Assembly (NCBI GenBank): GCA_025201805.1
Contig: MU619263.1
Location: forward strand, 6,461-70,460
Direction: 5' to 3'
Length of the DNA stretch: 64,000 bases
Source of the DNA: Parasitella parasitica NRRL 2501
Taxonomy: Eukaryota > Fungi > Mucoromycota
Below are positions 1 through 64,000 of the stretch, piece by piece (the first letter of the stretch is position 1; each line of letters opens with the position of its first letter). Below the pieces are notes generated by a model. That model did not search any database. It had not been told where the DNA came from and saw only the letters and a list, made by a program, of their open reading frames with translations. Position numbers and translations under genes: made by a program.

Positions 1-150
1 GAAAATTAATTTTAGAAGCTCATAATAAAGTATGCTGTGTCCTACTCTCTTCTGTGCTATTCGAACTGAGCATATTAAAATTTCTTAAAAGATCATAAGT
101 ATATTTTCAGCCCTAAATGTTTATCCCGTAACTCGATAACTTTTTATTTA

Positions 151-317
151 CTGTGCTTCCACTCCCAATTTGCCGAATTTTTGAAAACTCCGCCCACTTT
201 TTTGAAATGTTTTGGACATTTTTGTGAGGCTAAATTGCCCAAAAATTTGAGACTAATTTGACCAGATGTTCGAAGCTAAATTTGACCAATTTTATGAAAA
301 TAAATTGACCAACTTTT
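151..317 (+). repeat. Left terminal inverted repeat with internal TTGACCA direct repeats
   Basis: 151-305 is the reverse complement of 1935-2088 with about 3 differences. The inner part (299-317) matches 1704-1722. TTGACCA occurs three times (about 258, 282, 306). Confidence 0.93.
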
Positions 318-365
318 AATATTGAACTGATCAGCTTTTGACTTTTTATCTTCTAAATTTTCCAA

Positions 366-1661
366 ATGAATTTCTTTCGCGAAGACGGTAGAGGTGGAAT
401 AGTGGACGAGTCTGGCAATGAAGCAGCTGCTTTTGTTGTAGACCCGTCGTTCAGACTGACAAGTTTGACAAACTTGCATAAATATATCAAAAATAAAAAA
501 GTAATAGTTGAGGAAGAACCGAAAGACACTGATATGCAAGAAGCACCTACAAAAAATGCAAGGCTATCAGAGTACAATGTTTACACCACCGAAGACCGAT
601 TGCGATACTTCTTTTTTATTCAGGAAAAACTTATGAAACCAGCAGAAGCTGCAAAACTGGCTAATGTTAATTATGAAACTGCTCGAACATGGAAAGCAGT
701 TTACAAGAAAGATCCAGAGCACAACATCCCTTTTAAAAAAAACAAACCGCACTTCTATCTGTCATAAAAGTAAGCTAAACGAGAGCCATAAGGAACATAT
801 CACCTCCTTCCTTGATGAAAACCCATCCGCAGTCATCCAAGACGCAGTGGAAGATTTAACGAGAAGCTTTGAAGGCTTAGAAATTAAGAAGAGTAGAGTT
901 GCTGAGTTCATGAAAGAAGAGTGCAACCTGAGCATAAAAGTTGTTTGTTACTCGTCATCCTCAGGCAAGAAACAGCAAAACAACTTTGGAGGCCCGTGCC
1001 AAATGGGTTGAGGAATGGGTTCAAAAGGACATGCTTTTTATGCAAAACTGTGTCTTTTTTCTTGACGAGGCAGGTTTTGACATTAATATGCGTCGTTCAA
1101 GAGCTTGGTCAAAACGTGGTACTGAGGCAGTCATCGAGTCACCCTCTGCGAGGGGGGTTTCTCATACAATTATCGGTGCTATTTCAGCATTAGGTGTAGT
1201 AAATGTAAGTATGAGAGAGCCAGGAAGTGTCAAAAAAAGAAAAATTGTTGGCGCTACAAAACGTCAGGTCACTGGAGATGCTGTCTCAGCTATTCCCAAA
1301 GGCACNNNNNNNNNNNNNNNNNNNNNNNNNNNNNNNNNNNNNNNNNNNNNNNNNNNNNNNNNNNNNNNNNNNNNNNNNNNNNNNNNNNNNNNNNNNNNNN
1401 NNNNNNNNNNNNNNNNNNNNNNNNNNNNNNNNNNNNNNNNNNNNNNNNNNNNNNNNNNNNNNNNNNNNNNNNNNNNNNNNNNNNNAAATGTTTTGGAAAG
1501 TTTTAAAAGACAGAGTCAAAAGAGGCAAGCTTAGTGATGTTGAAACTCTTACTTCTAGAGTTATTGAGGGCAGCGAAGATGTTCCCATTGAGCATTTACA
1601 AAATTTTATTCAACACTCAATCGATATTTTTCCAAAATGCATTAATAAAGAAGCTATATAA
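366..1661 (+). pseudogene. Tc1/IS630-type DDE transposase, frameshifted
   Basis: Three overlapping frames: an HTH region (AEAAKLANVNYETARTW), a second HTH, the first catalytic D in FLDEAGF, then HTIIGAIS, and the C-terminal FWKVLKDRVKR...IQHS. Frameshifts lie at about 735 and 945. The middle of the catalytic region is in an N gap. Confidence 0.9.
1306..1485. other. Assembly gap (180 N)
   Basis: Run of N. Confidence 1.
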
Positions 1662-1721
1662 TCACTTTTACATTTTATCAAAAAGTGGTCAACTCAATTA
1701 AGTAAAAGTTGGTCAATTTAT

Positions 1722-1935
1722 TGTGACATCCGTCACCTGACAAAGTCAGTATGCATCAATACAACTGCCATATATATTCCATGCCCGCAGACAATTCAAA
1801 CTTCATGCCCGAATCCATAGCAATATCATTATCCGTAGCAACATCATTTAGTATAAATACCTTAACAGTTTATAACAATAAAGAAACATCCATTTCAACT
1901 ATAAATCTACTTATAGCAACCTTTCAAATATTACA
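1722..1935 (+). mobile_element. Solo LTR of an LTR retrotransposon inserted in the right TIR
   Basis: Begins TGTGACAT and ends ATATTACA (TG...CA, imperfect terminal IR). 5-bp TSD TTTAT at 1717-1721 and 1936-1940. Internal TATAAATA (1852) and AATAAA (1877). Confidence 0.85.
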
Positions 1936-2088
1936 TTTATTTTCATAAAATTGGTCAAATTAGCTTCGAACATCTGGTCAAATTAGTCTCAAATTTTTGG
2001 GCAATTTAGCCTCACAAAAATGTCCAAAACAATTCAAAAAAGTGGGCGGAGTTTTCAAAAATTCGGTAAATTGGGAGTGGAAGCACAG
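1936..2088 (-). repeat. Right terminal inverted repeat (outer part)
   Basis: Reverse complement of 151-304. Confidence 0.93.
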
Positions 2089-3010
2089 TAAGCAGTGATT
2101 TTTGCTTTTTAAGCCCTGGGACTGCGAACTAACTTGCTAACTACCTAATCATTTCACAAATGTCAGATATTCTTCGTATCTTATCCTTCATATCTTATAT
2201 AATTGATGATTGCGCCCGCCGCTTGATTACACTCAAAACTCTCTAAATTACGCGGAGCAAGTAATAAAAACCTTTAAAAATAAATAAATATATACATCAA
2301 GCTTGCTTTAGCCCACTGTAGCTTACGGCAAAAAATTTGCTGGTTCAATTTGATCGAGGTGGGACAAAAATTGATTCTATAGACAGAACGGTACAAGAAC
2401 AATTGTAACCATAAACCAGGCATGGAAATGTCTAGATATTGACGTTGTGTATCGAATGAGTGAACTTATTAGTTGAGATATGCTCAACTGTGTGATAATT
2501 TTGCTTCAAAACCGTTAAAAAATTGGATAGTCAAGATTTGGATTAAATCGGCATGTCCAATAACCTATCAACTTTCTTAAAGTATTCAGGAATGAAGATT
2601 TCCAAAAATTGTTTCAGTTTCAATGCCAGTATTGAATTTATTAACCTAGCCCGTAAGCTCCTATTTTCAACTGAGGAGGGAAACATGGTCCCCAAGTAAC
2701 TTGTATATGTCTTGATAAGTTGATAGCTAAGATGCTGTAGCATACGATTTCAAAAAGTGTTTTTATACGTAGTTTCATTTTTTTGATTGATGCACGTAAT
2801 CTACATTGTATAAATACCTAACCTTTAATATAAGCGTTGCCCGTTCATTTTAACCCTACAAATTAATTTATTATAGTTTTAGTGGGAATTATTAGAGAGG
2901 CTTGAAAGACGTAATGAAATAAGAAGGGGTTAAATGTTGATGCATTAAAGTAGTGTATCATTAGAGACGGATGGTGAAATAAACAAAGGAATAGAACGTT
3001 AAGAAAAATG

Positions 3011-4817
3011 TTACTCCCTCCAGGTGTACTTAATATTTGCAGGCTTTTCAGGAACAACAACCATAGAAGTATAATCCGGCTTAGGGACAGCTTTTCCTTC
3101 CAACTCGATATCAAACATACGGATCATTGTGGCAATAATAGTTTTGATTTGAAGATAGCCGAAAGTTTCACCAATACAACGATGACGACCAGCACCAAAT
3201 GGTAAAAAGGGGTTCTTTGAAGAGATACCAACAGCACCAAACCCATAATCTACGTCAGCATCGTCACCAGCCTCCATATTGTGGACTGGATCATCTAAGT
3301 CAATCCAACGCATCGGATTATACTTGAGCGGATCTTTGAAATAAGTGGAATCTACTTGAGTGACACCAGGGACAGCACAAAGGAAGTTACCCTTAGGAAT
3401 ATCATGTCCTGTTTTTTCAAAAGTCACCTTTTCAGCAATCACCTTTCTCATCATTTGAAAAATGGGCGGATGAAGACGTAAAGTTTCACGAACACAGTTC
3501 TCCAACAAGGTTAGTTCCTTGACATTGTCAAAAGTCAGGTCAGTCTTGAGTGAGCCCAATTTTTGAATCTGTTCTTCGCGCAATGCACGGATGAGATCAG
3601 GACGAGCAGCCAGTTCGAGAAGAGTCCATGCTGTCGTCGTAGCAGAGGTATGTTGGCCGCCGAACAAGACGGCAATCATCATACCGGCAATATGCTTATC
3701 GGGAACTGGAGTACCATCTTTGTATGAGGAGTCCATTAAAGCTTGAAGTAAATCGGCATTGGTCTACATATCATTTTAATTAGCTTCTTCAGCATCACCT
3801 ATCTCTCATACGCAATTCTTACATTGTCATTTTCAGCTTTTCTGCGTTGAATGATGCTAGAATAAAGCTCTGCCATTTTTCTGCAAGCTTCATCACGTCT
3901 ACGGTACGAAGGGAGGGGCAAGTTGGAAAAAATAAAGTTGATGGGCTGGAAACCTTGATCAAGATCGTAATATAATTGTGCGACATTTCCATCCAATCCA
4001 GCACGAATTTCTTTGCCCATCAAACAGCGAGAAGCTGTACAAATAATCAAAGAACCAAATGTATGATAGGCATCAAATGTACCAGAGGGCTTCTCAAAAA
4101 CCTTGAAGAATTCAGTTACTTCATCCACAATCATGGGCACATGCTGACGGAAACATTCTGTATTCAAACCAGCCTTGATAAATCTATAGTGTACATTAAA
4201 AATGGCTGCTACTAATTTTTTTTCTTTTTCTTTTTTTTTTTTATATGTCAACTGATATTCACCTCTTTTGCTCCAAAAATACACTGTGAGGAGCATCGTA
4301 TACAACCTCACGACCAAATACATATTTGGTCATGTCATTGTAAGCTTCAGCAGCGGAAGATAAGTTTTGCTTGGAGTTGAAGACAAATTGATTCCCATCG
4401 GCACCGAGAAGAACGGTAACTTTTTTACCAACCATCTTGAAGGTGAAAACATCTCCATACTTTTTTTGACAGTTTTGCAAGAATTGAATCGGATTTCTAG
4501 AAAGAATTTGCACGCGTATTCCTTTAGATCAACCATCAATTTTTCAACACAGGAAACACACTTACATTCCAAATTCGATAGCATTACCCATAAATGGTAT
4601 CCATGAAAAAACAACAGGAGGTTGCTTAGGATTCTTGGGGCCAAGCTATATTTACAAACGTGTTGAGTATTCTACATTTTCATCCTTTTTGACTTTGCAT
4701 CCTTACCAATTGATTTACAATATCAAGTACGATATAAACTACCAAAAAAAGGAAGGCATATAGAATAACACTTGAAAGAGAGGGGAGTGAGGTGACCAAG
4801 GTCGACAATACAGCCAT
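3011..4817 (-). CDS. CYP51: Sterol 14-alpha-demethylase CYP51 (Mucorales F1-type), multi-exon
   Basis: N-terminal membrane anchor (MAVLSTLVT...), AEAYNDMTKYVFG.EVVYDAP, I-helix LFGGQHTS, ETLR motif, and heme motif FGAGRHRCIG. Confidence 0.97.
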
Positions 4818-4998
4818 TTTATTAAAGATAGATGCTCAAGGAAAAGAAGAAAAGGAAAATACTATATAAAGAATCTTTATTTTATTACAACATCTATCAT
4901 GTTTATTGAGAGTCACTTGGTGTAACAATATTCGGGTCTTGTTGCAGAATGTTTGCATCCAAATCAGTCTGCCCAAATTTGTAAACATTTCATTACAC

Positions 4999-7173
4999 TC
5001 ATAGCGGATCCATGGATTCATATTCCAAAGATTTCTTCATGTAAAAGCACATGTACCTGAATCATTAAATAGATTAAAATCCAGCTGTATATCATAATTG
5101 ATCTGATCCAACAACTTACGCTTTGCTATCAAGCACATCTTTTTGATACGCCACTGTTACATTGTGGTCGTCAAATCGAAACCACTACATAACGGTACGC
5201 CTGATAAGAGCTAGTTATATAGTACTTCTATCAGTATATTACCTCGTTTCTATGTTTGGCATACATGGTATAGTGGCCAGTGTCCATTTTGCCTTGATGA
5301 TTTACGACTGAAAATAACGTATACACATTATCCCTGCATTTTTAACCTTTTTGTTAACCTATTTTTGCGTTCCCTCATGCACGCAACAACTTACACATCC
5401 TTCCTTTTGCTGCTTGTATAAGGCGTAAGGTCAAGTTCTGCTGGAAATTTAATTTTGGTCTCGATTTTACTTGTAGATGTTGTACCATGCTCAAAGCGTT
5501 TTAATTGAATGCTTAGAACAGGTGGTATGCGTTTAATGGATAGCTGCTTTGTGGCTTCCTGAAATGTGTTTCCACATTTACTGCAGCTATATTCATTCGT
5601 CCCTAGTTTCTCTGGTTGTGTGTATCGGTCTAAGCAATCTAAAAGTGTATTTCCTTGTTTGGCTCGAACTGAATCATCAGTGCTTATCCTTCTTCCATTT
5701 TTATCCGTTACGGTATGGGTATTGTTTCCACCCAGCAATTTACTATTGTGAGCAGTACTAGCAGCGGCAGGAACAGATGAAGACGGTTGCCTTTTCTTCT
5801 TTTCTACAGGCCTTAGCCCTAAACTAATGTCCAACATTGGATCGCATGTTGTTGTTACATTTCTACATCGCAGACATGTCACATTGGACTGCAACAATCC
5901 TGCAAATGTCGTGTGAATGATACATTCGCAATTGGACAGTTTTTGCTCATCACATCCAGCATGAATATTATTCAACGCACTGATAAAGAACTCATGTGCA
6001 TCTTGTTGAGCATATCCAGCCAATTCCTTCAAACTCATCCACATGGACTGTAAAAATCGACAAGGTCCGTACGGTTTTTTGTCGTCAGAATAAAACTGTC
6101 GCTCTCTCTATCAGTATGCGCATACCGTCAAATCATCAGCTTTACGTTGATTTACCTGTGCAAATAGATCATCCATCTCACAACACATGCAAAACTGCTT
6201 ATGACAGTTTTTAGGGTTATGCCGATCGCTTAAAAAATATGCTTTCAAAAGTGGATTATGCACCAAACTCTGCAAAATGACATTCATGAAGCACGTATTT
6301 CCCATGTTACATAGTCCACGAATGCCTTGACAGGAGGATATAGCCGAATTATTTATAATGGTGGTGATATCTTGACCGCTAGGCTCCCAAACTGTATACT
6401 GGATACGCTGCTTCTTTTTCCTAGACTCTAGGTTTTGTTGAAATTTTTGATTCTTCAATTATATTTATATTCTACTTACTTGATACAAGTTCAACTCGTA
6501 CAATCTTCTCGTCTATTTCAACATCATATATGTAATCGTTGCATTCACTACAAAATAGCGCATGTCGATCAAAGTCCATTGCTAAGGATACGTAGAATGA
6601 AAAATGAGTGGAGAAAAACATTATCCTGATGTTTGTACAATTTACCAAAAGTGTGCTTCTTGTCTTTTTGATGATCTTTTATGTGCCCTTTACGCCAACA
6701 GCCTATGTATACACAGTGTAGGCAAGCATGCAGACGCGATAATGGATCTAAACATGTAGTGCATTGAGGTAACGGCAGCTGTAAAGCAGAAATAATGAGC
6801 TCATGCAGCCACAAAAACCAGTTAATACTATGGATACCTCTTTTAATGGCTTCCTTCTCTTTCCATCGCTGGTATACTTGATTTTTCTGCTCTTATGCCA
6901 TATGATAGAGTATTGAACTAAGGAGCGATAATTTTCCAAGACAACGGCATCTTGGTTTCCATCGTTTTCCTTGATCTTTCGCTTTAATTTTACAATGTGA
7001 GGACAAGCACCTGATTGAATGAGCTGGTGAGGCCTATAGAAGTCGGATGGATTATCGGGTGAATATAAAACATCGTAAATTGTTTTTTGGTCTGTAGAAT
7101 CCGTTGGTTGAAACGGGGATGGTGGTGATAAAGGAGACAATGGTGAGCCAGGTGGCTGTAAGTTGTTTGACAT
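4999..7173 (-). CDS. UBP8: Ubiquitin C-terminal hydrolase, Ubp8/USP22 family (SAGA DUB), multi-exon
   Basis: ZnF-UBP region (CTTC...HACLHCVYIGC...H), Cys box GLCNMGNTCFMN, QQDAHEF, LKRFEH, His box HQGKMDTGHY. The last exon ends YMCFYMKKSLEYESMDPL*. Confidence 0.92.
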
Positions 7174-7606
7174 GTACAATATGTTTTCAGAAAAAGAGGA
7201 TAATACAAAGAAATTTGTGCTTGATCAACGAGGCAAAAAAACAACAAGGAAAGTAGGGTGAGCTTGTTTCCCGTGAAAAATAGGACTGGGCTTGTCCTGC
7301 AATTTCTTTTACAGCTTTACACAAACTACATAATTCCGTTATCCTGACAATGGACACTACATTTATACTCTTTTTTTTTATGAATGTAACACATGAAAAG
7401 GCTGCTCATCTACTGAAGCTCTTTTTCTACTAAAATCGCCATCATAAAACTGGTCATCAATCATATCCAAACTAAAATGTCTATATCAAATGCAACCACA
7501 TTTAAATAGTTTCTTTCAGTTATTTATAGCTACGACAAGAGAAATCAGACTTTAATAACTACATCAAGACGACTATAGTATAGCACGGTTAGTTTTAGAT
7601 GTTTCT

Positions 7607-7638
7607 AAAAAAAAAAAAAAAAAGAAATCATAAAAAAA

Positions 7639-7676
<38 letters not shown>
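7607..7676. repeat. Interrupted poly(A) tract
   Basis: About 70 nt almost entirely A, in the UBP8/SWIB intergenic region. Confidence 0.9.
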
Positions 7677-7678
<2 letters not shown>

Positions 7679-9075
7679 GCAGGCATTAGAGAATTTCAGG
7701 AGCAACTGGTTTGAATTGAGGAGAACAATTAAATTTGGTCGATTGAGTTATGTATTTTTTAGTGTCGATAATTAAGGATGATCTTCTCGATCTTGATTTA
7801 AGTTTACCTTCCAGGTGATCAGACATTCGGTCTTCAAGACATTTTCACACTAGTAAACATCGCACGTACCAACATATAGGTAAAGCTCGATGATATGTGC
7901 GTATTAAGCATACAAACTTGAGTCTTCTTTATTGAGAATTATTATTTGTGATTTGTTTATTGTATTTGTTGTTGAAACATATTTAGATGGGGTACAAAGA
8001 AGCTTTGTTTCAATCTCAGGAAAGGATCCCAACACAATGTATTGCCACTCTCCATATCAGCATTATTTCTCTCGTATAAGCAAGTACAAGGGTGTCAACG
8101 GCACTCTTTATCACTGTTAGTATTGTCATTCAGAGGTAGTTTGGGCCATGTAGCATGTAGGATATCGAACGCATTTCCGTTTAACTTACATAGCATGTAT
8201 TTATGCACTATTGCATGACCAGCAGGAACGAGTACCACAATAAACCAACAACAACAAAACCAACAACAACAATCGGATCATTACATAAAGATAAAAAAAA
8301 AAATACTTTCTTGATATTATGAGTGATACGGCAATTACTCAAAAACGCCCTCGAAACTATATTATATAAAGGCGATATATCTGATTTGAGAACGGACCTT
8401 GTAGTCATGGGATGATTGATTTGATAAATTTCAGGGCAATCATTATACTACCTATTTGCTTTCGTTGCCTACTTACAAGATGCATTTTCCTTTCCAGAGA
8501 GACAAAGAGTGAGCTCGCACTGATAGATAGCTTGCATTGACTGATTTTACAACTTGGTCGTTGATGCTAGTTCCGTTTTTCTCGTCTCTGTTGGATTAAA
8601 TTCTAACATGGCCCCTCAATCTTGTTTGTCTAACCCATTGCACAAGTGACGTAGACTTTTGTTGACATTTTATGCAAATAAAACAAGGTTGTTATCATTG
8701 ATAGCTTGTTGGAAAAATGGTAAGAATGAAGTGACAGTTGGATCAGAATGGCGCGAAAAGATACACAATGTCAATGTCATGCTTCCCTTTTTTTCTTTCT
8801 TTTGCAAGATATGTGCCAACGATAAACTCATGGAAGTGGCCCTGGATCGGATGAATGGCCTAGTCACGTTTTCATAAATTTACTATCAAAAAGGTCCCTT
8901 TTTTTTCCTTTTGGCTACTACACCCCATATTTTTTTCCCTTTCTTCAATCTTTCTCTTCCTCTTTAACCTTCTTTTTATTTTAATTAAAGAACAATCAAG
9001 AATCTCCATCCTGTTACTGTATTTCTGTTGGAAACAACTTGGTCAAACTGCAAATAATACCCACAACATAAAAAA

Positions 9076-10661
9076 ATGGATAGAAATCCAGTCTTACAAG
9101 GCAAGTATACATACTGCTGGCTTTTTCTTTTTAGAGATGAAATAAAATAAATAAAGGGGCGAAGGGGTGGTGGAGGAGTAATAAATTATAAGTTATATGA
9201 CTATATGAAAAATGTTGGAAATTAATCATATTATTTGTGATGCAGATTTGCATGCCTTTCATAGCACATCAGCGGCGCCAAATGCTGATTATCAGACTAG
9301 CAAAATGGCAATGCCAGATCAAGACAACAGAATCATGTTCTCCATGCCACCAAATACCAATGCAAACAGCAGTACAACAGATACCCAAACTACTTCTTTT
9401 CTTGATGGATTAGATTTTGGATTTGATGCGAGGCTTTATCAACAGCAGCATTCAATGCCTACGCATCACCAGCAGCAGCAACAACAGCATTCCATGTCTA
9501 TTCATCAGCATGACCATCAACAAGGTTTATACTCGCCTAGTCAGTTTTATCAGTTGAGTCCTCAACAGCAGCATATGCAACAATTGCAGCAACAACAGTA
9601 TATGCCTGTTTATCAGCAGCACCCTCCTCCTCAACAACAGCACCCGCATCATCAGCAACAATTACTTAATAGCAATCAAAATAATAGTCAAATTTTACTT
9701 CAAAGATACAACAGTAATGGAAGTACCACAAGTAGTACAAACTCACAACCGTCTTATCTATCTAATTATAGTCCAATGGCGCATTATAACATACCACTTC
9801 AAAATCCAAATGATGGCAATTTGAACAAGATGTTGTATGCTCAGCACCATCATCAACAACAGCAGCAACATTTACAGCAATTGCAGCAACCTCATAATTT
9901 ACAAATGAACAAAAAGCGTAAATCAACCACCAACAGTGCTGATTTATTGGAGGATCATTTATTACATCAACAAGTAGGCGGTGCTATCCAAAAGAAAAAG
10001 ACTAAAGCTAAAAAGAAAAAGACGCCCAAGATTGTTGATCCTAATGCACCACCCAAGCCAAAAAGAAAAACCGGATTAAATAAACCGCTGATCTTAAGCC
10101 CAGCATTATCTGAACTTATGGATGGAGAAAAAGAGGTAAAAAATATATATATATATCAAGGGACACAAACAAGCACACAATATTCAACAACTATTACAGC
10201 TCTCTAGACCCGAATTAGTCCAAAAGTTATGGAAGTACATAAAAGACAATGATCTCCAAGATCCTGCAGACAGAAGATTTATCCTTTGTGATGACAAGCT
10301 TAAAAAAATATTTGATCAGGATCGTATAAATAGTTTTGGTATGAACAAGGATTTATCAGCTCATTTGACGAAAAAAGAAGAGCCTGCGATTAAGCAAGAG
10401 CCAGATAGCATTGAACAGCAAACAGATACCGCTGTCTATACAGAAACAGACCAAGATAACAAAAACTTAAATACTGCATCATCAGCCACTGCTACTACTT
10501 CCACGACCATCTCCACAACAGCAACCGAGGATGTTGCTACCATGGCTGTTGCTTCAAATGAAAATACAAACACTACGCCTCTTCTTCTTCAACAAGAAGC
10601 AACACCATCAGAGGATGCTATTGTCACTCCAAAAGAAGAAGAGTTTTTATTGAATTTATAA
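9076..10661 (+). CDS. SWIB/MDM2-domain protein (Uaf30/Tri1-like) with Q/H-rich N-terminus
   Basis: Spliced sequence gives LNKPLILSPALSELM-DGEKE|LSRPELVQKLWKYIKDNDLQDPADRRFILCDDKLKKIF...FGMNKDLSAHL, a SWIB domain. The first exon MDRNPVLQ is inferred through a GC-AG intron. Confidence 0.88.
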
Positions 10662-11053
10662 TTTGCCTCTCCCCCCCCCCCCTTTTTTTTTTTCACTATT
10701 ACGCCCCTCGCTTGCCTCCTCTCTTTCTCCTTTATGAGACTCCTTGTTTATTTTTTTTAACTGAAAAAAATAATGTATACATGTATACAATATTCCAACA
10801 TTTCTTCATGGTAAATATTAAAAATTCGTAATGTTTTTCTTCAATTTTGTATCACATGAAAGAAAATTGAGGGAAAAAGATTTACCAAAGGAAATACGCA
10901 CACTCGTACAAACATATACGCACAAATACATGAATTCTTATACATCACACGTACAAAAAAATAATAAAAAAGTTCCTTTATCAAAAAAATAAATAAATTG
11001 AAAGTATCACAAAAAAAAATATTTGAGTGTAACATCGGGATGACCATTACAAG

Positions 11054-11596
11054 TTAATTCTGTAGTTTCGTAGGACGCAGCAGATGATTTATTTTATAGG
11101 CAATGCCATTCACGGCTTCAACAGCGTTGATGTCAACCATAGCATGATCATTCAACATGATTTTCTTGGAAAAGTAGTGGTATTTGACTTTAATTGTTTC
11201 ATCTTTGAGCATTGTTTGGAGTGGCGAATGCAATCTCTTTAGTGTATCAGCATCGATTTTATTGTTAGGGATTATGTGGTTTCGCAGGAATTCATCTAAA
11301 TGATCTCGAGTGTACATATCTAGTTCATTGCGAAACGCTGAATTTACAGGGCAGAACATTGTAAATTGGTTATCCTGCGCATTGTCTGTGTTATTCACCA
11401 ATTTAAAGATGTCATCAATTTGTGTAAGCACATCCATGAATGTAGATAATGCTGGGTCTGGCGCCAACTTGTCAAACAAAGACTGCTGCGAACAGGCAGT
11501 TTTGTAGTCGGGTGCATTGGGCTCGTATAAAAGTTGCTGCTGTTGCGACATGCCAAGAAGAACAGACAATAATACGAATAGCGCTATAATCTGCAT
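11054..11596 (-). CDS. Secreted fasciclin (FAS1) domain protein
   Basis: Signal peptide MQIIALFVLLSVLLG, H1 motif FTMFCPVNSAF, LRNHII, and H2 motif AVNGIAYKINHLL. Confidence 0.88.
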   Translation of the reverse strand: MQIIALFVLLSVLLGMSQQQQLLYEPNAPDYKTACSQQSLFDKLAPDPALSTFMDVLTQIDDIFKLVNNTDNAQDNQFTMFCPVNSAFRNELDMYTRDHLDEFLRNHIIPNNKIDADTLKRLHSPLQTMLKDETIKVKYHYFSKKIMLNDHAMVDINAVEAVNGIAYKINHLLRPTKLQN

Positions 11597-11880
11597 ATTA
11601 ATGAACGAAAAAAAGGGAAGCGAAGATTTTCGATACATTTTCACTTTAGTCTGCAAGAGAAACAAAGACTAAATGATATCATTGGCCAAAACAGAATCTG
11701 ATACTGTAACACACACACCCCTCAAAGTGTTTGATGGAACTCGGAAGCTACATCAAATAAGCCCGTGACTCAAAAGGGTTCTTATAAACAATAATCAAAT
11801 AAGCTTATAACATGTAAAAAAACGACGCCAGATGCTATATTAGTTTTTCTTTTTCTTTCTTGTATTTCCCTCAATTAAAA

Positions 11881-13560
11881 ATGTCTGAAACTATGGCTCC
11901 AACAAGCGAAAACGTCGAAAATCGACTGGTTTTGATAGATCAGCTCAAAAATTTTCTGGTGTCAGCGCCTGACCATCAATCAGAACCTATCAAAAGACAT
12001 GATTTGCCCTCTGGCGAATGTATTTCTTGCGTAAAATGGCAAGATAAATTCTATATCTCGGGAACCGACATAGTAAGATGTCTAACCTTTCGCTTCCAAG
12101 CCTTCGGAAGACCAGTTGAAAACCAAAAGAAGTTTGAAGAAGGCGTCTTTAGTGATCTGAGGAATCTGAAGCCTGGGACTGATGCTATTCTGGAGGAACC
12201 CAAATCTGCCTTTCTGGATCTGCTGTTCAAGAACAACTGCATTCGCACACAAAAAAAACAAAAAGTATTCCACTGGTATTCTGTTCCTCACGATAGGTTA
12301 TTTTTAGATGCTTTGGAGAGAGATCTGAAACGTGAAAAAATGGGTGTGGAACCAACTTCAAGGGCTGTGGCACATCCCGCTGTTTCCATTAATTTGGATA
12401 CGACTCAAGCCATGTTTGATGAATTTCGCAAAACTGTCTTGTGTGAGCTCAACCTGGACGCCATGTACCATCATCAACACCAGAACCAACAGCAACAGGC
12501 ATCAAGTACTGATAACAGTGTTACATCAGATACTGACTCTCAATACGCCCCCTCTTCCTTGGCTATATCATCACGTGAAGGTGATCTTCAAAAGGCTTCT
12601 TCTACTATATTCGGCCAATTCTCTTTGTTCGAAGGTTCACCTACATACAAACAACGTAGACGTCGTGTAACTCAAAATGAACAAACAACCCTGGAGGACA
12701 CCATCAAAGTAAGAAGACGATCTAATGCTTCATCATCAGCTTCATCATCATCGCCCACTTCGCCTACGTCTTATACTTCTGCAACAAGGAAGCAACTTAG
12801 CAAACAGCTCGTCGTCAAGGAAGAATATGCAAACAATAATGGTGCTGTTGCCTCTAGCACGCGTCACTTTGAATGTCCATTATCATCTTGTGGTAAAATT
12901 TTTAAACGTTTGGAACATATGAAGCGTCATCTGCGAACACATACCATGGAGCGTCCTTACATGTGTGATCTTTGCGGTAAACGCTTTTCTCGATCTGACA
13001 ACTTGGCTCAGCACAAAAAGACTCACAAGCGTAACAAGTCGTTCCAGAATCACCAGCAGCAGCAACTACAACAGCACCGTCGCCATCATAAAAATGATGA
13101 AGCGATGGAAGACGAGGATGATGACGATGAAGAGGATGACGGCGATGACGATAATGATGATGATTACATTGAAAAGCAAACTCTTGTCAAGCCTGAATAT
13201 GTCAGTGGTAGTCATGGTAACATCGGTGGTGGCCGAATCAATGGTTCATTAGCAAGACGTCGCATAAATCATAAAGTTAAAAGTGATACAAAACCTTATT
13301 CACTTTCCATTGCTGTTAACCCATCATTGAGAATAACCACAGCATCCAGGGGTCGTGTAACAGCTCGCTCTCGTAGCTATGATAACCGTAGCAGGGCAAC
13401 AAGATCAAATCATCGTCAATCATCTTACAGGCATGACTCCACATTAGATACTCAAGTCATGTATGAATCTGAAGACTGGTCAAATCAGTTTGAAGATGTT
13501 GAGTGTGTGAAAACTATCTTATCGCCAACGTTAGGTCAACAACAAACACAACAGCAACAG

Positions 13561-13592
<32 letters not shown>

Positions 13593-14292
13593 GCAGCAGC
13601 AACAGCAACAGCAGCAGCAGCAGCAGCAGCAACAACAACAACAACAACAACAACAACAAACACAGCAACTTGTGGTACGGCCTACCTTATCGAACTCAAC
13701 TTCTTCAGCCAACTCTTCTTGCAATTCCTCTCCGATCGTATTTGGAAACAACGTGTATCCGCCTCTCATCAAGCTCGAAGATATTGATTTATTCTACGAT
13801 TTATCCTATCAGCAACGATCATTGCAACAACAACATCAAAATGATGCTAACATGATGTTGGTTGAAGAAGAGTTTCTGCCTTCCATCATGACAGGATCAG
13901 TAGAAGAAGATCAACAAGAAAACGTTATGGCGGCGGAAGATGGCCATTATGTTCAAGATTGGCAACAGAGAATCGACTGGCAGCAATACTCTCTGCCCAC
14001 ATCACCTACTCTCTACAACTACACTGCAGAAGATTTGATTTACGAACAAACTCCAGCAAGCAATGATATGTACTTGCACCCTTCTCACCTCCAAGCAGCT
14101 TATTCATATGCTCAATCAAATCCTTCATCTTGCCTGACCTCACCAGTACCAACATTCCTCATGACGCCTACCACGCATAGTGCCACAACCACTGCAGTTA
14201 ATAGTCCTATTTTGGATGAAGATTACTATCATCCCTATTACTCTGACGAAAGTCCAACCATGACCCCGACTGATTGCTTACTCCAATATTAG
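11881..14292 (+). CDS. STE12: Ste12-like transcription factor with STE domain and two C2H2 zinc fingers
   Basis: STE domain (ISGTDIVR...KKFEEGVFSDLRNLKPG...IRTQKKQKVFHWYSVPHDRLFLDALERDLKRE), motif FSLFEGSPTYKQRRRR, and two C2H2 fingers (CPLSSCGKIFKRLEHMKRH; CDLCGKRFSRSDNLAQH). Confidence 0.96.
13537..13668 (+). repeat. CAG/CAA trinucleotide repeat encoding polyglutamine
   Basis: About 37 uninterrupted Gln codons (13549-13659) inside STE12. Confidence 0.97.
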
Positions 14293-14561
14293 TCCTATCC
14301 CCTCTTCTATCAGATGTAAAATGTAAAATGTAAAATGTAAATGTAAATTTTGTAAATTTTTTTTTAGATATATAACAAAAAAGAAAAAGAAAGCCCAAAA
14401 AAAAAGCATTGCATTGCATTCATTCATTCATTCATTCATTCATACTATTATTATCACTATATCATTCATAAATCATTATCACCCATTAGTCCTTTTAGTT
14501 ATTCTTCATATCAATAAAATAACAAGAGAACAATGAAACTTTTTTTTATTATTATTATTAT

Positions 14562-16243
14562 CTATTGTTGTTGCCTGGCGTATAATTCTCTAATTCTTGG
14601 TGTAACTCTGTACCCAAATGTTTCCATTTCTTCAAGTAACATATGAAAGCGTGGATCTTGTTCACGAGCAAGCTTCTGTGCCAACACAAAATAGCAATTG
14701 TCGGGCGGAACAATGTCATAACTCTTCATTTCTTCGAGATAAACAAACGCATCTTCGTAATTCTTTTGTGTACAGCAGAGCTCAATCATTTTTGCATAAG
14801 TTTCAAGATTGGGTGTAATTTCGGCCTTCTTCATTTCTTCAATCACTACTTTGCCCATGCCCTTCATACGTGTGTGAATACAGGCTTCAAGGACCAGATT
14901 GTATGTGTCTATATTGGGTACAACGTTTAGGGCACTGGCTTCACGATAGGTAGCCACTGTACGTTCTACGTCCTTTGCATCTGCACATGCTGCCACGACT
15001 ACATTAAAGGCAGAGATGTCGACGGGCTTGTTTTCTTTTCTAAGCTCCTCTAAAATATAGTATGCTTTATCGATCGCCTCGATATTATTGTCTAGGTTTT
15101 TACGAATAGGCAAAGTGGCACGCAATGTAGGAGGAATACCAGATACCCGCATGATGTCGAGAACGTTGAAGGCACTCTTGAGATCTCCCTGGACAATAAA
15201 GGCCTCCATCAGGGGTGTAAAGTAGTGTTCTTTGTAAGGATATCCACTTGTACTCAATTGACGAATAGCATCTGTAGCCAATTTGGTGTTTCCGGTTTTG
15301 GCAGCAACTCGAAGCACGTTAAGCATAGTACCTTCATCAGGACGCATGTCATAGGTGCCGATAGCCTTATCCCAACAATATTGGACAGCTTCTTCATTAT
15401 CGCAATTTGCTCCTGCACGCATAGCATCCAGATAAAGACGAGGTTGAGATTGGACTGGCAAACTAGCATTCTCTGCTTCCTTTAATACACTTAACGCAGT
15501 AGGTGCATCACCAAGACGAAGTGCAGCCTGGATAATGGTACTATAACATAACAAATTGGTTTGGACATTCATCCTTTTCATCTCCTCCAGCGTATCTAAA
15601 GCAAATTCCAGTTCGTCTTGTCTACACATGCCCCTCAGCAGATGCAAGTATGACATTGTTGTCAAGGGCCTACCATTCTCTACCATCTCCTCCTTCAGCA
15701 AAGTTTGCTGTTTGACTTGATTAGCACTAGACAGAGAGTCTAATACAATGTTGTAGTTATCGACAGAGGGTATCAATCCGTTTTCCTTCATTTCATCCAG
15801 AGTACGCATCAGTCCCTGTCGATCTTTGTTGTGAGAATAAGCAGTTAACAGCGCATAATAGGTGGTTTGATCTAAGGGTAGCTTGTTTTGCTTGATCTCG
15901 TCAACAACCTTCAGGACGTTTTCCAAGAATGTCTTTGGTGATCGCTTGTGATGGATGTGGTAGTCGAGACGACCGTGGAAGGCAGCAAGTCGAATAGTAG
16001 GATGACTTTGCTTGATGAGGTTTCTTTTGGTAACGTTGCCGTTGGCCATGACTTGTTCAAGAACTGCTTCTCCGTTAATCTCGGTGGATTGAGAACGCAC
16101 TGTCAAAAATTTTATGTTGGCCGATTGACTCGTTTGGCTTATCCATTGTACTTACATGAATTGATATTTCTGAAAGCCCATTGGTTACCTCGTTGCTTTA
16201 TAGCTTGTGTAGTGTTAACTCTAGAAAGAATAAGTCTATTCAT
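14562..16243 (-). CDS. Pentatricopeptide repeat (PPR) protein, probably mitochondrial
   Basis: Tandem ~35-aa helical repeats (TYYALLTAYS...EMKENGLIPSVDNYNIVL; PNIDTYNLVLEAC; PNLETYAKMI). The first exon MNRLILSRVNTT... is Arg-rich and lacks acidic residues, like a presequence. Confidence 0.9.
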
Positions 16244-16579
16244 TTTATAACAATGGCTCAAGAAAAAAAAAAAAAAAACGCAAGGGCAAAGTTGAAATTC
16301 TTTTTGTCTAGGGGGCCAAAACGAAACAGGGCTTTCAAAAGCAAAGATGGTCGTTTGTGACAGGGTTGCGCAACTGAAGATTGCTCTGCTCAGTGCAACT
16401 GATTAGTGTTCAGTCTGTTATTAACATCTTAAGATAGCAACTTTGAAGATGATGAAAATACATTTGCAGTTTTATTGAGGATATGTAAAAAGTATTCAAA
16501 AGGTCTCTTTTATTATATACGAGAGAGAGAGAGAGAGTACTGTTTGATTTTTAAAAGATACCGAGACATTTTTTTTTTT

Positions 16580-19500
16580 CTAATGGAAAGGTGATTGAGA
16601 TCTAGTATACTGACCAGGTGTTGGATAGCCAGACATTGGCGGAGGTGTAGAGTAGCCAGGCGTAGGTACAGGATATGAAGGTAAATTATTGTTAAAAGCT
16701 GGTGAAGCTGTTCTTATGGACGGTGTCTGCATCATAAAAGATTGGTTGCTAGCTGTCATGGGATTAAATTGCTGTCCACCACCGCCCCCAGGTTTGCTGA
16801 TGTAGCTTTGATGGCTGTAAAATGTGCCTTGGCTGTAGCCGGACCGCTGAGATCCGTGAGAGCCCACCGATGCATTATCATTGAAATAACCACCGCCATT
16901 CATTTCGTTATCGTACATGCTCTTCTCATATTCGTCCCATGTCACGACAGGTATCGTTTTGCGGTCAAATTTACCCTCATCGGCCATAACAAGCTTTCGA
17001 CCTTTATCGCCCATGACCACACGAGTGTTGCCCCAGGAAAAGTCATCAAAATGCCAGTAAGAATAAATTGGAATCATGAACGAGAAGACAGGAATGGCAA
17101 AGATAGACACAATCATCCAAATAATATGCTCCCATTTTCGATGAAGCAGGAAAATAATCGCTTGAAGACCATAGACACCAGCAATTGTGATGATTGACAT
17201 GAGGGGTACACCAGAGGTGGAAGTAGCCAGCATATAGATAAGGTAAACAAGATAACCTACGATAGCAGGTTGCACCAAGGTACTGAGCAAATCAAGCATA
17301 ACCACAAATCTCATTGAGAAACAGCAGAAGCCGCAGAGCTGAGGCAAGAATACAAGCTCGCCCAAGTTGTGAATAGTGGAGTTGATCCACCGGCGACGCT
17401 GAGAGAGCAAGACACTCCACCGATCGGGAGCAACAGTGGCACATTTAGCATCAGATACAAATTTGGTCTTGTAGTTGGGGAAATGCTTCAGAATCAAGGT
17501 CGTCAGGTAACGATCCTCACCCAAGTGAAGCAGATTTTTCTTGTGCAGTGTGTCAACCTTATTGATAGCATAGTCTTCAATAATTTGGTTCGATATAAGA
17601 AGAGGCTGATTCTTTTGAGGTGCTCGAATGCGATACATGCAGAAACAGCCGGGCAAACAAGTGACAGTGCCAAACAGAGATTCGAATGCCTTGATCATGT
17701 AGTGAGAAATAAAGTACTCGTACACTTGAATCATAGTAACCCAACTATCTTTCTCGTTCGACAGGACAGTTTCGCCACAAAGACCAATAATTTTGGAGTC
17801 ATGGGCAAAGACAGACACCATTCTGTTCAGCCCATCAGCCATCACTTCTGTATCTGCATCCACCATCAATACAAACTCATAGAAGCTGGGATTGACACCA
17901 ATAACATTCTTAATTTGATGGTACAGTTCCAATTCTAAGGGTGTCATTGGAGAGCTAAAATGGACCTTATTCAAGAAGCTCATCAAAATCAACTGGCTAT
18001 CACGCTTTCCACGATTGCCAGGCTTTTGTCTTTCACTTGGTTTGCCCACTTTCGAGACGACAATGTAGGGGACAACATGACCGCGAGACTCATAAAGACC
18101 AGAGTAGACTTTGCCCATGTTGTGTTGCTTTTGACCTTCGCCAACAGAAAAGAAGGAGAGCGGTTCAGGATCAATGTTGGGGTCAACACCTAGGATATCG
18201 AGCACAATACGAGACGTAGGGCGATCATTACCACCACCAATGACCATGCCATCGCAAATAATGAACAGCAGCTTGCGTTTATCGTCATATTGGAGAGCAC
18301 TGATGGAATCAATTGTCTTTTTAAGTTCTTCTTCACCTTCAGTATAGCACGGCACTTGACAAATAATAAACTTTTCGTGCCTCTCAGGCTCGCGACGCGT
18401 ACGGAATTGCAAAGCAGCCAAAAACTTGAATACAATCACTAAACACAAAAACACGGTTACAATCAGCAGCAAGTATTCCGCAAACAGACATCTAGCAGAA
18501 TTGCGCTGATCGACACCACCCGCATAATAGAGATTTCTCAAGCATACCTCCTGACGGTATTTGAGATCTGCATCCAGAGGAAGCGCATTCCAGCTCTCCG
18601 TGATGTCTTGGCCCGCTTTCTGACTAAATAATGTAACAACCGCATTGTCTAAAAAGTTCAGTTCAGAGTTGTCAGGAGCACTAACGCCAGTAGGTAAATT
18701 GAATCGACGGCCACCCAGAATGTAGTAAGTCAAATCATAGACGTTGCCGTTCAATATAGCCCATTGACGAGTAGTCTTGATACCAGACATGTCGACCTGA
18801 TTGGAAGCTTGAGTAGCTATATCCTTGGGCGTGTAGCCCATTGCACCCAGCTTATAGTTCTTGCGAAGATAGGTCATTTGCTGGAAATACCAATCAGGGC
18901 GTGGATCGGCAGTATTCGGTAGGAAGTTATGATACTGGGCATTGCTATCTGTGAGATTAGGATTGAAATCGAGAGAAACATACGGCGACACCGTTCCTGT
19001 AGTTCCTTGACACAAGGCAGATACCTGTACTGGAAACAACGAAGATGCGTCTTTACCGCCGTATTCCAACACAGAATCCTGAGGAATGACCTGGCTGGCC
19101 CAGTGATGAGGAGCAAATTTTGTCAAATCAAATACCTCACCGCGGATTGCGACATACGCGTTATCCTTATCAGAATGACTCTGCAATTCAGATGTCGAGA
19201 AGACGTCTTGATGTGGACAAACCAAAGTACCAAAAAACACCAAAAACCAGATGATGAAGCCAGATGTGAGAAAGATACAAAGACACAAAGTCATCTTTTC
19301 ACGCCATGCAATTTGGATATCAGGACGCTTCAGTTTTCCACACAATGACAAAAAGATGGTTGGAATCCACCAGGTCATGAACCATACAAAATTGAGCCAG
19401 TGGCGACGGGCGCGAGACATCTTTTCGTCCTCTTCGGGCGCCTCTTCTTCTACCACTGCAGTGGTCAAAATCTGCTTCATCTCGGGATTGGCATGTCGAC

Positions 19501-22500
19501 CATAGATATCAGATCCGCCATACTGAGATTCTGTTTCATGGTAGCTGCTAGGCTGTTGGTAGTCATGGTATTCGTCGTCGGAAAGGAATGAGCGTTGATC
19601 ATCAGTATAAATGGATCCTGCGCCACCAGTGCCTCTGGGTACAGGCAAGCCAGCAGCAAGAGCGGCAGCGGCAGCAGCATTGTCTAGTCGACCAGATAGA
19701 TTATAATCAGACTGAGACGCACCACCAGTAGGTAGCAAAAATTCAGTATTTGAGCCAAACGAGGCCTGGGACATGGTCTCTGAGCTTTGGTCTCTTTCTA
19801 TGTTTATTATTGGAGCCCCCAGCGTCGCCATATTTTCCGTCACTCTCTTTTCATCCTTTACTTTTCGTTGATCTGCCTTTTCTATTGTACGTAATCCGTT
19901 TTCCAGTCCTTGCCAGACCGATTCATCTAAGAATATCTACAATGGACATTCAGCATGACGTTGTTATACAGTGCAGTATTTGTTTGCACATACCTTTGTT
20001 TCACCAAGCATGGCTTGTTCGTTTGACCATCTAAAAAGGGCAATAGCTGCCTGACATCGCTGCTTTGCATCATCCGATTCTTCCAAGCCATTAGCATTCA
20101 GGGCTGATGCATATCTCTCCAGAAATTCATCGTGGAATAGGAAATTGGTATACTGCGTCTTGAGACGCTGGCAAATTTGTGGAATGCCCCAGGCTCTCAC
20201 CTGTGAGCGAACTCGATTGCTGTCAAACTGATTTGGCGCTGCATTATCATTTGGCTTTATGCAGAATATAAACCACGGTACTGTTTCATCGAGTGTGGCA
20301 AACAATTCGTCCATTGATGTTTGCAGTTGCGAAAGCACCATAGAGACGTTATTCTTCTTTGCTGGCTTTGATGCAGGCTCTTCTGCTATGGGATCCCCCA
20401 AGGCGTTGCGGCTTCGTTTTGTGGATTTTGAACGACGCATAGAGGGGCCACGGAGTGGGCCGCTGGGTTGTTGCGCATTCAAAATGGCAGTGGTTTGTTT
20501 AGGGTGGTTTTCAGTATGGATCGAGTTATTAGCGAATAGTTCCAGGGCAAAGCTGTTGTATGAGGCTGGAGACGTTTCACTTCCACGGATCAGCTGTACT
20601 AAATCAGCGTTGAATATATCCTTGTTGGATTCGAGGAAATCGGAAGGGTTGTAGGCAACTTGTCCTGCAAAATGCTGGATGGTGAATAATCGCGACCCCG
20701 TATCCGCTTGCTTTGTTCCAAACGACGCATGATTGCTGTTGTATTTAACAAACGAGTCCACCAGAGACGCGCTAGTAGACGAAGTTGATTTGGAGTAGTT
20801 GTTTACAATATCTACCAGGCAGTGTTTTGAGCGAGTCAATAATTCAACGCAGGGCAAGTTGTTGAAATAAGGCACTTCTTGTACTGGTAACCCCTCCGTA
20901 CAATATTCCTCTACATCTAATTCAAAAATAGAGCGCTGACAAAAATGCTGAAGACGCTCATTGGCAATGTTGATACAAAACGAGTTAAAGCTGGCGGATG
21001 TCTGCTGTAATCTAGGTCCAGGTAGATCCAAAATGCCAATGAAATTGTGCACAGAATCGCAGCACAGTTTTGTATTCATATACTCCACTAGCCATGTAAA
21101 CAGCAGAGAGTACAACGATGTGACAATGTCGTCTCTTTGTTTAGCAGCACCAGCAGAATCCAAAATCAATGTCGTAATGTCCTTTTTAATCAACTGCGTC
21201 TTGTACGTGAAGATGTTCTCCAAAGCTCGAGGATCAACACCAAGAAAGTCAGCACACAGGTCCAAAGTAGCAGCATTCTTGACAAACGCAGCTTCTTGCA
21301 CAAATGAGTCATGGACGAATTCGAGCTGGCCCATATGAAGAAGACAAGCTACAAATTGCCAAATTCTGGTTTGGTATATCTTGTTGATACCGAGCACTTT
21401 CATAGCTTGTTTCACGTTTTGGAATTGATTAGCTTCGCCACCAGCAGCAGCCATATTCCGGGGTGTATATCTGTATGGTGAATCATCGTCTAATTGTAGT
21501 AAATAAATTTGCTTTTCTTCGGTTGATATGCCACCTAGTAGCTGATAGAATATATGAAAGTTTCGTTCATGAACAGGACATTCAGTTACTCGAGACTTGT
21601 CTAATAGGTAGTTGAGGAGCTTGGCGCCGACCATGCGGCCCCGCTCGTTAAATTGCAATTCCAAATACTTGCCAAAACGAGAGGCGTTGTTGTTTAAGCC
21701 TGTACGAGCGTTACCGAATGCTTCTAAAACAATATTAACGCTGGTGATTTGTGCCTGAAGTTTTGTTTCTTTCTTTTGAGATGATAACTGTATAAGATGA
21801 CTTAATACCGATTTGAATGATTCGGTTTTTCCGCTTCCTGATTCACCACTAAAGTATGTAGGAAATAAGGTCAGTTTCCCGTTCTAATAACCATGATTTG
21901 TCCCCCGATCCTCATTGCTTCCCCTTGAACTTGAGAAAAAAAAAAATCGAGTTATGGCTCCATTATTGATTGTCTCATGATTGTCCAGAGTATTGAAACA
22001 GATGATCATATGAAACATCAAAGTAAAGAGACATGATATATATATCAATGTCATTTATATGACATTGATAACATTTCGATATTTGGTACAATAATATAAA
22101 TTAATATACATAAAAGCCAAATAGAAATGTAATAAAAGCCCCTTCACATTTTCAACTCATTTTACCCCTCCCACCCAGATACAGTAAAAATCAAGAGATA
22201 AAAAGCAACAGCTTATTCTCGCACACACACACACACACGCACACCCACCCATCAACCAAGCACATTCTACGTTTCCCTTTCCATTCCAATATATAATTAC
22301 CTTAGTATTAATGACTGATCGATGCCAGTGCGTCTCATGTGTAAGTAAGCTTGATTTGTCAATTTGTTGATATGTGCTGGCAAAGGTTCTAGAGCATCTG
22401 AGCCCGTATCTCTGTATTCTGCTACGTACTGTAAATTTTGTTGCGGCATTGGCTTGTATGGATTAACGACCACTATAGCGGAATCACTGATGCGAGAATA

Positions 22501-22602
22501 AATCACATTGGAGGTGAAGCCAGCCTTCAAACACTGAGTTAAACTATCTTCTGTCATTTTATCTTGGTCGGATAGATCGAATCTACTGAGCCTTGTTGCC
22601 AT
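16580..22602 (-). CDS. Class V chitin synthase with N-terminal myosin motor-like domain (myosin XVII) and cytochrome b5-like domains
   Basis: Myosin motifs VVVNPYK, GESGSGKT, NNNASRFGKY, ERNFHIFYQL, FTIQHFAGQV, FCIKPND. CHS motifs AWREK, NRGKRDS, VDADT, QVYEY, TCLPGCFCMYR, LGEDRYL, QRRRWINST and FSWGNTR are all intact. Confidence 0.96.
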
Positions 22603-22938
22603 CGTAACGAAATTGATTTTATATTTTATATTTCGGTTGCCAGATCAAAAAAAAAAAAAAAAAAAATTAAAAAAAAAAAAAAAAAAAAAAAATTAAAATT
22701 AAAAAGATAGAGAGAGAAAGAAAGAAAGAGAGAAGGAGAGAAAGGGAGAGAGAATTCAAAACTGTGGACAACAAAATATTTTTTTTTACAAAAGAAACAG
22801 CTTCCCCGTTCCCGTTTAAATGACTATTTTTATCCATACCTTGTGTGATCTTGTACAATTAATTGAATATGGTGTGGTGGCAGGAAAAAGAAATGATTTA
22901 TTTATAGGGGTAATGAAGCAAACAAATGATTGGAGTGC

Positions 22939-23969
22939 TTAGAATCTAACTTTTCTCTTCCGTCCCGTGAATTTCGAATCATTGGCAACCACTTTATCGC
23001 CTTTATTGCGAGCAACTTCCTTTTTCTTGTTGATCCATGCTTTACCTTTCACTGCATCACGGCCTCCTTTTCTCTTTTTCGATGCTTGTCTACGTTTTTC
23101 ATACTGGATCGATCTGGCTTCATCGGGATGTACTTCTCCATCTTCACCTAGTGCTTTAGGCATTTGATTTTTGACACCCGATTGTACACCTGCAAACAGA
23201 CACAAATAATACTTTTTGGCCTTTTTGGAATTGGGATAATCGACCAAGAGGCCACCTTCAAAACCACATTTGGTAGCCACGTCGGTAATTAACTGGATTT
23301 GATCGTCATTCTCGGGATAAAATTGGAATACAGCTCTTGCTCCTTTATCTAACGATGCATATAATGTTGTGAAAAATCGCTGAAGTCTAGCTTTTGGCCG
23401 ATTAATAGTTTTGTCTGCATTACAGAGCCATTGGAGGACAGAGACACTATCGAAAAATGTCAGACGCCACTTTTTAGAAAAAGAAAAAATATGTACATAA
23501 GTAAACGCATTACCTAATGCAGCCATCAAATGTACCTGGCCTGAACGCGACACCCTGTCCCGCATCTTGTAAAAATAAATCACCCTCTACCTCTCTCTCA
23601 TTAGCTATATCCAACATGGATGGTGAAATATCCATGCCCACCCAGATATGGCCTTCTTCTTCTAAAATCTCTCCACTGAGGCCAGAACCACATCCAATGT
23701 CCAGTAAAAATTTAGGCCCCTCTGATAGATTCAACAATTCAAGCGCACGATATGCCATTTCTGCTTGGATTGCAGTAATACGGGAGCTATGGTGAATTTG
23801 TTTAATTCTCGGCTCAGAAGTGTCGATTGATTCCCTTACTTGTCAGTGTATTTTCTAGCTTCGTCATCTCCATAAAACTGCAGTCAAATGCATGTTAATT
23901 AACAATTTATCTCGTTTTGACTTTAAAACTTACAATCTCTGGCGGTGCAATGTGTTCTGGACGAGACAT
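22939..23969 (-). CDS. BUD23: 18S rRNA (guanine-N7)-methyltransferase Bud23/WBSCR22
   Basis: [11 protein letters not shown] start, [34 protein letters not shown], and C-terminal [13 protein letters not shown]. Confidence 0.96.
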
Positions 23970-24233
23970 TTCCAGTGTGTTTTTGTCAAAAAGAAAGACC
24001 CTTCCCTTGATGAAAAAAAAAAGAGACAAGAAATGGTTCTTGTGACTCTGGTCCTGCAATCAAACATCAAAAAGCTTGAAGCAAAAGAGTGGCTTTGATT
24101 TGAAATCAGCAACCCCTCAATGTTATTACCTTGCTTGTCGACTAGGGTCCGATACACTTTCAATTTAAACCTGCCTAGCTATTTTGTTTCTTTCCGCTCC
24201 CCCTTTTTTTTTTCACTTGTACATCCAACTGAT

Positions 24234-24712
24234 ATGCTTCATTTACTTGGTGTCAATTTACCTGAAAGAAAATTAGTGAGGTATGCATGTACGCATTTGT
24301 CCAACATGATTCAATGCTAAAACTATCCTACAGCACCGCACTCCAATATTTCTATGGTATTGGTGAGCCCACAGCCACTAAATTATGTCAAAAACTATCT
24401 ATTCCTCCTACATTGAAAGTGCTCGAATTAACCGAAGTTCAAGTTAATGAATTAACAAACACATTGGCCAACATGACTATCGAAACTGACTTGAAGAGAC
24501 AAGTCAGGGAACATGTAATGCACCATCGTAATATCAACAATTTCATCGGCAGAAGACACGCCATGAGTCTGCCTGTACGTGGACAAAGAACTAGAAATAA
24601 TGCTAAAAACGCAAAGAAGCTGAATGGTAGATGGGTTCAACGTAGAGGAATGTCAATGTGGACACAATTACAACAAGGCCCTTTGAACAACTTTTTAGAA
24701 AAGTACATGTAA
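24234..24712 (+). CDS. SWS2: Mitochondrial ribosomal protein uS13m
   Basis: MLHLLGVNLPERKLV, then an intron, then ALQYFYGIG and GRRHAMSLPVRGQRTRNNA (S13 signature). Confidence 0.93.
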
Positions 24713-25393
24713 ATTATATAAATATTATAAAAATAAAAAAAGAGAGGATCCAGCAATCAGTACTAAATAGACAGACAACGCTGTTTATCAAGTAGAAACC
24801 CTTATGCTCATAAAAGACAACAATACTACAGTCATTTTTAAGGACACATACCGTATGGAAGTATCGTTACGAATCAAATTTTACTTGTTATGCTAGATTA
24901 CGTTTGAATAGACCAGGAGGATTGATTTTTCGCCAATTGCTAGTTGATGCGATGTCATTATGGTCCACGTGTAATTTGATTTTATATGCTACTACACTAT
25001 CAGTTCTCTGAACTGCTTGTACAAGATACCATGGATATAATATATGTGTCTTCATGAATAAAAACTAAATGTCAAACACATGAAACTTGGACTTTTTCTT
25101 CTTCTGCAATACTAATGGTATTTACATGCCTGATATAATTTTGAGGTCTTTTCATACGAAGCTGAATCTTGTTCTATCAACAGCAAAGATATCCGTATAC
25201 CGTATAAATGGGCATGCACAAGTTGTATTGAAGACGTCTGCGTTTTCTGGTATCAGCATCATATTACAACAACTAGGGGGAGGGTTTTTTTTTTTTTTTT
25301 TTTTTACACATGATGCTAATAGTTCTAAATTTTATTTCAAAAGGACAATATTTTATATACAATGGTTTTCTTCCATATGGTTTTGTTGTACAG

Positions 25394-27359
25394 TTAAACG
25401 CCATCTTGACCCTGCTCCTTTTTGCCCCTCTTGGCCTTCTTGTCTTTTTGTGCTGCGTTTCTTTTCCGCTTCTTGGATGCCTCAATTATTTCCCTAGTTG
25501 GCATATTAGTACAACGACAAAGACAATGTCTGTCAATGGTAGCAGCTCTTACTTTTTCTTGTTCTGGTTGTATTTATCGTACTTGGAGGTAGTATCAACG
25601 TGATCACGGTCCAAGCCCTTGCGCATCTTTTGCTTTTGGTTGCTGGTCATTTTTTTGATATTCAACATCCACTCAGGAATTTCGCAGCCTGAATCCTTCA
25701 TCACATTCACAACGCCCCGCATGTATTGCAAATCGTCTTGTGTGTAGTATGTCACAGCTTCACCTTGGCGACCAGCACGGCCCGTACGGCCAATTCTATG
25801 GATATAACTTGCTACAGTCTGAGGGAAATCATAGTTGATGACCAAATTTACACCTTTGAAATCTAAACCACGCGCCATCAATTCGGTAGCAATCAACACC
25901 CAGATCTTGCCCACGCGGAATTGATCAATGATGTTGTCACGCTGCGCCTTTGATCTGTCAGAATGGATCACCTCTACATTGATGCCATCGAAAATCAGCT
26001 CGTGAAAGAGCTCTTTGGCACGCTCAATGGATTGGACAAAAATGAGTACAGGTGGTTTGATACCCTTTTGCACCAATTGGCGCAATGCAATCATCTTTCC
26101 AGCCTCTGTGCCAGTGAACAGTAATTCCTGCTTGATTGTGTCTGTGGCAGCATTTCTATCACAAAACCCGTGAGCAAACATGGTCGCAAACACAGCCCAT
26201 ATCGTCTGGGATACTTACTTGGTACCAATGACAATACGAATAGGGTTTTTCATAACCGTGTTGGCAAGCTCTTCGACATGCGAAGAAAAGGTGGCACTGA
26301 ATAGAGACTTTTGGATAGTAGCTGAGGAACACGCGGCAAAAATCTCGTCAGTCTGGTCCAGGAAGCCCTGGTCCAACAACTTGTCTGCTTCGTCAAGCAC
26401 AAGATGCTTCACTGCAGTCAAGTCGACTTCTTTTTCCTTGATAGCATATACGAGTCGCAGGGGCGTAGTGATCAAAATATCTACCGAGTTCTCAATACCT
26501 ACGTCCATCATGCTTTTGAAACCAACTTACCAAACTTTTGTCTTGATTCAGGAGTCTGCGATTTATCAGCTGCAGTTGCCTTGGTCAGCACATTGATACG
26601 GAGCTTAGTGCCTTGGCTCAGATGATCGGCTTCGCGGGCAATCTGCTGCACCAACTCTCTTGTAGGTGCAATGATCAACGCGCGGTAGCTGGTCTTTTTC
26701 TCGGGTTTTTTCAAATCTTGCAAAATGGGCAGTAAAAAGGCCATGGTTTTACCTGAACCGGTTGGGGCGCAAGACATGACATCTCTGCCGTGCAACATAA
26801 TGGGAATCGACTGCATTTGCACAGGTGTAGGCGTAGTGTATTTGATGGCCATCAAGTTTTTGTAAAGGACATGATCAAGATTATAAGCGGGCGACGCAAG
26901 ATCTTCAAACGTTCTAAAAGGATTCGGCACATCAGTACCGTACACCTTGATTTTATACTGTTTTTTAAACTCTTTTGCCTCCTCAGCTGTGTCGAAAACA
27001 GTGGAGGCTTGCTTCTTGTTGGCTAAGAGAAGAAGTGGGTGGGTATTTCAGCATAATTTTCAGAGAAAAAAACCAGCTCATGTACTACCTTTTTTCGACA
27101 ATTTGTGTAATTTTCCTTCTTGAACTGATGTCTTGTTGTCGTCTTTGTTCTGGTTCGAGCCGACAATGGTATGTGTGGTTTTGAAAAAGTCAATTTCATC
27201 GAGCAATTGGGAGCGAACTTGAGAATCGATGACAGCTGCATTCTTCTTTTTGGACTGTGTCTGATTGGCTTCTTTTTCACCTTCAAAAAGATGAACGTCG
27301 TTTTTGAATCTAGCCTTATCAAAGCGAGCACCGCCTCCTAGTAAATGAAAAAGATCCAT
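25394..27359 (-). CDS. ROK1: DEAD-box RNA helicase Rok1/DDX52
   Basis: [15 protein letters not shown] start, [59 protein letters not shown]. Confidence 0.95.
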
Positions 27360-27634
27360 GTCGTTTGGAGTGTGCAGGAGAAAAAAACTAGGTTTATGAA
27401 ATTCCTGGAGAAAAAAAAAAAAAAAAAAAAAAGCTGTTCTTTTTCAACATTGCTACAAGCCACATTGTAATGGCTAATGGAGCATACCCGGTACTGTAAT
27501 AGAAAAAGAAAGAGCGTCATACTAGTAGACAGCACCAGCTCCAGCACCAGCTCCATAGGTAGTGATTGCCATGCAAACCAAGTGTAAAAAAAAAAAATTT
27601 ACTAAATCAATCAAGACAGATGCAGCTTCTTTAT

Positions 27635-30600
27635 TTATCTCATATCGACCGAGTTTAGTAGTTCATTAGTTACATTTTCTACACACTGATTAACAAAGTC
27701 CATCAATTGGGTATCCGATTCATCAATCCATTGGACTCCAAAATGTTGGATCAAGTGCGATTTTACCTGGACTCTTGTCGTTGATTCCAGGCTCACTCTC
27801 TGCAGATAAGATCTGACTTCTGAACTAATGGCTGTGCGTATATCGACTTCGCCTGTAATCAAGGTGGATTTGGAAGCCTGGTTTTTGAGAAAGGATGGAC
27901 TTGTTGAGTCACTCATGTTCCTGAAATGCCGTGATAGTGAGCCCGACGAGGGAATGTGCAAAATAGACCCGCTGCCACTGGTAGCAGCAGCAACTTTTTT
28001 CAATCGTTTTGATTTCAATAGCGTCGTAGTGTTAGCAGGTGGGCTAGCATTTCGTAAAGCTGCATGGTTATCGTATTGCTGGCGAAGGTTCGCATAGGAG
28101 GCGGTTTGTTGTTGGGGTTGTTGTAGTGAGAAATTATGTACGGCTCGGCTTCGTCCTTCTTCTGGCCCTTCTTTACTGTACGCCGTGGACAATCCCTGAT
28201 CGTCGTCTGTGTCCAAGTTTTCATTATTATATAAAGCAATTCGATGGCGAGGAAGACGATCGTTGCTTCCCACAGGCATGCCAAAGTGCTCCTGCTGGAA
28301 TGGTATTTCAGCATTGTAAGCATTGTAAGCATTGTAAATAGAGAACGTGTTTGACGAGATGGACAAGATGGATGCGCGGTCCTGCTGCTCATCGTCATTG
28401 CTATTATCAGCGTTGCTGGCTCGAGGAGAATGGTCGTCAACAATCAAAATAGGGTTTTCGGGGCGTATTGTGCTCATCAAAATTTCATCCGCGTGTTGCT
28501 GACTGTCTAAATAGGTGGGTATCTTTGCAAATCCACTGCTGTTTATGCTGCTGGGCAGAGTGGAGCCATCGGTCATGTCGTATTGCACACCTAATTTTGT
28601 CGAGTAATTTATATTCCCATTGCTTGCATCGTTTTGTTGGCTGGTATATGTAAAGTAGGAGGATTGTGAGTGGCTGGGACGATGCTGGTTGAAGCGATCT
28701 CTTGCGGGAGTTACTTCGTCAGAGTGCTCTCCGGGAAGAGCTGGGTATACACCATGTTCGTCATCAAACGGGTTGTCGATATCAGCAAACGGGTTCTGCG
28801 CTGGGGGATCAGGTACATCTTCAGATTTGCTGTTGGGATACCTGTGTCTCCAAGTGGACATTTCCAAGCCGGTGGGTGGGCCATTATTAGCTGTGATGCG
28901 AGTAGAATGAACCACATCCCTCAATTGGGCCAAGGGAGGAGTTGCGATTTCGTTTACCTTTGCGCCGTTTCCATGCAAATGGTCGTCTCCTTCTAGCCCA
29001 TCCGCAAATCCAGTAAACCCGATAAAGTTAGAGTCCAAAGCCGCCTCTGCTGCTTGATGCAGCCGGGTTGCTTCCACCACTTCATGTTCACCTAGTCTTA
29101 GCCTGGGAACAGAAAACAACTCAGGATCGCCTTTATGGTGCTCTCTGCTCTCATCAGGGCTCTCATAATGGTCATCATAAAGCGCACTCTGAGGAGCCTT
29201 TTCTGAAGACTTGATTTTGCCGTTGTAGATGTACAGAGGTTCAGTCTGTCTTTGACGATCAATGATGCCATGTAGCCGAGCACCGCGCCGGGCTGTTGTA
29301 GGCCACACATCGTACCAATATGCGGCATAGTCACTTTGCCAGACTGCTAGAATAGGGAACCAGATAGCATACAGAGGCAACGACAGCAAACAGTACAGCA
29401 CAAACCATAAGATGTAGCGAAACTGACGTCGCAGCAAAAAGAACAGGATATGGAGCGCAACGAGGCCTGTAAAAGAACAGGCGATTATCACATACGCCAT
29501 GCCAGACTGACGAACCGAGCGACCAAATATACCGTATAGATACACAATAATGGGCATGGAAAAGATCATGTCTAGAAGCTCTGTTGTCGAAAGAATCCAG
29601 TAGGTTAGGCCCAGCTGCCACGATACACGCTGCATCTCGAGTTGTGTGTGGAACGCAGAGCGGATGTTGCGGATCTGGAGCCCTTGCAAAGAAAAGAAGT
29701 TGGTTGGTAATGTCGCATAGCCCACAGCTTCTGGCTCAAACCCCAAACGATGATTAGGGTGCGATTTCAGCAGCACTATGGGCATGATCTTCTCTTCTCC
29801 CAAAAGTAAGACATTCTGCATGTGCATCGTATCTGCGTACGGCGTGGAGATGCCTCGCAACACTGTTGGGTGAACACAGCACGGCCGAACGTCCACTCGA
29901 GCAGACAGTGAAAGACGTGATTCAGGCCGGACAGCCATTGAAAGTCTGTTTGGGCGTCCAATAGAGATGGATCTAGTGTGTGCTCTATGGCTTGCTGTCG
30001 CTGTAGTTGTGGCTGTCGTCATTGTAGTGGTGCTTTCATTCGTAAGAGAACTTTGGCGGGAAGGGGGGTCTTGGAAAGGATCGGTGATGATGATCTCGTC
30101 GCTCAGCTTTGGCCATTTGTTGTACAGCTGCTGTCGACGGTGATGATTTCCAAGCGATTGCTGAGAGGTGTTATTGCTCTGATGTTGGTGCTTTTGTGGT
30201 AGCTTCCATTTTCTAAGGAACTTTTGGCTCTGTTCTTGCTGCTGCAAGAAGGGTACGTTCTCTGTCCATATTTTGTACATGACAAGGCCACCGTTGATTG
30301 TCATGACGCTGCGAAGACACGCTTCGTATGCTAGGCCCGAGAAGAATGTCATGTAGGCTGGAAAGATCTGCAGCATGGTTGTCAGATTTTCCTCGGGATT
30401 AGCAGGACGCACATGGCCGCTCACTGCAAGCATCTTGCGGTCCTGCTCAAGACGGGACACCAGTTTCTGCACAATATCACTCTGCACCTGTATGTCCGCA
30501 TCCGTAACCAACATGTACTTGAAGCACCTTGGGTCGATACCCAGAACATTGTAGCACTGATTGAAAATTTCATAGTCTAACGGTGTGATTCTGTTGTTGG

Positions 30601-32399
30601 CTAAATTCATGCATCGCTCAAGAAAGCCAAAAACAAGCACCAACGAATCTCTTTTGCCACGGTTTCCAGGAGGCGCTGTGAGCATATGGCTTTGGCGGTA
30701 TTCGGTTTCTTCCTGAGTCTGGCCAATTTTTACAATGACAAGATAGGGAACTCGGTTGCGACCTGTTTCATAGTAGCCAGAGTAGACGCGGGCGTAGTTT
30801 ATGCGTTTTCCATGTTGTCCTAATGAAGTGTAGGCTTGAGACAAGGGCTCGTCAGTGCAGCTGTAGCCGAGATATTCGAGCAACAAAACGTATGTTTCCT
30901 TTTGCTCTTGTGTGCTTGTAGTCACGCCATCGCAGACAAACAGCAGGAGCTTTTTATTGTCATCATACGTAGAACGAGACAAGGTGTCCAGTGTTTGCTT
31001 GAGCGTTTCAGATGACTCAGAAAAGCATGGCACCATGAGGATAGTGTGAGGCCATTGCACATGCTGCGCTGCTGAAGACCGCTGTTGATAAAGAAACGAT
31101 GCTGACGAGAATTCAGGCGCAAAGTTGAACAAGAATCTGTGTATGAACGACACCCTCGATAGATAGGCCAGGTTCATTTTTACGAGAAAGTAGAGCAAGC
31201 CAACCCCCATCGTTGCCCACAGCGCAGGGTTGATGCGACTGCAATCAGACGATATGTACGAGGGCACAACGCCCTTCTGGAATAAGTGGATCAGACAGTT
31301 GCGATATAGTGTGGGGTTTTCAGTGACATTGCCGTCAAAGCCATCAGTAATATCTTTGCCGAGGTTGATGTACAGAAACAGCGTTAGATCGAGCGGCAGA
31401 AACATGCGATCGAGGGCAAAAGATCGAGAGCTGAGGGTTGATGACAGAGGAATGATGGTGGTTGCTCCGCTGAGGTATGTTGTCACATCGAGAACATAGC
31501 CATCTAGTATAACGTAGGCTTGTTTTGTTGAGTTGTCGGGCGACGGTAGCGCATTGTATGTTCTTCGTATTACGTCTGGATCGTATTCGATGTCTGCAGC
31601 CTACGAGTCAATATCCATGTTTCTATATGCGTACATGTATTAATTACCTCCTTTAACGGGCAAGGCACTTATTTGAGCTTCATAGTCTGCCCCGTAAAAG
31701 CATGGGCCGCCGGTGACATTGAGATGGTCTGGCAATGGACACTGGCTCAAATGATCCAGCTCTGTCCTGCTATAGCTGTAGCCTGGGTCATGTTGAAGAA
31801 TATAGTCCAGCCAGGCGTCGGCTTTGTCGGCATTGCTTTGATAATAGACGCAGTCATTGAGAATGCTGTCTCGGTACTGATCTTGGTCAGATGAACGACT
31901 CAACTTTATAAATTTAGGGAAATTGGCAGATAAATCATGATGTGGATACTGGTTCACCCAGTCGATCATCGGGCTGGCGATGCCTGTGTGTCTCCAGTCT
32001 ACAGCTTTACCATTGATAGCTGCCATCTTTGAATCGTTTGAAAAGACTTCGTGGTATGCCAAGGGCTTTTCTGGGTCGCAAAAGTAGCTCGAGATGTATT
32101 CTAACCAGAAACAAAAGAACGCTGCTGAAAACAAGAAGAGGAAAAAGAGTGCTATCTTTTCACGCCAAGCCTGGCGAGATTCTAAGTAGGTGTGTGTACA
32201 TGTATATGATGTTTCTGTGTGAGTTGAAATCATAAACCGTACATACATAGATGCAAAATAACAAACCACTGCTAGTTAATCCTCCTACATAGTACAGTAG
32301 AAAATCAGGTATAAGAAACGTTAAAAACCGAGAAAATGAAATCCAAACAAGCCGTCTGCAAGTAGGACGACGTAAATATGTGTATTTTTCTACACTCAT
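27635..32399 (-). CDS. Chitin synthase-like protein (division 2, class V/VII-derived, no myosin domain) with degenerate catalytic motifs and a C-terminal DEK-C-like domain
   Basis: QAWREKIAL, cytochrome b5-like segments, YDDNKKLLLFVCDG, VYSGYYE, VPYLVIVKIG, PGNRGKRDS and TDAD are retained. GEEK replaces GEDR and LQIRNI replaces QRRRW. The last exon is an unbroken frame of more than 1,280 codons. Confidence 0.88.
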
Positions 32400-33967
32400 G
32401 TACTATATGAAGCCTGCTCCACCATAGAATATTGAAAAAGGGGAATTTTTAAAAAAAATAAAAAAAAAAAAAAGAGAAAAGAAAGGATCAGCTTGATTGT
32501 ATCTAATCAAGAAGAAAAGAGGGGTGGAAAAAAAAAGGGGGGGGGAGGGATGGAGCAGTAGTACGATATATCCATGATTGGCTGTATTGAGACTCATCGA
32601 GTTTTCTGGCTACCTGGCTACCTGGCAAGTTCATCTTGTATCACCCAAGCAGTGATATTAACTGAATACAATTACACAACTCGCGAAACACTTGAAGCCT
32701 TTTTCTAAAGAGGGCGAGGTTGTGTAAAAATGTGCTATCTCTTGAGGTAGAAAAGGTATGCTACTGATTGACGAGTGCAATACATATATACGGAAGACAT
32801 TCAATACCACACCTCAGATCTAAACTTTTTAAAGTATACATGTTCACATAGATCTATTATTCTCTAATACGCCCATGTGGATTGAGTAGCTTTATGTTTT
32901 GCTGATGGTTCAAGATAAAGTTTATAGGCTATACTATTGGCACCATTTTACCTTCGAATCGTCTCAACTTTTTATGGCAGAAGGTTGCTCGTTTGGATTC
33001 AACATTTACATCTACATAGATAAATTAAAAGTGAATGAGATGACCGGTGTGCTTTGTTGCGAGATTACAGAAGCTTTGCTGTTGATCAATGACGATACAT
33101 ATTAGTAGTTGTTTGACAATTTGCTCAAACAAATAGCCACATCAATCTCTGAATCTGTTTGATAAACCATTTTTTGATACATCACTAAAGCGCGGAAATC
33201 TCAGTCAATTTGCGATATGAAACTTTTACATCACTAGTATGCAATGTGCTTTTAACGCTCAAATCCTCGTAATAAAGATCACATCAGACTAATTAAATGT
33301 GCATTGCGCATAATGTTGTATCATGTCCCATACACACACGAAAGGGCTTTGTTGGTTTCCAAAAGAACATTCATACATATTATATCACTCGTTTTGGAAA
33401 TGCAAAAATGACCATCAGTGGGAACCCATCTTTTTCTCCAATCACGAGAATTTGGATGTGTATATGAATATTCAATTTGTATAAAAATATCTTTTGCATA
33501 CTTTTCTGTATTACAAAACGGAAATGAATGTAAAACAGTACTTTGTTTTCGCTCAACAGCCAGCAAAACATAGCCTTTGACTCATTTAAAATAATATATG
33601 ACACATGAATGAAGAAAGACTAAATTGCTGTTTATTTGCAAGATATATTTATAGTTTGAGTTTCCTTGTATATTCTAAATACCTTGCAATAGATGGTGGT
33701 ACACAATAATCATAATGAAATTTAAATGCATAATATTATACATATATTTTTTTGGTGATATTCGAGAATGTTTAATTCAGCATTCCCAAGTGTAAAATGA
33801 AAGAACAATGTTTCTATAACGGCAAGTTGGATTGATACATAGATGAGCTCACATTTTGATCGTTCCGTATATATACAAAATAAGAAAGTTGCAGTAATTG
33901 TAGCGCGCAGTTTTGTTCAAATTTTTATTTATTTTTTTCATTCCGTAGTTTTTGAGATTTTGAGTTT

Positions 33968-34147
33968 NNNNNNNNNNNNNNNNNNNNNNNNNNNNNNNNN
34001 NNNNNNNNNNNNNNNNNNNNNNNNNNNNNNNNNNNNNNNNNNNNNNNNNNNNNNNNNNNNNNNNNNNNNNNNNNNNNNNNNNNNNNNNNNNNNNNNNNNN
34101 NNNNNNNNNNNNNNNNNNNNNNNNNNNNNNNNNNNNNNNNNNNNNNN
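33968..34147. other. Assembly gap (180 N)
   Basis: Run of N. Confidence 1.
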
Positions 34148-34210
34148 AGAAAAAAAAGAGGAGAAAAATGTAAAATTATAATATTGCATATGGAGATTTA
34201 GAAGTAGAGG

Positions 34211-35381
34211 TTATTGCCAAAATCTACAATGCTTTTTATCTAATAAAGCAATGTGTTCTTTGCCCTCATATTTACGTTTTTGAGATGTGTTCATACGAGC
34301 AGGAGGAGTCTGAGCTGGTGAGGATGAGATGGAACTTGGAAGAGAAAGAGATAAAGCAGGGGGTGCAGATATAGGTGAACATTGTGGACATCCACAAGTG
34401 GTGGAAGAGCAAATTGAGGTGGTAGGTGATGACAAAGGAGGAGTTGAGATGTATGAAGATGGCAATTCGCTGTTATTATTGTATATGTGGTTAATTGATG
34501 TTGATGGGTATGATGCTATGGGTGCAAATGATAGGCAAGAAGATAGATCACGCAGGGATGTTGGGATATTATGCATCCTGGCCTGTGTGCGGGTGTGTAA
34601 AAGACGGTGCCAACAATCAAATGTGGTCTGATCAATGTACAGTCTATGGTCCATGATACTCAAAAAGTAGCGCTCTGCAGTATTGATCTCTGCCACGGGT
34701 AATCCTGCTATTTTTGCCCATGCTGAATTACGATATGTTTTATCTTGCACAAATTTGGATGCCACAACAAGACTAGCTAAAAACATGCGCCTACCACAGC
34801 TGATGTATGCGTTGTGCTGCCAGTTGTTCTTTTTATCACATGATCTTTGTTGTTGTTGTTGTTGTTGTTGTAAGTGTTGAATAATAGCTGGTCGAGCACG
34901 AAACAAATAGAACAATGCTGTTTGTAACGTGGAGTAAGTAGTTCGAGATCTCTTCAACACCTCTTGAATGAAAGTCCGCAAGGGTACAACCGGCGATACT
35001 CGGGATTCCTTGGAGAGGGTAGGGTACCAAATGGATTCAATGACAACTGCATTGATATCTAATCATGTAGCGAATTTAATTAGATATTCAAGTGCTAATA
35101 ATAAATGTACATATATGAGGCTTACCAACTAAGGCTTCTACATAAGCCAATCGATTGGTGGACACAAGTTGGCCAGATTGAGTCGATTGGATTGGTTGCT
35201 GTTGTACTGTAGTGGCAGAAGAAGCAGAAATAGGAGCAACATACTGTTTTTTATATTTTTTGTTTCGTAAGGCATAAAGGTCAGGATCCGTCTGAAGAGA
35301 ATTGACCGAAAAAACATTTGAGGTTGTCATGGTAATAAATTTGGTATCCAAGGTGTGGTGATCAGCAAATGTGTGGTTCAT
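34211..35381 (-). CDS. Pho85-type cyclin (Pcl5/Clg1-like), two exons
   Basis: Cyclin box LRTFIQEVLKRSRTTYSTLQTALFYL...CGRRMFLASLVVASKFVQDKTYRNSAWAKIAGL...ERYFL. The start codon is uncertain. Confidence 0.9.
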
Positions 35382-36329
35382 TAGTATGTCTGAAGTTTGT
35401 TCTCTCCTTTTCTGTTTCTTGATGAAGGTAAATTTATAAAAAAAAAATTCAACAAAGATTGAGAAAAGAAAAGAGAGGGAGAGAGAGAGAAAAGAAATAA
35501 AAAAGAAATGGAATGGAAATAAAAGAGAAAATAGAAAAATAGAAAGAAAGTAAGAAGGAGTGCGGGGGTACAGGTAGTGAAGAAAAGAAGAGAGGAGGGC
35601 GGGGGCTCGAAAAGAGGGGGGCAACAACTAAAATAAGAAGGGAATGAGGCAAGGTGTGTGTTTTTCTTGTGTGTCTCTAATATATGCAGTTGCGTGTGTA
35701 ATGAACAAATTCACATTTCTAATCAGCAAGTCAGTCAATCAAGTCAGACCACAAACTGAGCCTAATTGATTGTGTATGGTGTTAATGGTGTGAGTACATT
35801 CATCTAAGCCCAAGAATTCAGTTTACGAAATTAGCTCTCCTTTAGAAAGATTGGCGACAGCAACTCCACTCTATTAAGGAGATCCCTTCCGTATATCTTT
35901 TTCTTTCTTCTCTCTGCGGGATCCCGTTTATTGGTATCTTCTGCGTGTTAATTATTTCGTTATGTTAGATTTTTAGAGTGTGGCAATAATTTAGTTTCAA
36001 GTTACACTTGGATAAACTCACCTCCAGCAACAAGAAAACCAATCATTTCACGTGTCCGCGATGGGTGTAAAATGGATGCAGTACATTATCAATTTTTGCA
36101 AATTGACATGAGGAATTGTTGTAAGGAGCGAAAATACTACTTTATGACTGATGATTACACGTTGGCCAAGTAAATAAACAAACAAATAAATAAAAACGAC
36201 ACTTGTAGTTGTTGTCAGATTCTCCTTACAAAACCTGTTGTACTAATGATATCTCCTTGATGTTGGCTATGGTGACATGTTCAATGTATAAATTTTTATT
36301 TGTTTCAAATGGGCTATGTATAAAAACGT

Positions 36330-37204
36330 TTAATCGTATCGAGACCTTCTAGCGGGAGAGCGTGAGCGAGATCGACGAGGTGGAGCATCATCGTAATCAC
36401 GACGAGATTTTCTGCTATAGCGATCCATTTCACCAGCGAAATCATCATCATTGTCACGTCTATCACGGCTAGTGCGACGGCGTTGATCATTTCGACTGCT
36501 GTCCCTGTTATATCCACGGTCAGAATAACGACGATAATCTCTTTGCCTACCTCCATCACGGCGTTCATGATAATCATAGCGTTGGCGAGAATAATTGCTA
36601 TTCTGTGCATAATTACCATGTTGCTGTTGCTGTTGGCGGTTTTGCTATTTTGCTCATTAGCACTGGCGTTTAATTGGAACTGTGCTTTTCTTATGACTTA
36701 CTCTCATTTGCTCAATCGTATCACGGATCTTTAGGTATCCTTGATGTTGTTTGCCTTGATAATGAGCTTCCAATCTATCTGAAGAATCATTTGTTACCAA
36801 AAAAGCACCACACACATCGCATACCTTTTTTTTGCGTACAATTACAGTTAATTCACTGTCATTCATTTAACGATTTAAAATATGTGCCCATTTATTTACC
36901 TCCATACGCTTTTCGGCTTTGCTAAGGCCTTCAGCGTTCTGTCAATAATCAGAACAGATTAATAAACATGTATCAAATTGCAATATTTGCAAATTTACCT
37001 CTTTGAATTGAGTCAATTCTTCTTGGAGCTTATCAACTTCAGCTTGCAGGTCTGTTGCTTCTTGTACGCGACCTTCTTCTCCTGCCTCTTCAACTTTTTG
37101 TAACAACTCTTTAATCTTGACGTCTAGTAATACCATCTTTTCCTCTCTTTCTTCTTTACGAACCTCTGCCGCCTATATAGAATGATTAACTATGGTTTAT
37201 CGAT

Positions 37205-37295
<91 letters not shown>

Positions 37296-37828
37296 ATTTT
37301 TTACCTTGTCATCAAGTTGAATGTTCAATCTACCATTTCCTTGTCTAATTTTTCTGGAAAGATCAGAGATGAGCTTATTGAGGTAGTCATAGAATTTGTC
37401 TTCGTAACGGTATTTGTCTTTATCTGGGGATTTTTGGTAACGCTCCTTTAGACGATCATTGTGTATCTTGTCACAAGCACCTACACGTGTACTATTAGCA
37501 CATTTGTGTTGACAAAATAAGCTGTATTCCTTACCAAGGTCAGATTTTGTGTTTGTGAACAACTGAGAGGGACAAAAAGCAACAATGTAGTGCTTACAAA
37601 CCTATTGAAGGGCTTCCTGTTCAGTATATTTGCTTTACACCACTTCACATGTATACAATCATGTGGAGAAAAGTTTGCAACTTACACTATCATCCCAAAA
37701 GTCTTTGTTATCAACATCCACATATTGGGACATAAGCTCCTCAAGCATAGCCTTTTGATAATCTAAAAGAAAAAATCGTGTCAGGTACAACATTGTTTAG
37801 TAGAGATAACTGTAACTTATTTACCCAT
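36330..37828 (-). CDS. LUC7: U1 snRNP-associated splicing factor Luc7
   Basis: MDYQKAMLEELM, ZnF1 VCKHYIVAFCP..LFTNTKSDLG.C.KIH, ZnF2 VCDVCGAFL...RLEAHYQGKQHQGY, and an RS/RD-rich tail ending RSRSPARRSRYD*. Confidence 0.94.
37209..37294. repeat. About 86-nt poly(T) (poly(A) on the sense strand) inside a LUC7 intron
   Basis: Homopolymer run, seen directly. Confidence 0.9.
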
Positions 37829-40800
37829 GATGGTTTATTAAAGTTGGTTTTTAGAGAAGAGGATAAAAAGCTGAAAAAACAGCTGTGCCATCCATTTGAT
37901 GCTCCAGTGACGTGCTTGCATCAACAACATGAAACCAATCAAAGCATCAATTTGCAAACACTCAACTTGTGTTAAGCCTCACGTCTTCAACAAACTCATT
38001 ATATCATGGATGCTACGTAGAGTCCGGTGTAACAGACTATTTCATCAATAGAGAGTTGATTCAAGCAAGTACGTAACCATGTTAGACCTTATAACCAGAG
38101 GGATATACTCGGTGGAAACCAAGTTATGCTCAGATAGCGATGAACGTGGTTGTTTTTCTGAAGCATACGACAGTTGAAGGTTTTCATTTTATTAGGATAA
38201 TAGCAGAGTCTAAAGAAAAGAGTGCTAACACTGATGCTACCCCTCCCCCCGAAGCAGAAGATTCAGGTTCAAACTGACATCCGAAAGAAATTGTACTAGA
38301 GATCCAAGACCTGAGAGTTCTTAAGTAATAAAGAGTCTTCCCGTGATTCAGTTAATAGTGATTTCACAAATATCTTTCAACAGGATTTATTTGGCTCACA
38401 ATCGAAGAAGCCTCTATTATTCATCAGCTATTATTACGCATGAAAATTTGTGGTACCTGCTGATAAGTTTCTAGATTTCAAAAAAAAAACAAAAAAAAAA
38501 ACGGCGCCAAGTCAACGCTATGTTTTGCAAGCTAGATCTCGGTTTTTCTAGTGTATGATTAATACCTATGATCTGTTGTAGGAGATTGCGAATAGATATC
38601 AATGATAAATAAGTAATATTAAAATATATGAAGGGAAGAAGAACAGATAAATTCACGAATGTTCATTTGATCTGGATAATTATGCGTTAGGAAGATTACC
38701 AACGAATTGACATTTGCATGCCTATTATGTGATTATTTCTTGGATCATTACATGTTTATATTTTTGAGCGTGGACATCGGGTACGCATGGTTATGGGATG
38801 GAGGATTATGATAATAAGTTTACACAAGACAGAAGTAATTACTAGCTTTGTAATACTAGCATAAGTAATCATAAACCAGTTATCAACAGGGAGAGGCAGA
38901 GAGGATAATAGTCTTGGTAGAGAGAACTCCCATAACATTGTAGCCACAGTAAATCATTTGCATAATTGCGAGAGTACCCGAAATGTCGGATCTCAGGCAC
39001 AATACCATCTAAGTACTGCTATATTGACAGACGAAACCTTAATATGATCTTCTCGTAAATACTCACGATGGATTCCTCTAAGATATTAATGCTCTTACCA
39101 CATCGCTTGGTCTTTACATGCTAAACGCCCATCGTATTAAATGCAGTCTCTTACTCATATTGAAAAAGTGATGGAGCGACAATTTATTATTTATTGTGAA
39201 CTATCGGATGTAGTTATTTGTTATATAATAATAGTTGAGGATGTTGAGATAATAGCTGTTTTGATGTGTGCCCAAATCTTTGAAGGTCGAAGAGAAAGCT
39301 GTCGTGTGACACATAAAATACCGAAAGTAAGAAACGTAAAATACAGACGTTTACAGATAGAATGGAACGTTTTTAAAATGGTGTATTTATCATTTAAAAT
39401 TCAAATACTTCATAAGTTCACAAAAGAACCTTCAAAAGTGTTCAACAGGGCAAAACTAGCTGGACAGCAACCCCGAAGAGAAAATAGCACGTAAACCACT
39501 TTCTTCAGAGCAACTAAACAGAAAAGAGTACTAAAGCAACCTAATCTAAAGGGCATAACTACTCCTAACTTCATAAAACTTCATAAAATCAAGCAAAAAT
39601 TAAGACAGAATAAGAAAGATATCTGCTCTGGTCTTTATCCCCTCGGCGGAAGTCTTCTCTGCAAAAGCGCTTCTCTCAAAATGCCTGCGACATCAAAAAA
39701 TCAATATATACGCATCTCCTGTTTGAGTGGTATTGATGCCGCTTGACGCTGCATCAGCCTCAAGAGTCTCTATTTTGTAACTAAATGTAACTGTATAGTA
39801 GAACACGATATAAAAGACATTCTACGGTGATGATAGCACACGTTTTAATAGTTGATGAATATTTTGAGGAAAAGAGCATCAAATACAGACACTCACAGTT
39901 GGAAGTCATGAAAAGGGACAAACTGTTGAAAGCTAGAGCACTGAAATCACACAGCTCAATGGTAACAACGAGTACCGAAATTAGGGGTAGTTCACTGCAA
40001 AATAGTAAAATCTGATAGTAATCAGCTTGTGAGCCCCAACTCCTGGTATCACACAAACTAACGATTATGAAGTCCAAATGCCATCAAAAGCTGTCTTGGA
40101 AGGAGAAAATATATGAATAAGTTTTGCAATCACCATTTATATTAAAAGAACAAACGTTTTATCGCTGTTGTGAGATTTTTGCAATATTACTGCCGACTCG
40201 ACACTCAAAGAAAGTAATAAATGTATAGTAGCCTTCTACAGATAATTATGCAGGATACGTATAAGAAGGATCGTATTGTATAATATAACTTTTTATTCGA
40301 TACGAGGACTGGAAAGGAAAGCTTTTATGAATTATGTGTAATATGTGCAAAATGTTGTTTGAAACGAATCCGTAATAATATCTATTCTTTGGTGGTTTTT
40401 TTATTTGAGCAATGGACAAATTACACGATTATGCCCGTATTTACCACACCACGAACTAATTTTTTGATTAGTCTGCTAACCCAAAAAAAGAGAAATCTAC
40501 ATACCATTGGCCATGCGATAAATCAAGCGGCTTCAAATTTAACGTAGGCGGCACCATAGCTAATTCTTCTTTTGTAGACCAAGTAAGTTGATAGAGAGAC
40601 ATGACTTCAACTATAATATTTTAAAGAAAGGCAAAAATTTTTCGCTCGTATGTTGTATTTATATCTTTCTGTTGTCGACATGTTAAGATCAGCAGAAAAT
40701 TCGCACAGAAATACAACCCGAATAATCGTCCTTTTTTTGTTTTTCTGCCTCCTGATACTTTAATTCATACAAGTATAAGGCAATTTTGATCATATCAGTT

Positions 40801-41036
40801 TATATATTATATCCGATATATATATAATGTTTCAGGATTTAGAAATACTTCAAGAGCAATGTAAATCTTATAAATCGAAATCGCATTTTATCATACTTTT
40901 TTAAATGTAAAAACTCTAGTTTCACAAACAGACAAATCGTAAGCTTAAATATGAAAAGGGATCGACTTTGTCACTATATCCCATAAAACCAAGTTTGAAA
41001 CGTCCAAGCTGAGTTGCAGACTTAGTTGTATCCACT

Positions 41037-41037
<1 letters not shown>

Positions 41038-41075
<38 letters not shown>

Positions 41076-41092
41076 TTTTTTTTTTTTTTTTT
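41038..41092. repeat. Poly(T) tract
   Basis: About 55 nt of T with one AA interruption. Confidence 0.9.
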
Positions 41093-42506
41093 ATTGTCTA
41101 CTTTATTCAAGTAAAATACGTTTCTTGGGGTGTGATTATTATGGTCTAATTTATGAATAAGCATTTCTAATATATTGTTTTGTTCTATATTGAAAAAGGA
41201 GTCTATTATCCTAGTGAATTACGTTCTAGATTATTTGATCGTCCGTTACTATGCGCATGCTTATATATCGAATGCTCTCAAGTACCAAATACAAAGTTAA
41301 CACCGATTGTACAAGGCAGCTGATGATTCCGGTTACAGAATTTGAAAAACAACAAACTTTTTTTACAGTTGCCTTATGTATATTCTCAAAATGATTTATA
41401 TCTACCACGTCGAATGTTGTATGCATTACTTTCAATGATGCAAATTGGCTTATAGAACGATAAGCCTCATTTGCGTGACGAAATATTGACATCTTCTAAA
41501 GATGCAAATTTATTATTTGATTTCTTTAACGGAAACCAATTCAATGTTTAAGTTTTTGTACCTGAATACAAATGAAATCATGAGCCTAGTTGTTAATACT
41601 ACCGGAAAAGAAACAATGAAGGTGTTGATGTAATTCTGCAAAGCGGGTTTTACTTTCATTCAGAGCTGCAATATTTAAATGCTATGTATCAAGCATAGCT
41701 GCTCATCTCTATCTTCTTTTGCTGGCAATATTTCTCTGATATTTCGAATTTCTTGCCAGACTGTATTTCTATTTTTACAAACGTCTAGATTCATATAAAT
41801 GTTGTTTCATCAGTCGTATGCTGAAATTTGATATTTGGATAACCCAATATAACCAATTTTAAAAATAGTAAAAGGCTTTATTCCAAATGTGTATACACAG
41901 TGCTTAGTCTTTATTATAGTTTGTTATTACACTTGGCATATTGAATAAATTGTCTTCTTTTGTGATTATATAATGGATAAACGAGCAGTATTTTAGTTTA
42001 TACGCTAAAATCAATTTTAGTAGCAAAATGGGCTAATAATAATATTTACGGTGGCCCCACAATAACAAAGTCATGACGATCTTTCTAGATTTTAGTCTGT
42101 TTCTACCTTGGCGATCACCTTTCATTGGCTATGTAAAAAGATGTGCTAACAGTGCTTGGAAAGTTGTTATGAGTTGAGTGTCTATTTAAAGATCTTTTGG
42201 GCAGAAGTCTAGGGGGGGCCGATCTTTTTCCTAGCCAAATAACCTCTTTTGGAGAATTGACATCATGTTTGACCAGTTAGCAAAAATCTAATAGCCAACA
42301 TGTTGTCATATGTGAATAATAGCATAACGAATATTATTAGGTTTATATTATTGTATGCTTGGCAGAGATGCTACTAGAATGATACCATCATATGAACTGA
42401 TTAAAACATAAAGGAGGGACTACAAAAAGTATAAATAGCTGTCATCAATTATACAATTCCTCTTTCATTACTCTCATCATCTAATAACATAAAATAACGT
42501 AAAACT

Positions 42507-43646
42507 ATGAAATCTTTCTCTACATCTTTCCTTACTGCTATTGTCGCTGCTGCTTGTCTTGTTTCAGCCCAACAGCCTGCAACTGATTCATCCTCTGCAC
42601 CAAGCACTGACGGCGGATCTGCCGCTTCAGGTGCTACCACTGGTCCTCTTTCAATCACTCAGCCAGTTCAAGGAACTAAATGGAAGATTGGTGGAAACGA
42701 AACTGTTACATGGCAAAATGTTCAGGATGGTGTTGACAAATTGCTTATCAACCTGATGAAGGGTGATCCCTCTGCCCTTACTTTGGTTCAAGCTTTAGCC
42801 ACCGGAATTGATGCATCTGCTGGCACTACCCAGGTTCAGGTTCCTCAAAATGCTACTGAAGGTACCGATTACTCTTTGGCAGTTGGAGTTGAACCTAGTC
42901 AAATGGCTTACATTGGAGGTATCCAAATCACTAAAGATGGCGACTCTTCCTCTTCTGCTCCTGCTGGTAGTGGAGAGACTTCTGCTGGTGGTGAAGGTGC
43001 TTCTGCTGGTGGTGATGATGCTTCTGCTGATGGTGACGAAGCTTCTGCTGGTGGTGATGAAGCTTCTGCTGGTGGTGATGAAGCTTCTGCTGGTGGTGAT
43101 GAAGCTTCTGCTGGTGGTGATGAAGCTTCTGCTTCTCCTGACAATGGTGATACCTCTGCTTCAGCTGGAGGTGATGATGCTTCAGCCCCAGCTGGAGATG
43201 ATAGTGCTTCTGCTCCCTCTCCTGTCAAACGTGCTGTCGAAGAACCAAATGGTGCTAGTGGCGCTAGTGCCGCTGATGTCTCTGAAGCTTCCGAATCTGG
43301 TGCTGCTGGTGGCGGTATAGCCTCGTCTGCTGTCTCTGGAGCTTCATCTGCCATTGCTGCCGCTACATCTGCTGTCGGTGGTGCACCCTCTGCAATTAAA
43401 TCTGCTGTCGGTGGTTCCACTTCGGTTGCTGCGTCCGCTGCTCCAACATCAAGCGGTGGTCTAGGTGCATCTGCCTCATCTGCTGGCGGCGCTGTAAAGA
43501 GTGCTGCTTCATCCATTGTCGGTGGCTCTGCTAGCCCAGCTGCATCTTCTGGATCATCAGCCGCTGAAAGTTCTGCTGGCCGTAACTTGGTCTCTGGTAT
43601 TGCTATGGCTATTCCTGCCGCTGTACTGGCCATGACAGGTTTCTAA
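42507..43646 (+). CDS. GPI-anchored Ser/Ala/Gly-rich cell-surface protein with Kre9/Knh1-like N-terminal Ig-like domain
   Basis: Signal peptide; SITQPVQGTKWKIG...VTW...INLMKGDP...LATGIDAS.G...VP...DYSL; S/A/G-rich stalk; GPI-type C-terminus (SSAG...hydrophobic tail). TATAAATA lies at about 42430. Confidence 0.9.
   Translation: MKSFSTSFLTAIVAAACLVSAQQPATDSSSAPSTDGGSAASGATTGPLSITQPVQGTKWKIGGNETVTWQNVQDGVDKLLINLMKGDPSALTLVQALATGIDASAGTTQVQVPQNATEGTDYSLAVGVEPSQMAYIGGIQITKDGDSSSSAPAGSGETSAGGEGASAGGDDASADGDEASAGGDEASAGGDEASAGGDEASAGGDEASASPDNGDTSASAGGDDASAPAGDDSASAPSPVKRAVEEPNGASGASAADVSEASESGAAGGGIASSAVSGASSAIAAATSAVGGAPSAIKSAVGGSTSVAASAAPTSSGGLGASASSAGGAVKSAASSIVGGSASPAASSGSSAAESSAGRNLVSGIAMAIPAAVLAMTGF
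42981..43133 (+). repeat. 21-bp coding minisatellite (SAGGDEA) x7
   Basis: TCTGCTGGTGGTGATGAAGCT tandem units. Confidence 0.95.
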
Positions 43647-44615
43647 ATCAAGTTATTCTTACACATCAACACTACACTTTATAGTATATAACAATTATCT
43701 TTTTCATATCATCCTCAAACCGCCCTGTATCATCTTCTACCTTATGTAAACAGTATTAAAAAACTTTAAAATAATTTAGAAACCTGGTTTTTTTCAAATA
43801 TAATTTTACATGGAATTCCAGATGTCTTGAGAATTGTAAAGTTTGCACCTTTTCTTAAAGCATTGTGTCGATAGATAAGCAGCTACACTGACATAACAGC
43901 TTCTAGGCTCTATTAGTCTATAAACGTAAAACATTTAGGGAAGAAACTGATATTGTGTTCAATCCAACCATAGCTTCTTTTTTTCTGAGCTACTCCCTCA
44001 GAGTACTGCCTCTATGAATTTTAAGGATTTTGCGGTGGTCTTTTTTTTTTCTAGCAAGTCTTTTTAGTTTGGAAAAGCAGAATGTAGGCTGGCAAAAATT
44101 AGGTACGGTAGCGAGTGTCTTAAACATGCTTCCTAATCTTTAATCTAGCAGTATCCATGATAAAATAATGCGGAGCTTGCTTCACGGGTACATCTTTGAT
44201 ACCATTCCAGCCAAAATGGGGATGTTGATGGCACATTTTGCCTTGGTCGTTTGAACCGCATCTTTTCCTTATGTTGGCTATCCTTCTCTTCGAATCAAGC
44301 TGGCTTTAATGGCTGCCTCGTCGACAAAGATACATTTTGTTTTGAATGATCGAAAAAATTGGCAAGTTCAGAAATGACAAAGATGTAAAGAAGACTTGGT
44401 AAGAAGACTTGGTAAGAATACTCGTTATTATATTATCAATTGATTTCAATTCACATCAGTAATCACTGTTCATTATTATGGCAAGAATTACTACCGTAAT
44501 CAAAAGTGACTTTCTCTACCAGTAGTTGTTTAAATGCTATCAAGTTGTTGGGAAGCATAAATTTACCTTTTTTGTTCACGTAAAAGAAAAAGGAAGAAGG
44601 TTAATAGGAATATAC

Positions 44616-47600
44616 ATGTCTGATATGGCCCCATTATTCTCTTTATTTGCAATAATTCCAGTAATACTTGGCGGGTTCTACTTTTATGCTCATCAACGTA
44701 CGTTTGGAAATCTGAATATTACGACGTCGTCGGTTGCATACGACCGAACTGGCTACCATGCCTTACTTGATTGGGACAAGTACTCGCTTACAATAGAGGG
44801 AGAGCCTACTCAAATCTATTCAGGCGAATTCCACTACTGGCGTGTGCCCGACAGAGAGCGCTGGTCACCCATCTTGAAACAATACCGCGCTGCTGGCTTC
44901 AACACTATCCGCATTTACTTTCATTGGGGCTATCATTCACCTGCAGAAGGCGTCTACAACTTTGATGGAAACCGGGACATTGAATATCTTTTGAACCTGT
45001 GCGAAGAGTTAAACTTGTTTGTCTTGGCTGCACCGGGACCTTACATCTGTGCCGAGACTCAGGCTGGAGGTTATCCTGCATGGCTAGTTGCTAAGCGTGA
45101 TCTTAATATACGTCACAACTATATAATGCTTTGGCGTGTCTACGATCAAAAGTTTGCAGATTATGAAATACAATGGTTCAAACATATTTTGCCCATCATT
45201 GCACGACATCAAATTACCGAAAACAAGGCAGGCAAAAAAGGCTGTGTATTGGGCTTGCAAATTGACAATGAACTATTCGAGACTATGGCCAATCTATTGC
45301 CTATTGGTTTGCATGATCAGATGAGAGTTTTGGCCAAAGCTGCCCGAGATATTGGTATTACTGTTCCCTTGTTTTCCAATGACGGCTTTGAGGAAGGTGG
45401 TTGGGTACCTCGTCCTGATTTGGATCGTGAAAAGAAGAAATTCTGGAGTAGGGAAAGATTCGGTTTAGACCTTTACGGCTTTGACAAATATGTCAGTAAG
45501 TATGCATGAATGTAGATTATAAAATAGCACATATTCTCATGGAAATGTATCAGTTTTTGCCCCTTCAAGCTCTCCTAAATCTTGGCTGATTAATAGTGGT
45601 GTTTCTATCGCATCTTGGGATGAATGGAACCCTAAAAACATGGAAAAGTCGATGGATACATTGGAAAAAACCGTACGCAAATTTGGAGGAGGAGCGAAGG
45701 ATTCGCCCATGTTTATTCCTGAACTTCAAGGTGGATGGTTTAACCACTATCAACTTACGCATACCTACGATCACATTTACGACTATTACGGCGATGAATA
45801 TACAAAACTTTTGGTTGAGACGTCTTTGGCGCAAGGTGTCACTATGGCTAGTATTTATATGATTTATGGCGGTACTAATTGGGGCACACTCGGTGATCCG
45901 TAAGTCTTCATTTCGATCTTTTATAGAAGAATACTAATCATCACGTAACAGAGATGTATATACATCATATGATTACTCTGCCTGTATCCGTGAGTTTGGC
46001 ATGTTATCTTCCAGAGGACGGAATCTCCGTAAAACGATCCTACTTACTCGTTCCTTTGATCCTTACTTTACAAAGACTGAGCGCGTCGACCAGCCGAATG
46101 TCAAGACATCTGTCCCCCATACATTGAATCTCCAACGTACATCTGTTGGCAGCGATCAAAAGGTAGTGTTTACCTTTTTCAGAAACTTTGACCGCCAAAA
46201 GCGTGAAACATTTGATGTTACCATAGAGGAGCCAACAGGGAGCCTTACTATGGGATGCTACTTGCCTTATAAGTCATCATTTATTGCTGTTGGAAACTAT
46301 ACAGCACAAAATGATTTACATTTGATCCTGTCTACTATCCCTATTTTAACTCGCTTGGTCGACAAGGAGTCGAGAGAGGAAGTCTGGATCGTTGAACCTA
46401 ATATTGTCGGTGCTATGGCTTTTACAAGCAAAGAGATCAAGGTAACTGGTAATATGCAAGACGATGTGTTGCGCACAGAGGGCCCAGCAGTGATCCTTAC
46501 ATTCGAGAAAGAGAATGGATGGACCAAGATTGAAACATCAGCTGGAAGTCTGTACATTATCGGTCTGACCAAGAGCGATGCTGGCACTCTTTTCGCTGAA
46601 TTCGAAGAACCTTACTGGAACCATGGCGAAAAGAAATACCCCCTCTTTGCAGCATGGGGCGCCGACAATTTTTACTATGACAAGAAGTCTCAACAGCTCG
46701 AGATTAATCACAGACGTTCGGAAACTGCAGCTCACATTGTTTCATTGAGCGATGTTAGCGATACTCACACAACAGCAGCTACTGGTAGATATGAAATTCC
46801 AGTGGTCAAGCATTTTAAATACCACGCGCAACCTGCAAAGCCTGTTTCTATTGTACCCACTCATTGGGAACAGCGTCCTGTTGACTTGCAAAGCCTGCCT
46901 TGGAAGAAATTGACAAGCCGCAAGGAAAACGGAACGGCAACATTCGACGCTATTGATTATCATTATACGAGTGGGCATGTTTTATATCGTGCATTGTTTA
47001 AATCCCCTGATAGCCAGAATGATGTTATTTTGTCGTTGAATAGTCGTAACCGCGCCACTGTTTTGGTAAATGGCCACGTTGTTGGAGGCCATACCACTTA
47101 TTCTCGACAATTGTTCATGCCGGGAGCCAAGATAGGTCCTGATCCGTCCTTTTTGGGGAAACACAAGTACAATTTGACTCCTTATCTCTCTCATGCTGAT
47201 TCCCTCGAGAACCAAGTGGTTGTGATTGTCGAAAGTTTTGGCTTAAATCGCCAAGCATTTATCATGAACGACATTCGCAATCCTCGGGGTATTATTACGG
47301 CTGGTATCAGTGGCATCAAGGAGAAGCCTGAGTGGGAAATCACCGGTGTAGATGTGCGCCAATTGTCAAATCCCTTTAGCTCTACGGGTTTCCCTGACGA
47401 AGACAAGGGCGGATGGAAAAGGTACAACGATGTCCAGGTTGCAGACAAACAAACTTGCAGTATCCCAATATCTGTGGATCAGGGTGCTCAATGGTTCCGT
47501 TTCCGCTTTGACAATGAGTCAAAAAAGTCAGCTTCTTTGTACAATGTGCCCCTTCGCCTTCATTTGGATGGTGAATGGACTGCCATGGTGTTTGTGAATA

Positions 47601-47845
47601 ACGTATTCATCGCTAGATACTATGGCAATGGTGATGGCCCTCAGCACGATTTCTATCTCCCTGACAACTTGATCCAGGCCAAGAACAATGAAGTCAGAAT
47701 TCTTGCTTATACCTGGAAAGACACTACAGGCAAACTATATATCGCAGGTTGGCCAGTGGTTGCTGACAGTGGCAACTTGATTACACTGGAAACAAACGAA
47801 AAACCTGCTGAATACATCATTTACAAAGAGCACATCAGACTATAA
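44616..47845 (+). CDS. Glycoside hydrolase family 35 (beta-galactosidase-like), membrane-anchored, 3 exons
   Basis: YSGEFHYWRVP, GFNTIRIYFHW, APGPYICAETQAGGYPAWL, acid/base QIDNE, nucleophile PELQGGW, YMIYGGTNWG, YTSYDY, and C-terminal jelly-roll (GPQHDFYLP). N-terminal hydrophobic anchor. Confidence 0.94.
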
Positions 47846-48062
47846 TAAACATTCTGCATATCAATTGTATAAAACTCGGGTCAGCGTTTTCCTGAGAATC
47901 CACACGAGTCCGACTGTACAGAAATATTCTTTCTTTACATTTATTTTTGAGAGGGATGTAAGTGGCTATTTATATGTATATATTTACAGGAATTTGCATT
48001 CATTTCATTTTGTTTCATCAAGAAATTCGGGATTTGAGCGACTATCTCATATAATCTTTGAT

Positions 48063-50034
48063 TTATCGATCTACGATAGTGAATGGCGAAGGGCGTGGAG
48101 GTACAGTAGGAGCTGCAACCAAGGTTTCTGACATATGTCTCTCATGTTAGTACTATTACGGCAAAAAAAACCAATGAAGCTACATACCTTTGTTGTACAA
48201 TGCGATAGTTGGATCATTCCAAAACTTTCCATCCCGTGGGGAGATGACAACATGATGGTGGAATGTAGCACCATTCTCTTTTTCGCATTCGCCGTCGTCA
48301 TTATCCTCCAGTGTTGAAGAGGATGTGAGAGGTCCAGCATACGAGGATCCTCTTCCAAATACGTACGGTCGGCTTTGATGGTAGTTTGCATCGTCCAAGC
48401 TGGCTGGTCGGCTGTAATAACTGTCATTGAGAGAAGAAGCAAATGTCAAAGTGCTATTCGTTGCGGGGTTACTGAGGCGCATCAAGGAGCTTGTGTTACT
48501 CATAATAGAACTAGTATAACTGTTTGTTCTACCCGACACATATCTACTACTGTTGCTACTGCTGTTATTGCTAGGAAGCTCGCGCAATAAACTTAATTCG
48601 TCGACTGTATTTTGGCTCACCCAAGGTCTCATTAAAAGATATTGAGTTGCTAAGCTTTGCTGCTCGTCCGGATCAAATTCATCAGTGCAGTCAGCATTGT
48701 AGACGCCAGTTTGATTGCTGATAAAATCGCTTGTACTACTATTGTCTGTGTTACCATTACCAAACCCAATGGCACCCCCTAGACGACCAAATCCGGATTT
48801 GCTTCGATGAAACGCTTGAGACAAGACAGGCCGTCCTTGCTGTTTGTGTATCATCTTTGCGTTGAGGGCATTCGGCTTTCTGTCATAAGGCGGAGTCAGT
48901 TGAAAGTTTCGAAGTATCTCCAAGAGCTTGCTTATGCGGGCGTCTTTGTGCAATGGACCGGAGCTGTTGTTATCTACCTTTTGCATTCTTGAGGATGTTC
49001 TTATGGGGATTTGTGTAATGCCAGCCGCTGTCTTGGTTGTTTGCTGCTGCAGCAGTTGCTGTGATTGATCCACAGCAGCTAGTAGATAGGTCATGTCATG
49101 GATGAACGTTCCGAGAAAAGGAACTGTGGGTCTTTTATAATGTTCTGATCGAATCAAATTGACACTTTTACCGTTCAGTACTGAGGTGGAGACGATACCC
49201 ATATGCTCTCGATATTTCCCATAGTTGTTTGCTTCTGACATGAGTTCAGTCATGGATTCCATTTTGGATAGACTCTTTTTAGGTATATATGCCCAGGTGC
49301 GCTTTAGTCTTTGAACAGGAGGAGTCCATAATGCAGATATGATACCCTTCAGCGTTTGATAGTTGTTTAATTCTTGGCATTTGCTTGCGATCTTGATCCA
49401 TTGGTTAATATGCTGAGCCCTAACAGATGCTTCTTGCGGCAGTAAAATGGAATGCTCAATCATGCGAGTTACATAGTTGAAGAAATCCGATGATGCCACT
49501 ACTCGAGGATGAGGTGTTTTCGGAGCGTGAGAGAGTAGCGCTTGTGGTGGGATTGCTAGAAAGATGGCAGACTCGATTCTTGTCAGCTGATATGCGACCA
49601 GTCCCGGTTCAAAGTAAAGGATTGTAGGGATGGTGGCGGCACACATATATAAAGTTCGTACACGATTCAGGGTGTGCTTGGCTTCCGCAACATAGGGGTT
49701 GTATTGAGAAATAGCAGCATTCAACTTTTCTTCGTTTTCTTTGTCGTAGCTGTTGTCGCTACTCATTCGTCTTTTCTGTGCACGGAGATCTTTCAATGCT
49801 AGTTCAAGCTCGTCCAGCTTTACCTGTAATACAGCGTGTGTCGTGAGAAGAGGGGGTATAGGGACAAGAGGAATATGGCCTCCCACAATGCCTGAACTGT
49901 TTGGTGGAGTCAAGCTGTCACTGTTGTTTGTTTGTGCTGGAACAAGGTTTAAAGCATCAATTTCACCATCAGGCACGGCTTCATTGTGGTTGGTTGAAAT
50001 AATTTGGTATGAGTTGGATCGGGTATGTTGATGC

Positions 50035-50069
<35 letters not shown>

Positions 50070-50645
50070 GGTGTCATTGCCTATTCCGAGAGAAAAGACA
50101 TTCATTGTTAGTTGACATCTTTTTTTTTTCAAACTTTTTTCTTACCACTGCCCGGTAAAGTTCGTTTCACTGGGGGAATCGGAGGGATTGCTTTGGTTAG
50201 ACAAGCGGTGGATGGTTTGGGTGGCAAGACCGGCTTGCTCACATGAGACGGTTTAGGTGGAAGTGGAGGAGGTGCGATTTTATTTGCGGCAGTAGGTGAG
50301 TGATGATCCATAATCTTTTCAACATGGTCAATACATGAACGCAGTATCGATAATAACACTGCTGTGTTTTGTGGTTTTGAAACAATCGCTGTGTTAGCAA
50401 AACTGGGTTAGCGCCAAATGTTACTGATGCGTATTAATGATACTAACAGCAATGAACAAATTTCACGTCAAATAGTGGCTTTATAGCGTACTGAGCCGTA
50501 GCCAAAAATGCATTGTACGCATCCTATAATAGAGAAATCAGTAATGTTGCCCCGCATCCAAGATGCCTGCTGAAGACCTTACTTTTATTTGACCATTCTC
50601 AAATTGCTCAAATCCCAAATCTAAAGAAGACTGTGGGTCATGCAT
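48063..50645 (-). CDS. Ras guanine nucleotide exchange factor (CDC25 homology domain)
   Basis: VAYQLTRIE..IF..I, FFNYVT, RAQHINQWIKIA..C.ELNNY, IISAL..PPVQRLKRTW, NNYGKYR, PTVPFLG. The N-terminal exons and start codon are inferred. Confidence 0.88.
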
Positions 50646-51694
50646 GTGTAAATCAATTGCGAAGGTTTTGCTGTGATGGTGTAAATAGTGTAGGAATCAG
50701 GTTGTCCAGCAACAAGGTATCGAAAGAATGCAGAAAAAGACAAACAAGAAGAAAAAGAAAGGAAAGAAATGGAAGGATGTCTTGACAATAATAAGAATAA
50801 AGGTGCCAGATCCTGGTTACCATGATTGGGTCTTTATTAAATCCTCTTTGAGGCTCCGAACAGATTAAACAATTTGTTTACTGCTATCAGATTTGTGTTG
50901 CGTATCAGACTTCCCCCCTCATTGTTTGCTCATTCAAAGAACACTTAACAAGCCTTTTTCACTCCTATAAAACAGTTGATAACGTTTTCGATCGCATGAT
51001 AATTAGTACACTTTATTTTTATTTTTATATATGCCAGCTTGTTCTTAATCTTTCTCAAGGATTCGGAAGCCCCTTGATTTCATTCTTTGGTACCACGTCA
51101 AATATAATGTTATATTTTGTGCGCAAAATAAACAATGCTTATGCTGCCGAATGGCTTTCCAAATATTTCAATTTTGCTGATTTTTAATCATGGGTATTAG
51201 TTAGTCAAATAGGTAGTGCAAAGACTATATGATTCAAATGTAAAGCTTTTTTTTTTTTTTTTTTTTTTTGCAAGAGCTCAGATAGAATCTCGTGTGTGTG
51301 TACCATTTGACCAAACCATATGTTGACTATTATTATAAGCCGAAACCATGGTTTTTAGACGTATACAGAAACTAATAAGGGGTGATGATATCTTAAATTA
51401 ACAGCAACATGTTATCAATATAAATAAAAGCGAAACATTTCGTATTGAGCTGACAATCATCGACTGCACTTTTATTTTATAGCTAAAGAATACATCAAGC
51501 ATGCAAAAATGCATACATATATGATTATTGACATGCCTAAATCGAATATCATTAACCTGCTCTTGCCTTATTCGAGGACCATTTTAATGGATTTATTTAG
51601 CTCTACACAATATAGACTCAATAATTTGAATCATAATACCTTCACTGTATGCCCCCCCCCCCTTTAATCAATGTATCTCATCCGTTTCTCTCTG

Positions 51695-51725
<31 letters not shown>

Positions 51726-52211
51726 AAAATTCAAATGCTATGTTGACAACCTAATAATAGTGCACATTGCAGTTGCATATCTTAATCATATACCGTATTT
51801 TGCGACGATATACTTGGTCAAATCAAAACCTCAAGTACATATTTTTAAAGTTAAAAGATAAAATCATTTCAATTGCGATTTTGAATAACTATGTTCAATG
51901 CATTCCAGTAAATTTTTCAAGTGCTGAGCAGAGGACAAAGTCATCAGTCAATCAAACCAATCAAATCGACTAGACACACACACACACAGAATTCTAAATT
52001 ACGTGAAAGTCTTTAATATACCATGGCATGATTTCAAATGATTGTCATTTCCAAAATTTTACCTTATCTGCTAATGAATAAGGCTCTTTCTTTCAGTGTT
52101 GTGCTCAACCAATGGTTAGTCGTAGTTGCCTATCTATTGAGGTCTTGGTAATTAGCCCAGTTTTATTCATATATAAAGATTCATCCGACGCAGACACAGT
52201 AAAAAAAGTGT

Positions 52212-53890
52212 GTGGTGGCAGTCAAAACCACCGTGGAGTCCACATGGTAGCCAAATCATACACAAGCTTTGTATGAGCTACTGAACATAACCAACACACT
52301 AGTAACACACAGATTCCTTTTCAAAAGCGCTTGTTCCTGAAGGAATCAGAAAAAGACTTTAATTTTGACTTGAGCGACTACATAAGAAAAGAGTTTATTG
52401 TAGATGTCTTCTTCAGCCTCATCGTTAGAAACAATAGACCTCGAAGTCTTCTGGGTAGAACCTCGAACTTTAGATCGTTGACTTTAAAACGTAGAGCCCT
52501 ATTGTAGAAGTGCAAGCTATACATCAATCACGGCAGTAAATGCTTAGCACAAAAATCCAAACCGCATACGTTATCAATATCAAGGCTCATTTTGGGAATA
52601 GACAAAGCGCTATTCTTAACAAGCTTTACAAGACCAAGGAACTGGCTACCGAACTAAGTGAAAATTCGAAGAAAAAAGGTGCAGACAAAAAAGCCTTGAA
52701 CAAGGCTTTTAGGGAAAAAGTGTACAATCCTTGTAACCGAGTGAAAAGCGCCGTTGAAAAGAAGGAGATTCCAGACGCTACTATCTTAGACACTTCTGCA
52801 AGAGCAAAGGTCAAAGCCATACTACAGTCATACCCAACAACTACAACTTAGAAAAGGACTCCATATTTTACAACGTAAAATCCAATCCCCAATACCACTA
52901 CAAGGCATTTATGAAAATAGCTGAACTCTGCGGTTCAGAGGGGTTGTGCCAATTTTCTTGTTATCCTTTATGAACCACGTTCATTCCTTGTTATATGATT
53001 TTCGACTACCAAGATTATTCATTGTAAAATCCTAAAGAACAAGGCAGCACCAAAAATTGGCGACAATTCTTAAACCTGGGGCTCTATAGCCGATACAAAC
53101 AGCAAGACTTTCAACAAACAAAGCATAAGCAAGTCAATGCGTTTTGAGGGTACTATCGAGACAGATGGTGCGGGTGTGTCTATAATCAAGCAAAACGCGC
53201 CTACAAATAGAAAAGCGCCACAATCCAAGAGACAAAGCGTGAGGATTCTGAAGATATTGTAAGATACATGGAAATTCTGACTCGGGAAGAGTTAAATGAA
53301 ACCAAGAGTAAGTGTGTCTTGGTGGATCCCGGAAGATGCAACCCAGTTTACTGTATAAAAGAGACAAGCACTGCGCAGAATAAGCTGGTCATGACTTACA
53401 CAATGATAACTAGAACAAAGCCTTCGAGGCATTTCGGAATTCTACAAAGAAGATCAAGCCTGCCTTTGTCCAGTCATCAGAAGCAAAAATTCGCAAAGAC
53501 CAGGTCATCCTCTATCAAGATTGAAGAATACAAAATGAATATCAAGACGAGAGCTTCCGGTTGAAAAGTATCTGCTCATATTATGGAAATGAAACATTGA
53601 TACTTGAGGCATTTATTCGTTGCAAGGATCAAGGGAGGCACTTCCCTCAGCCCGGCCAATCTACTGATTTTGATATGTACGCTACTTACCTGGATCTGAT
53701 GATTAATCAGAGTCATATATTAGAAAGTTTGGATGAAGATGAAAAGGCAAAGTTACTTGAGATTGTAGCAAAAATGACCAAGGAAAATAGGGATCAAAGC
53801 AGCAGGCAAGCCAAACGTTACGAAAGCTACAAGCTTTGCCGTTTCGCAAAGTGAAGTTCTCTTCCCAAATATATCGAACAAAGAGAGACG
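52212..53890 (+). pseudogene. Decayed Fanzor1 (eukaryotic TnpB-derived RuvC nuclease) relic
   Basis: Collinear fragments across several frames: VKTTVESTW..., EFIVDVFFSL, TKIQTAYVINIKAHFGN, FSCYPL*TTFIPCY, MRFEGTIETDGAGVSIIKQN (53137) and RuvC-I-like CVLVDPGR (53325). Many stops and frameshifts; RuvC-II and the Zn finger were not found. Confidence 0.75.
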
Positions 53891-54643
53891 CATGCTTGAC
53901 ATATTTTTCTCAACTTCATATCTCAAAAGAAATCCCTTGTTTAAAGATTATTTCACATCATGACAACATATTTAGTCGAAGAAGCAAATAACGCAGCTGT
54001 TCTAAATAAATCGAATGTACCATATTTTGTGTCGCATCGCAATCTCAACTGATTAGGATAAAATATTGTATTTTGCATTAATTCATGGTTTTCAAACGTT
54101 GATAACTACTGATGTAATCAATACATTGACCAAGTTATCGCAAGCTATTCCGCATAAAACAACTATGGTAGACGTAAAGCATATACGGTATCGAGCATTA
54201 TATTGCCCTTTTATGCGATTAGAATCATAAAAAAAAAGATGTTTTTTTCTTTAGATTTTGTTTTGAAATATACACACCATGTGAATAGTTTCTGACCTGA
54301 AATACGTTGTTTCCATCACATCAATAGGACATTTTATCCTATACCAAAATTTATTATGCCATATAGAACAATAGAATCTATAGAAAAGGGGAAACTGTTG
54401 CACTACACTAAGAAAAAAAGGAGGAGACTGATCTAATAGGCTATTGTTGTTACTCCAATTGATGTTTTTGCATGCTTGTCATAGCTATAAAAACCTTGGT
54501 AAGATCACCAACTTCCTAAATTAGCTTTCACATTCAGAAAAAGTGGCCGTGTGCGTAAAAACCAAAATGCATATATATATGAGGTAGTTATATTCACTTT
54601 CTTTATTGTATATTAGCATATACAGCTTCTTTTATTTGAAAAT

Positions 54644-56346
54644 ATGGATGAGAAAGAAGAGATCAAGTACATAGAGCTTACCAATGAAAAGAATCAGCAA
54701 CTCCATGCCAATTTCGCTGAAAACGATAGCAGTAATGAACCTAAATTGGTCAAATCCCCTGAAGAAGTTGTCTTTCTTCGCAAGTTGAATTGGACTCTTT
54801 TACCATTAATTTTCCTTATAATTTTCATTCAAGTATACATATTTAATTATCCCAGAAAACTGAATTACTGCTAATCTATCTGTATAGTTTTGCGATAAAT
54901 CTGCATTGACGGTGGCCGCAGTTTTGGGCATAATTGAAGACACTGGCATGAGTGGCAGTCAATACAGTTGGTTAGGCTCCATCTTTTATCTAGGTTATTT
55001 GGTTTGTCAGGTACAAAATCTTTTTAGTTTTGAAAAAAGCTGCGACACATTAATTGTATTCATATTGTCAGGTACCAAATAACTACTTGATCCAAAGACT
55101 CCCAATTGGCCGATATCTGGGCTGTGTATTGATCATCTGGGGTTGTGTGATGGGTGCTACTGGTGCCTGTAATACTTTTGGCGAGTTGCTTGCACTGAGA
55201 TTCTTACTTGGTCTTTTTGAAGGTGTCACTTATCCTTGCATCTATATCTTACTGAATACTTTGTATCGTAAATCTGAGCAATCCAGATGCTGGGGATTTG
55301 TTCATGTAGGTACAGGCATGGGCACAGTCTTGGGAGTTGTCATTGCATACGGCCTTGCACATTTAGATGGTGTTCGTGGCCTTCGAGGCTGGCGTTGGTA
55401 ACTAATTTGTTTGATAACCATCCCAAATTTTTTTACTCACTCTATTCATGTAGGGGCTATATTGTCTTTGGTATTGCTACTGTCGTTATTGGCGCACTCA
55501 CCTTTTTCTTCCTGGTAGATGACACTCATCATAAACTTTTAAGACTTACTGAAAAAGAAAAAGAGATTGTGGAAGAAAGATCAAAAGACAATTGCGTTGT
55601 CAGAAACAAAGAGATCAAAAGAGATCAAATGTGGGAAGCTGTTAAAGAACCTCGTCTATGGATCTTGTTTCTAGTCTTTTTGCTGAATAGTCTACAAAAT
55701 GGCGGTCTGATTACGTTCAGCACACTGCTGGTCAAAGGCCTGGGTTTCTCTGTGAGTTTATAAACATCTCAGAGTAACACACAAAATATCCGATACTAAC
55801 ATCCTCCAGTCGCTTAATTCTATTATTCTTCAAATACCCAATGGTGCTGCAGGGGCCATCTTTGCTATGGTTTCCGTAATGATTGCTCACAAGGTCCAAC
55901 GAAATACATTTATAGCCATCGGCACAGCGATCATCTCATTGTTGGGCTGCATTTTGCTAGCCGTTGTTCCTGGTACACCTAAGCTGGTTGGTCTCTATCT
56001 CAGTTGGGCAATGACAGGCACTGGTTCCCTTGCTTTGACTCTTGTTACTAACAATGTGTCTGGTTACACTAAAAAGGTCTTTTATAATGCAGTTCTAATT
56101 GTAGGACAAACCTTTGGCAACTTTATTGGCCCTCTCCTCATGGTAGAGCACCAAGCGCCAACCTATTCAGGCGGTATTATTGCTTTTTGCCTTGCCAATG
56201 CTGTCATAGTTGTTCTGCTAATTACCCTTTATATTATGATGAAGAGAGAAAATAAGCGTCGCCTTGCCAATCCTTCAGATACCAAGACAGATGTTTATTT
56301 GGATTTGACGGATAATCAAGATAAAAACTTTATATATAAATTATGA
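54644..56346 (+). CDS. MFS transporter, anion:cation symporter family (Dal5 allantoate permease-like)
   Basis: LRKLNWTLLP, QYSWLGSIFYLGYL, YLIQRLPIGRYLG, LRFLLGLFE, GLRGWRW, NVSGYTKK, GNFIGP, RENKRR, DLTDNQDKNFIYKL. Confidence 0.93.
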
Positions 56347-56915
56347 TCTCAAGAGTCTATAAATCTCTTTAACAAAAATTGTGAATTTCTCCAAATAAAG
56401 AATCGAACGAGTATGGATGGCAGAATTTTGTTACTAATCTTATCAAACAAAATATTTTTTTGTTGTACCGTAGAGGCTTTCTCTGAGATACTACTCTACG
56501 GTTAGTATCCAAGATATGAGGTTTAGTTGCCCAAAAATGAGTCTATTCAAGAGCAAATTACTAGCTAGGTGCGACATCTAATAATGCACAGAATTAATTT
56601 TATTATATTTTGAAAGATATTAATGAAAAAGCATCTCATAAAGAGGGCTAGCATGAAGAAAGGTGAAATGAAATCAAGTCTTTCGAGTAGATCCAACCAT
56701 TGAGTTTTGTTTGAATCAAATAAATCTGCAAATTACACCACCAACTATGTTCTTAATCTGTGCTGTGCAATGCTCATTTGCGCCATGTTATCATGTTACA
56801 CCCGGGCCGGGACTGGACACTAGAACAAATGTAATAAAATCTCAATGCGGCCCCTTCAAACCAGCGTCGCTTCTTTTCATCTACCTACTTTTCACTTCAC
56901 CAACACATCAGCACC

Positions 56916-57929
56916 ATGACGTCTGTAGCAGATATTTTTGAAGATTATGTAGAAAGTAAGAGCCATTATTATCAGCAAGTTTATGAAAACCAATCGAGTA
57001 ATATTAGGTTTACAAAATTTGCCGTCAGAGATTGATCAAAATATGCACGAGTTACGTAGTATGGACGAAGAATTTCAACGTATTGTGTACATGTGTAGAT
57101 GAGTTAAACGGGTTATTTTGAAACTGAAAAGACGTTTTCAATGATAGGGTTCAGGGAAATCTACTCAAAGCACCGACGTTCATACGCAAAACTATGTAGA
57201 GCTGCCAGCAACACCTCGGCCTCAACTGCTGCTTCTCCAACAACCCCTACTCCTACTACGAGTTTAAGCTCTGCTCGTCTGCAACTAGAAAAAGACTATA
57301 AATTGGCTGTACAAAAGCAAGACCAAAAAATTAATTTAACCAAACGAATGTATGATTTAGTTACTCGACATATTGAACGCATCGATTCTCAAATGGCCAA
57401 AAGCGATATCAGTGATATGGAATGGATGGGAGGAGCAACCAGAAAGAACTTGGCAGAAGATACAAGCTGGATATTTGATCGTAAAAGACCTTCTCCTCAG
57501 GGAGCCATTTCTGTTAGAAAGAGGTTTGTATATGCAATTGAGAGTCATGGCTAAATTTCGATAAATTGAATTGCTTGTAATTCTACTATAGTAGAACCCT
57601 CCATTCGTCCAGACCAAATCCAGCAATAGAGCAAAATGGAGCACTTCCAGAAATTGATATTGATCCAAATGAACCAAAATACTGCTACTGCAACCAGGTC
57701 TCATTTGGGGATATGGTCGCTTGTGATGGAGATAACGTAAAACTTACGAATGCGTACATTTTTATGCCATATGCTGACATTTTTGTGTTTATAGTGTGAA
57801 AAAGAATGGTTTCATTACCCCTGTGTTGGATTAGCTGAACCACCAGTTGGAAAATGGTATTGCGATGATTGTTCAGCAGAAGAAGGATACAGGAAGAAAC
57901 TGAAGCGTTTCACTGAAGAAATGTTCTGA
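56916..57929 (+). CDS. ING-family PHD finger chromatin protein (Yng2/ING4-5-like)
   Basis: N-terminal [22 protein letters not shown]...[12 protein letters not shown], and [25 protein letters not shown]...[21 protein letters not shown]. Confidence 0.93.
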
Positions 57930-58037
57930 GTAAAGAATACCCCCCCCCTCTCTCTCTCAATATATATCTATTGACAATTTTGTATATATATTATATATCA
58001 TAATAAAAAACAAATCTAAATATTCTATTGTAAACCT

Positions 58038-59812
58038 CTACTGCTTGTTTTTCCCATTTTTATCTTGGTCTTGATCCTTTTTCTTGTTTTTTTCATCCTC
58101 ATCATGGCAGATTTTGCCCTTGATTTTGCCAAATGCATTTTTAAAAAAACCACCTCCACCTTCTCCCTCTTTCATATCCTTTTTACTGTCATTATCAGGT
58201 TCATTTTCAGTTGATGGGGATGGTGGTGGTGTATCAGGTGCAACGCGAATCGGAGGTTCTTGTTTTGGTCGATAGTCTTGATCAACTAATGCTGCATATT
58301 CTTGGATGATTTCCTTTTGCTTCCCCTTTAATGACCTAGGGAACTCTACCTTGAGCGTGACGATTTGATCGCCTCGAGCTGAAGTACCGAGTCTTTGAAT
58401 ACCTCGACCTCTTAGAGCAATGTTGTCGCCTGGTTGTGCTCCCGAGGGAACCTTCACATCAACATCTCCATCGACGGTAGGAATACGAATACGGCCTCCC
58501 AGCATGGCTTTGTAGAAAGGAATCTTTGCATCAACAAAAATATCTGAATCTTGTCTGCGGAATGTTTTGGATGCTTGAATATTCAATGTGACGAATAAAT
58601 CGCCACTAGGGCCTTGTCCCTTCAAAGGCGCATCGCCCTCGCCACGGATTTGAATTCTGGAGTTCTGATCTAGACCTGGAGGTACTTCGACTTTAACTGT
58701 CTTTCGCTCTCTTACTCGGCCCATGCTATTACAAGATGCACAGCCACAGCCAGGAGGGATGGATGATCCAGCACCGCCGCATGTTTGACAGGCAGTTTGC
58801 ATATGGTAGCCGCCCATCATGATGGTTTGCACACCAGAACCATGACATGTTTGACAAGTCTGCTTCTTTTTCCCTTCCCCTAAACCACTGCCGTGACATG
58901 TATCGCAGGTTGACACTTTATTGACTTGCACAAATTTAGTTGCACCTTTTACAGCTTCCATAAACGTCAATGTCAGCGGTATTTGCAAATCGTCCCCAGG
59001 CGTAGGTCTATTATGGAAAGGATCTGCACCACCACCAGCTCTGCCTCCAAATCCGCCACCAAAGAATTGACTAAAGATGTCATTAGGGTCGAATCCACCA
59101 GGAAATCCACTTCCACCGCCTCCAAATCCGCCGTAGGGATTGCCTCCTCCCGGCGCACCGCCTTCAAATCCATGGCCAAACTGATCATACTGCTGGCGCT
59201 TTTGCTCATCTGATAAAATTTCGTATGCTTCTTGAATTTGGACAAACTTTTCGCGGGCGTCTTTGTCTTTATTTGTATCAGGGTGGTATTTCTTTGCCAG
59301 CTAAATCATGATGTGTTAGTAAAATTATGCATGAATAGATATGCGATGCAAATAGTTACGCCGTAGTAAGCCTTCTTGATCTCACTTGCAGTTGAGCTCT
59401 TCTTGACGCCCAAAACATCGTAAGGATCCTTCTTTGCCGCTGCTGTAGGTGCTATTACGATCCCAAAGAATTAACTTACATTGACATACCCTGGTATGGC
59501 ATTCTTATTGTGTTACCTGTTGCGTGAATACATCTCTAAAATACAGCGTTAAGGTCTGTCTTCATTTTCGACTGAAATTGTGTCATTTACCTTTTGATAA
59601 ACGTGGTTGACACCGCCTCCTAAAGCAACATGTCCGTCTAATTATTGGTATTAAAATTATGCTTCATGACCATTCACTGTGCCTTATGTACCTCTTCTGA
59701 TAGTGCTTATCAAGCGCTTCGTCAATGGCTTGCTGGCAAATCGCTGCTTTGGCTTCAAAGCTTTTGATATGGTAAAAAATGTAGCTCTACCTATATTAAA
59801 AGTCGAAGCCAT
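58038..59812 (-). CDS. MDJ1: Mitochondrial type I Hsp40/DnaJ
   Basis: Basic presequence, J domain (KDPYDVLGV...LAKKYHPD), G/F region, CxxCxGxG Zn repeats, and C-terminal substrate-binding domain. Confidence 0.93.
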
Positions 59813-59964
59813 AATGAAGGAATAGGGTGAAGAAAGAGAAAAAATTTCGGAGAAACAAGCTCTAGAAACAGGGGAGCTAAATATAATGTCTTAGCAGACT
59901 CTGAAGCACAAAAAAAAACAAGGAGCAAACGACATCGGGATTTATTTAACATAAAAGACAAAAT

Positions 59965-62626
59965 TTAATGATTACTCTGAACAAACTGATTACTACTGTC
60001 GTCGTCAGTATCAGACTCTGACAGCTCATTTTCATCCAGTTCAGTCAATGGCTGAAGAACGTCAAATTCGTATCCTCCCGGTCCAAGCTGTCTGTCTTGG
60101 GTTGTCATGGTGACAGGTGGTTTCCATCCTTGGCGCTTGTAGAGATAGAGCCCTGTTGCTACTCCAAGAATAGCAAATGATCCCACAACACTATACACTG
60201 TCGTCAAATAGCTATGGTCGTCTTTTGATTGCCCGGCTTCGGTCTCGACTTGGTCGTTTTCTTTGGCAGCGGTTTCAGTATCAGTTGCTGTAGCAGCAGG
60301 CGACTTGGGCTTGGGAGATTTACTGCTTTTGATACGAGTTGGTCTTGATGGAGTATCGTCCAACGGTGTGGTAATCGGCTTTATAGTGGAGGAAGTAGGC
60401 GTGATGGGGACTTCGTGTTCATTGTCGTCATGAAAGCCGATGGTCGAATGGATAGGTGTTCCCTCAAATGCCGGATCTTGCTCTCCAAATAATGTCAATG
60501 TCCAATTCAACATGAAGCCCCTTGATTCCGGACTATCAACATCATAGACGTTGAGTGTCCAATTCCCAACAGGGTTCTCTTCCCTATGATAGATGTCAAT
60601 GCCAAAAAAAAAAAAGTGCTTGCATCCTTTATCTCTCGCTTACCAATGCTTCACCGTCATAAATTTCCAGTTTTTCATACCCCCTTCATGTGTATCCAAA
60701 TTGCGTCTAGTTGCCAATTCCGACTTGACGTGATTAGGACTCTCCAGGTCAATGACAATATTGCCACGTCTCTCATGTTCAATGTTTACGGTTGCTGTAA
60801 TGTGCTCCAATCGAAGCAGACCGGCTGCCTTGATCATCTCCTCAGTGACCAAAACCGTATTTTTCAAGGCTCTTCTAGTTTTTAGGCCCGTAGAATCAGG
60901 AATTGCTCTCTTTTTCACTGGGCTGGGCAGTTCTAGCCATGTTTGTTGGTTTACCAGTTCGAACGTCTTTGCTGCTTCGACCAATGCATAAGCATCCAGT
61001 TTACCATATCCAAATCTATGGTTGTATAGTCTTCCGGAAGGCAGTTTTTTCCAGTCGCTGTCGTTTGTATTAACAGGCACTGCTGTTTGAACACACAGGT
61101 GTTGTAAATCTCGCCAGGTTAATTCAGGTCGAACAGATAATACCAGCGCAAAAATACCAACTGCGTTGGGTGCAGCAGCCGATGTGCCACCGTGTCGATC
61201 AGAACAGCTGTTTTCGCCCACATCTGTGGTGTGCTGTTTGTTTGTTTATAACATCACAAAAAAAAAAGGGGAGGGGGAGGAGGAGGATTAATTAAAGTTT
61301 ACAACGAAATGTCTTCCAAACTTACAATAAATTGGCCACCACCACTCGAATAAGTTACTACCAGTTGAGCCGAGCAGCTCTCAGAGTAAGGAGGATGTTC
61401 ATTTCTATGGTCAATGGCTCCCACAGTGATCGTATAGATGCTGTTGGTATATCCATCAAAATTGCAGTTATCACCAGACACTGCACCATTACCTGTGGCA
61501 AATACATAAATCGATCCTTTCCCCCCTCGGCCCTTTTTGATACCGTTGACAAAGGCATCTGCCAAAATACCGTTTGGTGCTTCCATTGTTTGGCCATTGT
61601 CTGGCGGTCCCCATGAGCAGGAGAAAATCATGTTCTTTTGATACTCATAATTGAGTGCAATCGCTTCATCTGCATCAGTCAAATCGCCTGATAAAATACG
61701 TATGCCAGCCACTTTTGCTTCATATGCAATACCCATTCCACACACATCGTTCTTTACAGCAGCTATCTGTCCAGCACACCGAGTTCCATGGCTATCATCC
61801 CATAACTTTGGTGTAGGTAAAGACTCATGATCGTTGAAATCGTAGGAGCCTTCTGCATACTAACAGACGTTCCTAATAAGCATCGGGTTTCCTCGGTTTT
61901 TCCTTCGTCGTACTTACAAAATTATCCGCAAGATCTTTACTTTTGTAATCTAAACCATCATCCAGAATCGCTATATTAATGCCTTTACCAGCGATGCCTA
62001 ACATTGCCACGAAATATATAAGCTATGGTTGAGAACTCGCGAACTGTGAAACCAACCTTGCTTCCAGACTCCTGTTACATTGATATCATTGCCTGGAGTT
62101 TCTGTGTTGATCTATATGTATACAAGTTAGGACCATGTATTACACGCAATTAAAGTTTGTCAGTTACCAAATGCCATTGCTGAGGAAACCAGGGATCTGC
62201 GATACTTAAGGTCTTTTGTGCGTCGATCAGTTGTTTGTCTGCGGGTATTGGCCCACGTTTTGAACGTCGTTTTAAGGCCTGTTTTTCTATAGTCTTCACC
62301 TTCTGCCAGTGGTGAGAAGTGCCGTCTCGTTTTGCAAGTGAATGATACTTGAGTTTATCAAAATTGGCCAATACAGGATCATCTCTCTTCAAGCTTTGAG
62401 GAGAACTGACCATGAACCAAGTCTCTAGTTCGCCCACACTTCCTTCAAACCTCACCTGAAGCTGTTGAGCAATATGCTTTGCTGACTCTAGGCTGCCTTC
62501 AGCAGAGGGTATATTCAGTGTATAGTAATCCCGATTAAGGTCTCTTTTCCCCATATATTTTTGAGCTTGTGCCGGAGTAAAAGTAGCAAACAACGCCACT
62601 GCTGTAAGGCTGAAAAGGTGAACCAT
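59965..62626 (-). CDS. KEX2: Kexin (Kex2) subtilisin-like proprotein convertase
   Basis: Signal peptide, prodomain ending KRRSKR, catalytic ILDDGLD / HGTRCAG / GNG / HGGTSAAAP, P domain (LEHITATVNIEHERRG), S/T region, TM segment, and cytosolic YEFDVL sorting motif. Confidence 0.96.
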
Positions 62627-63425
62627 GATATTACACTCTAATATGAAAAAGAAAAAGCCAAGGAAAAAAGGAAGAAAAAGAAAGATAGGGGCAGCTATAA
62701 AAAATGAAAACCTTCTTATTAAGGTAAAATCCAGTTTTCGCTACTGATTGAGACCCAACAGCGACGCACAATTTATCAATCCGACCATGTACGAAAACAA
62801 AATACGCAAATCAAAGAGTTGCTTTAAAATGTGTTAGATCGGAAAGGCTGTCAACCTAGCCGCTGCTGGTGCAATTGTCAGACAATGTCGCTTGCAATCA
62901 TTCTCGTGGACAAAAGCAGGCAGACCAACATTTACGTTTCTTTCGCTCACGGTATGGGAAAACAGAACGACGATCAATTAGGGCAATCTACCTGCGCTTG
63001 AAAATAAACATCTTTCATTGTTTGCGTGAAATATGTACATACCATGTTCTTCATCATGGCCACCATTTACTTCTAATTAATAAATCACTTGATTGCTCCA
63101 AATATTTCTATGATTGCGAAAAGATGCAGCTACACGGTTGTAAAGTATAGCCGAAAAGAGTACTCTTTTTGATCATCTTTGTATGAAGTGAACACGTATA
63201 TTACTCATCCAACAAATTTAAGAGATGATAGTACATGGGAAAAATAATGCATATATGCAAACGACTCTTTCAAGAAAAGTGAAAAGACCTTTTGTCATCT
63301 ACTAAGTGTCATGAACTTGTAAATAAAGTAGAACCCGACTAGGATGTTTTCTGATACAAAACATTTCATGACTCATTCTATTTATTACCAGAATTACTGG
63401 CGACGATTAACCTTAGATCGACCGA

Positions 63426-63511
63426 CCAGGAATGGTTGCCGTAACAACTGTGCTGAAATGATGGGCAATATTTAACATCAGGTCCGATCCAGGAACGGTT
63501 GTCATGACAAC
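63426..63511. promoter_or_regulatory. Pair of X-box (RFX/Crt1-type) palindromes in a 63-bp-spaced imperfect direct repeat
   Basis: GTTGCCGTAACAAC (63435-63448) and perfect palindrome GTTGTCATGACAAC (63498-63511), each preceded by CCAGGAAYG. Confidence 0.5.
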
Positions 63512-64000
63512 GTAGTCAAAAAGTGGTAGCCATGAATACACCAAATATTACCAAAGATTGTTTCAAATTTATGCTGGTAGTAGTGTTTGACCTGTAAATT
63601 CTCGCTTCTTTAACCATTTTATGTTTTAGGACGACCTACAAATGCTGCAATCAATGTGCCAAGACCATGTAAAAAAAAATTACAGTTGAGCACAAGTATG
63701 TAAGAAATTCATTTGCAACTGAATTTTCTTTATTAAATTGGGCTTTTGTTGTATATTTTCGTTTAAGCTATGCCTTTTTATTATAATATTTTTATTGATG
63801 ATAAATGCAACTAACAATGTATGAGAACATTTTACTCATCATTTTAGTAGCTATTAAACTTTGACAAGATCAAACTCGAGCCCTGATAACCTTATGTGAT
63901 ATTGAATCAGATCGCGATAACTTATAGTCGCCGCCAATTTTTTTTTAAAATGAATTCTTCTTTCTTCTCTTTCGGCTTTCTTCACTTTTTCCTTTTTCTT

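Follow-up and report, generated by a model that had tools for sequence, protein, structure and literature searches.

The Parasitella parasitica gene at 27635-32399 of the window (the whole stretch of 64,000 nucleotides that was analysed) is very probably maintained by selection, with a product that is not a canonical chitin synthase. As read from the alignments, every donor-contact residue is kept and every residue of the acceptor-GlcNAc slit is replaced; this combination of a retained donor side with a rebuilt acceptor side is what sets the protein apart from canonical chitin synthases. An earlier note on this DNA had left two options, a non-catalytic binder of UDP-GlcNAc or a glycosyltransferase (GT) with changed chemistry. 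That framing was correct and the choice stays between both, and we lean slightly towards changed acceptor chemistry over a catalytically dead protein. On sequence grounds, we give a little less than an even chance to neofunctionalisation, with an enzyme still active on its donor that would transfer the sugar elsewhere than to the end of a chitin chain, or make a different product.

The gene and its family

The gene lies on the minus strand, as do all features given below, with the ATG at 32399 and the stop codon at 27635. Intron borders were set by joining the three exons and comparing them with the database protein P0001, a Parasitella parasitica "chitin synthase-domain-containing protein" to which the 1541-residue product is identical; database searches used single exons or P0001. 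Exon 1 (32267-32399) encodes a short N-terminus of 44 residues, without a myosin motor domain, that precedes the first transmembrane (TM) segment. Exon 2 (31648-32181) encodes this segment and a Cys/Trp-rich N-terminal region with weak similarity to the cytochrome b5-like region of the class V enzyme; Pfam gave no Cyt-b5 match in the protein. The GT domain, the TM helices, a long C-terminal tail and the stop codon are all in exon 3 (27635-31593). Intron 1 (32182-32266; 85 nt, GTTTGT...TTAG) and intron 2 (31594-31647; 54 nt, GTAATT...TGCAG) both follow the GT..AG rule. The frame had been described earlier as open for more than 1,280 codons, with clean introns and TM helices, and this held: the ORF at 27635-31486 encodes 1283 residues and the open frame spans 1321 codons. 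The protein matches Pfam PF03142 (Chitin_synth_2) in two stretches at 2.7e-80, with 270.9 bits against a gathering cut-off of 27, and in a six-frame profile search of its own genome the gene covers profile positions 19-289 and 295-486. The myosin motor domain (PF00063) is absent from this protein and from all listed family members. The Parasitella parasitica genome contains a second intact copy of the gene.

The replacements recur in more than 110 homologues of Mucorales and Endogonales, where they form conserved motifs specific to the family (QIFPxY, T[IL]NGG, LGE[ED], LQxRN[IL]R and WYDVWPT); orthologues sharing the substitutions are not confined to Mucorales, where a search had been suggested. 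All named matches fall in these two orders (Endogonales including Bifiguratus) and represent about 50 species, several genomes, this one included, having at least two members. At the edge of the family the bit score falls from 475 to 225 and from 393 to 263 on reaching canonical enzymes; both homologue searches were word-seeded and may have been escaped by distant members. In a FastTree phylogeny all family members group together (SH-like support 100), and a long branch (0.58 + 0.58) separates this clade from the class V/VII enzymes; the tree contained no class IV or division 1 sequences and does not bear on the sister class.

Comparison with two orthologues gave pN of 0.01-0.06 and pS of 0.55-0.78 in the GT/TM core. 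pN was well under pS in every region, pN/pS being about 0.17 overall and below 0.1 in the core, and dN/dS values are rough with dS saturated (above 1). The lowest values of pN were those of the acceptor half, where the motifs are rewritten (0.015-0.030), and of the TM helices (0.012-0.042), the acceptor half being under more constraint than the donor half. Shared substitutions and strong purifying selection on an intact frame bear out the earlier statement that the protein is kept by selection, and the family is conserved since the Mucorales-Endogonales divergence. A young or decaying pseudogene, its frame open by chance, has next to no probability: the lost motifs and nothing else speak for it, against the intact frame with clean introns, the same substitutions in two orders, the low pN/pS and the second intact paralogue. 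Transcript-like contigs of homologues, possibly cDNA, exist; they contain no poly(A), and no genomic counterpart is on record. One of them (L033) carries this gene and the neighbouring helicase as uninterrupted ORFs, and two others (L034 and L035), about 5.1 kb each, extend little beyond the ORF and did not match each other by blastn.

Donor-side and acceptor-side motifs

The donor (UDP-sugar) half at 30491-31030 is conserved both in BLASTP against the class V enzyme and in the family alignment. It contains PCFSESSE (M1, 31007-31030), VCDGV (M2, 30923-30937), VYSGYYE (30767-30787), PGNRGKRDS (M3, 30644-30670) and TDADI (M4, 30491-30505), and M1-M4 (PC..E, CDG, GNRGKRDS and DAD) are invariant or nearly so across the family. 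BLASTP against the active enzyme of the window reproduced every donor motif listed as conserved in the earlier note (CDG, VYSG.YE, PGNRGKRDS and DAD). The residues kept are exactly those assigned to donor contact in solved chitin synthases, according to the residue roles given in PMC12653383.

The canonical motifs at the channel entrance, QXXEY (M5) and (V/C)LPG (M6), are absent. QIFPAY replaces QVYEY at 30353-30370 (family motif QIFPxY) with loss of the acceptor-site Glu and Tyr, and TINGGL replaces TCLPGC at 30284-30301 (family motif T[IL]NGG[FL]VMY) with loss of the gate-lock Pro. EDR, QXXRW and the SWG/WGT(R/K) gating loop are not matched in full either, reading EEK, LQIRN and YWYDVW. At M7 (29786-29803), where LGEEKI replaces LGEDRY, the donor-sugar Glu is kept, the base Asp becomes Glu and the Arg becomes Lys. 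At M8 (29666-29680; family motif LQxRN[IL]R) LQIRN replaces QRRRW, and at M9 (29303-29320; family motif WYDVWPT) YWYDVW replaces FSWGNT, with the Trp kept and the Gly lost; yeast Chs1 G970A is reported not to complement (PMC10409773). The ScChs1 acceptor-slit residues Y654, P675, R718, W760 and E653 are exactly the replaced ones.

BLASTP also reproduced all the motif pairs on which the acceptor and catalysis motifs had been called "all rewritten", including LQIRN for QRRRW. That wording goes too far in two places: all 113 family members retain the third, diphosphate-binding Arg of QRRRW, and the Trp at the SWG position of M9 (W724) is invariant in the family. The acceptor-stacking Trp of QRRRW is absent in all 113. 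The reported change in EDR is real, but the exchange of Asp for Glu retains the acid. Across the family, all 113 members have E as the first residue of EDR, 82 have E and 31 have D at the catalytic-base position, which is thus always acidic, and the position of the adjacent Arg is variable (Q, K, R, L or H).

A non-catalytic pseudoenzyme, binding UDP-GlcNAc without transfer and acting as a sensor, scaffold or regulatory partner (in a heteromer, for example) of active chitin synthases or deacetylases, is a serious possibility, if well short of an even chance. All five acceptor-slit residues and the gating-loop Gly are replaced, and 73% of members have Glu as the base, with several switches between D and E. 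The base position nevertheless stays acidic throughout the 113 members though its neighbour varies freely, and the new motifs are invariant in an acceptor half that is tighter than the donor half, which a pure binder would not need. These observations, together with the strong constraint on the TM helices, also tell against the outright description of the protein as catalytically dead. A chitin synthase still working with non-canonical motifs is very unlikely. The Chitin_synth_2 domain, the intact donor pocket, the acidic base and the preserved fold and TM helices would be expected of such an enzyme, but this protein has Asn/Gly in place of the Trp/Pro sandwich with which ScChs1 holds the acceptor GlcNAc, and QXXRW is regarded as essential for the enzyme class.

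Structure and known relatives

M6 and M7 are separated by a disordered S/Q/T-rich insert of about 124 residues (29888-30259), with AlphaFold pLDDT below 50; the low-complexity insert of about 130 residues noticed earlier in the GT domain is present, at about 120-124 residues. The M6-M7 spacing is 157 residues here versus 36 in eight canonical enzymes, and the stretch is longer in every family member (49-207 residues). Within the insert lies a short linear motif, KWPK[VL]SDEI (30092-30118), conserved among homologues, whose core K, S, D and E are each retained in 57-58 of 63 aligned homologues. That a disordered loop of 50-200 residues with a conserved motif adjoins the active site is a point in favour of a non-catalytic, regulatory protein. 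The AlphaFold model is confident for the GT and TM parts, over which it superposes on HAS, BcsA and Chs1 with Z of 21-24; the interface helix and three long TM helices (29339-29698; pN 0.012-0.042) have pLDDT of about 90.

The long, low-complexity cytoplasmic tail (27887-29281; pN about 0.2) evolves faster than the core and is still constrained. It bears two NPF motifs (NPFADIDNPF, 28766-28795), and at least one NPF is found in 86 of 97 family tails versus 4% of shuffled tails, which suggests trafficking as plasma-membrane cargo. A weak DEK_C-like domain near the C-terminus (27719-27832) scored 17.3 bits, under the cut-off of 24.8, and at least 14 homologues are annotated with PF08766 (DEK_C).

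The best-scoring canonical relatives of the family are the class V/VII myosin-motor chitin synthases (CsmA/CsmB type). The window's active enzyme, a class V myosin-chitin synthase (16580-21664), is 29% identical to the present protein in the shared region by BLASTP. Common to both are the donor motifs and the arrangement of the TM helices that follow the GT domain; the C-terminus, DEK_C-like with a score under the cut-off in the present protein, may be a further shared feature. The class VIII-like protein differs from the class V/VII enzymes in lacking a myosin motor and any Cyt-b5 domain recognised by Pfam, in its rebuilt M5, M6, M8 and M9, in an insert of about 120 residues and in a long NPF-bearing tail. 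Gene order with the class V gene is retained in a second Parasitella assembly; in Mucor ambiguus no myosin-chitin synthase gene was found within 10 kb of the class VIII-like gene. We treat the linkage as incidental because of this absence, and the two genes are not regarded as a linked complementary pair; the lack of conservation in Mucor ambiguus also argues against a regulatory pseudoenzyme.

The top structural matches are hyaluronan synthases (HAS; Chlorella virus HAS and Xenopus HAS1), with Z of 22-24 over about 400 residues of GT and TM. These enzymes, of about 420-590 residues, have both QXXRW and a WGTR gating loop, neither of which is present here. Against PDB sequences the family profile matched HAS1 alone (7e-6). 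The canonical paralogue matches HAS1 similarly (1.5e-5), and the resemblance is thus general to division 2 rather than family-specific; with the HAS-defining motifs also missing, identity as a hyaluronan synthase was rejected. A phmmer search of PDB sequences with the single protein returned no match at E<=1e-3, and so no chitin synthase of solved structure; the active class V paralogue does match one, at 2e-17, a difference that favours the pseudoenzyme.

A division-2 type class restricted to Mucoromycota and lacking QXXRW, "class VIII", is already on record from Mélida et al. (2015, Environ Microbiol 17:1649), as far as the accounts in PMC5122149 and PMC7389182 describe it, and the family is accordingly not new. 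Division-2 type, exclusive to Mucoromycota and without QXXRW/QRRRW is also the profile of the present family, which is very probably class VIII and has no known difference from it, the match being to the published description and not sequence by sequence. Gonçalves et al. (2016) left class VIII out for the missing QXXRW (PMC5122149); that they called the class dubious, with essential motifs missing, likewise counts towards the pseudoenzyme. Ma et al. (2009) and a 2024 NMR paper do not treat class VIII separately. Literature searches on QRRRW in Mucoromycota and on pseudoenzyme wording returned nothing on class VIII function, and in the searchable literature on the class we found no residue-level dissection, selection test or function.

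Possible activity and significance

The protein, very probably the Parasitella orthologue of class VIII, is an intact, selected membrane GT2 protein in which the UDP-sugar donor machinery is retained whole (M1-M4, the EDR Glu, the third QRRRW Arg, the gating-loop Trp and the acidic base); the predicted donor is almost certainly UDP-GlcNAc, bound with a divalent metal. New conserved motifs have replaced those at the mouth of the channel, where the acceptor GlcNAc would be clamped, and a putatively regulated disordered loop has been added. With the clamp rebuilt, extension of chitin by the canonical mechanism would be impossible, and another glycan, a lipid or water are candidate acceptors. Several observations count against such turnover of the donor. 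A strict catalytic geometry would not allow the repeated exchanges of D and E at the base position, and the SWG Gly and the EDR Arg are lost. Conservation of the interface helix may reflect packing or partner binding, which argues against reading a new acceptor site from it.

It is unlikely, though less so than a working chitin synthase, that class VIII is the missing synthase or exporter of a Mucoromycotina-specific wall polymer other than chitin. The UDP-sugar pocket and TM channel would in that case be used with a wider, more polar, rebuilt acceptor site. One candidate product would be a glucuronic-acid-containing polyuronide, whose synthesis is described as uncharacterised (bioRxiv 10.64898/2026.02.21.705424).

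With its donor site intact and its acceptor site fully replaced, the family is a clean natural experiment on functional change in processive GT2 synthases. Mucorales include agents of mucormycosis, and their chitin/chitosan wall is a drug target; their "chitin synthase" gene counts are large and often cited. Since about 50 species have family members, and several genomes two or more, true chitin synthases are fewer than these counts imply. The class VIII-like protein is a plausible regulator of wall synthesis or maker of an unassigned wall component, and nucleoside-peptide inhibitors may also bind to it, given the conserved UDP-GlcNAc pocket.

Gene structure, protein motifs and fold

The candidate is a single gene on the minus strand, extending from 32399 to 27635 of the window, in a fungus placed in the Mucorales, Mucoraceae. 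Its main ORF (27635-31486, minus strand, 1283 aa) lies in a frame that is uninterrupted across 1321 codons, and two upstream exons are joined to it via two short GT..AG introns (32266-32182 and 31647-31594, both minus strand). The predicted product is P0001, a 1541-aa Parasitella parasitica database protein named 'chitin synthase-domain-containing protein'. Single exons or P0001 served as search queries, the exons being joined only to set intron borders against P0001. Pfam gave a Chitin_synth_2 match at 2.7e-80 in two separate stretches.

The reference for motif comparison was the intact class V myosin-chitin synthase (16580-21664, minus strand), which carries Myosin_head, Cyt-b5 and Chitin_synth_2 (5e-239). 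BLASTP of the two proteins showed that CDG, VYSG.YE, PGNRGKRDS and DAD are kept, whereas five motifs are altered: QVYEY to QIFPAY, TCLPGCF to TINGGL, LGEDRY to LGEEKI, QRRRW to LQIRN, and FSWGNTR to YWYDVW. Chitin synthase motifs M6 and M7 are 157 aa apart in the candidate, compared with 36 aa in canonical enzymes (n=8); the S/Q/T-rich stretch between them is disordered in the AlphaFold model. An intact gene, these same kept and changed motifs as aligned by eye, and a low-complexity insert in the GT domain had all been described in the earlier note, and each was borne out. Within the insert is a conserved motif, KWPK[VL]SDEI, with each core position (K, S, D, E) present in 57-58 of the 63 sequences. 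NPF motifs occur in the long tails of 86 of 97 family members, compared with 4% of shuffled tails. EH domains, found in endocytic proteins, are known to bind NPF, which may point to regulated trafficking of the family proteins.

AlphaFold modelling of main ORF residues 40-760, from an alignment of 63 homologues, gave a GT domain with pLDDT above 90, helices at about 90 and an insert below 50. The model superposes over its GT and TM parts on hyaluronan synthases, BcsA and Chs1 (Z 21-24), indicating that the membrane-embedded synthase architecture is, as modelled, retained. Searched against PDB sequences, the candidate protein matched no solved chitin synthase; the class V paralogue matches them at 2e-17, via exactly the region in which the candidate's motifs are altered.

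Genomic neighbourhood and transcript-like contigs

The class V gene lies about 6 kb downstream of the candidate on the same strand, with a helicase, an S13 gene and a methyltransferase between them. It is adjoined by a PPR-repeat protein gene (14562-16106, minus strand) and a Ste12-like transcription factor gene (STE domain plus C2H2 fingers; 11860-14292, plus strand). The order cyclin, candidate, DEAD helicase, S13, methyltransferase, myosin-chitin synthase recurs in the other Parasitella assembly. The candidate-to-myosin-chitin synthase order is not preserved in Mucor ambiguus, so the linkage to the active class V enzyme looks incidental.

That other assembly, GCA_000938895.1, is also named Parasitella parasitica and is collinear with window positions 18993-36000, at a DNA identity of 68-85% and a pS of about 0.6 in the candidate gene. 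Judged from sequence divergence, the two assemblies look like separate species-level lineages under one name.

Logan contig SRR14532548 contains, at 869-7266, a homologue of the candidate (1506 aa) and the neighbouring DEAD helicase (578 aa), both as uninterrupted ORFs 140 nt apart; since the Parasitella orthologues contain introns, this contig may be transcript-derived. Contigs L034 and L035 (one from Logan, one from JGI; 5117 and 5087 nt) are independent of each other, and each only just covers a 1578-1586-aa family member, leaving about 120 nt before the ORF and about 235 nt after it. Such a layout resembles an mRNA, but no poly(A) was found in either contig. Evidence for expression is circumstantial only.

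A conserved family under selection

A word-seeded search returned more than 110 homologues of the GT region with bit scores of 475-1457, below which the canonical class V enzymes begin at 225; a second search, with a Jimgerdemannia member as the query, showed a gap of this kind between 393 and 263 and brought in Endogone. The best-scoring canonical proteins in both were mostly class V/VII, and every named family member belongs to the Mucorales or the Endogonales, the latter including Bifiguratus. The replacement motifs QIFPxY, T[IL]NGG[FL]VMY, LGE[ED], LQxRN[IL]R and WYDVWPT occur in every member, so that the substitutions proposed earlier as a possible conserved feature are indeed shared by orthologues. 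FastTree placed the family in one clade (SH-like support 100), with Endogonales basal and old A/B paralogues within Mucorales; the tree holds neither class IV nor division 1 sequences, and the parent class cannot be read from it. The candidate's own genome encodes two members, the second being an intact copy on another contig (C167:35319-37121) with an uninterrupted frame and the motifs QIFPLY, TTINGGFVMY and WYDVWPT.

Comparison with the orthologues in the second Parasitella assembly and Mucor ambiguus gave a whole-gene pN of 0.11-0.12 and pS of 0.62-0.68, constrained rather than neutral; dS is saturated, so the ratios are rough, though their direction is clear. Among the parts, the TM helices (pN 0.012-0.042) and the rewritten acceptor half (0.015-0.030) change least and the donor half a little more (0.05-0.06), with faster change in the insert (0.11-0.12) and the tail (about 0.2). 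The rewritten acceptor half is the most constrained part of the gene. A decaying gene copy is ruled out by the old conserved family, the shared replacement motifs and pN far below pS.

Donor site, acceptor site and class VIII

Structural work and reviews on chitin synthases place M1-M4 in the UDP-sugar pocket; in EDR the Glu touches the donor sugar and the Asp serves as general base, while the diphosphate is bound through the third Arg of QRRRW (PMC12653383). All donor contacts are retained in the candidate's family: M1-M4 are invariant or almost so, and the EDR Glu and the third Arg are each present in 113/113 members. The Trp at the SWG position (W724 of the candidate) is invariant in 63 aligned members. 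In yeast Chs1 the acceptor GlcNAc is held in a slit formed by W760 (QXXRW) and P675 (VLPGA), the site being completed by Y654 and E653 (QXXEY) and R718 (EDR) (PMC10409773). All of these are substituted in the family (W to N, P to G, Y and E gone, R to Q/K). Taken together, the candidate very probably is under selection, keeps its donor pocket intact and does not act as a canonical chitin polymerase.

What the protein does instead is a more tentative matter. It could be an inert UDP-GlcNAc binder, a reading with which the repeated D/E swaps at the catalytic-base position and the loss of the gating-loop Gly agree, and one that we rate only a little below its rival. Of 113 members, 82 have E at that position and 31 have D, with no other residue, while the residue after it varies freely; invariant new motifs occupy the former acceptor site, exactly where constraint is strongest. 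Because of these features we slightly prefer a changed acceptor, itself short of an even chance, in which the candidate would be an enzyme with its donor pocket still in use.

According to Gonçalves et al. 2016 (PMC5122149), class VIII, put forward by Mélida et al. 2015 for Mucoromycotina, lacks QXXRW/QRRRW, and these authors left it out; a later review assigns it to division 2 and describes it as exclusive to Mucoromycota (PMC7389182). The candidate's family agrees with class VIII on every point tested, the comparison being with the class description in these sources rather than sequence by sequence. We found no functional work on class VIII in the literature searched. By its fit to that description, the candidate gene is a putative member of a class already described, of uncharacterised function, and the selection test and the dissection of donor and acceptor sites go beyond the literature found.
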